Source: Pristiophorus japonicus (Eukaryota). Taken from it: a stretch of DNA of 64,000 bases. The position numbers and the translations under genes were made by a program. This document shows, piece by piece, positions 1 to 64,000 of this stretch (its first letter is position 1; each line of letters starts with the position of its first letter). The stretch is from assembly GCF_044704955.1 (NCBI RefSeq), contig NC_091985.1:201314001-201378000 (forward strand), read 5' to 3'. The notes beneath the pieces are model-generated. The model was not told the DNA's origin and searched no databases. It saw only the letters and a list, made by a program, of their open reading frames with translations.

Positions 1-912
1 ATAAGATCAAGGCTTTTCTGATCATGAACTCAGCTCCACTTCCCTGCCAGCTCCCCATAACCCTTTATTCCCTTATCGCTCTAAAACCTGTCTATCTCCG
101 CCTTAAATATATTCAATGACCCAGCTTCCACAGCTCTCTGGGGCAAAGAATTCCACAGATTTGCAACCCTCAGACAAGAAATCCCTCCTTATCTCAGTTT
201 TAAATGGGTGGCCTCTTATTCTGAAATTGTGAGTGGAATTATCCTCACTGCATCCACCTTGTCAAGCCCACTCATTCTCTTATAAGTTTCAATAAGATCA
301 CCTCTCATCCGTCTGAACTCCAATGAGTACAGGCCCAACCTATCTTCATAAGTCAACCCCCTCAGCTCCAGAATCAACCTAGTGAACCTTCTCTGAACTG
401 CCTCCATTGCAAGTATATCCTTGCTTCAATATGGAGATCAAAACTTTACGCAGTACTCCAGGTGTGGCCTCACCAATACCCTGTACAGATGTAGCAGGAA
501 TTCTCTGGTGTACATTTATTGCAAGGGGAATACTATATTCCCCTTGCAATAAATGCCAACATTCCATTTTCCTTCCTGATTACTTGCTGTACCTGCATAC
601 TAACTTTTGTGTTTCATGCACAAGGATCCCTAGGTCTTTCTGTACTGCAGCACTTTGCAATTTTTCTCCATTTAAATTATAATTTGCTTTTCTATTTTTT
701 CTGCCAAAATGGATAACCTCACATTTTCCCACATTATACTCCATCTGCCAAATTTTTGCCCACTCACTTAGCCTGTCCATATCCCTTTGCAGATTTTGTG
801 TGTACTCCTCACAATTTGCTTTCCCACCCATCTTAATATCATCATCAGCAAACTTGGCTACATTGCACTCGGTCCCTTCATCCAAGTCATTAATATAGAT
901 TGTAAATAGTTG
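1..912 (-). mobile_element. CR1 LINE 3' fragment (RT C-terminus and 3' UTR), decayed
   Basis: Minus ORFs 580..885 (KFADD...WQMEYNVGKCEVIHFG) and 216..407 (LEFRRMRGDLIETYK) are typical CR1 ORF2 C-terminal motifs. Confidence 0.9.
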
Positions 913-1012
913 AGTGTGGGATTAATCATGCTTTAATCAGTATTTGCCACTTAATGTAAGTGTTGACTTCGTTCAATGTCTGTCAACTTCTGGTATAGTT
1001 TGTGAAGGTGGG

Positions 1013-1470
1013 CTCATTCTGTATCTCTCAGTCTCCAGTACAGTTTATGGAAGTGGTATTGATTCTGTAACTCTCAGTCTCTGATACAGTATATGAGTCT
1101 GGGATTCATTCTGTATCTCTCAGTCTCTGGTACAGTGAGTATGGGATTCATTCTGTATCTCTCAGTATCTGGTACAGTGAGTGCGGGATTCATTCTGTAT
1201 TTCTCAGTCTCTGGTACAGTGAGTGAGTCTGGGATTCACTCTGTATCTCTCAGTCTCTGGTACAGTGAGTGAATCTGGGATTCACTCTGTATTTCTCAGT
1301 CTCTGGTACAGTGAGTGTGGGATTCACTCTGTATCTCTCAGTCTCTGGTACAGTGAGTGTGGGATTCACTCTGTATCTCTCAGTCTCTGGTACTGTTAGT
1401 GATTGTGGGATACATTCTGTATCTTTCAGTCTGAACCTTATGATGTGGATTTATTCTATACCTTTCAGAT
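1013..1470. repeat. ~42-bp minisatellite (TCTGTATCTCTCAGTCTCTGGTACAGTGAGTGTGGGATTCAC)n, ~10 units
   Basis: Tandem units visible directly; 42- and 46-bp variants; degenerate edges. Confidence 0.85.
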
Positions 1471-1737
1471 ACTATTTGTCTATTCTCTCTGATAGTTAAT
1501 TTGTCACTATGGCTGCACTATTGAGAGATTAACATTGTGCCTTTCCAGCTGATAATGGGTGTGTATTTTGACTGGGATTGATGTATCTACCTGTGAACAG
1601 TACTGAGTTATGGTGAAATGTTAACAACTTCTGTCTCTCCTGCTCTGTTTGATTGCTGGATTGAAAATGTATATCTGGAAATTGGGATCATTGCGGGACT
1701 GACTACTTCTGCTGTCGATGAGTGTGGAATTGATATT

Positions 1738-3385
1738 AAGAACATAAGAAATAGGAACAGGAGTAGGCCATACGGCCCCTCGAGCCTGCTCCGCCATTTA
1801 ATATGATCATGGCTGATCCGATCATGGACTCAGGTCCACTTCCCTGCCCGTGCCCCATAACCCCTTATTTCCTTATCGGTTAAGTAACTGTCCATCTCTG
1901 TCTTAAATTTATTCAATGACCCAGCTTCCACAGCTCTGAGGCAGCAAATTCCATAGATTTATAACCCTCAGAGAAGAAATTTCTCCTCATCTCAGTTTTA
2001 AATGGGTGGCCCCTTATTCTAAGATTATGCCCCCTAGTTCTAGTCTCCCCTATCAGTGGAACCATCTTCTCTGCCCCCTCATAATCTTATATGTTTCGAT
2101 AAGATCACCTAAATTCCAATGAGTAGAGGCAAACCTACTAAACTATCCTCATAAGTCAACACCCTCATCTCCGGAATCAACCTAGTGAACCTTCTCTGAA
2201 CTGCCTCCAAAGCAAACATATCCTTTCTTAGATATGGAAACCAAAATTGTACACAGTATTCCAGGTATGGCCTCACCACTACCCTGTATAACTGTAGCAA
2301 AACTTCCCTGCATTTATACTCCATCCCCTTTGCAATAAAGGCCAAGATCCCATTGGCCTTCCTGATCACTTGCTGTACCTGCATACTAACCTTGTGTTTC
2401 ATGCACCAGGACCCCGAGATCCCGCTGTACTGCAGCACTTTGCAATTGTTCCCCATTTAAATAATAACTTGCTGTTTGATTTTTTTTTGCTAAAGTGCAT
2501 AACTTCACACTTTCCAACATTATACTCCATCTGCCAAATTTTTGCCCACTCACGTAGCCTGTCTATGTCCTCCTCATGCATTGCTTTTCCTCCCATCTTT
2601 GTATCATCAGCAAACTTGGCTACGTTACATCCAGTCCCTTCTTCCAAGTCGTTAATATAGATTGTAAATAGTTGAGGTCCCAGCACTGATCCCTGTGGCA
2701 CCCCATTAGTTACTGGTTGCCAACCAGAGAATGACCACTTATCCCGACTCTCAGTTTTCTGTTAGTTAGCCAATCCTCTTTCCATGGTAATATATTTCCC
2801 CCAATCCCATGAACTTTTATCTTGTGCAGTAACCTTTTATGTGGCATCTTGTCAAGTGCCTTCTGGAAGTCCAAATACACCACATCCACTGGTTTCCCTT
2901 TATCCACCCTGTTCATTACATCCTCAAAGAACTCCAACAAATTTTTCAAACATGACTTCCCCTTCATAAATCCATGCTGACTCTGCCTGACTGAATTATG
3001 CTTTTCCCAACCACAGATGTTAGGCTAACTGGTCTATAGTTTCCTGCTTTTTGTCTGCCTCCTTTTTTAAAAAGGGGTGTTACATTTTAAGTTTTCCAAT
3101 CTGCTGGGACCTCCCCAGAATCCAGGGAATTTTGGTAAATTACAACCAATGCATACACTATCCCTGCCGCTACTTCTCTCAAGACCCTAGGATGCAAGCC
3201 ATCAGTTCCAGGGCATTTACCACCTCATTAGTGATTGTGATATGGCCCCCACCCCCCATAACCCCTTGACTATCCACTGTTGGGATTTTTTAGTGTCCTC
3301 TACCATAAAGATTGATACAAAATATTTGGTCAGAGTTTCTGCCATCTCCATGTACCCCATCACCAATTCCCTGGTTTCGTCCTCT
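1738..3385 (-). mobile_element. CR1 LINE, 5'-truncated, frameshifted
   Basis: Starts with reverse complement of the (TTCTTATG)n tail (aagaacataagaaatagg); RT motifs PQGSVLGP, FADD, YLDFQKA in minus ORFs 2399..2701 and 2710..2967. Confidence 0.9.
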
Positions 3386-3399
3386 GAGTAATACCGTAC

Positions 3400-3489
3400 C
3401 TACTGTGTGTACAAGGAGCCAGTTGCACTGTTCCTTATGTCTCAGGTGGCGGAAACTTCACATTTGTTCCGGTTCCTTCAATTCCTTGC
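3400..3489 (-). other. Putative non-coding internal exon
   Basis: Minus strand acceptor ccatttcttcctgcag| and donor G|GTACGG; all three frames closed. Confidence 0.35.
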
Positions 3490-4243
3490 CTGCAGGAAGA
3501 AATGGTATCTCTGATCATTCAAGAACAGGAGAAGTAGAAAATACTAAAGTGATGAATGTAATTGTTCAATTAATGTTCGTTATGAACATTCACAAAGAAA
3601 AGCCAGCGATACAAATAATGTCAGTGTCTGACTCCACTGCAGTACTGCAGCACTCGGCTTCTGCACACCAAGTGTGTTGGGCAGATTTACAGCAATTTAC
3701 TGACATCAAGACACAACCCAACCCCTGCTCTGTTTCAGGAATGGGACGACCCGATGGGGCACGGATTATACACAGCTCAGATTGCTACTCCCCTCTCCCA
3801 GGGCACTAACGGTTCAACCAAAAACAAAGAGCTGCTGTTTAAAACGTGTCTTTCACATTTCTCACCCGTTGCCTCCTTGTATAAATCCTCAGTGTCCGGC
3901 TCTGCTTCCACCGCTCACTGTCCAATGACAACAAACACAGTGAGACTGGAACTAAAGCAGGAACGTTCACTACTAGTTTGCAGGGAGAAAGCAGCAATGA
4001 TTGTAAACAGCAGATCCTTCCCATTCTGTCTCCCTTACCCGGGACACACGCTGTCCACACACAGCCCGAGAATGGCCTCTCCCTTCCCCCACTCACTCCA
4101 CGCACTGAGACCAGTTCTTGCTCCACTCCGCCTGTTACACACAGCCTCCGACTCCCCCTGAACTTCCCTCGGACTCAGTGCCGATCTCTGAGCCCATCTG
4201 CGGACACGCTCCCAAAGCGATGGGCTGCTGCTCGCTGCCTTAC

Positions 4244-4400
4244 CCCGGGGCCGGGGTGTCTCAATTCCCGGCTGTTTAAACCATCTTCTTCCGCTCACTG
4301 AGCGAATGGCGCTCACAGGCAGGGCTGGGGGAGGGTAGGACGCATGCGCTCTTCTGCTCACTGGAAATCGGGGCGGGGCTTAACTGCGCATGCGCAGCTC
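4244..4400 (-). promoter_or_regulatory. CpG-rich promoter with putative first exon (leftward)
   Basis: NRF1 palindrome TGCGCATGCGCA 4385-4396, second CGCATGCGC at 4341, GC box GGGGCGGGGC 4370-4379, YY1-like AAGATGG on minus, donor GG|GTAAG at 4243. Confidence 0.55.
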
Positions 4401-6180
4401 TCTGCAATAATTCAGTCTTTAAAAATCAAAGTTAACTTTTCCCGATTTACTTTTATCAGAATCTGAGCAAAGGAACTGGGCCTGGGGGGCAAGGACAGAG
4501 AATGTTTAAAGCTGGGGGCCTTGCCCCTTTGAGATGCTCAATTTGGGATCATTCCGTGCAGGTTGTTTTTCTCTTCGTGAGCCCGTCCTCACAAAGTAAT
4601 CCTGCAGAAACATCGGAGGGACGGGGGAGTAGGAGTGTTTGCTGGGACTGTGCAGGAGTTAATATCTGACAGAAACTGTCCCAGTTTAATTTAATCAGAG
4701 TGAAACACTCGGTCACTGAGTGTAATACCGAACGGCCCTGAGCTGCAAGATTACAGAGAGTACAACAGGCAAGCGAGGGTTAAATGTGGGACCTTGTTTC
4801 TTTCACTCTCTGACACTGTCCCGCAGTGTGGGATTAATAATGTGTCTGTCTGTGGTACAATATCAGTGAGAGAGGGGACTGCATCTTCTGTCTCTCCAAT
4901 GGGATCTTTCAGGATAAAAGCAGACCTCACAGGTCAGTCTGGAACTGATACTGTGCATGTTTCTGTGTCTCACCGCCCTACCTCGCACTCCTCTGTCTCT
5001 CGCTCAGTCCTCTGCCCCACCCTCCCCGCTCTCCCCAGTCCTCTCTGTGTTGCTATCCCATCCCCCTTCTCTTGTACTGTTTGGGAAGGCAGGATACTGT
5101 TATTTAGCGTGATGTGGAAACACTATTGGAAGTACAACCCTGATACTGTCTCTATTCTCTCCCTAGTGCTATACATGACAGTGCGGCACTGTTACTGAGC
5201 GTAAGACGGGGATACCAATACAAAGTGTAAGACTGATACTGTGCCTGTCTCTCTCTATCTTTCGCTGATACGGTACATGAATGCGTGATACAAGTATTGA
5301 GCGTAATATGGAGACACAGTTCGCGTGTTTAGGGTGTCTATATCTGCCGTTCTCTCAGATAGTAATCTCTGGGTGATGAGGATGGGATGGATAGGGCACC
5401 AGTTACTGTTAAATGTCCCTCAGTTTAGGAGGAGAGAGAGACAAAGAGAGGCTGGTGGGGCAGGGAGCACATAATATATATTTTCAGAAAAATCAAACAT
5501 ATTTCTGCATGCGAACACTATAACAACTTAAAACAGATATGAGTTAAGCCAGCCTCTGTGGTGATTGTTCCCCAGATTCAGGGGCAGGAACCAAACACTG
5601 TAAGGAATGCAAGCCTCAGAGTGTTTAACACTTACTGAGCTGGGAAACTACAACTAACCCCGAGAATCGGCAGCACAGGCCGAGCAGAGAGGAAACCCTG
5701 TGCTGGGAGCTGTAAATCTGGGACAGGTTGTGCTGTGAATGTGCAGATGTGAACATTGTGTGAGTGATAGTGTGTGTCTACTGTATATGGTCCACGTCTC
5801 TGAGCCACACAGGAGGGCGGGTATCACTACAGTCCTGTAGACCATGAGCTTGGTGGCAGATTTGAGGGCCTGATCTTTGAACACTCTTTTCCTCAGGCGG
5901 CCGAAGGCTGCACTGGCGCACTGCAGGCGGTGTTGAATCTTATTGTCAATGTCTATCCTTGTTGATAATAGGCTCCCAAGGTATGGAAAGTAGTCTACAT
6001 TGTCCAGTGCTGGACCGTTGATCTTGATGGAAATCGCTGGAGAAATACTGCCAATGATGTCTCCACAAGATCCTGCAAATCCCCTGGGAGGACAGACGCA
6101 ACAGTGTTAGCGTCCTCGACCAGGCCAACATCCATAGCATCAAAGCAATGACCACACTCGACCAGCTCCACTGGGCAGGC

Positions 6181-6448
6181 TGTTAAGTCCTGACTCTAAT
6201 GTACTGACTTGCACGAGACACATGCTGAAGCCAAGGTCACTCAGGACCTGCATCTTTAATTCACAACTCTCCAGTGCTGCACTTGCCTGAGACCTCCCTT
6301 TATATACCTCAGTGGGACAGGTATGGAGTGTCTCCTGCAAGTGCACCCCTAGAGGTAAGGTATACTTATTGTTACAGGTCATATCCAGTTACAGTCATGT
6401 ATAGCATGGTAAGATACAGTTATATACAGTAATGTGAGATACATGACA
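6181..6448 (-). repeat. 3' LTR of Gypsy element
   Basis: tgttaagtcc...acatgaca, ~7 mismatches versus 10636-10903; adjacent PPT. Confidence 0.95.
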
Positions 6449-6475
6449 TCACCCTCCCCCAAGGTCTTATTGCCT

Positions 6476-9400
6476 TTATAGATTCAGTCTCTCAGGTGGT
6501 CTGCACTCTCGCGTGGAGCGTCTTAGTTGTGGTTCAGTTGTTTGCCTTGGTGCCTGTGTTTTGTTCGGTGTGATTGCTGGTATCTCGCCTGGGCTGTCTG
6601 TTCCGTTTGGTGTGATTGCTGGTATCTCGCCTGGGCTGTTTGTTCAGACTGCCCTTTCCTCAGGTTGTTCCACCTGTCTGTCCACTAGGTGTGGTGTGAG
6701 TTCCACATTGTAGTCTGCCTCTGTTTCTTCAGTGTTATCAGTGAATCTACTTTTAACTTCGTCTACATGCCTCTGGCAGGTTTGGCCATTGTTCATTTGT
6801 ACAATCAGTAGCCTGTCCCTGCAAGCCATTTGGGACCCCGGCCATAGTTTAGCACAACACTTTGTCCCCTATCTCATTCCATCTCCCCCTCGAATTTCGG
6901 TCATGGTACTCAGTTAGCTTTTGATGCTTAGCCTCAACAATTTCATTCATGTCTGGGAGGACTAACGAGAGCCTGGTCTTTAAGGTTCGTTTCATCAATA
7001 GTTGCACGGGGGGAACCCCAGTCAACGAATGCGGACGAGATCTGTATGCCAGCAGCAGTCGTGACAGGTGGCTCTGCAGCATGGGACCTTGGATTCTGAG
7101 CATGCCTTGTTTAATGATCTGCACTGCTCACTCCACCTGGCCATTGGAAGCCGGTTTGAAAGGTGCCATCTTAACGTGATTTATACCGTGGTCAACTATA
7201 AAATTGTGAAATTCTGCGCTGGTGAAGCACGGACCATTATCACTGACCAATATGTCAGGAATGCCGTGCATTGCAAACATGGTTCTAAGGCTCTCCACAG
7301 TGGTGGAGGTGGTGCTCGAGTTTAAAATGGTGCACTCGATCCATTTTGAAAATGCATCAACAACTACGAGAAACATTTTTCCCACAAATGGGCCTGCATA
7401 GTCCACATGCACCCATGACCACGGTTTGGTGGGCCAGGGCCAGGGGCTAAGGGGAGCCTCCCTGGGGGCATTACTGAGTTGGGCACAAATGGTGCACCAA
7501 CGGACACAGAGCTCCAAGTCTGCATCAATGCCAGGCCACCAGACATGAGATCTGGCTATGGCCTTCATAAGGATGATCCCCGGGTGTTCACGATGGAGCT
7601 CCTGGACAAATGCCTCCCTGCCTCGTAAGGGTATAACTACTCAGCTGCCCCACATCAGGCAGTCTGCCTGTAGTGAGAGTTCATGCATGCGCCTATGGAA
7701 GGGTTTGACCTCCTCAGGGCAGGCATCGCGAGCCTCTGCCCAGTCACCAGTTAAAACGCATCTTTTAACTAGACATAACGTGGGGTCACTGGTCGTCCAG
7801 GCTCTGATTTGGCGAGCCGTCATGGGCGAACCTGTGGATTCAAAGGCATTGATTGCCATGATCATCTCACAGTCCTGTTCGTCGGACCCTTCTATGGTCA
7901 CCAGGGGTAGCCTGCTAAGCGCGTCGGCACAATTGTCTGTGCCTGGTCTGTGCCTTATCGTGTAGTCGTAAGCCGCCAGCATAAGTGCCCACCGCTGAAT
8001 GCGCGCTGAGGTGTTGGTGTTGATTGCCTTGCACTCCGATAGTAGGGACTTGAGGGGTTTGTGGTCGGTTTCTAATGCAAACTTGGCCACGAAAAGGTAT
8101 TGGTGTATCTTTTTGACACTGTACACACACGCGAGCACCTCTTTCTCAACCATACCGTACCCGCGCTCCGCCCGCGAAAGTGACCTGGAGGCATAAGCAA
8201 CGGGCTGCAATTTGCCCGCATCATTGACGTGCTGTAAAATGCACCTGACCCCGTACGCTGATGCATCACAAGTAAGGACTAACTTTTTACCTGGATCAAA
8301 AAAGGCTAAAACACTCTTGGAACATAGAAGGTTTTGTGCCTTATTGAAGGCGCATTCTTGGGTGTCCCCCCAAAACCAATTGCACCCCTTTCTGATTAAC
8401 ACATGGAGAGGCTCCAGCAGTGTGCTCAAGTTCTGCATAAAGTTCCCAAAGTAATTGAGTAGCCCAGAAAGGCGCGCAGTTCTGAGATATTCCGGGGCCT
8501 GGGTGCCAGGTGAATCGCTTCAGTTCGGTTGGGCGGATTCCATCAGCGGCAATCCTTTTGCCCAAAAATTCAACCTCAGGCGTGAGAAACAGACACTTGG
8601 ATTTCTTAACTCTTAGGCCTACCCGATCCAATCGACTTAGTACTTCCTCAAGATTGCGGAGATGAGAGCCGGTGTCCCTGCCCATGATGAGTATGTCATC
8701 TTGAAACACAACCCGGGATGGACTTGAGCAGACTCTCCATGTTGCACTGGAATATAGCAGCTGCCGACCTGATGCCGAATGGGCATCGATTGTACACAAA
8801 AAGGCCTCGATGTGCGTTGATGATGGTGAGTAGCTTAGACTCTTCGGTCAGTTCTTGCGTCATATACCCAGATGTGAGGGCAAGTTTCATGAAAAGTTTT
8901 CCTCCAGCCAACGTGGCAAATAGGTCCTCCACTCTGGGCAATGGGTATTGGTCCTGTAGGGAGATTCTGTTTATGGTAGACTTGTAATCCCCACAGATTC
9001 ACACGGATCCATCAGGCTTCATGACGGGGACGATGGGGCTTGCCCAGTCACTGAATACCATGGGAGAAATTATGCCTTCCAGCAGAAGCTGGTCCAGTTC
9101 ATTTTCAATATTTTCCCTCATCACATAAGGTACAGCTCTAGCCTTGTGATGGACCGGTCTGGCATTCTGTGTGATGTAGATTCTAACTTTAGCCCCTTTG
9201 AAGGTGCCCACACCTGGCTGAAAGAGATGTTCAAAATGGTTTAGAACTGTTGAGCAGGAGGTCCGTTCCTCTGACGACATGGCGTGAACATCATCCCATT
9301 TCCAATTAAGTTCTGCTAGCCAGCTTCTCCCCAACAGGGCTGGGAGATCCCTGGGGACAATCCACAGGGAAAGTCGGTTGACCATTCCTTTGTGTGTGAC

Positions 9401-10600
9401 CGAGAGCATGGCGCTGCCAAGGACTGGGATGATTTCTTTACTATAGGTCCTTAGTTTGGTGTCGATCTTTGTGAGTTTTGGTCTGTTGCTTTTGTGCAGC
9501 CACAGATGTTCAAATTGTTGAATGCTCAGGAGGCATTGACTGGCCCCCGTGTCCAGCTCCATGTTGATGGGTATCCCATTGAGTAGAACCCTCATCATAA
9601 TTGGAGGCATCTTGGTGTAAGAACAATGGACATTGATCGTGTGAACCCGCTGTACCTCGGCATCCCCTACACTGTTCCAACCATCTTCTGGTCCACTTTT
9701 CGACCCTTCCGCTGAGCTGCTGTTTTTCTGACATGTGAGCCAGATGCCCTGCGTAGTTGCAGTTTCTGCAAACGGCATGCTGAAATCGACACACCCTGGT
9801 TGAGTGCCTTCCCCCACATCTCCAACACAGACTGTTTCCATTGTTTCCGAAGGATGAGCTGCGTCTGGCTGATCTCCCTTGAGCTTCTCTCAATCTGTTG
9901 TTGATTGCTCGCATTGTGGGTTGATGAGGTGTGATCGGCCGTTCATGTGGCCCTTGATTTTGATGGCTTCTGGCGCCACTGTCTGCTGCGGAAGGCCTGT
10001 TCTCCTGCCTTTGTCTGTGTGTGGGGGTACCGGTTTGTTTCACAATGTGAATCCCTTGTTCTGATGCCTCGTTGGTTGCCGTACCCGAAGTATAGATCAG
10101 CTTTGTTTCTTCTTCGCCTGCCAAGAATGTCTATGCGACCAGTACTGCTGCCTCTAGAGTCAAGTTCTTAGTCTCTATAAGCTTTCGGAATATGCCTGCA
10201 TGCCCCATTCCTTCAATAATAAAGTCTCTCAGTACTTCTCTCCTTAGTTCATCGGGGAACTCACATGAACTAGCCAGCCTCCGAAGTTCTGCCACGAAGT
10301 CAAGTATGCTTTCGCCCACACAGCATCTGTAGTTGTAGAACCTGTGTCTGGCCATGTGTAGGCTGCTCGCTGGCTTCAGGTGGTCTCTCACCAGTGTGCT
10401 CAACTCCTCAAACGACTTGCTTGCTGGTTTCTCGGGTGCCAGCAGGTCTTTCATTAAAGCGTATGTTTTCAAGCTCTTCTCTTGTCTGCCTTATCGTCGC
10501 CCAGCCAGTCTTTGGTCACAAAGCTTTGCTGTAGCCTTTCTATAAAGTCATCCCAAATGTCTCCAGCATTGTATTTCTCATCTGAGCTGTTGGTAGCCAT
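6476..10600 (-). pseudogene. Gypsy gag-pol, frameshifted/stopped
   Basis: Gag MATNSSDEKY..., double zinc knuckle CWRCGGRHSTRVC/CRNCNYAGH, protease LDTGA, RT FQDDILI, RNase H CDASAYG..ETDHKPL, integrase VHVDYAGP..DNGP..SNGQVE, split over many ORFs. Confidence 0.9.
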
Positions 10601-10635
10601 TCTGTGGATTCTGTGATCCCGTAACTCATCGCCAC

Positions 10636-10903
10636 TGTTAAGTCCTGACTCTAATGTACTGACTTGCACGAGACACATGCTGAAGTCAAGGTCACTCAGG
10701 ACCTGCACCTTTAATTCACAACTCTCCAGTGCTGCACTTGCCTGAGACCTCCCTTTATATACCTCAGTGGGACAGGTATGGAGTGTCTCCTGCAAGAGCA
10801 CCCCTGGTGGTAAGGTATGCTTATTGTTACAGGTCATATCCAGTTACAGTCATGTATAGCATGGTAAGATACAGTTATGTACAGTAATGTGAGATACATG
10901 ACA
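10636..10903 (-). repeat. 5' LTR of Gypsy element
   Basis: Direct repeat of 6181-6448; TATA (TATATAAA on minus); PBS adjacent. Confidence 0.95.
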
Positions 10904-11679
10904 CAGGCCACATTGTTCGCATGCCTGACACAAAACTCCCAAAGCAAGCGCTCTACTCAGAACTCCTACACGGCAAGCAAGTCCAAGGTGGGCAGAGGAA
11001 ACGTTACAAGGACAGCCTCAAAACCTCCCTGATAAAGTGCAACATCCCCACTGACACCTGGGAGTCCCTGGCCAAAGACCACCCTAAGTGGAGGAAGTGC
11101 ATCCGGGAGGGCGCTGAGCACCTCGCGTCTCATCGCCGAGAGTGTGCAGAAAATAAGCGCAGGCAGCGGAAAGAGCGTGCAGCGAACAAGTCCCACCCTC
11201 CCTTACCCTCAAAGACTAACTGTCCCACCTGTGACAGAGACTGTAATTCCCGTATTGGACTGTTCAGTCACCTAACAACTCACTTTCAGAGTGTGATGAG
11301 AGTGTGTTAAAGGGCGGCCGGTGAGACTAATGTCACTGTGTTTGTGTGTCCCTCTCATCGCCCAATTCCAGAGTCCCTCTTGTGTAAAATTCAAAGATTT
11401 CCCTGTCACAGGATCGCCCTGCTCAGGTCTAAAGTGGGAATTAAACGTCAAGTTTGATTTGATTTCAAATTTTAGTCGGCAAACAGAGAAAATGTCCGCG
11501 ATCGGGTGAGAGAGCGCGATCAGTGCAGCAATGAAACGGTTTAAATCCAAATTGCTGCCTTCAATTCGGATGATTCCTTCTCGACAACAAACATCCCGGT
11601 GTTCGGGACAGAAAGAGGCCAGTCTGGGAATCTGGAGGGCCCGGGTTGAATTGGAATCGGACAGTTAATAAGGAGAGAG

Positions 11680-11752
11680 AAACACAGAGAGGCTGGAGGG
11701 GCGGGGAGCTGACAGCAGGATGTCTCCGCCCCGTCCGCTCGCTGCCTTTAAG
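11680..11752 (+). promoter_or_regulatory. H1 promoter: H1/AC box, GC box, TATA-like element
   Basis: AAACACA 11680-11686, GGGGCGGGG ~11698-11706, TTTAAG ~11747. Confidence 0.6.
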
Positions 11753-11830
11753 TTGCTCTGTGCCGCCGCCTCCCGTTTCATTTCTGACCGAGCTCTGACT
11801 GTCAGAGAGATTTTCCACAGAGTCGCCGAC

Positions 11831-12541
11831 ATGACTGACACTGCAGCCGCCGAAACCGCTCCTCCTGCCGCCGCCGCTCAAACCAAGGCTCCCAGTAAGA
11901 AGAAGAAGGCAGCTCCCCGCTCCAAGCCAGCCGGCCCCACGATGGGCGAACAGATCCTCAAGGTTGTGGCCGATGGCAACGATCGCAAGGGGATGTCCCT
12001 GGCCGCGATTAAGAAGGCTCTGGCGGCCAAAGGCGTGAATGTGGAGAAGCGCGGGTCCCAGATCAGGTTCAGTATCAAGAGGAATGTGACAAATGGCTTC
12101 CTGGTGCAGATTAAGGGCACGGGCGCCTCGGGCTCCTTCAAAGTCGCTAAGAAGGAAAACCAGGGGAAAGTGGGAAGGAAGGTGAAGAAACCAGCAGTCA
12201 AGAAATCTCCAGCCAAGAAGCCAGCAGCCAAGAAATCTCCGGCCAAGAAACCAGCAGCCAAGAAATCTCCGGCCAAGAAACCAGCAGCCAAGAAATCTCT
12301 GACCAAGAAACCAGCAGCCAAGAAATCTCCAGCCAAGAAACCAGCAGCCAAGAAATCTCCAGCCAAGAAACCAGCAGCCAAGAAGGCGCCAACAGTAAAA
12401 AAGACAGCGAAAGCGGCGGCTGGGAAGAATGCGGCGGCGAAGCCTAAGAGCCCCGAGAAGGCCTCAGGCGCAAAGGTAAAGGCGTACAAAAAGGTGGAAA
12501 AACCGAGGGCCAAGGCCTTATCAGCAAAACCCAAAAAGTAA
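11831..12541 (+). CDS. H1: Linker histone H1 (236 aa), replication-dependent type
   Basis: MTDTAAAETAP N-tail, winged-helix globular domain ending KGTGASGSFK, K/A/P-rich tail; intronless; 3' stem-loop. Confidence 0.95.
   Translation: MTDTAAAETAPPAAAAQTKAPSKKKKAAPRSKPAGPTMGEQILKVVADGNDRKGMSLAAIKKALAAKGVNVEKRGSQIRFSIKRNVTNGFLVQIKGTGASGSFKVAKKENQGKVGRKVKKPAVKKSPAKKPAAKKSPAKKPAAKKSPAKKPAAKKSLTKKPAAKKSPAKKPAAKKSPAKKPAAKKAPTVKKTAKAAAGKNAAAKPKSPEKASGAKVKAYKKVEKPRAKALSAKPKK
12185..12385 (+). repeat. 30-bp coding minisatellite in H1 tail (KKPAAKKSPA)x6.7
   Basis: aagaaaccagcagccaagaaatctcc(a/g)gcc tandem units. Confidence 0.95.
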
Positions 12542-12576
12542 ATAAAAAGTGAAACTTGTAAACATCTGAACCCAAA

Positions 12577-12617
12577 GGCTCTTCTCAGAGCCACCCACGC
12601 CTCTCAGAAAAGAGCTG
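12577..12617 (+). terminator. Histone 3' stem-loop and HDE (H1)
   Basis: GGCTCT-TCTC-AGAGCC ACCCA followed by AAAGAGCTG (U7 complement). Confidence 0.95.
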
Positions 12618-13363
12618 ATCCCCGAATCAAATGATCTCTGTCCCGGGGCCGGGCTCAGATTTCAGACAGAAATCATTGAACATGAAGCCAGGATCCCTGG
12701 TGACTCGCTGACATTGGCTGCACTCACCCCTCCCCCAGTGTCTGTAATAAAACACACAAAGAATGGGATGTCCGGCCCGGGCCTCACTAACTGGGGATGT
12801 GTTCGGCTCCAGTCTCAGTTCCTGGTCATTGTCATTTCACAGATTCAGGGGGAGAGTCTGTGAGACGGTGATACTGGCGGAGATACCCCGCCTCACAACT
12901 CAAACCCCAAGCACCACATTCTCCAAATCAGCTGGAATAAGGTGTTTGTAAACTGCTGAACCCGTCTGTGAGAGGAAGTGTGGGGAGATGGAACAAGGTC
13001 TGAGATTGACAGGGAAGGGGCTGTATATAGGCGGGAATATTCGCGATTGTTAATTGTAACGGGACTTTATTTAAAAGCTTCTGGTTCATGGAAGCCTTGA
13101 AGATGAATTCCGAGTCTGTAAGGGTTTGTGCGGAGCGCTGTGTTTCGGTTCTATTGTGGGAAAACGGTTTGAAATTGGCGGCTGCAGAAATCTGGTGGCG
13201 GAGCTGGAAGACCAGAGGCCGCTCTCTGTTCTGTCTGTCAATCTTGACTCTGTCTCCTCCCCTTCCCGCCTCTCTCACTCTGCACTTTCTCAGTCAGGTC
13301 GGCTCCGGCTCTATAAAAAGGAGCCGGGAGGAGCTCGTTCTCATTCAGCGGCTGTTTCAGTGA

Positions 13364-13687
<324 letters not shown>

Positions 13688-13722
13688 ATAATCGACCCTT
13701 TCCCCCCCAAACACAAGACAAA

Positions 13723-13764
13723 GGCTCTTCTAAGAGCCACCCACCGCCTCACAGAGAGAGCAGC
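13723..13764 (+). terminator. Histone 3' stem-loop and HDE (H4)
   Basis: GGCTCT-TCTA-AGAGCC ACCCA, purine-rich AGAGAGAGCAG. Confidence 0.93.
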
Positions 13765-13834
13765 GACCTGGGGATGGGAGCGTGGACAGTTTGGTTGGGA
13801 AATGGTTTCGGCTGTTTAATTAATGGAAATAAAT

Positions 13835-13922
13835 ATTTGGATTTATATAGCGCCTTTCACGACCACCGAACGCCTCTTAAGACCAATCAAGTACTTTTGG
13901 AGTGTAGTCGCTGTAGGAATAT
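13835..13922 (-). mobile_element. DeuSINE/SacSINE-like 3' tail fragment
   Basis: atttatatagcgcctttcacgacc...aagtacttttggagtgtagtc; reverse-complement match to 56588-56685. Confidence 0.6.
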
Positions 13923-14319
13923 GGGAATTATTAAATATTTTACAAGTATTGTAAATGTGAGAGATCAGAAACTCAGGCTGACAGTCACAATTACTGGGTG
14001 GGATACACAGTCCCCTTTACCCAGACATTACAGTCTCCCCTCACAGATAATTCCTGTCATTTGAGGTTTCTGTGAGAATCGGTTAAATGGGGCGGGATCG
14101 ATGCGGGACTTTATGTTTACAGGAAGCAGTGACCGGGGATTTATTCCCGCCCGGTACAGACCGATCAGGGAATAGAACATAATTCAAACCGGAATGTTAC
14201 AGAGAATGGGCTTGGTGATTTATAATGGGGCACAATCGCCGTTATAAAGAGCGGGATTCTTAAATTGCTGGCGGGACATTAGAGTTTATTTAATCTCTGT
14301 TGGTTGATACTGTGAAATT

Positions 14320-14964
<645 letters not shown>

Positions 14965-15009
14965 ACTCCCCCTTCCTCGGCTCGGAGCTTCAGTACCAAG
15001 TAAAACAAC

Positions 15010-15050
15010 GGCTCTTTTCAGAGCCACCAAATCAACAAAGGAAAGAGCTG
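15010..15050 (+). terminator. Histone 3' stem-loop and HDE (H3)
   Basis: GGCTCT-TTTC-AGAGCC then GAAAGAGCTG. Confidence 0.95.
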
Positions 15051-15671
15051 CGATCTCCTATAACCAGAGCTTCGTGTTGTTCATTAACCCATTGTAGGGA
15101 TGGGCAGAGGATGTGGGACTGATTACTGATCGTGTGTTCAGATACCAACTCCGTTCACATCGGAGTTATTGACGATTAACTAATGAGCCCTTTAATATTT
15201 TCAGAAACTGATATCGGCTTTGCGTCGCTCTGACCTCGAGTTCCCCGGGGCAGAACACAGATTTCCCCATTCGGTGTTGCCGGAGAATGGGGACAGGCAG
15301 ATCTGGGAAGCACTCCAATTGACCCAGGTCCTGTGTGTGCACATCGCTCGCTGCTCCAGTGCGGTCTAAACTGACTGGCTTAGCAGAGAAATACACAGCC
15401 CGGGAACGGCCGGAGCTCCCGAGAACAGAAGCAGCATTCAAACTATCTCAAACCAGACCAAAATTAAACTAGGCCCTTTTATTACTACATTAATTCATCA
15501 CCGCCGACTCTCTAGTTTTCAGATAGACTAAAGAATATTTAAGGAACCGGTGGCGGTATTTATACAATTGTTGAGTGACAACTGTAGTTCAATTATTCGC
15601 TGTTAACTGGAAGAGTGTATCTGTGAGCAGAGAACCGTAATGCAAAGACTGGGAACTGAAAACTCCCCCAT

Positions 15672-15939
15672 ACGGATAAGGGGTAAGCCATTTAGGACTG
15701 AGATGAGGAGAAACTTATTCACTGAGTTGTTAACCTGTGGAATTCCCTACCGCAGAGTTGTTGATGCCAGTTCGTTAGATATATTCAAGAGGGAGTTAGA
15801 TGCGGCCCTTATAACTAAAGTGATCAAGGGGTATGGAGAGAAAGCAGGAAAGGGGTACTGAGGTGAAAGATCAGCCATGATCTTATTGAATGGTGGTGCA
15901 GGCTCGAATGGCCTACTACTGCACCTATTTTCTATGTTT
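15672..15939 (+). mobile_element. Short CR1 3' fragment between H3 and H2A
   Basis: IRGKPFRTEMRRN...GYGEKAGKGY plus 3' UTR ending ctattttctatgtt. Confidence 0.85.
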
Positions 15940-16007
15940 ACAGGTCTAAAACAGCCCAATCTATAGGTACATGAATTAAAGGGCTCTGACTCCATTAAGA
16001 CAGTAAG

Positions 16008-16048
16008 CAGCCCTTTCACAGATACTGTGGGTGGCTCTGAAAAGAGCC
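16008..16048 (-). terminator. Histone 3' stem-loop and HDE (H2A)
   Basis: Minus GGCTCT-TTTC-AGAGCC ACCCA, GAAAGGGCTG. Confidence 0.95.
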
Positions 16049-16078
16049 TTTGGGTTATTAGATTAAATCTTGTCCGCT

Positions 16079-16522
<444 letters not shown>

Positions 16523-17330
16523 TTATGGAGGGATGCAGGGAGCGAACTTGTGATTGGTCGCCCTGAAGTGGATTTCATTGGTCTTTTCCGCTGACCAATC
16601 ACCATCTGTTTAGCCCGCCAATGAAAAGAGGGCGAAAATTACTGTTCGACTTCCAACGAATCTTCAATTTCAAAAACCCCGCCAATAATTTTTACAATGC
16701 GGATTATGTTAATAAATTCACCATTAGCCAAAGATTTCCAAACACTTTTTTATTTCCTTTTGTCGTATTCCATATTGCTTCCAAATTCCAGGATATTACA
16801 ATTAAGATGAAATTCGTGCCCAGTTTCAAACGTTCTGTAACGGGACACATTCTTGTACAATTTGGGAATCACAGATCATGGATCGATCCTCCGCACAGGC
16901 GGGAGTGAGACCAGAACTGAGAGTTCTTCTGTGAAAAGAGAAGAGGGACACAGGGTTCAAACTCCCTGTTCTGGTCTCTGTAAGAACTCCCAGTCTGGGC
17001 TGTTGCACTCGGAGTCTCGGATTAATAAGCGGGTTGAGCCGAACGAGATTTTTTTTTTCCTTTTAAAAGGGCTTGAGAGAGAATGAGGGGACTAAAGTCT
17101 GAGTTTCACCTCCTAAAATAAGATCATAATTCATTGGCAAGCGACCACGGACAGTGTGTGCAGTTTACTGGGAGGGAAATTCATCAGCGAAGTTAAAGTT
17201 GAACCGGACAGTAAAACCGCTTATCTGAGAATTCAAATCTAAATCTACAGCTGGAACTTTAAATGTTGTCAAACACACTTGCTCAGGAAATAACTACAGT
17301 AAATTGAGTTTAAAGGGTGATGTGTTTGTG

Positions 17331-17371
17331 CAGCTCTTTCAGAGACGTTGTGGGTGGCTCTTAAAAGAGCC
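17331..17371 (-). terminator. Histone 3' stem-loop and HDE (H2B)
   Basis: Minus GGCTCT-TTTA-AGAGCC ACCCA, GAAAGAGCTG. Confidence 0.95.
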
Positions 17372-17411
17372 GTTGTGTTTGGGGTTTGTTCTGTCAGGAC
17401 AGCGTGGAGTT

Positions 17412-17786
17412 TTACTTGGAGCTGGTGTACTTGGTCACCGCCTTTGTCCCTTCCGACACGGCGTGCTTGGCCAGCTCCCCGGGCAGCAGCAGGCGCACGG
17501 CGGTCTGGATCTCCCGAGAGCTGATGGTGCAGCGCTTGTTGTAATGGGCCAGGCGGGAAGCCTCACCCGCAATGCGCTCGAAAATATCGTTCACAAACGA
17601 GTTCATGATGCCCATGGCCTTGGAGGAGATGCCGGTGTCGGGGTGAACCTGCTTCATCACTTTGTAGATGTAGATGGAGTAACTCTCCTTCCTCGACTTT
17701 CGGCGCTTCTTGCCGCCCTTCGGTGGTGTTTTCTTGATAACTTTCTTGGCACCCTTTTTCGAAGCTGGTTTCTTTTCCTCAGGCAT
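17412..17786 (-). CDS. H2B: Histone H2B (124 aa)
   Basis: MPE...[27 protein letters not shown]...AVTKYTSSK. Confidence 0.98.
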
Positions 17787-17839
17787 CGTCTTGTTTACTC
17801 AGGCACAGATTATGAAGCAAATTTTGCGTCCAGGCTAGC

Positions 17840-17925
17840 ATTATATAGGCAGCCCCACACTCCGCCCACAGCCCTATGCTAATGACGGATTAATGAAGGC
17901 AATGAATGTGATTGGTTCATTGGCT
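17840..17925 (-). promoter_or_regulatory. H2B promoter: TATA, variant octamer, tandem CCAAT
   Basis: Minus TATATAA ~17841-17847, ATTAGCAT octamer variant 17876-17883, CCAATGAACCAATC. Confidence 0.7.
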
Positions 17926-18367
17926 GCATTGTCAATTTCCATTGTTCTGTATCTCTCTGATTGATCTCTATAAACATCCAATCAGATTTATTGCTCGCCA
18001 CAATCTCAAATTCTTGAATGAGGTCATCAATTGCATCCCCTCCCGATTTATACTCTGTTCTTTATGTTTCTGTTCTGCTCTCAGGTAAAAATGGTTAATG
18101 ACGGCCGGACTTATGAGCTTCACGTTTTTTCCTATATATATATCTGAACAGCAAACTCGCTGCTGTGTTTGTCGATCTAGATGTTTACATGTTCGAGACA
18201 TTGACCGGTTTGTAACCGAGATTGCCTGAGGGTCACTTCTGATCAGGACTTGGGAGTCCTTCTATGAGGGCAAGGGGCCCTCACTGTCTTTCCGCCCTGA
18301 TGCTGCCTTCCTCCCATCGTTTAATTCAACACCTTTCTTATCTGCCACTGCTGTAACATGGATGTAA

Positions 18368-19666
18368 CAGCACGAATTTATGAAGGGGAAGTCATGTTTG
18401 ACATATTTGCTGGAATTCTTTGAGGATGTAACGAACTGTGTGGATAAACGGGAAGCAGTGGATGTGGTGTATTTGGACTTCCAGAAGGCATTTGACAAGG
18501 TGCCACATAAAAGGTTACTTACTGCACAAGATAAAAGTTCATGGGGTTGGGGGTAATATATTAGCATGGATAAAGGATTGGCTAACGAACAGAAACCAGA
18601 GAGTCGGGATAAATGGTTCATTCTCACGTTGGCAATCAGTACCCAATGGGATGCCACAGGGATCAGTGCTGGGACCCCAACTATTTATGATCTATATTAA
18701 CGACTTGGAAGAAGGGACCGAGTGTAACACAGCCAAGTTTGCTGACGATACATAGATGGGAGGAAAAGCAATGTGTGAGGACACAAACATTCTGCAAAAG
18801 GACATAGACAGGCTAAGTGAGTGAGCAAGAATTTGGCAGATGTAGTATAATATTGGAAAGTGTGAGGTCATGCACTTTGGCAGAAAAAAATCAAAGAGCA
18901 AGTTATTATTTCAATGGCGAAAGATTGCAAAGTGCTGCAGTACAGCAGGACCTGGGGGTACTTGTGCATGAAACACAAAAGGTCAGTATGCAGGTACAGC
19001 AAGTGATCAGGAAGGCCAATGGAATCTTGGCTTTTATTGCAAATGCAATGGAGTATAAAAGCAGGGAAGTCTTGCTACAGTTGTACAGGGTATTGGTGAG
19101 GCCACACCTGGAATACTGCATGCAGTTTTGGTTTCCATATTTACAAAAGGATATACTTGCTTTGGAGGCAGTTCAGAGAAGGTTCACAAGGTTGATTCCG
19201 GAATGAGGGAGTTGACTTATGAGGAAAGGTTGAGTAGGTTGGGCCTCGACTCATTGGAATTCAGAAGATTGAGAGGTGATCTTATCGAAACATATAAGAT
19301 TATAAGGGGGCTTGACAAGGTGAACGCAGAGAGGATGTTCCCACTGCTAGGGGAGACTAGAACTAGAGGGCTTAATCTTAGAATAAGAGGCCGCCCATTT
19401 AAAACTAAGATGAGGAGAAATTTCTTCTCTGAGGGTTGTGAATCTGTGGAATTCGCTGCCTCAGAGAGCTGTGGAAGCTGGAACATTGAATAAATTTAAG
19501 ACAGAAACAGACCGTTTCTTAAACGATAAGGGAATAAGGGTTTATGGGGCAGGGAAGTCGACCTGAATCCATGATCGTATTAAATGGCGGAGCAGGCTCG
19601 AGGGGCCGTATGGCCCACTCCTGCTCCTAGTTCTTATGTTTTTATGTTCTTATGTTCTTATGTTCT
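18368..19666 (+). mobile_element. CR1 LINE, 5'-truncated
   Basis: RT motifs in ORFs 18438-19493; (TTCTTATG)n tail 19631-19666. Confidence 0.92.
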
Positions 19667-19938
19667 AACTACATTAGTTGTTTCAGTATTACCTTCATCT
19701 GGAATGCCCTGTAAATGTCTATGATTCGAAAACTAAAAGGACGTTCTGTCCATCGGTATATGCTGATTTAAAACACTTAACACCACAATATAGATCTTGG
19801 CAAAAGACATATCTTATGCAGAACAAAATGTAAATCAACTATCTCGCCCCCGTTCCCCGGGTCACTGCTCTCTCTGTGAGGCGGTGGGTGGCTCTGAGAA
19901 GAGCCTTTGTGTTGTGCTTGGGGGAAAGGTCGCGTTGT

Positions 19939-20160
19939 TCAGCCGCCGAACCCATAGAGAGTGCGGCCCTGCTGTTTCAGAGCGTAGACCACATCCATGG
20001 CAGTGACCATCTTGTGCTTGGCGTGCTCAGTGCAGGTGACCGCATCCCGAATCACATTCTCCAGGAAAACCTTCAGTATCCCGCAGGTCTTCTCGTAGAT
20101 CAGGCCCGAGATTCGCTTGACTATGCCTTTACCCAGTCCTTTGCCTCCTCATCCAGTCAT
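19939..20160 (-). pseudogene. Histone H4 pseudogene
   Basis: ATG ACT GGA TGA (early stop), deletion of about residues 14-42, CpG-decay changes; intact stem-loop at 19890-19905. Confidence 0.92.
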
Positions 20161-20204
20161 GGTGATTCTTTACTCAAATCGCCACTGAATGTTAATCTCT
20201 CGCC

Positions 20205-21086
20205 TTACCCATTGTCTGTTGAGACCACCAATGAAACGAGGGCAGAAATTCCTGTCAACAGTCAGATCTCAAACGATTTTTAATTTAAAAAACACCGCCA
20301 ATAATTTTTTAAAGTGCGGATTATGTTAATAAATTCCCCATTAGCCAAAGGTTTACAAACAGGTTTTACCTCCTTTTATTTTATTCCATATTTCCCTTAC
20401 AAATTCCAGGCTGTTCCAATCAGGATTAAATTCGCGTTCACTGTCAATCTGACTGTAGTGGACGGCAATCAATCCCCACTGACTCTGTAACGGGACACAT
20501 TCCAGCTCAAACTGTGTAAAAGTTGGGAATCACAGATCATGGATCGATCCTCCGCACAGGGGGAAGTGAGACCAGAACTGGAAGTCCTTCTGTGAAAAGG
20601 GAAGAGGGACAGAGTGTTCACACTGCTCCCGTTCTGGTCTCTGTACGAACTCCCATTCTCGGTTTTTACACTGCGGGGAGTCCCGGGTTAATAAACGGAT
20701 TGACCCGCAACAGGAATTGAAAAATAAACTCGAAAAGGGCTTGTGAGAGAATGAGGTGACTGAAATGTGAGTCTCATCCCCTAAACAAGCTCCTAATTCC
20801 TCGACAGGCGCTGTAAATGGGAACGAGCGACAAGGAACCGAGTTTGTAGCTTGAATATCAACAGCGGCCTAACGTCGAACCGGACTATGAAGCTGCTTAT
20901 GAGAAATCAAAACTAAATCCACAGCTGGAACTGCAAAGGTTCTCAAACACACATGTTCAGGAAATAATTACAGTAAATTGAGTCTAAAGGGTGATGCGCT
21001 TGTGCAGCTCTTTCAGAGAGGTTGTGGGTGGCTTTTAAAAGAGCCGTTGTATTTTGGGGTTTGTTCTGTCAGGACAGCGTGGAGTT
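20205..21086. repeat. Diverged duplicate of the H2A-H2B intergenic spacer (~16600-17411)
   Basis: Colinear matches, e.g. gggaatcacagatcatggatcgatcctccgcacagg and ttatgttaataaattc. Confidence 0.88.
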
Positions 21087-21204
21087 TGACTTGGAGCTGG
21101 TGTACTTGGTCACCGCCTTTGTCCCTTCCGACACGGCGTGCTTGGCCAGCTCCCTGAGCAGCAGCAAGCGCACGGCGGTCTGGATCTCCCGGGAACTGAT
21201 GGTG
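21087..21204 (-). pseudogene. Histone H2B 3' remnant
   Basis: [24 protein letters not shown]; stop TAA mutated to TCA; mismatched stem-loop 21030-21045; 5' part replaced by satellite. Confidence 0.9.
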
Positions 21205-21408
21205 TCAGATTCTGGTATGTGAGTGTGTATTTTATTCTGTACCTGTCTATCTCTGGTATATGAGTGTGGCGTTTAATCTGTACCCGTCAGTTACTGGTAT
21301 ATGATTGTGGGGGTTATTCTGTACCTCTCCGTTTCAGTTATGTTATTGTGAGTTTTAATCGGTACCTGTCACTCTCTAGTATGTGAGTGTGGTATTTATT
21401 CTGTACCT

Positions 21409-23059
21409 TGTACATGGCCTTCTTCGACCTTACAAAGGCCTTTGACACTATCAACTACGAGGGTCGATGGAGCGTCCTCCTTTGTTTCGGATGCCCCCAA
21501 AAGTTAGTCACCATCCTCCGTCTGCCCCACGACGAGATGCAGGCCGTGATCCTTGCCAACGGATCCATCACAGAGCCAATCCATGTCCAAACTGGGGTCA
21601 AACAGGGCTGCGACTTCAGCCCAACCCTCTTCTCAATCTTTCTCGCTGCCATGCTCCACCTCAGTCAACAAGCTTACCACTAGAGTGGAACTAAACTACA
21701 GAACCAGTGGGAACCTGTTCAACCTTCGTCGACTCCAGGCCAGGTCCAACATAAGAACATAAGAATTAGGAACAGGAGTAGGCCATCTAGCCCCTCGAGC
21801 CTGCTCCGCCATTCAGCAAGATCATGGCTGATCTGGCCGTGGACTCAGCTCCACTTACCCACCCGCTCCCCGTAACTCTTAATTCCCTTATTGTTTAAAA
21901 ATCTATCGATCTGTGATTTGAATACATTCAATGAGCCAGCCTCAACTGCTTCCTTGGGCAGAGAATTCCACAGATTCACAACCCTCTGGGAGAAGAAATT
22001 CCTTCTCCCAGAGGGTTGTGAATCTGTGGAATTCTGTGTCTGTCATGCGAATCTAAGATCACCTCAACCTCTGTCATCAAGCTACAGTACGCAGACAACG
22101 CCTGCATCTGCATACATACAGAGGCCGAACTCCAGGACATAGTCGACGTATTCACTGAGGAGTACGAAAGCATGGGCCTTACACTAAACATCCGTAAGAC
22201 AAAAGGTCCTCCACCAACCTGTCCCCACCGCACAGCACTGCCCCTCAGTCATCAAGATCCACGGCACGACCCTGGACAACATGGACCATTTCCCATACCT
22301 CGGAAGCCTCATATCAACAAGAGCAGACATTGACGATGAGATTCAACACCGCCTCCAGTGCACCCGTGCAGCCTTTGGCCGTCTGAAGAAGAGTGTTCAA
22401 AGACCAGGCCCTCAAATCTGCCACAAAGCTCATGGTCTACAGGGCTGTAGTAATACCCGCCCTCCTGTATGGCTCAGAGACATGGACCATGTACAGTAGA
22501 CACCTCAAGTCGCTGGAGAAATATCACCAACTATGTCTCCACAAGATCCTGCAGGTTCCCTGGGAGGACAGACTCACCAACGTTAATGTCCTTGACCGGG
22601 CCAATATCCCCAGCATTGAAGCACTGACCACACTTTATCAGCTCCTCTGAGCAGGCCACATTGTTCGCATGCCAGACACAAGATTCCCAAAGCAAGCGCT
22701 CTACTCAGAACATCTTCATGGCAAACGAGCCAAAGGTGGGCAAAGGGAACGTTACAAGGACACCCTCAAAGCCTCCCTGATAAAGTGCAACATCCCCACT
22801 GACACCTGGGAGTCCTTGGCCAAAGATGGCCCTAAGTGGAGCACCTCGAGTCTCATCGCCGAGAGCATGCAGAAATCAAGTGCTTGCAGCGGAAAGAGCA
22901 TGCGGCAAACCAGTCCCATCCATCCTTTCCCACAATGACTATCTGTCCCACCCATGACAGGGACTGTGGTTCTCGTATTGTATTGTTCAGTCACCTAAGG
23001 ACACATTTTTAGAGTGGAAGCAAGTCTTCTTCGATTCCGAGGGACTGCCTATGAATAAA
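21409..23059 (+). mobile_element. RTE-clade LINE, 5'-truncated, with nested CR1 tail
   Basis: FDLTKAFD..GVKQGC..YADN RT motifs, C-terminal domain; candidate TSD TATTCTGTACCT 21397-21408 / 23060-23071. Confidence 0.88.
21748..22035 (-). mobile_element. CR1 3' tail fragment ending in a fold-back palindrome
   Basis: aacataagaacataagaa tail; 34-bp perfect inverted repeat 21962-21995 / 22002-22035. Confidence 0.88.
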
Positions 23060-25029
23060 TATTCTGTACCTGTTAGTCTCTGGTATGGCTGTGGGGTTAA
23101 TCTGCACCTGTCAGCTGCTTTGTGAGTGTGGATTTTATTCTGTTCCTCTTGGTTCTGCTATATGAATGTGGGTTTAATATCTAACTGTCAGTTTTTGGTA
23201 CGTGAATGTGAGGTTTAATCTATACGTATCAGTTTCTGATATGAGTGTGGTCTTTAATCTGTACCTGTCAATTTCTGGTATATGACTGTGGGCTTTATTC
23301 TGTAACTGTCAGTTTCTGTTATATGACTGTGTATTTTATTCTGTACCTGTCAATTTCTGATGTATGACTGTGGGGTTAATCTGGAACTGTCAGTTTCTGC
23401 TATGTGAGTGTGGGTTTCTATTCTGCAACTGTCGGTTTCTGCCATATGTGTGTGGGTTTAATCTGTACCTGTCGGTATCTGATGTGTGAGTGTAGGTTTT
23501 ATCCTGTACCGGTCAGTGTCTGGTATGTGAATGTGGGGTGTAATCTGTACATATCAGATTCTAATATGCGAGTGGGTATTTTAATCTGTACCTGTCAGTT
23601 TCTGGTATATGAGTGTAGGGTGTAATCTGTACCTGTCAGTATCTGCTATATGAGTGTGGGTTACTATTCTGTACCCGTCAGTTTCTGATATATGAGTGCG
23701 TGTTTATTCTGTACCTGTCAGTTTCTGATATATTAATGTGTATTTTATTCTGTACCTGTCAGTCTCTGGTATGTGAGTGTGTTCTTTTTTTCTGTAACTG
23801 TCAGTTTATGATATGTGAGTGTGCATTTTATTCTATACATTTCAATCTCTGGTATGCGAGTGTGGGGTTTAATCTGTACCTACCAGTTTCTGGTATGCGA
23901 GTGTGGATTTTATTCTGCACCTGTCAGTTTCTGGTATATGAGTGTGTATTTTATTACCTGCCCATCTCTGGGATGTGAGTGTGTGTTTAACCTATACCTG
24001 TCAGTTTCTGGTATGTGAGTGTGTTTTAATTTGGACCTGTCAGTTTCTGGAATATGTATGTGTATTTTATTCGATACCTGTCAGTTTCTGATATATGAGT
24101 GTGCTGATTAATCTGTACCTGTCAGTTTCTGATATGAGCGTGAGGTTTAATCTGTACCTGGCAGTTTCTGGCATGTGAGTGTGCATGATATTCTGTACCT
24201 GTCAGTTTCTGGTATATGAGTGTGTGTTTAAATTGTGCCTGTCAGTTTTTGGTAAATGAGTGTGTGTTTAATCTGTACCTGTCAGTTTCTGGTTTACGAG
24301 TGTGGGTTTAATCTGTACCTGTCATTTCTGTATGAGTGTGGGTTTTATTCTGTATCTGTCAGTTTCTGGTAAAAATAAATGTGGGATTAATCTGTACCTG
24401 TCAGTTTCTGGTATTGGAGTGTTGGTTTTATCCCATAGCTGTCAGTGTCTGGTATATGAGTGTGGGTTTAATATGTAACCATCAGTTTCTGCTAAAAAGT
24501 GTGTGGTTTAATCTGTACCTGACAGTTTCTGGTCTGTGAGTGTGGGTTTTAATCTGTACCTATCAGTTTCTGGTGTGCAAGTGTGGGTTTTATTCTGTAT
24601 ATTTCAGTATCTCGTATATGAATCTGATCTGTTTCAATGGTGAAACAGCATTGGATCCTACCGCTCCAGTGGCCGTAAGATTCACAATGTAACTCAGCCA
24701 CTTCGGACCACTGTTGGAGTGACAGCTTCTGCTGCCTGTGATAATAGGATTGAGGCCGGTTCTGTGTCTCTGCGCTCTGTGAGTGATAATGCACTCACTG
24801 TGAGAAGGAGCTGCTTGCACTTTCCCCTGTATTCTAGGTGAAGGAAATATCAGATTTATACTGGCTCAATGAACTATTTTGCTTTGAGAATAATAATACC
24901 AGAAAAATATTAGTTATGATATGGACAACTGAGGCAGAGAATATAAAATAAAGTTGTAATGAATGGAAATGTTTATAATAAAGTAAAGTATCTGGAGAGA
25001 GGAAACCATGATACAAACAGTGTCCTTGT

Positions 25030-28000
25030 CACAGTTAACTCAGAGACTAGGGTCCTAAACTTAAAGAAAGGTAACTTCGATGGTATGAGACGTGAATTGG
25101 CTAGGATACTTAAAGGGTTGACGGTGGATAGGCAATGGCAGACACTTAAAGATCGCATGGATGACCTTCAACAATTGTACATCCTTGTCTAGCGTAAAGA
25201 TAAAACGGGGAAGGTGGCTCAACCGTGGCTAACAAGGGAAATTAGGGATAGTTTTAAAACCAAGGAAGAGGCATATAAGTTGGCCAGAAAAAGCAGCAAA
25301 CCTGAGGACTGGGAAAAATTTAGAATTCAGCAGAGGAGGACAAAGGGTTTAATTAGGAGGGGTAAAATAGAGTATGAGAGTAAGCTTGCTGGGAACATAA
25401 AAAGTGACTGAAAAAGCCTATATAGATATGTGAAGGGAAAAAGATTAATGAAGACAAATGTAAGTCCCTTGCAGTCAGAATCAGGTGAATTTATAATGGG
25501 GAACAAAGAAATGGCAGAACAATTGAACAAATACATTGGTTCTGTCTTCACTAAGGAAGACACAAATAACCTTTTGGAAATACTAGGGGCTGAGGGTCCA
25601 GCAAGAAAGAGGAACTGAAGTAAATCCTTATTAGTCAGGAAATTGTGTTAGGGAAATTGATGGGATTAAAGGCAGATAAATCACCAGGGCCTGACATTCT
25701 GCATCCCAGAGTACTGAAGGAAGTGGCCCTAGAAATAGTGGATACATTGGTGGTCATTTTCCAACATTCTATAGACTCTCAATCAGTTCCTATGGATTGG
25801 AGGGTAGCTAATGTAACCCCAATTTTTAAAAAAGGAGGGAGAGAAAACACGGAATTATAGACCGGTTAGCCTGACATCGGTAGTGGGGAAAATGTTGGAA
25901 TCAATTGTTAAAGACGTAATAGCAGCGCATTTGGAAAGCAGTGACAGGATCGGTCCAAGACAGCATGGATTTATGAAAGGGAAATCATGCTTGACAAATC
26001 TTCTCGAATTTTTTGAGAATGTAACTAGTAGAGTGGACAAGGGAGAACCAGTGGATACGTTATATTTGGACTTTCAAAAGGCTTTTGACAAGGTCCCATA
26101 CAAGAGATTAGTGTGCAAAATTAAAGCACATCGTATTGGGGCTAATATATTGACATGATAGAGAACTGGTTTGCAGACAGGAAGCAAAGAGTAGGAATGA
26201 ACGGGTCCTTTTCAGAATGGCAGGCAGTGACAGTGCTGGGACCCCAGCTATTTACAATATACATTAATGATTTGGACAAAGGAATTGAATGTAATATCTC
26301 CAAGTTTCCAGATGACACTAAGCTGGTGGCAGTGTGAGCTGTGAGGAGGAAGCTAAGAGGCTGCAGGGTGACTTGGACAAGTTAGGTGAGTGGACAAATG
26401 CATGGCAAATGCAGTATAATGTAGAAAGATGTGAAGTTATCCACTTTGGTGGCAAAAACAGGAAGGCAGAATATTATTTGAATGGTGACAGATTAGGAAA
26501 AGGGGAGATGCAACGAGACCTGAGTGTCATGGTGCATCAGTCATTGAAAGTTGGCATGCAGGTACAGCAGGCGCTGATGAAGGCAAATGGCATGTTTGCC
26601 TTCATAGCGAGAGGATTTGAGTATAGGAGCAGGGAGGTCTTACTGCAGTTGTACAGGGCCTTGGTGAGGCCACACCTTGGGGAGGGCATCAAACAGGAAA
26701 TTAGGGGTGCATGCAATAAAGGTGCAGCAGTTATTATGGGTGAATTTAATATGCATATAGATTGGGCTAACCAAACTGGAAGCAATACGATGGAGGAAGA
26801 TTTCCTGGAGTGCATAAGGGTTGGTTTTCTATACCAATATGTCGAGGAACCAACTCGGGGGGAGGCCATCTTAGACTGGGTGTTGTGCAACGAGAGAGGA
26901 TTAATTAGCAATCTCGTTGTGCGAGGACCCTTGGGGAAGAGTGACCATAATACGGTGGAAATCTACATTAGGATGGAGAATGAAACAGTTAATTCAGAGA
27001 CCATGGTCCAGAACTTAAAGCAGGGTAATTTTGAAGGTATGAGGCGTGAATTGTGTAGGATAGATTGGCGAATGATACTTAAGGGGTTGACAGTGGATGG
27101 GCAATGGCAGACATTTAGAGACCGCATGGATGAACTACAACAATGTATTTGTCTGGCGTAAAAATAAAAAAGGGAAGGTGGCTCAACCGTGGCTATCAAG
27201 GGAAATCAGGGAAATTGGCCAGAAATAGCAATGAACCCGGGGACTGGGAGAAATTTAGAACTCAGCAGAGGAGGACAAAGGGTTTGATTAGGGCAGGGAA
27301 AAAAAAAAGAGTACGAGAAGAAGCTTGCAGGGAACATTAAAACGGACTGCAAAAGCTTCAATAGATATGTAAAGAGAAAAAGGTTAGTAAAGACAAACGT
27401 AGGTCCCCTGCAGTCAGAATCAGGGGAAGTCATAACGGGGAACAGAGAAATGGCAGACCAATTGAACAAGTACTTTGGTTTGGTATTCACTAAGGAGGAC
27501 ACAAACAACCTTCCGGATATAAAAGGGGTCAGAGGGTCCAGTAAGAAGCAGGAACTGAGGGAAATCCTTATTAGTCAGGAAATTTGGTTGGGGAAATTGA
27601 TGGGATTGAAGGTCGATAAATCCCCAGGGCCTCATGGTCTGCATCCCAGAGTACTTAAGGAGGTGGCCTTGGAAATAGCGGATGCATTGACTGTCATTTT
27701 CCAGCATTCCATCGAGTCTGGATCAGTTCCGATGGAGTGGAGGGTAGCCAATGTAACCCCACTTTTTAAAAAAGGAGGGAGAGAGAAAACAGAGATTTAT
27801 AGACCGGTCAGCCTGACATCGGTAGTGGGTAAAATGATGGAATCAATTATTAAGGATGTCATAGCAGCGCATTTGGAAAGAGGTGACATGATAGGCCCAA
27901 GTCAACATGGATTTATGAAAGGGAAATCATGCTTGACAAATCTTCTGGCATTTTTTGAGGATGTTTCCAGTAGAGTGGACAAGGGAGAACCAGTTGATGT

Positions 28001-29185
28001 GGTGTATTTGGACTTTCAGAAGGCTTTCGACAAGGTCCCACACAAGAGATTAATGTGCAAAGTTAAAGCACATGGGATTGGGGGTAGTATGCTGACATGG
28101 AATGAGAACTGATTGGCAGACAGGAAGCAAAGAGTAGGAGTAAATGGGTACTTTTCGGAATGGCAGGCAGTGACTAGTGGGGTACTGTGCTGGGGCCCCA
28201 GCTGTTTACACTGTACATTAATGATTTAGACGAGGGGATTAAATGTAGTATCTCCAAATTTGCGGATGACACTAAGTTGGGTGGCAGTGTGAGCTGCGAG
28301 GAAGATGCTATGAGGCTGCAGAGTGACTTGGATAGGTTAGATGAGTGGGCAAATGCATGGCAGATGAAGTATAATGTGGATAAATGTGAGGTTATCCACT
28401 TTGGTGGTAAAAACAGAGAGACAGACTATTATCTGAATGGTGACAGATTAGGAAAAGGGGAGGTGCAACGAGACCTGGGTGTCATGGTACATCAGTCATT
28501 GAAGGTTGGCATGCAGGTACAGCAGGTGGTTAAGAAAGCAAATGGCATGTTGGCCTTCATAGCGAGGGGATTTGAGTACAGGGGCAGGGACATGTTACTA
28601 CAGTTGTACAGGGCCTTGGTGAGGCCACACCTGGTGTATTGTGTACAGTTTTAGTATCCTAACTTGAGGAAGGACATTCTTGCTATTGAGGGAGTGCAGC
28701 GAAGGTTCACCAAACTGATTCCCGGGATGGCAGAACTGACATATGAAGAAAGGCTGGACCGACTAGGTATTCACTGGAATTTAGAAGAATGAGAGGGGAT
28801 CTCAAAGAAACATATAAAATTCTGACAGGATTGGACAGATTAGATGCAGGAAGAATGTTTCTGATGTTGGGGAAGTGCAGAACCAGGGGTCACAGTCTCA
28901 GGATAAGGGGTAAGGCATTTAGGACCGAGAAGAGGAGAACTTCTTCACTCAGAATTGTGAACCTGTGGAATTCTATACCACAGAAAGTTGTTGAGGCCAG
29001 TTCGTTAGATATATTCAAAAGGGAGTTAGATGTGGCCCTTACGGCTAAAGGGATCAAGGGGTACGGAGAGAAAGCAGAAATGGGGTACTGAAGTTGCATG
29101 ATCAGACTTGATCATATTGAATGGTGGTGCAGGCTCGAAAGACCGTATGGCCTACTCCTGCACCTATTTTCTATGTTTCTATGTT
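25030..29185 (+). mobile_element. Composite CR1: one copy (25030-26676) joined to a second subfamily copy starting at 26677
   Basis: RT C-terminal LVRPHL fused directly to endonuclease GEGIKQEIRG; second RT domain follows; single (TTTCTATG) tail at ~29170-29185. Confidence 0.9.
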
Positions 29186-29559
29186 ACGGACCTCACTGCA
29201 GTACAGCGGCACTCAGATTTTCCACACCAGGTATGTAGCATGGTTTTATAGAAAGTTATCAGCATCCAGACACAATACAAATCCGGCACTGGTTCATGAA
29301 TGGGATCACCCGATTGATACAGTCGAGATTTATAACTTCCTCTCCCATAGGTCTACCTGTAAAATTCTGAATCACTTTCTGGATTGTAACTACAGGTACC
29401 TGGGCTGTACCACAATTGTTCTCAGTCTATTAGAACCAAGTTAAGGGCCTGTGCAGTCAACAGAATGTATCTCAGGGAGCGACAATGTATCTCTCGATCA
29501 CCTTCAACACGGTTCTGGAGAACTCAACGCACCGAAACAAAATTACCGAATTTGAAATG

Positions 29560-30090
29560 TCCACTTTCACACTTGTCTTGGTGCCTTCAATAGATGCACT
29601 TTGTGACACTCCTCACATCCTCACTGTCAAGCTGTGTTTCCACTGTTCAATGTCCAAGAAGAGCAGACACAGTGAGATTGGGAATCAGGAACATTTACTA
29701 CTGATTTGGTGAAAGAAAGCAGCAATGACTTGAAAGAGTGCGGTGATTAACTTTCTCTGTTGCCTTACACTGTACACACACAACCTGGGATATCTCCGCT
29801 CCCTTCCCCCACTCACTCCATGTTCCCAAACTACTTCCTGCTCCACTCTGCCTCTTACAAACAGCCCCCGATACCCCGACACAAAGCCCATTTACGGACA
29901 CAGTCTCAATGTGATGAGCTGCTGGAAGGAGGCTGCTGTTTGCTCCCTTCCTCGGGCCCGGGATATCTCCGCTCCCTGATGTGTTCAACGATCATCAGCC
30001 AAGCACAGAGGAAACAGCAGCCACTGGCAGAGCTGGGGGAGGGGAGGTCGCAAGGGCCCTTCCCGTCGGGTTAAACATTGGGCGGGGAGA
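29560..30090. repeat. Diverged duplicate of the 3840-4380 promoter region
   Basis: Colinear matches, e.g. cccttcccccactcactcca, aaagcagcaatga, ggcag(g/a)gctgggggaggg. Confidence 0.75.
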
Positions 30091-30315
30091 GGGTGCCGGG
30101 AAGGAGCAGGCAAGTATTTCAATGCTGGAGCGTGAAGTCTGGAGGCAGATCTGGAAGCTCAGAGGCCACTGTCTCTGCTCAACCTGTCACTCTGATTCTG
30201 GTTCCTCCTTGCCTCTCTCACACTCGCCTTCCTCAACCAGGTCCGGGCTGGCTTCATAAACACATCTGGATGGCGAGAGTTTATCATTCAATTTATGTTC
30301 CTGTGAAGAATTATG

Positions 30316-30627
30316 ATGTCTGGCCGAGGTAAAGGAGGCAAAGGACTGGGTAAAGGCGGAGCCAAACGCCACCGTAAAGTGCTCAGTGATAACATCCAGG
30401 ATATCACCAAACCTGCCATCTGCCACCTGGATCGCTGTGGCGGTGTCAAGTGGATCTCGGGCCTGATCTACGAGGAGACCCGCGGGGTGCTGAAGGTTTT
30501 CCTGGAGAATGTGATCAGGGATGTGGTCACCTATACTGAACACACCAAACGCAAAATGGTCACAGCCATGGATATGGTGTACGCTCTGAAGCGGCAGGGC
30601 CGCCCTCTCTATGGATTCGGCGGCTGA
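30316..30627 (+). pseudogene. Divergent H4 copy with open frame, probable pseudogene
   Basis: 12 substitutions versus H4 at 13376; promoter homologous to 13185-13320 but TATA decayed to CATAAA; no stem-loop downstream. Confidence 0.8.
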
Positions 30628-30686
30628 ACAACGAGATCCTGGGGCAGTTTGACTATTTTTCTGATCATTTTCTCACCAGATTGACA

Positions 30687-31460
30687 ATCATAGAATCATG
30701 GAAATTTACAGCACGGAAGGAGGCCATGTTCATGCCAGCCAACAGGAGGCTATCCAGCCTAATCCCACTTCCCAGCTCTAGGTCCGCAGGTTACAGCGCC
30801 TCAAGTGCACATCCAAGTACTTTTTAAAAACGTGGTGAGGGTTTCTGCCTCAGCCACCCTTTCAGGCAGTGAGCTCCAGACCCCCAACACCGTCTGGGTG
30901 GAGAAATCTCCCCTCAAATCACCTCTAAACCTTCTACCAATTACTTTAAATTTATGCACCTAGTTGTTGACCCCTCTGCTCGGAAATAGGCCCTTTCTAT
31001 TCACTATATCTAGGCCCCTCATAATTTTATACACCTCAGTCTCCTCTGTTTCAAGGAAAACAAACCCAGCCTATCCAATCTGTCCTCATAGCTAAGATTC
31101 TCCACTCCTGGCAACATCCTCGTAAATCTCCTCTGTACTCTCTCCAGTGCAATCACATCCTTCCTGTAATGCGGTGACCAGAACTGTGGCCTAACTAGTA
31201 TTTTATACAGTTCAAGCATAATCACCCCTCCTCTTGTATTCTATGCCTCAGCTAATAAAAACAAGCATTCCGTATGCCTTCTTATCCACCTGGCCTGCCA
31301 GCTTCAGGGATTTGTGGACATGCACTTGCTTTGTTCTTCTACACTTTTCAATGACCTACCATTTAATGTGTATTCCCTTTCCTTGTTAGCCCTCCCCAAA
31401 TGTATTACCTCACACTTCTCTGGATGGAATTCCATTTGCCACTGTTGTGCTCACCTGTGC
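30687..31460 (-). mobile_element. Older CR1-family 3' fragment
   Basis: atcatagaatc tail; WSPHYRKDVIALERVQRRFTRMLPG. Confidence 0.8.
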
Positions 31461-32989
31461 TCAATAAGATCACCTCACATTCTTCTAAACTCCAATGAAT
31501 ATAGGCCTAAACTGCTCAACCTTTCTTCATAACCCCCTCATCTCACGAATCAACCTCGTGAATCTTCTCTGAACTGCCTCCAATGCAGAGACCAAAACTG
31601 TATAAAGTACTCCAGGTGTGGTGTCACCAACACCCTGTACAGTTGTAGCAGGTCTTCCCTACTTTTGTAATCCATCCCCCTTGCAAAAGAGGCCAACATT
31701 CCATTTGCCTTCTTAATTACTTGCTGTACCTGCATGCTAACTTTTTGTGTTTCATGTACAAGGACCCGCAGATCCCTCTGTACTGCAGCATTTTCTAATC
31801 TTTCCCCATTTAAATAATTTGCTTTTATATTTTTCATACCAAAGTGGATAACCTCACATTTTCCCACATTATACTCTATTTCCCAAATTTTTGCTCAGTC
31901 ACTTAGCTTATCCATATCCCTTTGTAAATTCTTTGCATCTTCCTCACAAATTGCTTTTCCACCTATCTTTGTATCATCAGCAAATTAAACTACATTACTC
32001 TCGGTCCCTTCATCCAAGTCATTAATATAGATTGTAAATAGTTGAGTTCCCAGCACTGATCCCTGTGGCACCCCACTAGTTAGTTTGCCAACCTAAAAAT
32101 GACCTATTTATCCCAATTCTGTTTTCTGTTAGTTAGCCAATCCTCTATCCATGCCAATATATTACTCCCAATTCCGTGAGCTCTTATCTTGTGCAGTAAC
32201 CTTTTATGTGGCACCTTATCGAATGCCTTCTAGAAATCCAAATACATGACACCTACTGGTTCCCCTTTATCCACCCTGCTCATTACATCCTCAAAGAACA
32301 CCAATAAATTTGTCAAGCATGATTTCCCTTTCATAAAACCATGCTGACTCTGCTTGACTGTACCATGATCTTCTAAATGTCCTGCTGCTACTTCATCAAT
32401 AATGGACTCCAGCATTTTCCCAATGACTGATGTTCGGCTAACAGTTTCCTGCTTTCTGTCTCCCTCCTTTCTTAAATAGGGGAATTACATTTGCTGTTTA
32501 CCATTCAAAATCCAGGATCCAGGGATTTTTGGCAGATTACAACCAATGTAGCCGCCAACTCTGTAGCCACTTCTTTTAATACCATAGGATGCAGGCCATT
32601 AGGTCCAGGGGACTTGTCCATCTTGTCCCCTCCCCATAGCTCCTTGATTTTCCATTATTGGGATGCTTTTAGTGTCTTCTACAGTGAAGACCGATACAAA
32701 ATATTTGTTCAAATTCTCTGCCACTTCCGTTTTCCATTATTAATTACCCAGTCTCATCCTCTAAGGGACCAACTTAGCTACTCTCTTCCTTTTTATATAC
32801 CTATAGAATCTCTTACTGTCTCTTTTTATATTTCTTGCTAGTTTACTCTCAATCTATCTCCTTTCCCTTTTTTCTTTTTTAGTCGTCTTTTGCTCTTTTC
32901 TAAAAAGTTCCCAATCTTCTGGCCTTCCACTAATCTTCGCAACATTGTATGCTTTTGTTTTCAATTTGATGCCATCCATTACTTCTTAG
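31461..32989 (-). mobile_element. CR1 RT region (its 5' continuation is at 43935-44505 on +)
   Basis: QHGFMKGKSCLTNL, YLDF, GKCEVIHFG; junction CTAAGAA shared with 44499-44505. Confidence 0.85.
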
Positions 32990-34105
32990 AAACATAGAAA
33001 ATAGGTGCAGGAGTAGGCCATTCGGCCCTTCGAGCCTGCACCACCATTCGATAAGATCATGGCTGATCATTCACCTCAGTACCCCTTTCCTGCTTTCTCT
33101 CCATACCCCTTGATCCCTTTAGCCATAAGGGCCATATCTAACTCCCTCTTGAATATATCCAATGAAATGGCATCAACAACTCTCTGCGGTAGGGAATGCC
33201 ACAGGTTAACAACTCTCTGAGTGAAGAAGTTTCTCCTCATCTCAGTCCTAAATGGCTTACCCCTTATCCGTAGACTATGTCCCCTGGTCCTGGACTTCCC
33301 CAACATCGGGAACATTCTTCCTTCATCTAACCTGTCCAGTCCCATCAGATTTTTATATGTTTCTATGAGATCCCCTCTCATCCTTCGAAATTCCAGTGAA
33401 TACAAGCCCAGTCAATCCAGTCTCTCCTCATATGTCAGTCCAGCTATCCCGGGAATCAGTCTGGTTAATCTTCGCTGCACTCCCTCAATAGCAAGAACGT
33501 CCTTCCTCAGAATCGAAGACCAAAACTGAACACAATATTCCAGGTGAGGCCTCACTAAGGCCCTGTACAACTGCAGTAAGACCTCCCTGCTCCTATACTC
33601 AAATCCCCTAGCTATGAAGGCCAACATACCATTTGCCTTCTTCAGCACCTGCTGTACCTGCATGCCAACTTTCAATAACTGATGTTCCATGACATCCAGG
33701 TCTCGTTGCACCTCCCCTTTTCCTAATCTGCCACCATTCAGATAATATTCTGCCTTCGTGTTTTTGCCACCAAAGTGGATAACCTCACATTTATCCACAT
33801 TATACTGCATCTGCCATGTGTTTGCCCACTCACCTAACCTGTCCAAGTCACCCTGCAGCCTTTTAGCGTCCTCCTCACAGCTCACACTGCCACCCAGCTT
33901 AGTATCATCTGCAAACTTGGAGATATTACACTTAATTCCCTCATCCAAATCATTAATTTATACTGTAAATAGCTGGAGTCCCAGTACTGAGCCCTGCGGC
34001 ACCCCACTAGTCACTGCCTGCCATTCTGCAAAGGACCCATTTATCCCGACTCTGTGCTTCCTGTCTGCCAACCAGTTCTCTATCCACGTCAGTATATTAC
34101 CCCCA
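32990..34105 (-). mobile_element. CR1 3' portion (its 5' continuation is at 44506-44634 on +)
   Basis: ORFs 33412..33948 and 33076..33405; tail aaacatagaaaatagg. Confidence 0.92.
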
Positions 34106-34106
34106 G

Positions 34107-37100
34107 GTGGTCGCTGAGGCGTGAGTCCGGGGATCAGCAGAGGCCTACAAAAGGCCGCGAGAGGCAGCGGGAGTTCGTGGTCGCTGAGGCGCGAGTCCGG
34201 GGATCAGCAGAGGCCTACAAAGGGCCGCGAGAGGCAGCGGGAGTTCGTGGTCGCTGAGGCGTGAGTCCGGGGATCAGCAGAGGCCTACAAAAGGCGTGAC
34301 TTGTGCAGCTACAGGGAGAAGGCAAAAAAGAAGTAGAAAGAAACAGAAAGGTGACGTCACAGCCGAAGGGGTAAGTGATTGGCTGGTGATTGGTGAGTAG
34401 TTTTTCTTTTTTTTTTATATTAGTCAGTAACTTTTAACATTGTGTTGCCAATTCCAGTGTCCCTGACGACTACGTGTGCGGGAAGTGTATCCGCCTCGAG
34501 TTCCTGACGGTCCGCGTTGCGGAGTTGGAGCTGAGGGTGGATTCACTCTGGAGCATCCACGATGCTGAGAATGACGTGAGTAGCACGTGTAGCGAGTTGG
34601 TCTTACTGCAGGAGAATGGTCCACAGCCAGATAGGGAATGGAAAACCAGCAGGAAGAGTAGTGCAAGGAAGGTAGTGCAGAGGTCCCCTGTGGTCATCCC
34701 CCTGCAAAACAGATACACCGCTTTGAGTACTGTTGGGGGGGGATGACTCATCAGGGGAGGGCAGCAGCAGCCAAGTTCATGGCACCGTGGGTGGCTCTGC
34801 TGCACAGGAGGGCAGGAAAAAGAGTGGGAGAGCGATAGTGATAGGGGATTCAATGGTGAGGGGAATAGATAGGCGTTTCTGCGGCCGCAACCGAGACTCC
34901 AGGATGGTATGTTGCCTCCCTGGTGCAAGGGTCAAGGATGTCTCGGAGCGGGTGCAGGACATTCTGAAAAGGGAGGGAGAACAGCCAGTTGTCGTGGTGC
35001 ACATTGGTACCAACGACATAGGTAAAAAAAGGGATGAGGCCCTACGAAACGAATTTAAGGAGCTAGGAGCTAAATTAAAAAGTAGGACCTCAAAAGTAGT
35101 AATCTCGGGATTGCTACCAGTGCCACGTGCCAGTCAGAGTAGGAATCGCAGGATAGCGCAGATGAATACGTGGCTTGAGCAGTGGTGCAGCAGGGAGGGA
35201 TTCAAATTCCTGGGGCATTGGAACCGGTTCTGGGGGAGGTGGGACCAGTACAAACCAGACGGTCTGCACCTGGGCAGGACCGGAACCAATGTCCTAGGGG
35301 AAGTGTTTGCGAGTGCTGTTGGGGAGGAGTTAAACTAATATGGCAGGGGGATGGGAATCAATGCAGGGAGACAGAGGGAGACAAAAAGGAGGCAAAAGCA
35401 AAAGACAGAAAGGAGATAAGGAAAAGTGGAGGGCAGAGAAACCCAAGGCAAAGAACAAAAAGGACCACTGTACAGCAAAATTCTAAAAGGACAAAGGGTG
35501 TTAAAAAAACAAACCTGAAGGCTTTGTGTCTTAATGCAAGGAGTATCCGCAATAAGGTGGATGAATTAACTGTGCAAATAGATGTTAACAAATATGATGT
35601 GATTGGAATTACGGACACGTGGCTCCAGGATGATCAGGGCTGGGAACTCAACATCCAGGGGTATTCAACATTCAGGAAGGATAGAATAAAAGGAAAAGGA
35701 GGTGGGGTAGCATTGCTGGTTCAAGAGGAGATTAATGCAATAGTTAGGAAAGACATTAGCTTGGATGATGTGGAATCTATATGGGTAGAGCTGCAGAACA
35801 CCAAAGGGCAAAAAACGTTAGTGGGAGTTGTGTACAGACCTCCAAACAGTAGTAGTGATGTTGGGGAGGGCATCAAACAGGAAATCAGGGGTGCATGCAA
35901 TAAAGGTGCAGCAGTTATAATGGGTGACTTTAATATGCACATAGATTGGGCTAGCCAAACTGGAAGCAATACGGTGGAGGAGGATTTCCTGGAGTGCATA
36001 AGAGATGGTTTTCTAGACCAATATGTCGAGGAACCAACTAGGGGGGAGGCCATCTTAGACTGGGTGCTGTGTAATGAGAGAGGATTAATTAGCAAGCTCA
36101 TTGTGCGAGGCCCCTTGGGGAAGAGTGACCATAATATGGTGGAATTCTGCATTAGGATGGAGAATGAAACAGTTAATTCAGAGACCATGGTCCAGAACTT
36201 AAAGAAGGGTAAATTTGAAGGTATGAGGCGTGAATTGTATAGGATAGATTGGCGAATGATACTTAAGGGGTTGACTGTGGATGGGCAATGGCAGACATTT
36301 AGAGACCGCATGGATGAACGACAACAATTGTACATTCCTGTCTGGCGTAAAAATAAAAAAGGGAAGGTGGCTCAACCGTGGCTATCTAGGGAAATCAGGG
36401 ATATTATTAAAGCCAAGGAAGTGGCATACAAATTGGCCAGAAATAGCAGCGAACCCGGGGACTGGGAGAAATTTAGAACTCAGCAGAGGAGGACAAAGGG
36501 TTTGATTAGGGCAGGGAAAATGGAGTACGAGAAGAAGCTTGCAGGAAACATTAAGGCGGATTGCAAAAGTTTCTATAGGTATGTAAGGAGAAAAAGGTTA
36601 GTAAAGACAAATGTAGGTCCCCTGCAGTCAGAATCAGGGGAAGTCATAACGGGGAACAAAGAAATGGCAGACCAATTGAACAAGTACTTTGGTTCGGTAT
36701 TCACTAAGGAGGACACAAACAACCTTCCGGATACAAAAGAGGTCAGAGGGTCTAGTAAGGAGGAGGAACTGAGGGAAATCTTTCTTAATCGGGAAATTGT
36801 GTTGGGGAAATTGATGGGATTGAAGGCCGATAAATCCCCAGGGCCTAATGGACTGCATCCCAGAGTACTTAAGGAGGTGGCCTTGGAAATAGCGGATGCA
36901 TTGACAGTCATTTTCCAACATTCCATTGACTCTGGATCAGTTCCTATCGAGTGGAGGGTAGCCAATGTAACCCCACTTTTTAAAAAAGGAGGGAGAGAAA
37001 ACAGGGAATTATAGACCGGTCAGCCAGACCTCAGTAGTGGGTAAAATGATGGAATCAATTATTAAGGATGTCATAGCAGCGCATTTGGAAAATGGTGACA

Positions 37101-38415
37101 TGACAGGTCCAAGTCAGCATGGATTTGTGAAAGGGAAATCATGCTTGACAAATCTTCTGGCATTTTTTGAGGATGTTTCCAGTAAAGTGGACAACAGAGA
37201 ACCAGTTGATGTGGTATATTTGGACTTTCAGAAGGCTTTCGACAAGGTCCCACACAAGAGATTAATGTGCAAAGTTAAAGCATATGGGATTGGGGGCAGT
37301 GTGCTGACGTGGATTGAGAACTGGTTGTCAGACAGGAAGCAAAGAGTAGGAGTAAATGGGTACTTTTCGGAATGGCAGGCAGTGACTAGTGGGGTACCGC
37401 AAGGTTCTGTGCTGGGGCCCCAGCTGTTTACACTGTACATTAATGATTTAGACGAGGGGATTAAATGTAGTATCTCCAAATTTGCGGATGACACTAAGTT
37501 GGGTGGCAGTGTGAGCTGCGAGGAGGATGCTATGAGGCTGCAGAGTGACTTGGATAGGTTAGGTGAGTGGGCAAATGCATGGCAGATGAAGTATAATGTG
37601 GATAAATGTGAGGTTATCCACTTTGGTGGTAAAAACAGAGAGACAGACTATTATCTGAATGGTGACAGATTAGGAAAAGGGGAGGTGCAACGAGACCTGG
37701 GTGTCATGGTACATCAGTCATTTAAGGTTGGCATGCAGGTACAGCAGGCGGTTAAGAAAGCAAATGGCATGTTGGCCTTCATAGCGAGGGGATTTGAGTA
37801 CAGGGGCAGGTAGGTGTTACTACAGTTGCACAGGGCCTTGGTGAGGCCACACCTGGAGTATTGTGTACAGTTTTGGTCTCCTAACCTGAGGAATTACATT
37901 CTTGTTATTGAGGGAGTGCAGCGAAGGTTCACCAGACTGATTCCCGGGATGGCGGGACTGACCTATCAAGAAAGACTAAATCAACTGGGCTTGTATTCAC
38001 TGGAGTTCAGAAGAATGAGAGGGGACCTCATAGAAACGTTTAAAATTCTGACGGGTTTAGACAGGTTGGATGCAGGAAGAATGTTCCCAATGTTGGGGAA
38101 GTCCAGAACCAGGGGTCACAGTCTAAGGATAAGGGGTAAGCCATTTAGGACCGAGATGAGGAGAAACTTCTTCACCCAGAGAGTGGTGAACCTGTGGAAT
38201 TCTCTAACACAGAAAGTAGTTGAGGCCAATTCACTAAATATATTCAAAAGGGAGTTAAGATGATATCCTTACTACTCGGGGGATCAAGGAGTATGGCGAG
38301 AAAGCAGGAATGGGGTACTGAATTTGCATGTTCAGCCATGAACTCATTGAATGGCGGTGCAGGCTAGAAGGGCCGAATGGCCTACTCCTGCACCTATTTT
38401 CGATGTTTCTATGTT
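34107..38415 (+). mobile_element. Near full-length young CR1: 70-bp tandem 5' UTR monomers, ORF1 (Zn finger, coiled coil, SGNH esterase), ORF2 (APE endonuclease-RT)
   Basis: ORF1 VCGKC..GDS..HIGTND..DGLH; ORF2 LNARS..GDFN..SDH..YLDFQKAFD..FADD; few frameshifts/stops; ORF1 start deleted. Confidence 0.95.
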
Positions 38416-38750
38416 AGGAGACTTCATGGGGTCCAGAGTCAGTGGTGAGGACTCCCAGGGTCACACCCTCCCGAATGTATACTACTGTGCCGCCACCGGT
38501 GGGACAGGACATACCCAGGGATGGTGATGGAGGAGTCTGGGACATTGGCTGAAAGGTATGATTCTGTGAGTATGACTATGTCAGGCTGTTGCTTGACTAG
38601 TCTGGGCCATCTCTTCCAATTTTGGCACAAGTCCTCAGATTTTGGTGAGAAAGACTGGGCTGGGTGTGCCTTTGTCGAGTCCGTAGCCGGTGCGGAGGTC
38701 GATGCCAGGTGCTCCGTCCGGTTTTATTCTTATTATTGTTTTTCGTAGCG
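38416..38750 (-). mobile_element. Endonuclease N-terminal fragment of a second LINE family (continues at 47119 on +)
   Basis: PDIVILTESYL..IPGY..SGPHEVS; junction AAGTCTCCT. Confidence 0.8.
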
Positions 38751-38764
38751 GTGGATCAATTGAT

Positions 38765-39180
38765 GAATCAATATGATCTTATTGAATGGTGGAGCAGGCT
38801 CGAGGGGCCAAATGGCCTACTCCTGCTTCTAATTCTTATGTACTTATTCCCTAGCCCAGATCCTGTCTCTATATTAAGAGCAATGATCCCAACACTGACC
38901 CTGGGGACACCACTGTTTACATCCCTCCATTCTGAAGAACATCCATTAACCACTACTCTCTGTTTTCTGCCCTTTACCAAACTTCCTCTCCACGCGACCC
39001 CAATCCCTTTAATACCTTTAATTTGATCAACAAGCCTCCTGTCCGGCACCTTATCAAACACCTTTTGACAATCCATCTACACAACATCCACTGCATTACC
39101 TTTCTCACTGCACTGTGTTATTTCCTGCAATAATCCCTGCTGTCTGTCCTGAATCAATCCATTTCACTACCAAATGTTGC
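38765..39180. mobile_element. CR1 tail (+) and old CR1 RT fragment (-)
   Basis: gatcttattgaatggtggagcaggctcgag tail; DCQKVFDKVP..RKQRVVVNG..SGVP. Confidence 0.65.
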
Positions 39181-39239
39181 AACGTTTACTTCTGTAGTTA
39201 GAATCCCCCGCGCAGGGATAAAGTGCTCTATCAATGACA

Positions 39240-39476
39240 CCAGGAGCCCAGACACGGGACCGGGCTGTGCTCTGAGCAGGCGCAGTGCCAGTGGTGGAGG
39301 TGGTCTGAGGCGGAAGAGACGTTCCGCGAGTCAGTAGGAGCTTGTGAGCTCAGCGGAGGAATTGGATCCCTGGGTGGGCTGGGCAGATTCATAAACACCT
39401 GGTGTCGGCCTCAGGCCTCGAATATGAGCCCGCAGGCTCCATGTTTGACCTGCGATGATAGACCCGACCACTCGGG
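39240..39476 (+). promoter_or_regulatory. Putative ZNF promoter and non-coding first exon
   Basis: CpG-rich, NRF1-like GAGCAGGCGCA 39274-39284; donor GG|GTAACT at 39477, acceptor ctccttttacag| at 39837. Confidence 0.5.
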
Positions 39477-40168
39477 GTAACTAGCTGAATTCTTGGGCAG
39501 GATCAGGGCGCCTGCGTGGCCATCTTGGTACAGGAGCAGAGGGTGGGTGGGGTTTAGGGTTCCAGTGACCAGGAGAGAAAATAATTTCCTTGCTTATTCT
39601 CAGTCTGCGCACTAGGGATATCGAACTGAACCCAACCAGAGAAGAGGGAGTGAGAAAATTGCAGATGGAGGAAAGAAATGATGGAGGTGGTGCGATGAGT
39701 TTGGATTTCAGCACAGGGTGGAGGGAGAGTGTGTGGGATGGGAATTTACAGCTTTGGGGAACTAGAGAGGAAAGAATGTTCCATAGAAACTAGGATTGTC
39801 TGTCCTCAGTGCTGACTTTTGTAAACTCCTTTTACAGAATATTAGAAAAGGAGGATTTACAGACGGGAAACTCGAATCAATCACAGTCACTCGATACACC
39901 TGTATATCATCGGCCTTTGAATGTGGAAGGAGAAACATTTGTCTGTTCTGTCTGTGAGAAAAGATATTAAACATTAGTGTGACTGGTAAATCACCGAGAC
40001 ACACACACCCGAGTGAGAGTGTTCCAGTGCACTGACTGTGGAAAGAGCTTTAACCAGTTACACAGCCTGAAAAAACATCGCACCATTCACAGAGGGGAGA
40101 AATATTGTGTATGTGGACGAAGCTTCAATTGATCATCCAACCTGGAGAGACACAAGGACACCCGCACC

Positions 40169-40675
40169 ATGGAGAAACCGTGGGAATGTGGAGACTGTGG
40201 GAAGGGATTCAATTGCCCCTCTGCGCTGGAAACTCATCGACGGCATCACAACGGAGAGAGGCCATTCACCTGCCCCGTGTGTGGGAAGGGATTCACTCGA
40301 TCATTTGGCCTGCTGACACACCAACACATTCACACTGGGGAGAGGCCATTCATCTGCTCTGAATGTGGGAAGGGTTTCACTCGATCATCCCACCTGCTGA
40401 CACACCAACGCATTCATACTGGGGAGAAGCCGTTCATCTGCTCTGAGTGTGGGAAGGCTTTCACTCGATCATCTTACCTGCTAGCACACCAGCGAGTTCA
40501 CACTGGGGAGAGGCTATTCACCTGCTCCGAGTGTGAGAAGCATTTCACTCGATCATCCAACCTGCTGAGACACCAGCGAGTTCACACTGGGGAGAGGCCA
40601 TTCACCTGCTCTGAGTGTGGGAAGGGATTCACTCAGTCATCCAACCTGCTGACACACCAGCGAGTTCACAAGTGA
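40169..40675 (+). CDS. C2H2 zinc-finger protein, six tandem Kruppel-type fingers, no KRAB/SCAN domain visible
   Basis: Six CxxC-x12-HxxxH fingers with TGE(R/K)PF linkers; ACCATGG Kozak context; three disrupted fingers upstream (39938-40168). Confidence 0.8.
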
Positions 40676-40791
40676 CTGCAGGGGTTGGACTCTGCTGTTA
40701 TTGTTGCCGTTAATCACATCCAGGACTGAAACATGTTGCCGCTGGTGTAATTAATCCCTATATCTGGGCTGGAGTTTAATTTTCTGGATAT

Positions 40792-42045
40792 CATTGAATC
40801 ATAGAATGGTCACAGCACAGTAGGAGGCCTTTTGGACCATCGAACCCATGCCGGCTCTCTGCAAGAGCACTTCAGCTAGTCATTAGAACATAAGAAATAG
40901 GAGCAGGAGTAGGCCACACCACCCCTCGAGTCTGCTCCACCATTCAATAAGATCATGGCTGGTCTGATCATGGACTCAGCTCCACTTCCCTGCCCACTCC
41001 CCATAACCCTTTATCGTTTAAGAAACTGTCTATTTCTGTCTTAAATTTATTCAATGTCCCAGCTTCCACATCTCTCTGAGGCAGCGAAGTCCACAGATTT
41101 ACAACCCTCTGAGAGAAGAAATTTCTCCTCATCTCTGTTTTAAATGGGCGGCCTCTAGTTCTAGTCTCCCGCATCAGTGGAAACATCCTCTCTGCATCCA
41201 CCTTGTCAAGCCCCCTCATATATGTTTTGATAAGATCACGTCTCATTCTTCTGAATTCCAATGAGTAGAGACCCAACCTACTCAACCTTTCCTCATAAGT
41301 CAACCCCCTCATCTCCGGAATCAACCTAGTAAAACTTCTCTGAACTGCCTCCAAAGTACCCACAGGTCCTGCTGTATTGCAGCACTTTGCAATCTTTCTC
41401 CATTTAAATAATAACTTGCTCTTGGATTTTTTTCTACCAAAGTGCATGACCTCAGACTTTCCAACATTACACTCCATCTGCCAAATTTTTGCCCACTCAC
41501 TTAGCCTGTCGATTCCTTTTGCAAATGTTTTGTGTCCTCCTCACACATTGCTTTTCCTCTCATCTTTGTATCATCAGCAAACTTGGCTACATTACACTCA
41601 GTCCCTTCTTCCAAGTCGTTAATATAGATTGTAAATAGTCCCAATCCCCGTCCTTTCCCCGTGACCCTGCAAATGTTTTATTTCATGTACTTATCAATTC
41701 CCTTTTTGAAAGCCACAATTGAATCTGCCTCCACCAGCCTTTCAGGCCATGCATTCCAGATCCTAACCACTCGGTGCTTAAAGAAAAGTTTTTTCTCATG
41801 TCGCCTTTGGTTCTTTTGCCAATCACCTTGAATCTGTGTCCTCTGGTTCTCAACCCTTCCGCCAATGGGAATATTTTCTCTCTACTCTGTCCAGACCCTT
41901 CATGATTTTAGAGCACCTCTATCAAATCTCCTCTCAACCTTCTCTGTTCTAAGAAGAACAACCCCAGCTTCACCAGTCTATCCATGTAACTGAAGTCCCT
42001 CATCCCTGGAATCATTCGTGTAAATCTTTTCTGCACCCTCTGTCA
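40792..42045 (-). mobile_element. Older CR1-like tail (40792-40882, 41641-42045) interrupted by a CR1 fragment (40885-41640)
   Basis: Two tail types; RTRGHRFKVIGKR and LEFRRMRRDLIKTY motifs. Confidence 0.8.
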
Positions 42046-42171
42046 AACAACTGTCAAATAAATCAGCTTTGTTTCCTACATACAGTGAGTCGATTCCTTG
42101 ATTTCTCCAAGAGGAGACTAATTGATGTCCTGTTACCGACTGTTCCATTTTTGAGCCTTTTCACGGCTTCT

Positions 42172-42285
42172 GTTTTAGTGATGTTGGTTGAGGGATAAAT
42201 GTTAGCCAGGACACCGGAGATCTCTCTTTTCTTCGAAATAATGTAATGGAATCTTTAACGCCGACTTGAGAGGTCAGATGGTTCT
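42172..42285 (-). mobile_element. DeuSINE-like central domain fragment
   Basis: gttggttgagggataaatgttagccaggacaccgg...cttcgaaata resembles the Deu-domain. Confidence 0.5.
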
Positions 42286-42294
42286 GATTCTTTT

Positions 42295-43925
42295 TTTTAT
42301 TCGTTCACGGGATGTGGGCGTTGCTGGTAAGGCCAGCATTTATTGTCCATCCATAACTGCCCTTGAGAAGATGGGGGGGAGCCATCTTCTTGAACTGCTG
42401 CAGTGCATGTGGTGAAGGTACTCCCACAGTACTGTTAGGGAGGGAGTTCCAGGATTTTGACCCAGCGATAATGAAGGAATGGCGATATGCTTCCAAATCA
42501 GGATGGTGTGTGACTTGGAAGGAAACGTGGAGGTGGTGGTGTTCCCATGCGCCTGCTGCCCTTGTCCTTCTAGTTGGTAGAGGTCGCGGGTTTGGGAGGT
42601 GCTGCTGAAGAAGCCTTGGCGAGTTGATGCAGTGTATCTTGTACATGGTAAACACTACAGCCACGGTACATCGATGATGGAGGGAGTGGATGTTTAAGGT
42701 GGTGGATGGGTGCCAATAAAGCAGGCTGCTTTGTCATGGATGTAGTCAAGCTTCTTGAGTGTTGTCGCAGTTGCATTCATCCAAGCAAGTGGAGAGTATT
42801 CCATCACACTCCTGACTTGTGCCTTGTAGATGGTGGAAAGGCTCTGGGGAGTCAGGAGGTGAGACACTCACCATAAAATACCTAGCCTCTGACTTGCTCT
42901 TGTTGCCACAGTATTTATGTGGCTGTTCCAGTTAAGTTTCTGGTCAATGGTAACCCCAAGGATGTTGATGGTAGGGGATTCGGTTATGGTAATGCCATTG
43001 AATGTTATGGGGTGGTGGATAGTCATTGCCTGGCACTTGTGGCGTGAATGTTACTTGCCACTTATCAGCCCAAGCCTGAATGTTGTCCAGATCTTGCTGT
43101 ACGCAGGCATGGACTGCTCCATTATCTGAGAAGTTGCGAATGGAACATAACACTGTGCAGTCATCAGCGAACTTCCCCACTTCTGACCTTATAATGGAAG
43201 GAAGGTCATTGATGAAGCAACTGAAGATGGTTGAGCCTAGGACACTGCCCTGAGGAACTCCTACAACGATGTCCTATGGCTGTGATGATTGACCTCCAAC
43301 TACCACAACTATCTTCTTTTGTGCTAGGTATGACTCCAGCCAGCGTAGAGTTTTCCCCCAGATTCCCATTGACTTCAGTTTTACTACAGCTCCTTGATGC
43401 TGCCCTGATGTCGAGGGCAGTCACTCTCACTTTGCCTCTGGAATTCAGCTCTTTTGATCATGTTTGGACCAAGGATGTGATGAGGTCTGGAGCCGAGTGG
43501 TCCTGGCGGAACCCAAACTGGGTATCGGTGAGCAGGTTATTGGTGAGTAAGTGCCGCTTGATACTACTGTTGGTGACAACTTCCATCACTTTGCGAATGA
43601 TTGAGAATAGACTGATGGGGCAGTAATTGACCAGATTGGATTTGTCCTGCTTTTTGTGGCAGTTTTCCACATTGTCGCATCGATGCCAGTGTTGTAACTG
43701 TACTCGAACAGCTTGGCTAGAGGTGTGGCTAGTTCTGGAGCACAAGTCTTCAGCACAACAGCCGGTGTATTGTCGGAACCCATAGCCTTTGCTGTATCCA
43801 ATGCATTCAGCTGTTTTTGATATCACGTGGAGTGAATCGAATTGGCTGAAGACTGGCTTCCTTAGGAGGAGGCCGATATGGATCATCCTCTCGGCACATC
43901 TGGCTGAAGATGGTTGTAAACTCCA
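42295..43925 (-). mobile_element. Second-family non-LTR retrotransposon (CR1/L2 group), RT to 3' end
   Basis: QFGFRQDHSAPDL, ALDI, FADDCTV, WADKWQVTF; A-rich tail at ~42290-42300. Confidence 0.8.
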
Positions 43926-43934
43926 GCCTTTTCT

Positions 43935-44634
43935 TCTCAGAAGATCAAGATGTAGAACCAGTTTGTGTCAAGATAAGAAATAATAAGGGAAAGAAATCAC
44001 TGGTAGGAGTAGTCTATAGGTCCTCTAACAGTAGCTACACTGCAGGACAGCATATAAATCAACAACACATGGAGGTTTGTAAGAAATACTGCAATAATCA
44101 TGGGCGATTTTAATCTTTTTCATTGGACAAATCAAATTGGCAAAGGTAGCCTTAAGGAAGAGTTCATAGAGTGTATTCGGGATGTTCTTAGAACAATACG
44201 ATGTGGAGCCAACCAGGGAGCAGACTATTTTAGATCTGGTAATGTGCAATTAATGATCTCATAGTAAAGGATCCTCTTGGGAAGAGTGATCATAACATGG
44301 TATAATTTCAAATTCAGTTTGAGGCTGAGAAACTTGGATCTCGTACTCGTGCCCTGAACTTAAATAAAGGCAATTACAAAGGAAGGGTAAGATGGTAGAT
44401 AAGCAGTGACAGACATTTAAGGAGATATTTTATAACTCACAGCAAAGATATATTCCAGTGAGAAAGAAAGACTCTTAAGATGAACCAGCCATGGCTAACT
44501 AAGAATTTTTTGAGGATGTAAGTGGTAGAGTGGACAAGGGAGAACCAGTGGATGTGGTGTATTTGGACTTTCAAAAGGCTTTTGACAAGGTCCCACACAA
44601 GAGATTGGTGTGCAAAATTAAAGCACATAGTATT
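43935..44634 (+). mobile_element. Two CR1 5' portions displaced by inversion
   Basis: Endonuclease segment to PWLTK (43935-44505), then EFFEDV..CKIKAH (44506-44634). Confidence 0.85.
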
Positions 44635-47123
44635 ACATAGAAACATAGAAAATAGGTGCAGGAGTAGGCCATTCAGCCCTTCTAGCCTGCACCGCCATTC
44701 AATGAGTTCATGGCTGAACATGCAACTTCAGTACCCCATTCCTGCTTTCTCGCCATACCCCTTGATCCCCCGAGTAGTAAGGACTTCATCTAACTCCCTT
44801 TTGAATATATTTAGTGAATTGGCCTCAACTACTTTCTGTGGTAGAGAATTCCACAGGTTCACCACTCTCTGGGTGAAGAAGTTTCTCCTCATCTCGGTCC
44901 TAAATGGCTTACCCCTTATCCTTAGACTGTGACCCCTGGTTCTGGACTTCCCCAACATTGGTAACATTCTTCCTGCATCTAACCTGTCTAAACCCGTCAG
45001 AATTTTAAACGTTTCTATGAGGTCCCCTCTCATTCTTCTGAACTCCAGTGAATACAATCCCAGTTGATCCAGTCTTTCTTGATACGTCAGTCCCACCATG
45101 CCGGGAATCAGTCTGGTGAATCTTCGCTGCACTCCCTCAATAGCAAGAACGTCCTTCCTCAAGTTAGGAGACCAAAACTGTACACAATACTCCAGGTGTG
45201 GCCTCACCAAGGCCCTGTACAACTGTAGCAACACCTCCCTGTCCCTGTACTCAAATCCCCTCGCTATGAAGGCCAACACGCCATTTGCTTTCTTAACCAC
45301 CTGCTGTACCTGCATGCTAACCTTCAATGACAGATGTACCATGACACCCAGGTCTCGTTGCACCTCCCCTTTTCCTAATCTGTCACCATTCAGATAATAG
45401 TCTGTCTCTCTGTTTTTACCACCAAAGTGGATAACCTCACATTTATCCACATTATACTTCATCTGCCATTCATTTGCCCACTCACCTAACCTATCCAAGT
45501 CACTCTGCAGCCTCATAGCATCCTCCTCGCAGCTCACACTGCCACCCAACTTAGTGTCATCCGCAAATTTGGAGATACTACATTTAATCCCCTCGTCTAA
45601 ATCATTAATGTACAGTGTAAACAGCTGGGGCCCCAGCACAGAACCTTGCGGTACCCCACTAGTCACTGCCTGCCATTCTGAAAAGTACCCATTTACTCCT
45701 ACTCTTTGCTTCCTGTCTGACAACCAGTTCTCAATCCATTTCAGCACACTACCCCCAATCCCATGTGCTTTAACTTTGCACATTAATCTCTTGTGTGGGA
45801 CCTTGTCGAAAGCCTTCTGAAAGTCCAAATACACCACATCAACTGGTTCTCCCTTGTCCACTCGACTGGAAACATCCTCAAAAAATTCCAGAAGATTTGT
45901 CAAGCATGATTTCCCTTTCACAAATCCATGCTGACTTGGACCTATAATGTCACCATTTTCCAAATGCGCTGCTATGACATCCTTAATAATTGATTCCATC
46001 ATTTTACCCACTACTGAGGTCAGGCTGACCGGTCTATAATTCCCTGTTTTCTCTCTCCCTCCTTTTTTAAAAAGTGGCGTTACATTGGCTACCCTCCTCT
46101 CGATAGGAACTGATCCAGAGTCAATGGAATGTTGGAAAATGACTGTCAATGCATTCGCTATTTCCAAGGCCACCTCCTTAAGTACTCTGGGATGCAGTCC
46201 ATCAGGCCCTGGGGATTTATCGGCCTTCAATCCATCAATTTCCCCAACACAATTTCCCGACTAATAAGGATTTCCCTCAGTTCCTCCTCCTTACTAGACC
46301 CTCTGACCCCTTTTCTATCCGGAAGGTTGTTTGTGTCCTCTTTAGTGAATAACGAACCAAAGTACTTGTTCAATTGGTCTGCCATTTCTTTGTTCCCAGT
46401 TATGACTTCCCCTGATTCTGATTGCAGGGGACCTACATTTGTCTTTACTAACCTTTTTCTCTTTACATATCTATGGAAACTTATGCAATCCGTCTTAATG
46501 TTCCCTGCAAGCTTCTTCTCGTACTCTTTTTTCCCTGACCTAATCAAACCCTTTGTCCTCCTCTGCTGAGTTCTAAATTTCTCCCAGTCCCCGGGCTCGC
46601 TGCTATTTCTGGGCAATTTGTATGCCACTTCCTTGGCTTTAATACTATCCCTGATTTCCCTTGATAGCCACGGTTGAGCCACCTTCCCTTTTTTATTTTT
46701 ACGGCAGACAGGAATGTACAATTGTTGTAGTTCATCCATGCGGTCTCTAAATGTCTGCCATTGCCCATCCACAGTCAACCCCTTAAGTATAATTCGCCAA
46801 TCTATCCTAGCCAATTCACGCCTCATACCTTCAAAGTTACCCTTCTTTAAGTTCTGGACCATGGTCTCTGAATTAACTGTTTCATTCTCCATCCTAATGC
46901 AGAATTCCACCATATTATGGTCATTCTTCCCCAAGGGGTCTTGCACAACGAGATTGCGAATTAATCCTCTCTCATTACACAACACCCAGTCTAAGATGGC
47001 TTCCCGCCTAGTTGGTTCCTCGACATATTGGTCTGGAAAACCATCCCTTATGCACTCCAGGAAATCCTCCTCTACCGTATTGCTTCCAGTTTGGCTAGCC
47101 CAATCTTTGTGCATATTAAAGTC
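44635..47123 (-). mobile_element. Young CR1, 5'-truncated, 500-aa open RT region
   Basis: ORFs 44728..46230 and 46227..47150; highly similar to 35925-38415 in inverted orientation. Confidence 0.95.
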
Positions 47124-47409
47124 TCCTGGCTCAAGGTCAAGCATGGGCAAGGAAACCTCCTGCTGATGACCACCTACCGCCCTCCTTCAGCTGACGAATC
47201 AGTACTCCTCCATGTTGAACACTTGGAAGAAGCACTGAGAGTAGCAAGGTGCACAGAATGTACTCTGGGTGGGGGACTTCAATGTCCATCAAGACTGGCT
47301 CGGTAGCACCACTACTAATCGATCTGGCAAAGTCCCGAAGGACATAACTGTCAGACTGGGCCTGCAGCAGGTGGTGAGAGAACCAACGCGAGGGGAAAAA
47401 CCTACTTGC
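47119..47409 (+). mobile_element. Second-family LINE endonuclease fragment
   Basis: VSWLKVKHGQGNLLLMTTYRPP..GDFNVH..EPTRG. Confidence 0.8.
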
Positions 47410-47750
47410 GCCCATCCCTTCGGAAAGGGTGTGAGAGTGCGATCAGCGGTAAGACGACAAAGGGCATGAGTCAGCCAAGCAGCTGGACTTCGGAAAGGGC
47501 GCGAGAGTGGGAGCAGCGGTAAGCCTACACAGGGCGTGAGTCAGCTGAGCAGACAGCCGAAACAGCACCAAGTAACCTGGTAGGATAAGAAGTAAAAAGA
47601 TTCAAAATGTGATGTCACAGGAAAGCGGGGAAGTAATTGGTTGGTCAGTTTCTCTCTTTTCTTGGGCATTGGTTTAAATTAAGAGCTGGGATTAAAAATC
47701 TAACGTGAAAAATTAATTAAATACATTAGAGATGGCAGGGCAAGCGATGT

Positions 47751-49532
47751 AGAAACACAGAAAATAGGTGCAGGAGTAGGCCATCCGGTCCTTCCAGCCT
47801 GCACCACCATTCAATAAGATCATCGCTGATTATTTTCAGTACCCCGTTCCTGCTTTCTCTCCATACCCCTTGATCCCTTGAGATGCAAGGGCCATATCTA
47901 ACTCCCTCTTGAATATATCCAATGAACTGGCATCAACAACTCTCTGCGGTAAGGAATTCCATAGGTTAACAACTCACTGAGTGAAGAAGTTCCTCCTCAT
48001 CTCAGTCCTAAATGGCTTACCCCTTATCCTTAAGACTGTGACCCCTGGTTCTGGACTTCCCCAACATCGGGAACATTCTTCCTGCATCTAACCTGTCCAG
48101 TCCCGTCAGAATTTTATATGTTTCTATGAGATCCCCTCTCATGCTTCTAAACTCCAGTGAATACAGGCCCAGTCGATCCAGTCCCTCCTCATATGTCTGT
48201 TCTGCCATCCCAGGAATCAGTCTGGTGAACCTTCGCTGCACTCCCTCAATCGCAAGAATGTCCTTCCTCAGATTAGGAGACCAAAACTGAACATAATATT
48301 CCAGGGGAGGCCTCACCAAGTCCCTGTACAACTGCAGTAAGACTTCCCTGCTCCTATACTCAAATCCCCTAGCTATGAAGGCCAACATACCATTTGCCTT
48401 CTTCACCGCCCGCTGTACCTGCATGCCAACTTTCAATGACTGATGTATCATGACACCCAGGTCTCGCTGCACCTCCCCTTTTCCTAATCTGCCGCCATTC
48501 AGATAATATTCTGCCTTTGTGTTTTTGCCCCCAAAGTGGATAACCTCACATTTATCCACATTATACTGCATCTGCCATATATTTGCCCACTCGCCTAACC
48601 TGTCCAAATCACCCTGCAGCCTCTTAGCGTCCTCTTCACAGCTCACACCGCCATCCAGTTTAGTGTCATCGGCAAACTTGGAGATATTACACTCAATTCC
48701 ATCATCCAAATCATTAATATACATTGTAAAGAGCTGGGGTCCCAGCACTGAGCCCTGCGGCACTCCACTAGTCACTGCCTGCCATTCTGAAAAAGACCTG
48801 TTAATCTCGACTCTCTGCTTCCTGTCTGCCAACCAGTTCTCTATCCACATCAGAACATTACCCCCAATACCATGTGCTTTGATTTTTCACACCAATCTCT
48901 TGTGTGGGACCTTGTCAAAAGCCTTTTGAAAGTCCAAATACACCACATCCACTGGTTCTACCCTGTCCACTCTACTAGTTACATCCTCAAAAAATTCCAG
49001 AAGATTTGTCAAGCATGATTTCCCTTCATTAATTCATGCTGACTTGGACCAATCCTATCACTGCTTTCCAAATGTGCTGCTATTTCATCCTTAATGATTG
49101 ATTCCAACATTTTCCCCACTACTGATGTCAGGCTAACTGGTCTATAATTACCCGTTTTCTCTCTTCCTCCTTTTTTAAAAAGTGGTGTTACATTAGCTAC
49201 CCTCCAGTCCATAGGAACTGATCCAGAGTCGATAGACTGTTGGAAAATAATCACCAATGCATCCACTATTTCTAGGGCCACTTCATTAAGTACTCTAGGA
49301 TGCAGACTATCAGGCCCCGGGGATTTATCGTCCTTCAATCCCATCAATTTCTCGAACACAATTTCCCGCTTAATTAGGATATCCTTCAGTTCCTCCTTCT
49401 CACTAGACCTTCGGACCCCTAGTACATCCAGAAGGTTATTTGTGTCTTCCTGTGTGAAGACAGAACCAAAGTACTTGTTCAATTGGTCTGCCATTTCTTT
49501 GTTCCCCATTATAAATTCACCCGAATCTGACT
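47751..49532 (-). mobile_element. CR1, 5'-truncated, inserted in ORF1 of host CR1
   Basis: ORFs 48017..48850 and 49009..49671. Confidence 0.92.
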
Positions 49533-51389
49533 GTGTTACTGCTGCTGCAGGTGGGAGCTGGTTGACCCCATTGAGGTCCACGGCAACCACATCTGCAGTA
49601 AGTGTTGGTTTCTCGAGGAACTTCAGCTCCGCGTTGATGAGCTGGAGTCCGAGCTGCAGACACTGCGACACATCAGGGAGGGGGAGAGTTACCTGGACGC
49701 TGTGTTCCAGGAGGCAATCACACCCCTTAGATTAATTAATTCAAATTTGGTCCATGGTTAGGAACAGGAGGGTGTGACTACGAGCAAGGCAGCTGTGGGG
49801 ACCCAGGAGGTAGTGATGGAGGAGCTTCAGCTCTTGCAATTATCCAACAGGTACGAGATTCGTGCTCCCTGCTTGGACGAGGGCAGGGACTGCAGGGAGG
49901 ATGAGCAAACTGACCACAGCGCCGTGGTACAGGAGGACATTCAAGTGGGGGGAGTAAAAAGAAATGTTGCAGTGATAGGAAAGAGTATAGTTTCGGAGAT
50001 AGATACTGTTCTCTGCAGCCGAGAGCGTGAGTCCCGAAGGCTGTGATGCCTGCGAAGTGCATGGTTCAGGACATCGCCCTTGGGCTGGAGAGGAACTTGG
50101 AGTGGGAGGGGGAAGATCCAGTTGTCGTGGGCCACGTAGGTACTAATGACATAGGTAGAACAAAGAAAGAGGTTCTGCTGAGAGAGTTTAAAAAGCAGAA
50201 CCACGAAGGCAATAATCTCTGGATTACTACCTGAGCCACGTGCAAATGTGCATCGGGTAAATAAGATCAGAGAGATGAACACGTGGCTCAAAGGCTGGTG
50301 TGGGAGAAATGGGTTTCGATTCATGGGGCACTGGCACCAGTACCGGGGCAAGAGGGAGCTGTTCCGTTGGGATGGGCTTCACTTGAACCAGGCTGGTGCT
50401 AATGTCCTGGCGAAGCAAATAACTAGGGCTGTAAAGAGGGCTTTAAACTAAATAGGTCGGGGGGGGGGAGCGGTGGATGGGGGGGGGGAGGGTTCAGGTG
50501 AGAGGAAATTTAAAAAGTCAAAGAGCAAGGAGAAGGCAATAGAGCAGGGTAGCACTGTGGGAAATGAGAATCAGACTGTGACAGGAAAAGACAGAATGTA
50601 TAAAAATAAGAGTGTAACAGAAAGTAGGGTCAAAGCAGGGAAAAATGGTAAAAAGTCAAAATTAAAAGTTCTTTATCTGAATGCACGCAGCATTCGTAAC
50701 AAGATAGATGAGTTGACGGCACAAATAGATACAAATGGGTATGATCTGATAGCCATTACAGAGACGTGGTTGCAAGATGACCAAGGCTGGGAACTAAATA
50801 TTCAGGGGTATTTAACAATTCAGAAGGATAGACAGAAAGGAAAAGGTCAGGTAGTTCTGTTAATAAACGATGAGATCAGTGCAGTGGTGAGAAATGATTT
50901 GGGCTCAGAAGATCAAGATGTAGAATCAATTTGGGTATAGATAAGAAATAATAAGGGGAAGAAGTCACTGGTGGGCGTAGTCTATAGGCCCCCTAACAGT
51001 AGCTGCACTGTTGGATGGAGTATAAATCAAGAAACAATGGAGGCTTGTAAGAAAGGTACGGCAATAATCACGGGCGATTTTAAGCTTCATATTGATTAGA
51101 CAAATCAAATTGGCCAAGGTAGACTTGAGGAAGAGTTTATAAGAGTGTATCTGGGATGGTCTCCTTGAACAGTACGTTGCAGAACCAACCAGGGAGCAGG
51201 CTATCTTAGATCTGGTATTGTGTAATGAGACAAGATTAATAAATGATCTCATAGTAAAGGATCCTCAAGGAAAATGTGAACATAACATGGTTGAATTTCA
51301 AATTTAGTTGGAGAGTGAGAAAGTCAGTTCTCAAACCAGTGTCCTGATTCTAAATAAAGGCGACTGCAAAGCTATGAAAGCAGAACTAG

Positions 51390-52016
51390 GGATGTTCGCT
51401 GATGACTGCACAGTATTCAGTTCCATTCGCAACTCCTCAGGTAATGGAGCAGTCCATGCCCGCATACAGCAAGACCTGGACAACATTCAGGCTGGGGCTG
51501 ATAAGTGACACAGAAACATAGAAAACAGGTGCAGGAGTAGGCCATTCGGCCCTTCGAGCCTGCACCACCATTCAATAAGATCATGGCTGATCATTCCCTC
51601 AGTACCCCTTTCCTGCTTTCTCTCCATACCCCTTGATCCCTTTAGCCGTAAGGGCCATATCTAACTCCCTCTTGAACATATCCAATGAACTGGCATCAAC
51701 AACTCTTGCGGTCGGGAATTCCATAGGTTAACAACTCACTGAGTGAAGAAGTTCCTCCTCATCTCAGTCCTAAATGGCTTACCCCTTATCCTTAAGACTG
51801 TGACCCCTGGTTCTGGACTTCCCCAACATCGGGAACATTCTTCCTGCATCTAACCTGTCCAATCGTCAGAATTTTATTTGTTTCAATGAGATCCCCTCTC
51901 ATTCTTCTAAATTCCAGTGAATATAAGCCTAGTCGATACAGTCTTTCTTCATATGTCAGTCCTACCATCCCGGTAATCAGTCTGGTGAACCTTCGCTGCA
52001 TTCCCTCAATAGCAAG
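51390..52016. mobile_element. Second-family LINE RT fragment (+, 51390-51508) and CR1 3' fragment (-, 51511-52016)
   Basis: MFADDCTVFSS..ADK; CR1 tail agaaacatagaaaacagg. Confidence 0.8.
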
Positions 52017-54156
52017 TGTAAAAGAAGATAGCCATCCGTGGCTAACTAAAGAAATAAAGGATGGTATCCAATTAAAAACAAGGGCATACAAAGTGGCCAA
52101 AACTAGTGGGAGGACAGAAGACTGGGAAGCTTTTAAAAGTCAGCAAAGAACGACTAAAAAAATGATTAAGAAAGGGAAGATAGACTATGAAAGTAAACTA
52201 GCACAAACTATAAAAACAGTCTCTATTGGTATATAAAAAGGAAAAGAGTGGCTAAAGTAAATTTTGGTGCCTTAGAGGACGAGACCGGGGAATTAGTAAT
52301 GGGGAACATGGAGATGGCAGAAACTCTGAACAGATATTTTCTATCAGTCTTTACGATAGAGGACACTAACAATATTCCAACAGTGGATAGTCAAGGGGCT
52401 ATATGGGGGAAGGAACTTAACACAATCACAATCACTAAGAAGGTGGTACTCAGTAAGATAATGGGACTAAAGGCAGATAAATCCCCTGGACCTGATGGCT
52501 TGCATATGTGGGTCTTAAGAGAAGTAGCGGCAGGGATTGTGGATGCATTGGTTGTAATTTACCAAAATTCCCTGGATTCTGGGGAGGTCCCAGCAGATTG
52601 AAAAACTGCAAATGTAACACCCCTATTTGAAAAAGGAGGCAGACAAAAAGCAGGAAACTATAGACCAGTTAGCCTAACATCTGTGGTTGGGAAAATTTTG
52701 GAGTCCATTATTAAAGAAGCAGTAGCAGTTCATTTGGATGAGCAAAATTGGTCGGCAGAATCAGCATGGATTTATGAAGGGGAAGTCATGTGTGACAAAT
52801 TTGCTGGAGTTCTTTGAGGATGTAAGGAACAGGGTGGATAAAGGGGAACCAGTGGATGTGGTGTATTTGGACTTCCAGAAGGTATTTGACAAGGTGTCAC
52901 GTAAAAGGTTACTGCACAAGATAAAAGTTCACGGTGTTGGGTGTAATATATTAGCATGGATAGAGGATTGGCTAACTAACAGAACAGAGTCAGGATAAAT
53001 GGTTCATTCTCTGGTTGGCAACCAGTAACTAGTGGGGTGACACAGGGATCAGTGCTGTGACCTCAACTATTTACAATTTATATTAACGACTTGGAGGAAG
53101 GGATCGAGTGTAACGTAGCCAAGTTTGCTGACGATACAAAGATGGGAGGAAAAGCAACGTGTGAGGAGATAACAAAAAAATCTGAGAAGGATATAGACAG
53201 GCAAAGTGAGTGGGCAAAAATTTGGCAGATGGAGTATAATGTTGGAAAGTGTGAGGTCATGCACTTTGGCAGAAAAAAAATCAAAGAGCAAGTTATTATT
53301 TAAATAGAGAAAGATTGCCAAGTGCTGCAGTACAGCGGGACCTGGGGTTACTTGTGCATTAAACACAAAAGGATAGTATGCAGGTACAGCAAGTGATCAG
53401 GAAGGCCAATGGTATCTTGGCCTTTATTGCAAAGGGGATGGAGTATAAAAGCAGGTAAGTCTTGCTACAGCTATACAAGGTATTGGTGAGGCCACACCTG
53501 GAACAGTGTGTGCAGTTTTGGGTTCCATATTTGCGAAAGGATATACTTGCTTTGGAGGCAGTTCAGAGAAGGTTCATTCGGTTGATTCCGGGGATGAGGG
53601 AGGGTTGACTTATGAGGAAAGGTTGAGTAGGTTGGGCCTCTACTCATTGGAGTTCAGAAGAATGAGAGGCGATCTTATCGAAACGTATAAGACTTTGAGG
53701 GGGCTCGACAAGGTGGATGCAGAGAGGATGTTTCCACTGATGGGGGAGACTAGAACTAGAGGTCATGATCTTAGAATAAGTGGCCGTCCATTTAAAAAGG
53801 AGATTAGGAGAAATTTGTTCTCTGAGGGTTATAAATCTGTGGAATTCGCTGCCTCAGAGAGCTGTGGAAGCTGGGACATTGAATAAATTTAAGACAGAAA
53901 TAGACAGTTTCTTAAACGATAAGGGGATAAGGGTTTATGGGGAGTAGGCGGGGAAGTGGAGCTGAGTCCATGATCAAATCAGCCATAATCTTATTGAATG
54001 GCGGAGCAGGCTCGAGGGGCCGTATGGCCTACTCCTGATCCTATTTCTTATGTACACTGTCTAACGAAACGCTCCCAGGGCAGGTGCAGCATGGGTTAGA
54101 TACAGAGCAAATCTCCCTCTACACTGTCCCATCAAACACTCCAAGGGCAGGTATGG

Positions 54157-55745
54157 AACAGAAGAAATAGGAGCAGAGTAGACCATTTGACCCCTCGAGC
54201 CTGCTCCGCCATTCAATAATATCATGGCTGATCAGATCCAGGCCTCAACTCCACTTCCCCGCCCACTCCCCATAACCCTCGACTCCCTTATCGTTCAAAA
54301 ATCTGCCTATCCCCACCTTAAATACATTCAATGACCCAGCTCCCACAGCTCTCTGAGGTAGCGAATTCCAAAGATTCACATCCCTCAGACAAGAAATTGC
54401 TCCTGATTTCCCTTTTAAATGAGCGAGCTCTTATTCTGAAACTATGCCCCCCAGTGTTAGATTCCCCCACGTGGGGAAGCATCTTCTCTGTATCTACCCT
54501 GTCAAGCCCCCTCAGAATCTTATACGTTTCAATAAAATCACCTCTACGTCTTCTAAACTCCAATGAGTACAGGCCCAACCTGCTCAACCTTTCTCATTAT
54601 GACAACCCCTTCATCTCAGCAATGAACCTCGTGAACCTTCTCTGAACTGCCTCCAGTGCAAGTATATCCTTCCTGAAATAAGGAGACCAAAACTGTACGT
54701 AGTACTCCAGATGTGGTCTTACCAATGTCATGTACATTTGCAGCAGGACTTTCCTAATTTTATATTCCATCCCCCTTGTAATAAAGGCCACCATTCCATT
54801 TGCCTTCCTAATTAATTGCTGTAACTGCATGCTAAATTCTTGTGTTTCATGTACAAGGATCCCCAGATCCCGCTATACACGGCATTTTGTATTCTCTCCC
54901 TGTTAGCGTTAGTGTTTTCTCAGAAGAATCACTCAACACTCAGAGTCGGTTCCAACGCCTGGCGGCCTTTATTACGCTCAGCGGGGAGGAAAAACTCAGG
55001 ACCGTATCCAGGTTTCTCTCCACCGAACAAAGGGTTACATGCACCTTTATATGTTTCACAACAGTTACAAAACAGTTTACTACAGCTACACAGCCCATCA
55101 CGGCTGGACACAAGCCAATCACAACGATTATAGATTACATATAGGTTCTTTTAACCCAATAGAATTCCCCTATTATCCCGGGAACCATATGTTCGGTTAT
55201 TGTCAGCTTGGGCTGATCGATGACTTTATAGGTTCTCTCCCTAGTTCTTTCATCTGGGAGAAATAATTGGTTTATAACCTTGTTTCCAGGAGATGGTTTC
55301 CCTCTTATCTTTCTTCCTGGGGAATTAATTGGTTTATGACCTTGTTCACAGGAGATGGTTTCCTTCTCATCTCTGTCTTCCCGCATCCCAGGCATTCCTA
55401 TAGTGGGCCTCACAGGGTTATTGCTTGGTCATTGAACGTTCAACAGTTCACAGCTTGACTACCTGATTTCCCATCATGCCTGGGCAGCCATTTTACGTAT
55501 GTGTCCATTTTAAGCTTATGTGAGTTTTAAATATCCAGCAGGTGCCCAATGCCTAGTTATATATATATATATTTCTACTCTCTACAACACTCCCCATTTA
55601 AATAATAATTTGTTTTTTTATTTCTCCTACCAAAGTGAATAAGCTCACATTTTCCCACATTATACTCCATCTGCCAAAGTATTGCCCACTCACTGAGCCT
55701 ATCTATATCCCTTTGTAGATTATTGGAATCCTCGTCACAACTTGC
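54157..55745 (-). mobile_element. CR1 3' fragment interrupted by solo LTR
   Basis: ORFs 54318..54587, 54597..54830, 55575..55769. Confidence 0.85.
54901..55589 (-). mobile_element. Solo LTR (689 bp)
   Basis: Termini TGTT...AACA, 5-bp TSD CTCCC (54896-54900, 55590-55594), minus-strand TATAAA (55046-55051) then AATAAA (54968-54973). Confidence 0.85.
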
Positions 55746-56587
55746 TAGGTTAGCACAGTTTAGATACACAGTAAATCTCCGTCTACATTATCCCATCAAA
55801 CACTCCCAGAGCAGGTATAGCACGGGTTAGTTACAGAGAAAAGCTCCCTCCAAACTGTTCCATCAAACACTCTCAGGGCAGGTAGAGCATGGGTTAGATA
55901 CAGTGTAAATCTCCCTCTAAACTGTCCCATCAAACACTCTCAGGGCAGGTACAGCACGGATTAGATAAATTGTAAAGTTCCCACTACACTGTCCCATCAA
56001 ATACTCCCAAGGCAATTACAGTATGGGTTAGATACAGAGAAAAGCTCTCTCTAAACTGTCCCGTCAAACTCTGCCTGAACAGGTACAACATGGGTTAGAT
56101 ACTGCGTAAAGCTCCCTTTACATTGTCCCGTCAAAAACTCCCAGGGCAGGTACGGTACTGGTTAGATACAGAGTAAAGCTCCATCTACACTGACCCAACA
56201 AACACTCCCAGGGCAGGTACAGCATAGGTTAGATACAGAGTAAAGCTCCCTATCCATTGTCCCATCAAACAGTCCCAGGGGCAGGTACAGCACGGGCTAG
56301 ATAAAGGGGAAATCTTCCTCTACACTATCCCATCAAACACTCGCAGGGAAGGTACAGCATGGATTAGATACAGCATAAAGCTCCCTCTACACTGTCCCAT
56401 CAAACACACCCAGGGCAGGTACAGCATGGGTTAGATACAAAGTAAAGTCCCCTCTGCACTGAGCCATCAAATACTTGCAGGACAGGTAAAGCACAGGTCA
56501 GATACAGAGTAAAACTCCATCGACATTATCCCATCAAACACTCCCAGGACAGGTACAGCATGGGTTAGATGCAGAGTAAATCTCCCT

Positions 56588-56686
56588 TATTACAACAGTG
56601 ACTTCAATCCAAAAGTACTTCATTGGCTGTAAAGCGCTTTGAGAGGTCCGGTGGTCGTGAAATGCACCAAATAAATCCAAGTCTTT
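56588..56686 (+). mobile_element. DeuSINE/SacSINE-like 3' tail
   Basis: ttacaacagtgact..aaaagtacttcattggctgtaaagcgcttt. Confidence 0.6.
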
Positions 56687-57534
56687 CTCCCTCTACACTG
56701 TCCCATCAGACACTGCCAGCCCATAATGAGCTGGGGTCAGTGAGGTTAGTCGCTAGGCACTGCAGTGATGTCATAAAGCAGGGCCATTTAAAGGTGGAGA
56801 GCTGGGACATCCTGTCTCAACACACATCCCGCTGTTCATACTGAGAATCCCCGGGAAAGGTCCAGGGCCCAGAGTGTGGAACACAACCAAGGGGGAAAGA
56901 GAAGGAGAGACGGTGCAGTGTGGGAGATGAGGGAGGAGTCTGCTCATTCCCAGGGGCAGATCAGACAAAGTGCTTTGAGTGGTGGGTCCAGCAATGAAAC
57001 TGAAAACAAACCAAAGGGAATAAATAAAGATCCAATCCAAGGGAACAAGCAACAGGTCATTGGGCAGAAATCACAACCGGCCTAAAGTTATTCAATGGGC
57101 GAACATCGATTGCTTATTGTGGAAAGTTCCACACTTCAACCATCCATTGAGTGAAGAAATGTTTCCGAACATCTCTCTTGAATGGCCTGGCTCTGATTTT
57201 AAGGTTATGTCCCCTCGTCCTAGACACCCCAAGCAGCAGAATAAATTTCTCGCTATCTCCCCTAGCAGTTGCTTTCAAATTCACATTAAATTCCCAGAGA
57301 CTAGGTGGAGTATGGGTTGGATACAGAGTAAAGTTCCCTCTACACTGCCACTGGGCGAACTTCAGTGTCCACCCAGAGTGCACTGGACAGCTTATCAATT
57401 AAAATTCAGCAGCAGTACGATCTGTCACTGCACTGAGAACTTTCCACCCGCAGCTCCTGATCAGTTTCAGGTTAAAGCTCCCTCTAAACTGTCCCAGGGC
57501 AGGGACAGCAAGAATTAGATACACAGTAAATCTG

Positions 57535-57630
57535 TGTCAGAGGAACTGTACCCCAGTGAGAGTCGGTGCCAGAGGAAACTGTACCCCAGTGAGAGTCGGT
57601 GCCAGAGGAAACTGTACCCTAGTGAGAGTC
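57535..57630. repeat. 33-bp tandem repeat x~3 (GTGCCAGAGGAAACTGTACCCCAGTGAGAGTCG)
   Basis: Direct repeats visible. Confidence 0.8.
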
Positions 57631-57657
57631 ATTACAATTCGAAATATCTTCAGTTAT

Positions 57658-58660
57658 CAGCAACAAATTGCATTAATATCGTGCCTTAAAAGTAGTAAAA
57701 TGTCCCAAGGCAATTCACAGGACCGTTATCAAACAAAATTTGACATCCAGTCACGTAAGGAAATATTAGCACAAGTGACTAAAAGCTTATTCAAAAGGGT
57801 AGGTATTAAGGAGTGTTATAGAGAGGTTTAGGAAGGGAATTCCAGAGCTTATGGCCTCAGCAGCTGAAGGTACGGCCACCAATATTGGAGGGATGAAAAT
57901 TGGGGCTGCTCAAGAGGCCAGAATTGGAGGAATGGAAAGATCTCTGAGGGTTGTAGGGTTGGAGGAGGTTACAGCAATAGGGAGGGACAAGGTCCTGGTC
58001 GGATGTCAAAACAAGGATAAGAATTTTGAAATTGAGGCACTGATGGTGCAGGAGCCAATGTAGTTCAGCGAGCTCAGGGGTGATGGGTGAAGGGAAATTG
58101 ATACAAGTTGGGATGAGAGGGCTGAGGACAGATTGAGTAGAATAGGCCTATATTCTCTGGAGTTTAGAAGAATGGAAGGTGATATCATTGAAACATAGAA
58201 TTCTTAGAAAAATTGACAAGGGCCGGATAGTCTCGAACTAGGGATCGATCCTAGTATTAGGATGAGATCGCCTATTTAAGACTGAGATGAGAAGATATTA
58301 AGATATTTCTTCACTTAAGAGTTGTGAATCTTTGAAATTCTCTATCGAATAGAGATCTTACTATATGGCAGAGTAGATGGGAGGGGTCGTATGGCCTACG
58401 CCTGCTATTTCTTGTGAAACTGAGTAAGGATACGGGCAGGAGTGTTTTTGATAAGATTAAGTTTACGGAGAGTGCGTGGTGTGATGCCGATCAGGAAAGC
58501 ACTGGAATAGTCTAATGTCGTGGTAACAGAGGTATGGATGAGGAAGGGGCAGAGACCGGCGATTTTATGGAGCTGGAAGTAAGCGTACTCGGTGATTGAG
58601 GGAATATGGGTCCAGAAGCTCACCTCGGGGTCAAGTACGACGCCAATAAATAAATTGCAA
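57658..58660 (-). mobile_element. Old L2-type LINE 3' region with embedded CR1 fragment (~58120-58410, +)
   Basis: Similar to 60810-61180 and 62078-62590; LIHTSVTTTLDYSSAFL L2-like motif. Confidence 0.6.
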
Positions 58661-58896
58661 TTCTCCGTATCTCTGTTTCAGTATATTAGAAAACTACATA
58701 TCTCTAGTGATCGATTAATCGGAAATGTTTCAATATTAGTAGTTATCAATATATTTTCTTATAATTCTAAATGTTCATGAATGAATAATTGATTCTGTCA
58801 GTGATAGGCCGTGCTGGTATTTCAGATTGGTCTGTGCATCATGATCAGTGAATTGACGACGTGCTTCCAGTTCAACCTTTCCATTGGCTTTCTCAC

Positions 58897-59395
58897 CAGA
58901 TGGGAAATATTTGAACATTGAGATCTGATGGTGTCGGTGTGACTTCAGTCCCACCGAATGTACAGAGACGGGTCCATCTGCTGGGCTCTGCCTCAAACTG
59001 GAGTCACCTCTTAGATCAAAGCCCTTTAATCTAAAACACACAAGATTCACTGTGACTGTGTGTTTACAGACAGAAACTGATCTCACTTCACATCCATTGC
59101 ACGGCCTCATGCTGGATAATTGTGCTCGGTGGTCAGTCTCTCCCAGTCTCATTTCCTGCCTTACCTTGTAACCTGTGTGTACAGTCTACAGGATCGGTGT
59201 ATATCTGAGTAAATGGCACTTTCTCTTACCTTTCTCCCCAGTCAATCTATTGAAGCACTTTCAATCGGAAGGGGCTCCCTGGTTGGTGCTCTCACAATCC
59301 TGTGCTGGTTCACCTGCTGTTGTTCCTCAGTCCACTATCCATGTTTCCTTCCAGCTGTGGAACTTTCTCAATCACTCCGCCATTCACCGGGAGAT
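58897..59395 (-). other. Two putative non-coding exons (59395-59230 and 59030-58897)
   Basis: Acceptors cataattag| and gtgtgttttag|; donors AG|GTAAGA and TG|GTGAGA. Confidence 0.4.
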
Positions 59396-59585
59396 CTAAT
59401 TATGACAGGGCAGAAAATTAGAAGAATATTAATGTTGTGAAGTGGAATGTAGTGTAAAGTATTTTTCCAACGTTTCAGAAAAGTATATGCCCAATATTTC
59501 TGTTTGATTTTATCCTTTTCCTCAGATCTCTGTCCCGCCCGTCTGTACTTACAGAAAATCACCAGAATTCTCCCCGGCTTACATG

Positions 59586-60327
59586 CTGTCTGATCTCACT
59601 GGGCCCTTGGGTTACACACTGTCTGATCTCACTGGGCCCCCGGGTTATACACTGTCTGATCTCACTGGGCCCCCGGGTTACACGCTGTCTGATCTCACCG
59701 GGCCACCGGGTTACACACTGTCTGATCTCACTGGGCCCTCTGGTTACACACTGTCTGATCTCACTGGGCCCCCGGGTTACACGCTGTCTGATCTCACCGG
59801 GCCCCCGGGTTACACACTGTCTGATCTCACCGGGCCCCCGGGTTACACACTGTCTGATCTCACTGGGCCCTCTGGTTACACACTGTCTGATCTCACTGGG
59901 CCCCCGGGTTACACACTGTCTGATCTCACTGGGCCCCCGGGTTACACACTGTCTGATCTCACTGGGCCCCCGGGTTACACGCTGTCTGATCTCACCGGGC
60001 CCCTGGGTTACACACTGTCTGATCTCACTGGGCCCTCTGGTTACACACTGTCTGATCTCACTGGGCCCCCGGGTTACACACTGTCTGATCTCACTGGGCC
60101 CCCGGGTTACACACTGTCTGATCTCACTGGGCCCCCGGGTTACACACTGTCTGATCTCACTGGGCCCTCTGGTTACACACTGTCTGATCTCACTGGGCCC
60201 TCTGGTTACACACTGTCTGATCTCACTGGGCCCCCGGGTTACACACTGTCTGATCTCACTGGGCCCCCGGGTTACACACTGTCTGAGCTCACTGGGCCCC
60301 CGGGTTACACACTGTCTGAGCTCACTG
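59586..60327. repeat. 33-bp VNTR (CTGTCTGATCTCACTGGGCCCCCGGGTTACACA)x~22.5
   Basis: Near-perfect tandem array. Confidence 0.97.
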
Positions 60328-60339
60328 GAAGTTTCAGTC

Positions 60340-60790
60340 TATCTCCCGCATGTCCCCAAACCCTGAGCTCCGGGGCTGTGTGTTCAGTTCGGTGTTTTCC
60401 CTCACAAACTCATCGTACCCTCCCGGCCCCAACCGCCCACCATCAGTCCGGTTTCCTACATTGTCCAACCGCTGGTTACAACAAACTGCGCATCCGAGAA
60501 CTGGGGGTGGGGAGGGCGGCACCGAGCTTGCGCACTGCGGAATTCCCGGCCGTCTATCGGTTAAACGAAACAGATTGCCAGCCACTCCCACCAATAGGAG
60601 CCGGCAGCGCCTCCGAGCCCCGCCCACTGTGTTGAAGGAGCGCTGGGCAGCTCGGGGGTCACGTGCCTCTTGATTTGAAAAGTGTTCAACCGCCTCACCA
60701 CGCGCCGGCCGGGTGACGTCACATTAGGCGTCGGTGGTGAGGGGCACGACTGTTCGCAGTGCGCCTGCGCTGGACTCCCAGCTTAGTCAA
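60340..60790. promoter_or_regulatory. CpG-island promoter
   Basis: High CpG; CCAAT 60591, E-box GTCACGTG 60658-60665, CRE TGACGTCA 60714-60721, NRF1-like TGCGCCTGCGC 60760-60770. Confidence 0.7.
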
Positions 60791-60809
60791 TCCCTCACTC
60801 CTGCAGTAT

Positions 60810-61180
60810 TAACAATAACTTTTTTTTTGGAGCGCCTTTAACGTAGTAAAACGTCTCAAGGCGCTTCACAGCAGTGTTACAGGACACAACACATACATTT
60901 GACACCGAGCCACAAAAGCAGAAATTACGGCAGATGACCAAAAGCTGGGTCAAAGAGGTAAGTTTTAAGGAGTGTCTGAAAGTAGGAAAGAGGCGGAGAG
61001 GTTTAGGGAGGGAGTTCCAGAGCTCGGGGCCCAGGCAGCTGAAGGGCCGGACACCGATGGTGGAGCGATTATAATCAGGGATGGTCAAAAGGGCAGAATT
61101 TGAGGAGTGCAGACATCTTGTGGACTGCAACAGATTCCAGAGATCGGGAGGGGCGAGGCCTTGGAGTGATTTGTAAAAAG
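60810..61180 (-). mobile_element. L2 LINE 3' fragment
   Basis: RPFSCLGPELWNSLPKPLR motif and L2-type tail (gcgccttta acgtag). Confidence 0.75.
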
Positions 61181-61261
61181 TGATTTGTGATTATTAACAG
61201 CAACAACTTTTAACAGTGAGTCTTGTTTATTTTGTTTATTTGTACATGGGACGTGCTGGCA

Positions 61262-61822
61262 ACGGAAGAATGACCATAATCTGATAGAATGTTACATTAA
61301 GTTTGAAAGTGATTTTGTTAAATCCAAAACTAGGATCTTAAATTTAAACAAAGCAAACTTTTTAGGTATGAGGGGTGAGTTGGCTAAGATAGATTAGGAA
61401 ACTGCATTAAAAGGTATCGAGGTGGATAAGCAATGGCTCGCTTTAAAGAATGAATACACAATTTGCAACAATTAATACCTTTTAAGGCACAAAACTCCCA
61501 CAGGAAAGGTGGTCTAACTGTGGCTAACAAGTGAAGATAGCTTTAGATCAAAGGAAGAAGCTTATAATGTTGCCAAAAAGAGCAGTAAGCCTGGGGATTT
61601 GGAGCATTTTAGCATTCAGCAAAGGTGGACCAAGAAACTGAGAAAGAAAGGGAAAATAGAAAATGAGAGTAAACTTAGCAAGAGACATAAAAACAGACTG
61701 TAAAAGCTTTTGTAGGTATGTTAAAAAGGAAAAATTAGCAAAAGTAAATGTGGGTCCCTTACAGGCTGAGAAATTATAATGGGGAATAAGGAGATGGCAG
61801 AGAAATTAAACCAATACTTTGG
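61262..61822 (+). mobile_element. Old CR1 endonuclease-linker fragment
   Basis: gaccataat..tggctaacaag..gtgggtcccttacag..aattataatggggaataag. Confidence 0.7.
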
Positions 61823-62077
61823 GCGGAAAATTGCGGTTGGAAGCTTCTTTTGAGTGAATGCATCTGACCAGAATTTAAAAAAAAAAATTGCCTGGTGGTT
61901 TCAGAGGAACATAGGATTGTGGTCGGAGTCTGAGTTTCGTAGTGCAGTGCACAGGGACATGTCTTCCAGATATGTATTCGTATCCTGGGATCACGTGGGC
62001 CTGGACCACCAATGAACATCTAATATTCTCATTGATAATAATGGGCGCTCCGGTTGTACGAGTTCCCATTGCTATCA

Positions 62078-62590
62078 ACAGCAACAACTTTATTTATATA
62101 CCGCTTTTAACGTAGTAAAATGTCCCAAGGCACTTCAGTGTTATGAGACAAAGCAAATAAATTTGACACCGAGCCACATAAGAAGAAATTACAGCAGATG
62201 ACTAAAAGTTGGTCAAAGAGTAGCTTTAAGGGGCATCTTAAAGGGGGAAAGAAATGTCCAGAGGCAGAGAGGTTTAGGGAGGGAGTTCCAGAGCTTCGGG
62301 CCCAGGCAGCTGAAGGCACGGCCACCGATGTTGAACAGTTCTAATCAGGAATGCTCAAGAGGGCCAATTTTGAGGAACGCAGACATCACGTGGCATTGTG
62401 AGGCTGAAAGAGATTACAGAGGTAGGGAGGGGCAAGGCCATGGAGGGATTTGTAAACAAGGATGAGAATTTTGAAATCGAGATGTTGCTTAACTGGGAGC
62501 CAATGTAGGTCAGCGAGCACAGGGGTGATGGGTGATCGGGACTTGGTGCAAGTTAGGACATGGGCTGCTGAGTTTTGGATGACCTCAAAT
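62078..62590 (-). mobile_element. L2 LINE 3' fragment
   Basis: QNSAAHVLT..SPITPVLADLHWLPV..FKILILVYKSLHGLAPPYL. Confidence 0.85.
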
Positions 62591-62592
62591 TT

Positions 62593-63852
62593 ACATAACA
62601 TAAGAAATAGGAGCAAAGTATGGCCATACGGCCCCTTGAGCCTGCTCCGCCATTTAATACGATCATGGCTGATCCGATCATGGACACAAGTCCACTTTCC
62701 AGCCCGCTCCCCATAACCCCTTATTGCCTTCTCAGTTAAGAAACTGTCTCTCTCTGTTTTAAATTTATTCATTGTCCCCGTTTTCACCGCTCTCTGAGGC
62801 AGTGAATTCTACAGATTTACAACCCTCTGAGAAGAAATTTCTCCTCATCTCAGTTTTAAATGGGTGGCCCCTTATTCTAAGATTATGCCCCCTAGTTCTA
62901 GTCTCCCCCATCAGTGGAAACATCCTCTCTGCATCGATCTTGTCAAGCCCCCTCATAATCTTATTCGTTTCGATAAGATCACCTCTCAATCTTCTGAATT
63001 CCAATGCGTCGAGGCTCAACCTACTCATCCTTTCCTCATAAGTCAGCCCCCTCATCTCCGGAATCAACCTCGTGCACCTTCTCTGAGCAGCCTCCAAAGC
63101 AAGTATATCCTTTCATAAATAAGGAAACCAAAACTGTACGCAGTATTCCAGGTATGGCCTCACCAATACCCTGTATAACTGTAGCAAGACTTCCCTGCTT
63201 TTGTACTCCGTCCCCATTGCAATAAAGGCCAAGATTTCATTGGCCTTCCTGATTACGTGCTGTACCTGCATACTAATCTTTTGTGTTTCATGCACAAGTA
63301 CCCCCAGGTCCTGCTGTACTGCAGCACTTTGCAATTTTTCTCCATTTATAAAATAACTTGCTGTTTGATTTTTTTTTTCTGCCAAAGTGCATGACTTCAC
63401 AAATTCCAACATTATACTCCATCTGCCAAATTTTTGCCCACTTACTTAGCCTGTCTATGTCCTTTTGCAGATTTTTTGTGTCCTCCTCACACATTGCTTT
63501 TCCTCCCATCTTTGTATCATCAGCAAACTTGGCTACGTTACACTTGGTCCTTTCTTCCAAGTTGTTAATATAGATTGTAAATAGTTGGGGTCCCAGCACT
63601 GATCCCTGCAGCACGCCACTGGTTACTGATTGCCAACCAGAGCATGAACTATTTATCCCAACTCTCTGTTTTCTGTTAGTTAGCCAAGCCTCTATCCGTG
63701 AACTTTTATCTTGTGCAGTAATGTTTTATGTGGTACCTTGTCAAATGCCTTCTGGAAGTCCAAATACATCACATCCACTGGTTCCCCTTAATCCACCCTT
63801 GTTACATCCTCAAAGAATTCTAGCAAATTTGTCAAACATACTTCCCCTTCAT
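62593..63852 (-). mobile_element. CR1, 5'-truncated, inserted in L2
   Basis: ORFs 62765..63097, 63113..63412, 63288..63614; tail acataacataagaaatagg. Confidence 0.92.
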
Positions 63853-64000
63853 ATATGCAAATATGTTTGATTAACGTGAAAATATAAATTGTGTTCACCG
63901 CCCTACCAGCCTCTCTTTGTCTGTCTCTCTCTCCTCCTAAACTAAGGGACATTTAACAGTGCTCTATCCATCCCATCCTCATCACCCAGAGATGGCTATC
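63853..64000 (-). repeat. Inverted paralog of 5358-5512
   Basis: Reverse complement matches atctctgggtgatgaggatgggatggatag..actgttaaatgtccct..agtttaggaggagagagagaca. Confidence 0.85.

Follow-up and report, generated by a model that had tools for sequence, protein, structure and literature searches.

A 6.2-kb segment probably inverted between two oppositely oriented CR1 copies, read from the split halves of older LINEs

In the 64-kb stretch of DNA analysed here (the window), the segment at 38416–44634 is inverted between two CR1 copies of opposite orientation, probably through a non-allelic homologous crossover within the 2.5 kb that the copies share. The orientation can be read from three older LINE copies (C, D and E), each of which is split with its halves on opposite strands. 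A first-pass annotation of this DNA had claimed that one flip of 38416–44634 restores all three, and reverse-complementing the segment in silico does make them colinear (3/3), with a 9-bp duplication in E, a 1-bp overlap in C and a 7-bp duplication in D. The pieces concerned are:

38416–44634: minimal inverted segment, 6219 bp, from the in-silico flip
38416–38745, minus: left half of element E, an endonuclease-region piece of a second LINE family, with the 9-bp duplication at its end; the boundary at 38745 is approximate
47119–47410, plus: right half of element E, beginning with the 9-bp duplication; its right boundary is approximate
44503–44634, plus: 5′ piece of CR1 copy C, from alignment and the in-silico flip
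32987–34105, minus: 3′ piece of copy C with its tail, from alignment and the in-silico flip
43936–44505, plus: 5′ piece of the older CR1 copy D, ending in the 7-bp duplication
31461–32989, minus: 3′ piece of copy D, which lacks a tail and stops at 31461

Rejoined junctions

The 9-mer at the junction of element E, AAGTCTCCT, occurs once per strand in the window, at 38416–38424 (minus) and 47119–47127 (plus), which are the two sites predicted for the duplication. In the assembled order the left half of E meets a stop directly after HEVS, and in the rejoined element the reading frame is open through the junction (GPHEVSWLKVKH). Three of the 274 proteins tried match the rejoined E in endonuclease domains across the junction (best E 2.8e-4), and a fourth match begins merely 2 residues ahead of it. 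The halves of copy C, running to 44634 (plus) and from 34105 (minus), overlap by 1 bp when placed on each of the four intact paralogues, and rejoined C aligns end to end with another CR1 copy of the window (G) at 91.8% over 1252 bp; the near base-exact join described earlier is thus borne out. The duplication of copy D, CTAAGAA, lies at 44499–44505 (plus) and 32983–32989 (minus), and rejoined D aligns through the junction to the copy at 52025–53681 at 75%, in support of the D junction as first drawn. Because the 7-mer has nine occurrences on both strands of the window, CTAAGAA by itself is weaker evidence.

The flanking CR1 copies

The inverted segment is bounded by two CR1 copies:

34107–38415, plus: copy A, near full length, the left arm of the inverted pair
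44635–47123, minus: copy B, 5′-truncated, the right arm; its 5′ end is a 5-bp microhomology with the target

Copy A consists of a 70-bp 5′ tandem repeat, a GDSL-esterase ORF1, a broken ORF2 with endonuclease and reverse transcriptase (RT), and an 8-bp microsatellite tail. Its domain matches include PF13472 (E 4e-14), PF03372 (E 2e-12) and PF00078 (E 4e-34), the first of which, Lipase_GDSL_2 (E 4.3e-14), lies at 34727–35335; an esterase domain is carried by the ORF1 of CR1 elements. The endonuclease and RT of ORF2 match PF03372, PF14529 and PF00078, all above curated cut-offs. The last 95 bases of the copies are predicted to fold into a 3′ hairpin (-34.2 and -29.7 kcal/mol, computed without a shuffle control). 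Assignment to CR1 is by similarity: the RT is about 43–57% identical to bird and turtle proteins and 65–83% identical to named ray, skate and shark proteins, and among the matches listed in the protein searches there was no conspecific CR1 protein above 88% identity. The copies share with the CR1 clade an ORF2 that encodes endonuclease and RT, a 3′ hairpin and a microsatellite tail of 8-bp units, whereas the tail unit here, TTTCTATG, differs from the avian ATTCTRTG and both copies are broken (PMC8665684, PMC4316615).

Copies A (plus) and B (minus) are 96.2% identical over 2494 bp (35923–38414 versus 47126–44635), with three gap openings of 1–2 bp each; the copies stay colinear, without an extra deletion or insertion. 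The earlier description of the flanks as highly similar CR1 copies therefore holds for this stretch, to which the homology is limited, and not for the whole of 34107–38415. Calling the copies young is likewise correct in a relative sense, but each has about 2% of private, neutral-looking changes and a broken ORF2. Private events are similar in number (36 in A and 42 in B, counted up to position 37900), and 21 of 74 private changes are synonymous, against 21% expected at random, so that these changes look like post-insertion decay.

The surroundings of the two copies are exchanged. The 9-bp duplication adjoins A at its tail and B at its 5′ end, and the halves of C adjoin A at its 5′ end and B at its tail; thus target duplications in one case and target halves in the other have changed partners. 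Copy A has no real target duplication (0–1 bp). Copy B is an independent insertion, because it has its own 9-bp target duplication and 5′ microhomology, which rule out that it is a duplicate of A.

Extent of the inversion and the zinc-finger ORF

Exchange at any point of the shared A–B stretch gives identical junctions (3/3 points simulated). Because any such point restores them, the inverted length is 6.2 kb at minimum and 11.2 kb at maximum, and the size first given, 6.2 kb, stands as a minimum but not as a fixed length. The segment contains one open reading frame of interest:

40169–40675, plus: C2H2 zinc-finger ORF of 168 aa with six fingers, from ORF and domain search

Upstream of it come decayed fingers interrupted by three stops and, at 39837/39838, a site resembling a splice acceptor, and the ORF is best described as a putative gene. 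Because of the rejoined junctions, the zinc-finger segment was formerly on the minus strand relative to the flanks, as had been proposed. No functional effect of the flip is evident, the ORF and about 1.7 kb upstream having been shifted as a single block.

Proposed course of events

Swapping of target duplications between copies has been described as a signature of ectopic recombination (PMC2775673). Since target duplications are exchanged here and the copies are oppositely oriented, ectopic (non-allelic) homologous recombination is the best fit for the flip. That two inverted CR1 copies served as its substrate, as the first-pass annotation held, follows from the rejoined junctions; recombination as the mechanism is the probable reading of them. 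In this course of events, C would have inserted into D, making the 7-bp duplication. One CR1 would then have inserted into C on the plus strand with a 0–1 bp overlap, and the other into element E on the minus strand with the 9-bp duplication, after which both copies would have decayed by about 2% each. The zinc-finger segment would have been on the minus strand up to this point. A crossover between the copies would then swap their 3′ parts and turn the enclosed DNA round, leaving each tail against the original target of the other copy. We infer that the 3′ part of the present copy A comes from the original copy B. The first-pass annotation further allowed that the inversion may be polymorphic or recurrent.

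A near-identical tract shared by three copies

Divergence between A and B drops sharply within one tract:

37370–37715, plus: near-identical tract in A (RT core), with one difference from B in 346 bp, common to copy F at 28158–28493
45333–45678, minus: the same tract in B, from alignment to A

For 346 bp with a single A–B difference the scan p is 0.002, and a wholly identical run of 208 bp lies inside the tract. The crossover may have taken place in or near it. The tract is not accepted as a crossover mark specific to A and B, since the third copy, F, which lies 9 kb off, carries it as well. Private events within it number 0 in A, 1 in B and 3 in F, against 7.6, 8.7 and 12.1 expected. No comparable drop is seen in the older copies G, H and C, with 9–19 private changes over the 324 aligned bases concerned, and G–C divergence is 7.8% in the tract and 8.3% outside it, which together rule out both a cold spot of mutation and conservation of the RT core. 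A separately amplified satellite is disfavoured in that contig depth, a weak test, has no spike at 45333–45678. Shared non-synonymous changes affect 10 of 115 codons in the tract and 27 of 306 outside (p = 1.0, with low power). The p values for the longest runs are 0.041 (A–B), 0.004 (A–F) and 0.016 (B–F), none of which survives correction singly among the 20 pairs tested.

Aligning A and B to place the crossover had been suggested at the outset. It yielded the 2494-bp alignment but did not locate the crossover point, which was sought through asymmetry of private changes and through sharing with F: private changes beside the tract are symmetric on either side (31 versus 28, and 14 versus 14) and give no sign that A and B are chimeric, and the useful sites common to F are a handful and ambiguous.

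A broader interpretation, to which we give a low probability, is that the RT core of the A/B subfamily is a recombination focus, and that a shared 350 bp of A, B and F was homogenised well after the copies had inserted, in the event, possibly a single multi-invasion reaction, that flipped the zinc-finger segment. If this were true, the flip, judged by the residual divergence of the tract (0–3 events per copy versus 8–12 expected), would be several-fold more recent than the insertions, the inversion might still segregate or toggle, and the locus would show in nature the three-copy footprint of a pathway that has been characterised in yeast.

Alternative explanations

A real inversion could also arise when replication switches template between the two copies, by fold-back or break-induced replication, rather than by crossover. 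LINE pairs in inverted orientation can give rise to hairpins and can promote template switching (PMC2603318), and the product would be identical at the sequence level, but the junctions here have no extra deletions or insertions. Such extras accompanied small Alu inversions in humans (4/7) and none of the LINE-1 inversions (0/8), the latter being read in that report as non-allelic homologous recombination (NAHR) (PMC9675761); template switching is rather unlikely for the present case. A related proposal is that both A and B were invaded by a broken end from F or some other member of the family, and that processing of the joint molecule recombined them and left the shared tract in all three (multi-invasion-induced rearrangement). 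The shortage of private events in A, B and F, set beside the absence of such a drop in G, H and C, speaks for it, and in yeast data the pathway can recombine LINE-like repeats and leave matched chimeric repeats (bioRxiv 10.1101/2023.03.15.532751). Against it, a decayed donor should bring shared changes in excess, of which the codon comparison, low as its power is, gives no sign; the run p values fail correction singly; and a series of ordinary gene conversions, or polishing towards the consensus of the family, would explain the tract without any link to the inversion. We regard this three-copy event as very unlikely. Still less probable is that the inversion was made at insertion, either by two staggered cuts 6.2 kb apart that each primed a CR1 and had their ends joined crosswise, or by a staggered-break inversion that captured a CR1 at each breakpoint. 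The junctions would be identical, A lacks a normal target duplication, and the comparable decay of A and B points to a similar age; yet two simultaneous insertions within 6 kb are required, and a single burst of a very abundant family would also give copies of similar age.

The segment might instead be un-inverted in the genome, with the assembler having switched between A and B at the near-identical tract. Such a switch could have happened in the 208-bp identical run, which lies in 346 bp with a single mismatch. Conversely, the 64 kb of the window contain no N despite their many repeats, the private events retained by each copy up to position 37900 indicate that the assembly tells the copies apart, and reads longer than 2.5 kb would presumably cross each repeat, so a mis-join is quite unlikely. 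Among the 24 sequencing runs listed, all of them as contigs, four contain at least half of the words of the query and come from one organism and sample (S1), possibly the source; in the other organisms the shares are 0.20–0.23 (three organisms) or 0.16–0.18 (three organisms), too small to serve as evidence. Contigs of four runs (X1, X19, X5 and X22) were placed on 38300–47745 at 90% likeness, where paralogues dominate. No joint linking 38416 to 47128 was present among the best 15 of 3,984 contig joints, an absence uninformative on orientation, and the longest aligned contig piece among those listed was under 200 bp. In run X1, 86–98% of contig depth at seven B sites has the letter of A, and summed contig depth is 3.7–18 million in the B bins versus 5,000–26,000 in bins 38930–39874. 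The CR1 family of A and B is very abundant.

Comparison with known inversions

Inversion between inverted LINE copies is a well-known event, and the mechanism proposed here is ordinary rather than new. In the human–chimpanzee comparison of Lee et al. (2008), LINE-1 pairs account for 21 of 49 retrotransposon recombination-mediated inversion (RRMI) loci; genic regions contain many of the loci, and ten are polymorphic (PMC2603318). Both those loci and the present one are bounded by same-family retrotransposons in opposite orientation; there the ancestral state was taken from genome comparison, whereas here it comes from three split nested elements in one sequence, the repeat is a CR1 and the host is probably a cartilaginous fish. 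Human LINE-1-mediated inversions have a median length of 5,487 bp, a median similarity of 97.1% and simple junctions in 8 of 8 cases (Balachandran et al., 2022; PMC9675761), which the 6.2-kb minimum, 96.2% identity and simple junctions found here resemble. Those inversions segregate, are supported by assembly or PCR and have located breakpoints, whereas the present case is known from one assembled sequence (PMC9675761). The Galileo inversion 2z3 of Drosophila buzzatii (Delprat et al., 2009) has the same opposite orientation and exchanged target-site duplications, but its element is a DNA transposon, the inverted chromosomal region is large, and both copies there were demonstrated to be chimeric (PMC2775673). 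We found no paper on the present locus or on a CR1-mediated inversion in cartilaginous fish, in a search mostly outside subscription journals; the supplements of PMC13320814 could hold such events.

The locus is a tidy example of how one genome can suffice to tell the ancestral orientation, provided that the flanking repeats lie nested in older elements. The same nested-element orientation test could be run genome-wide in species that lack close references. It may be of some use because, in a recent survey of over 600 vertebrates, less than 0.2% of the calls were inversions or duplications, both of which, as that survey reports, were excluded from its analyses (PMC13320814).

Other recombination among CR1 copies in the window

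Two recombination footprints besides the inversion occur within the 64-kb window. A tract of 147 bp is identical in copies G and P and includes four derived changes common to both, one of them a 1-bp insertion (0/4000 shuffles), which suggests from the sequence that neighbouring CR1 copies of the window do recombine. The histone and zinc-finger neighbourhood looks recombination-active, and a likely deletion and two conversion-like tracts are found among CR1 copies within 30 kb.

A Likely Inversion Whose Reversal Rejoins Three Split Elements

The first-pass annotation described three elements as split, each with its halves on opposite strands. Together with the repeats that flank the minimal inverted segment (38416-44634) and the ORF inside it, they lie as follows:

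34107-38415 (+), CR1 copy A
44635-47123 (-), 5'-truncated CR1 copy B
38416-38745 (-) and 47119-47410 (+), halves of element E, a second-family LINE (junction 1)
44503-44634 (+) and 32987-34105 (-), halves of C, a CR1 (junction 2)
43936-44505 (+) and 31461-32989 (-), halves of D, an older CR1 hosting C (junction 3)
40169-40675 (+), zinc-finger ORF, 168 aa

That all three become colinear once 38416-44634 is flipped was borne out in silico, where a single flip mended E, C and D. At junction 1, the duplicated 9-mer has exactly one copy per strand, at 38416 (-) at the tail of A and at 47119 (+) at the 5' end of B. The left half of E meets an immediate stop as assembled; after the flip the frame is open through the join, and of 274 proteins tried, 3 align with it across the join by their endonuclease domains (best E 2.8e-4). 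The halves of C overlap by 1 bp in the coordinate systems of all four paralogues used, and once rejoined C is 91.8% identical to G, another CR1 copy, along 1252 bp. The halves of D have a 7-bp duplication in common, and rejoined D aligns through the join to a copy at 52025-53681. Junctions 2 and 3 are nested at the same breakpoint and are thus not fully independent, whereas junction 1 is the other insertion site. D ends at 31461, lacking about 370 bp up to a tail, and adjoins there a fragment of another, older LINE.

Copies A and B

By their domains and the structure of their 3' ends A and B are both CR1-like, and neither is intact. They are separate insertions, since B carries a 9-bp duplication of its own as well as 5 bp of microhomology at its 5' end. 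The high similarity first reported for them stands at 96.2% but is limited to 35923-38414 against 47126-44635, and the proposed length of 6.2 kb becomes a range: exchange simulated at three points between A and B restored an identical layout each time, and the inverted length is therefore 6.2 to 11.2 kb. Their private changes are even over codon positions (synonymous in 21 of 74, vs 21% expected at random) and are post-insertion decay, about 2% in each copy. At 7 sites of B (among 40 of 444 rows listed), the contigs of run X1 carry the letter of A at 86-98% of their depth, and the changes there are thus private to B.

Origin of the Inversion

Non-allelic crossover between A and B, as first proposed, is the probable origin. 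PMC2775673 applies three criteria to ectopic recombination: opposite orientation, exchanged target sites and chimerism. The A/B pair shows the first two; the third would need the parental copies, and private changes show no asymmetry along the pair. The size and similarity of the A/B inversion also support this reading, as they sit at the medians that PMC9675761 gives for inversions by LINE-1 in humans (5,487 bp, 97.1%). A replication template switch would leave the same product as the crossover and is unlikely. An assembly mis-join, somewhat less likely again, could draw on a 208-bp identical run between A and B and on an assembly method that is not known, but the assembly retains dozens of private changes per copy and is without gaps. 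Contigs of 4 of 24 runs (all contigs), aligned over 38300-47745, were dominated by paralogues, and orientation was not informed by the 15 of 3,984 joints or the 32 pieces listed. Quite improbable is a three-copy event in which a broken end of F, a further CR1 copy, or of another family member would invade A and B, a speculative reading based on a yeast preprint (bioRxiv 10.1101/2023.03.15.532751). Least probable is an inversion produced at insertion. Under crossover, template switch, three-copy event and inversion at insertion alike, the zinc-finger segment was formerly on the minus strand, as the first-pass annotation held; under a mis-join it would be there still.

The crossover reading agrees with retrotransposon recombination-mediated inversions, for which PMC2603318 gives 49 loci, 21 by LINE-1 and ten polymorphic; the A/B inversion works likewise, fits on every clearly resolved point, and looks like a real, ordinary LINE-flanked inversion, one that may vary among individuals or recur. 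Among the papers listed by literature searches, none treats the locus or a CR1-mediated inversion in a cartilaginous fish. TE-mediated ectopic recombination is described across taxa by a survey covering over 600 vertebrates, which set inversions aside (PMC13320814).

A Near-Identical Tract in A, B and F

Aligning A with B, suggested as a way to locate the crossover, yielded a candidate 346-bp tract in the RT core:

37370-37715, in A
45678-45333, in B
28158-28493, in F

Within it, the A/B alignment has a single difference in 346 sites, vs 90 in the other 2144; of 20,000 shuffles, 0.24% gave a span of this length with no more than one difference, and 4.1% an identical run of 208 bp. By its sequence the A/B tract looks like a conversion tract and is a candidate site for the exchange. 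The exchange point was not located, however, as F, 9 kb upstream, has the tract too (A, B and F are 4-8% apart outside it) and the private changes are symmetric. Private events in the tract, observed vs expected, number 0 vs 7.6 in A, 1 vs 8.7 in B and 3 vs 12.1 in F; because the tract was chosen on A vs B, the F figure is the independent test (Poisson P 0.002). The older copies G, H and C show no homogenisation there. Shared non-synonymous changes showed no excess in the tract (10 of 115 codons vs 27 of 306 outside), so its source may be a decayed neighbour, a near-consensus copy or a polishing effect.

Other Likely Recombination Footprints

G and P are neighbouring CR1 copies on the same strand that differ by 7% overall. 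They have 147 identical bases in common (47953-48099 and 51715-51861), where they share four derived changes, one of them an insertion of 1 bp, vs one in their remaining overlap. This run was reached by 0 of 4000 shuffles, the sole survivor of correction among 20 overlapping pairs, and judged by sequence is a local gene-conversion footprint. H (region 25031-29195) is cut at 26677 by inserted F and lacks a continuation beyond. F changes type at about 28663-28745, near the predicted start of H's missing part: on the A/B-type side it is 3% from A and B, on the other 11-14% from A, B, G and C, with H itself at 9-13%. Recombination of F with the remainder of H probably deleted about 560 bp. Both footprints support real ectopic exchange in the neighbourhood.

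An older, apparently full-length CR1 (47411-54053, +), interrupted by G, by P and by a fragment from the second LINE family, begins within E. No continuation of E is seen past the tail of this CR1, which may point to another deletion or rearrangement at that place.

Setting of the Locus

The 64-kb window is vertebrate DNA, dense in repeats and without any N, in which histone genes, numerous LINE fragments and the zinc-finger ORF lie. Other features are:

6180-10903, LTR retrotransposon whose LTRs of 269 bp match at 97.4%, with parts resembling protease, RT, RNase H and integrase (labelled by eye)
11672-17882 and 30187-30672, histone cluster, ORFs reading as H1, H2B, H3, H2A and H4 (labelled by eye)
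about 19850-20120 and 30130-30640, additional diverged histone copies
1014-1432, 21203-21408, 23063-24621, 55760-56587 and 59572-60328, tandem arrays (periods 41-46, 67 and 33 bp)

Six intact fingers in the zinc-finger ORF are preceded by decayed fingers with three stops; the ORF, a putative gene, belongs to a large family, and its highest identities among the named matches listed are to Hemitrygon (71%), Heterodontus (67%) and Cetorhinus (64%). The top identities of the CR1 RT among the named matches listed are 65-83% in rays, skates and sharks and about 43-57% in birds and turtles. From both sets of identities, a cartilaginous fish is the likely host. The LTR retrotransposon is inserted into a LINE fragment at 5774-6180 that looks RTE-like. 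Against a paralogue at 22250-22656, 5774-6029 matches the opposite strand and 6031-6180 the same strand, which may reflect a small inversion or a LINE 5' inversion. The 33-bp tandem array is 94% uniform, with open frames on both strands.
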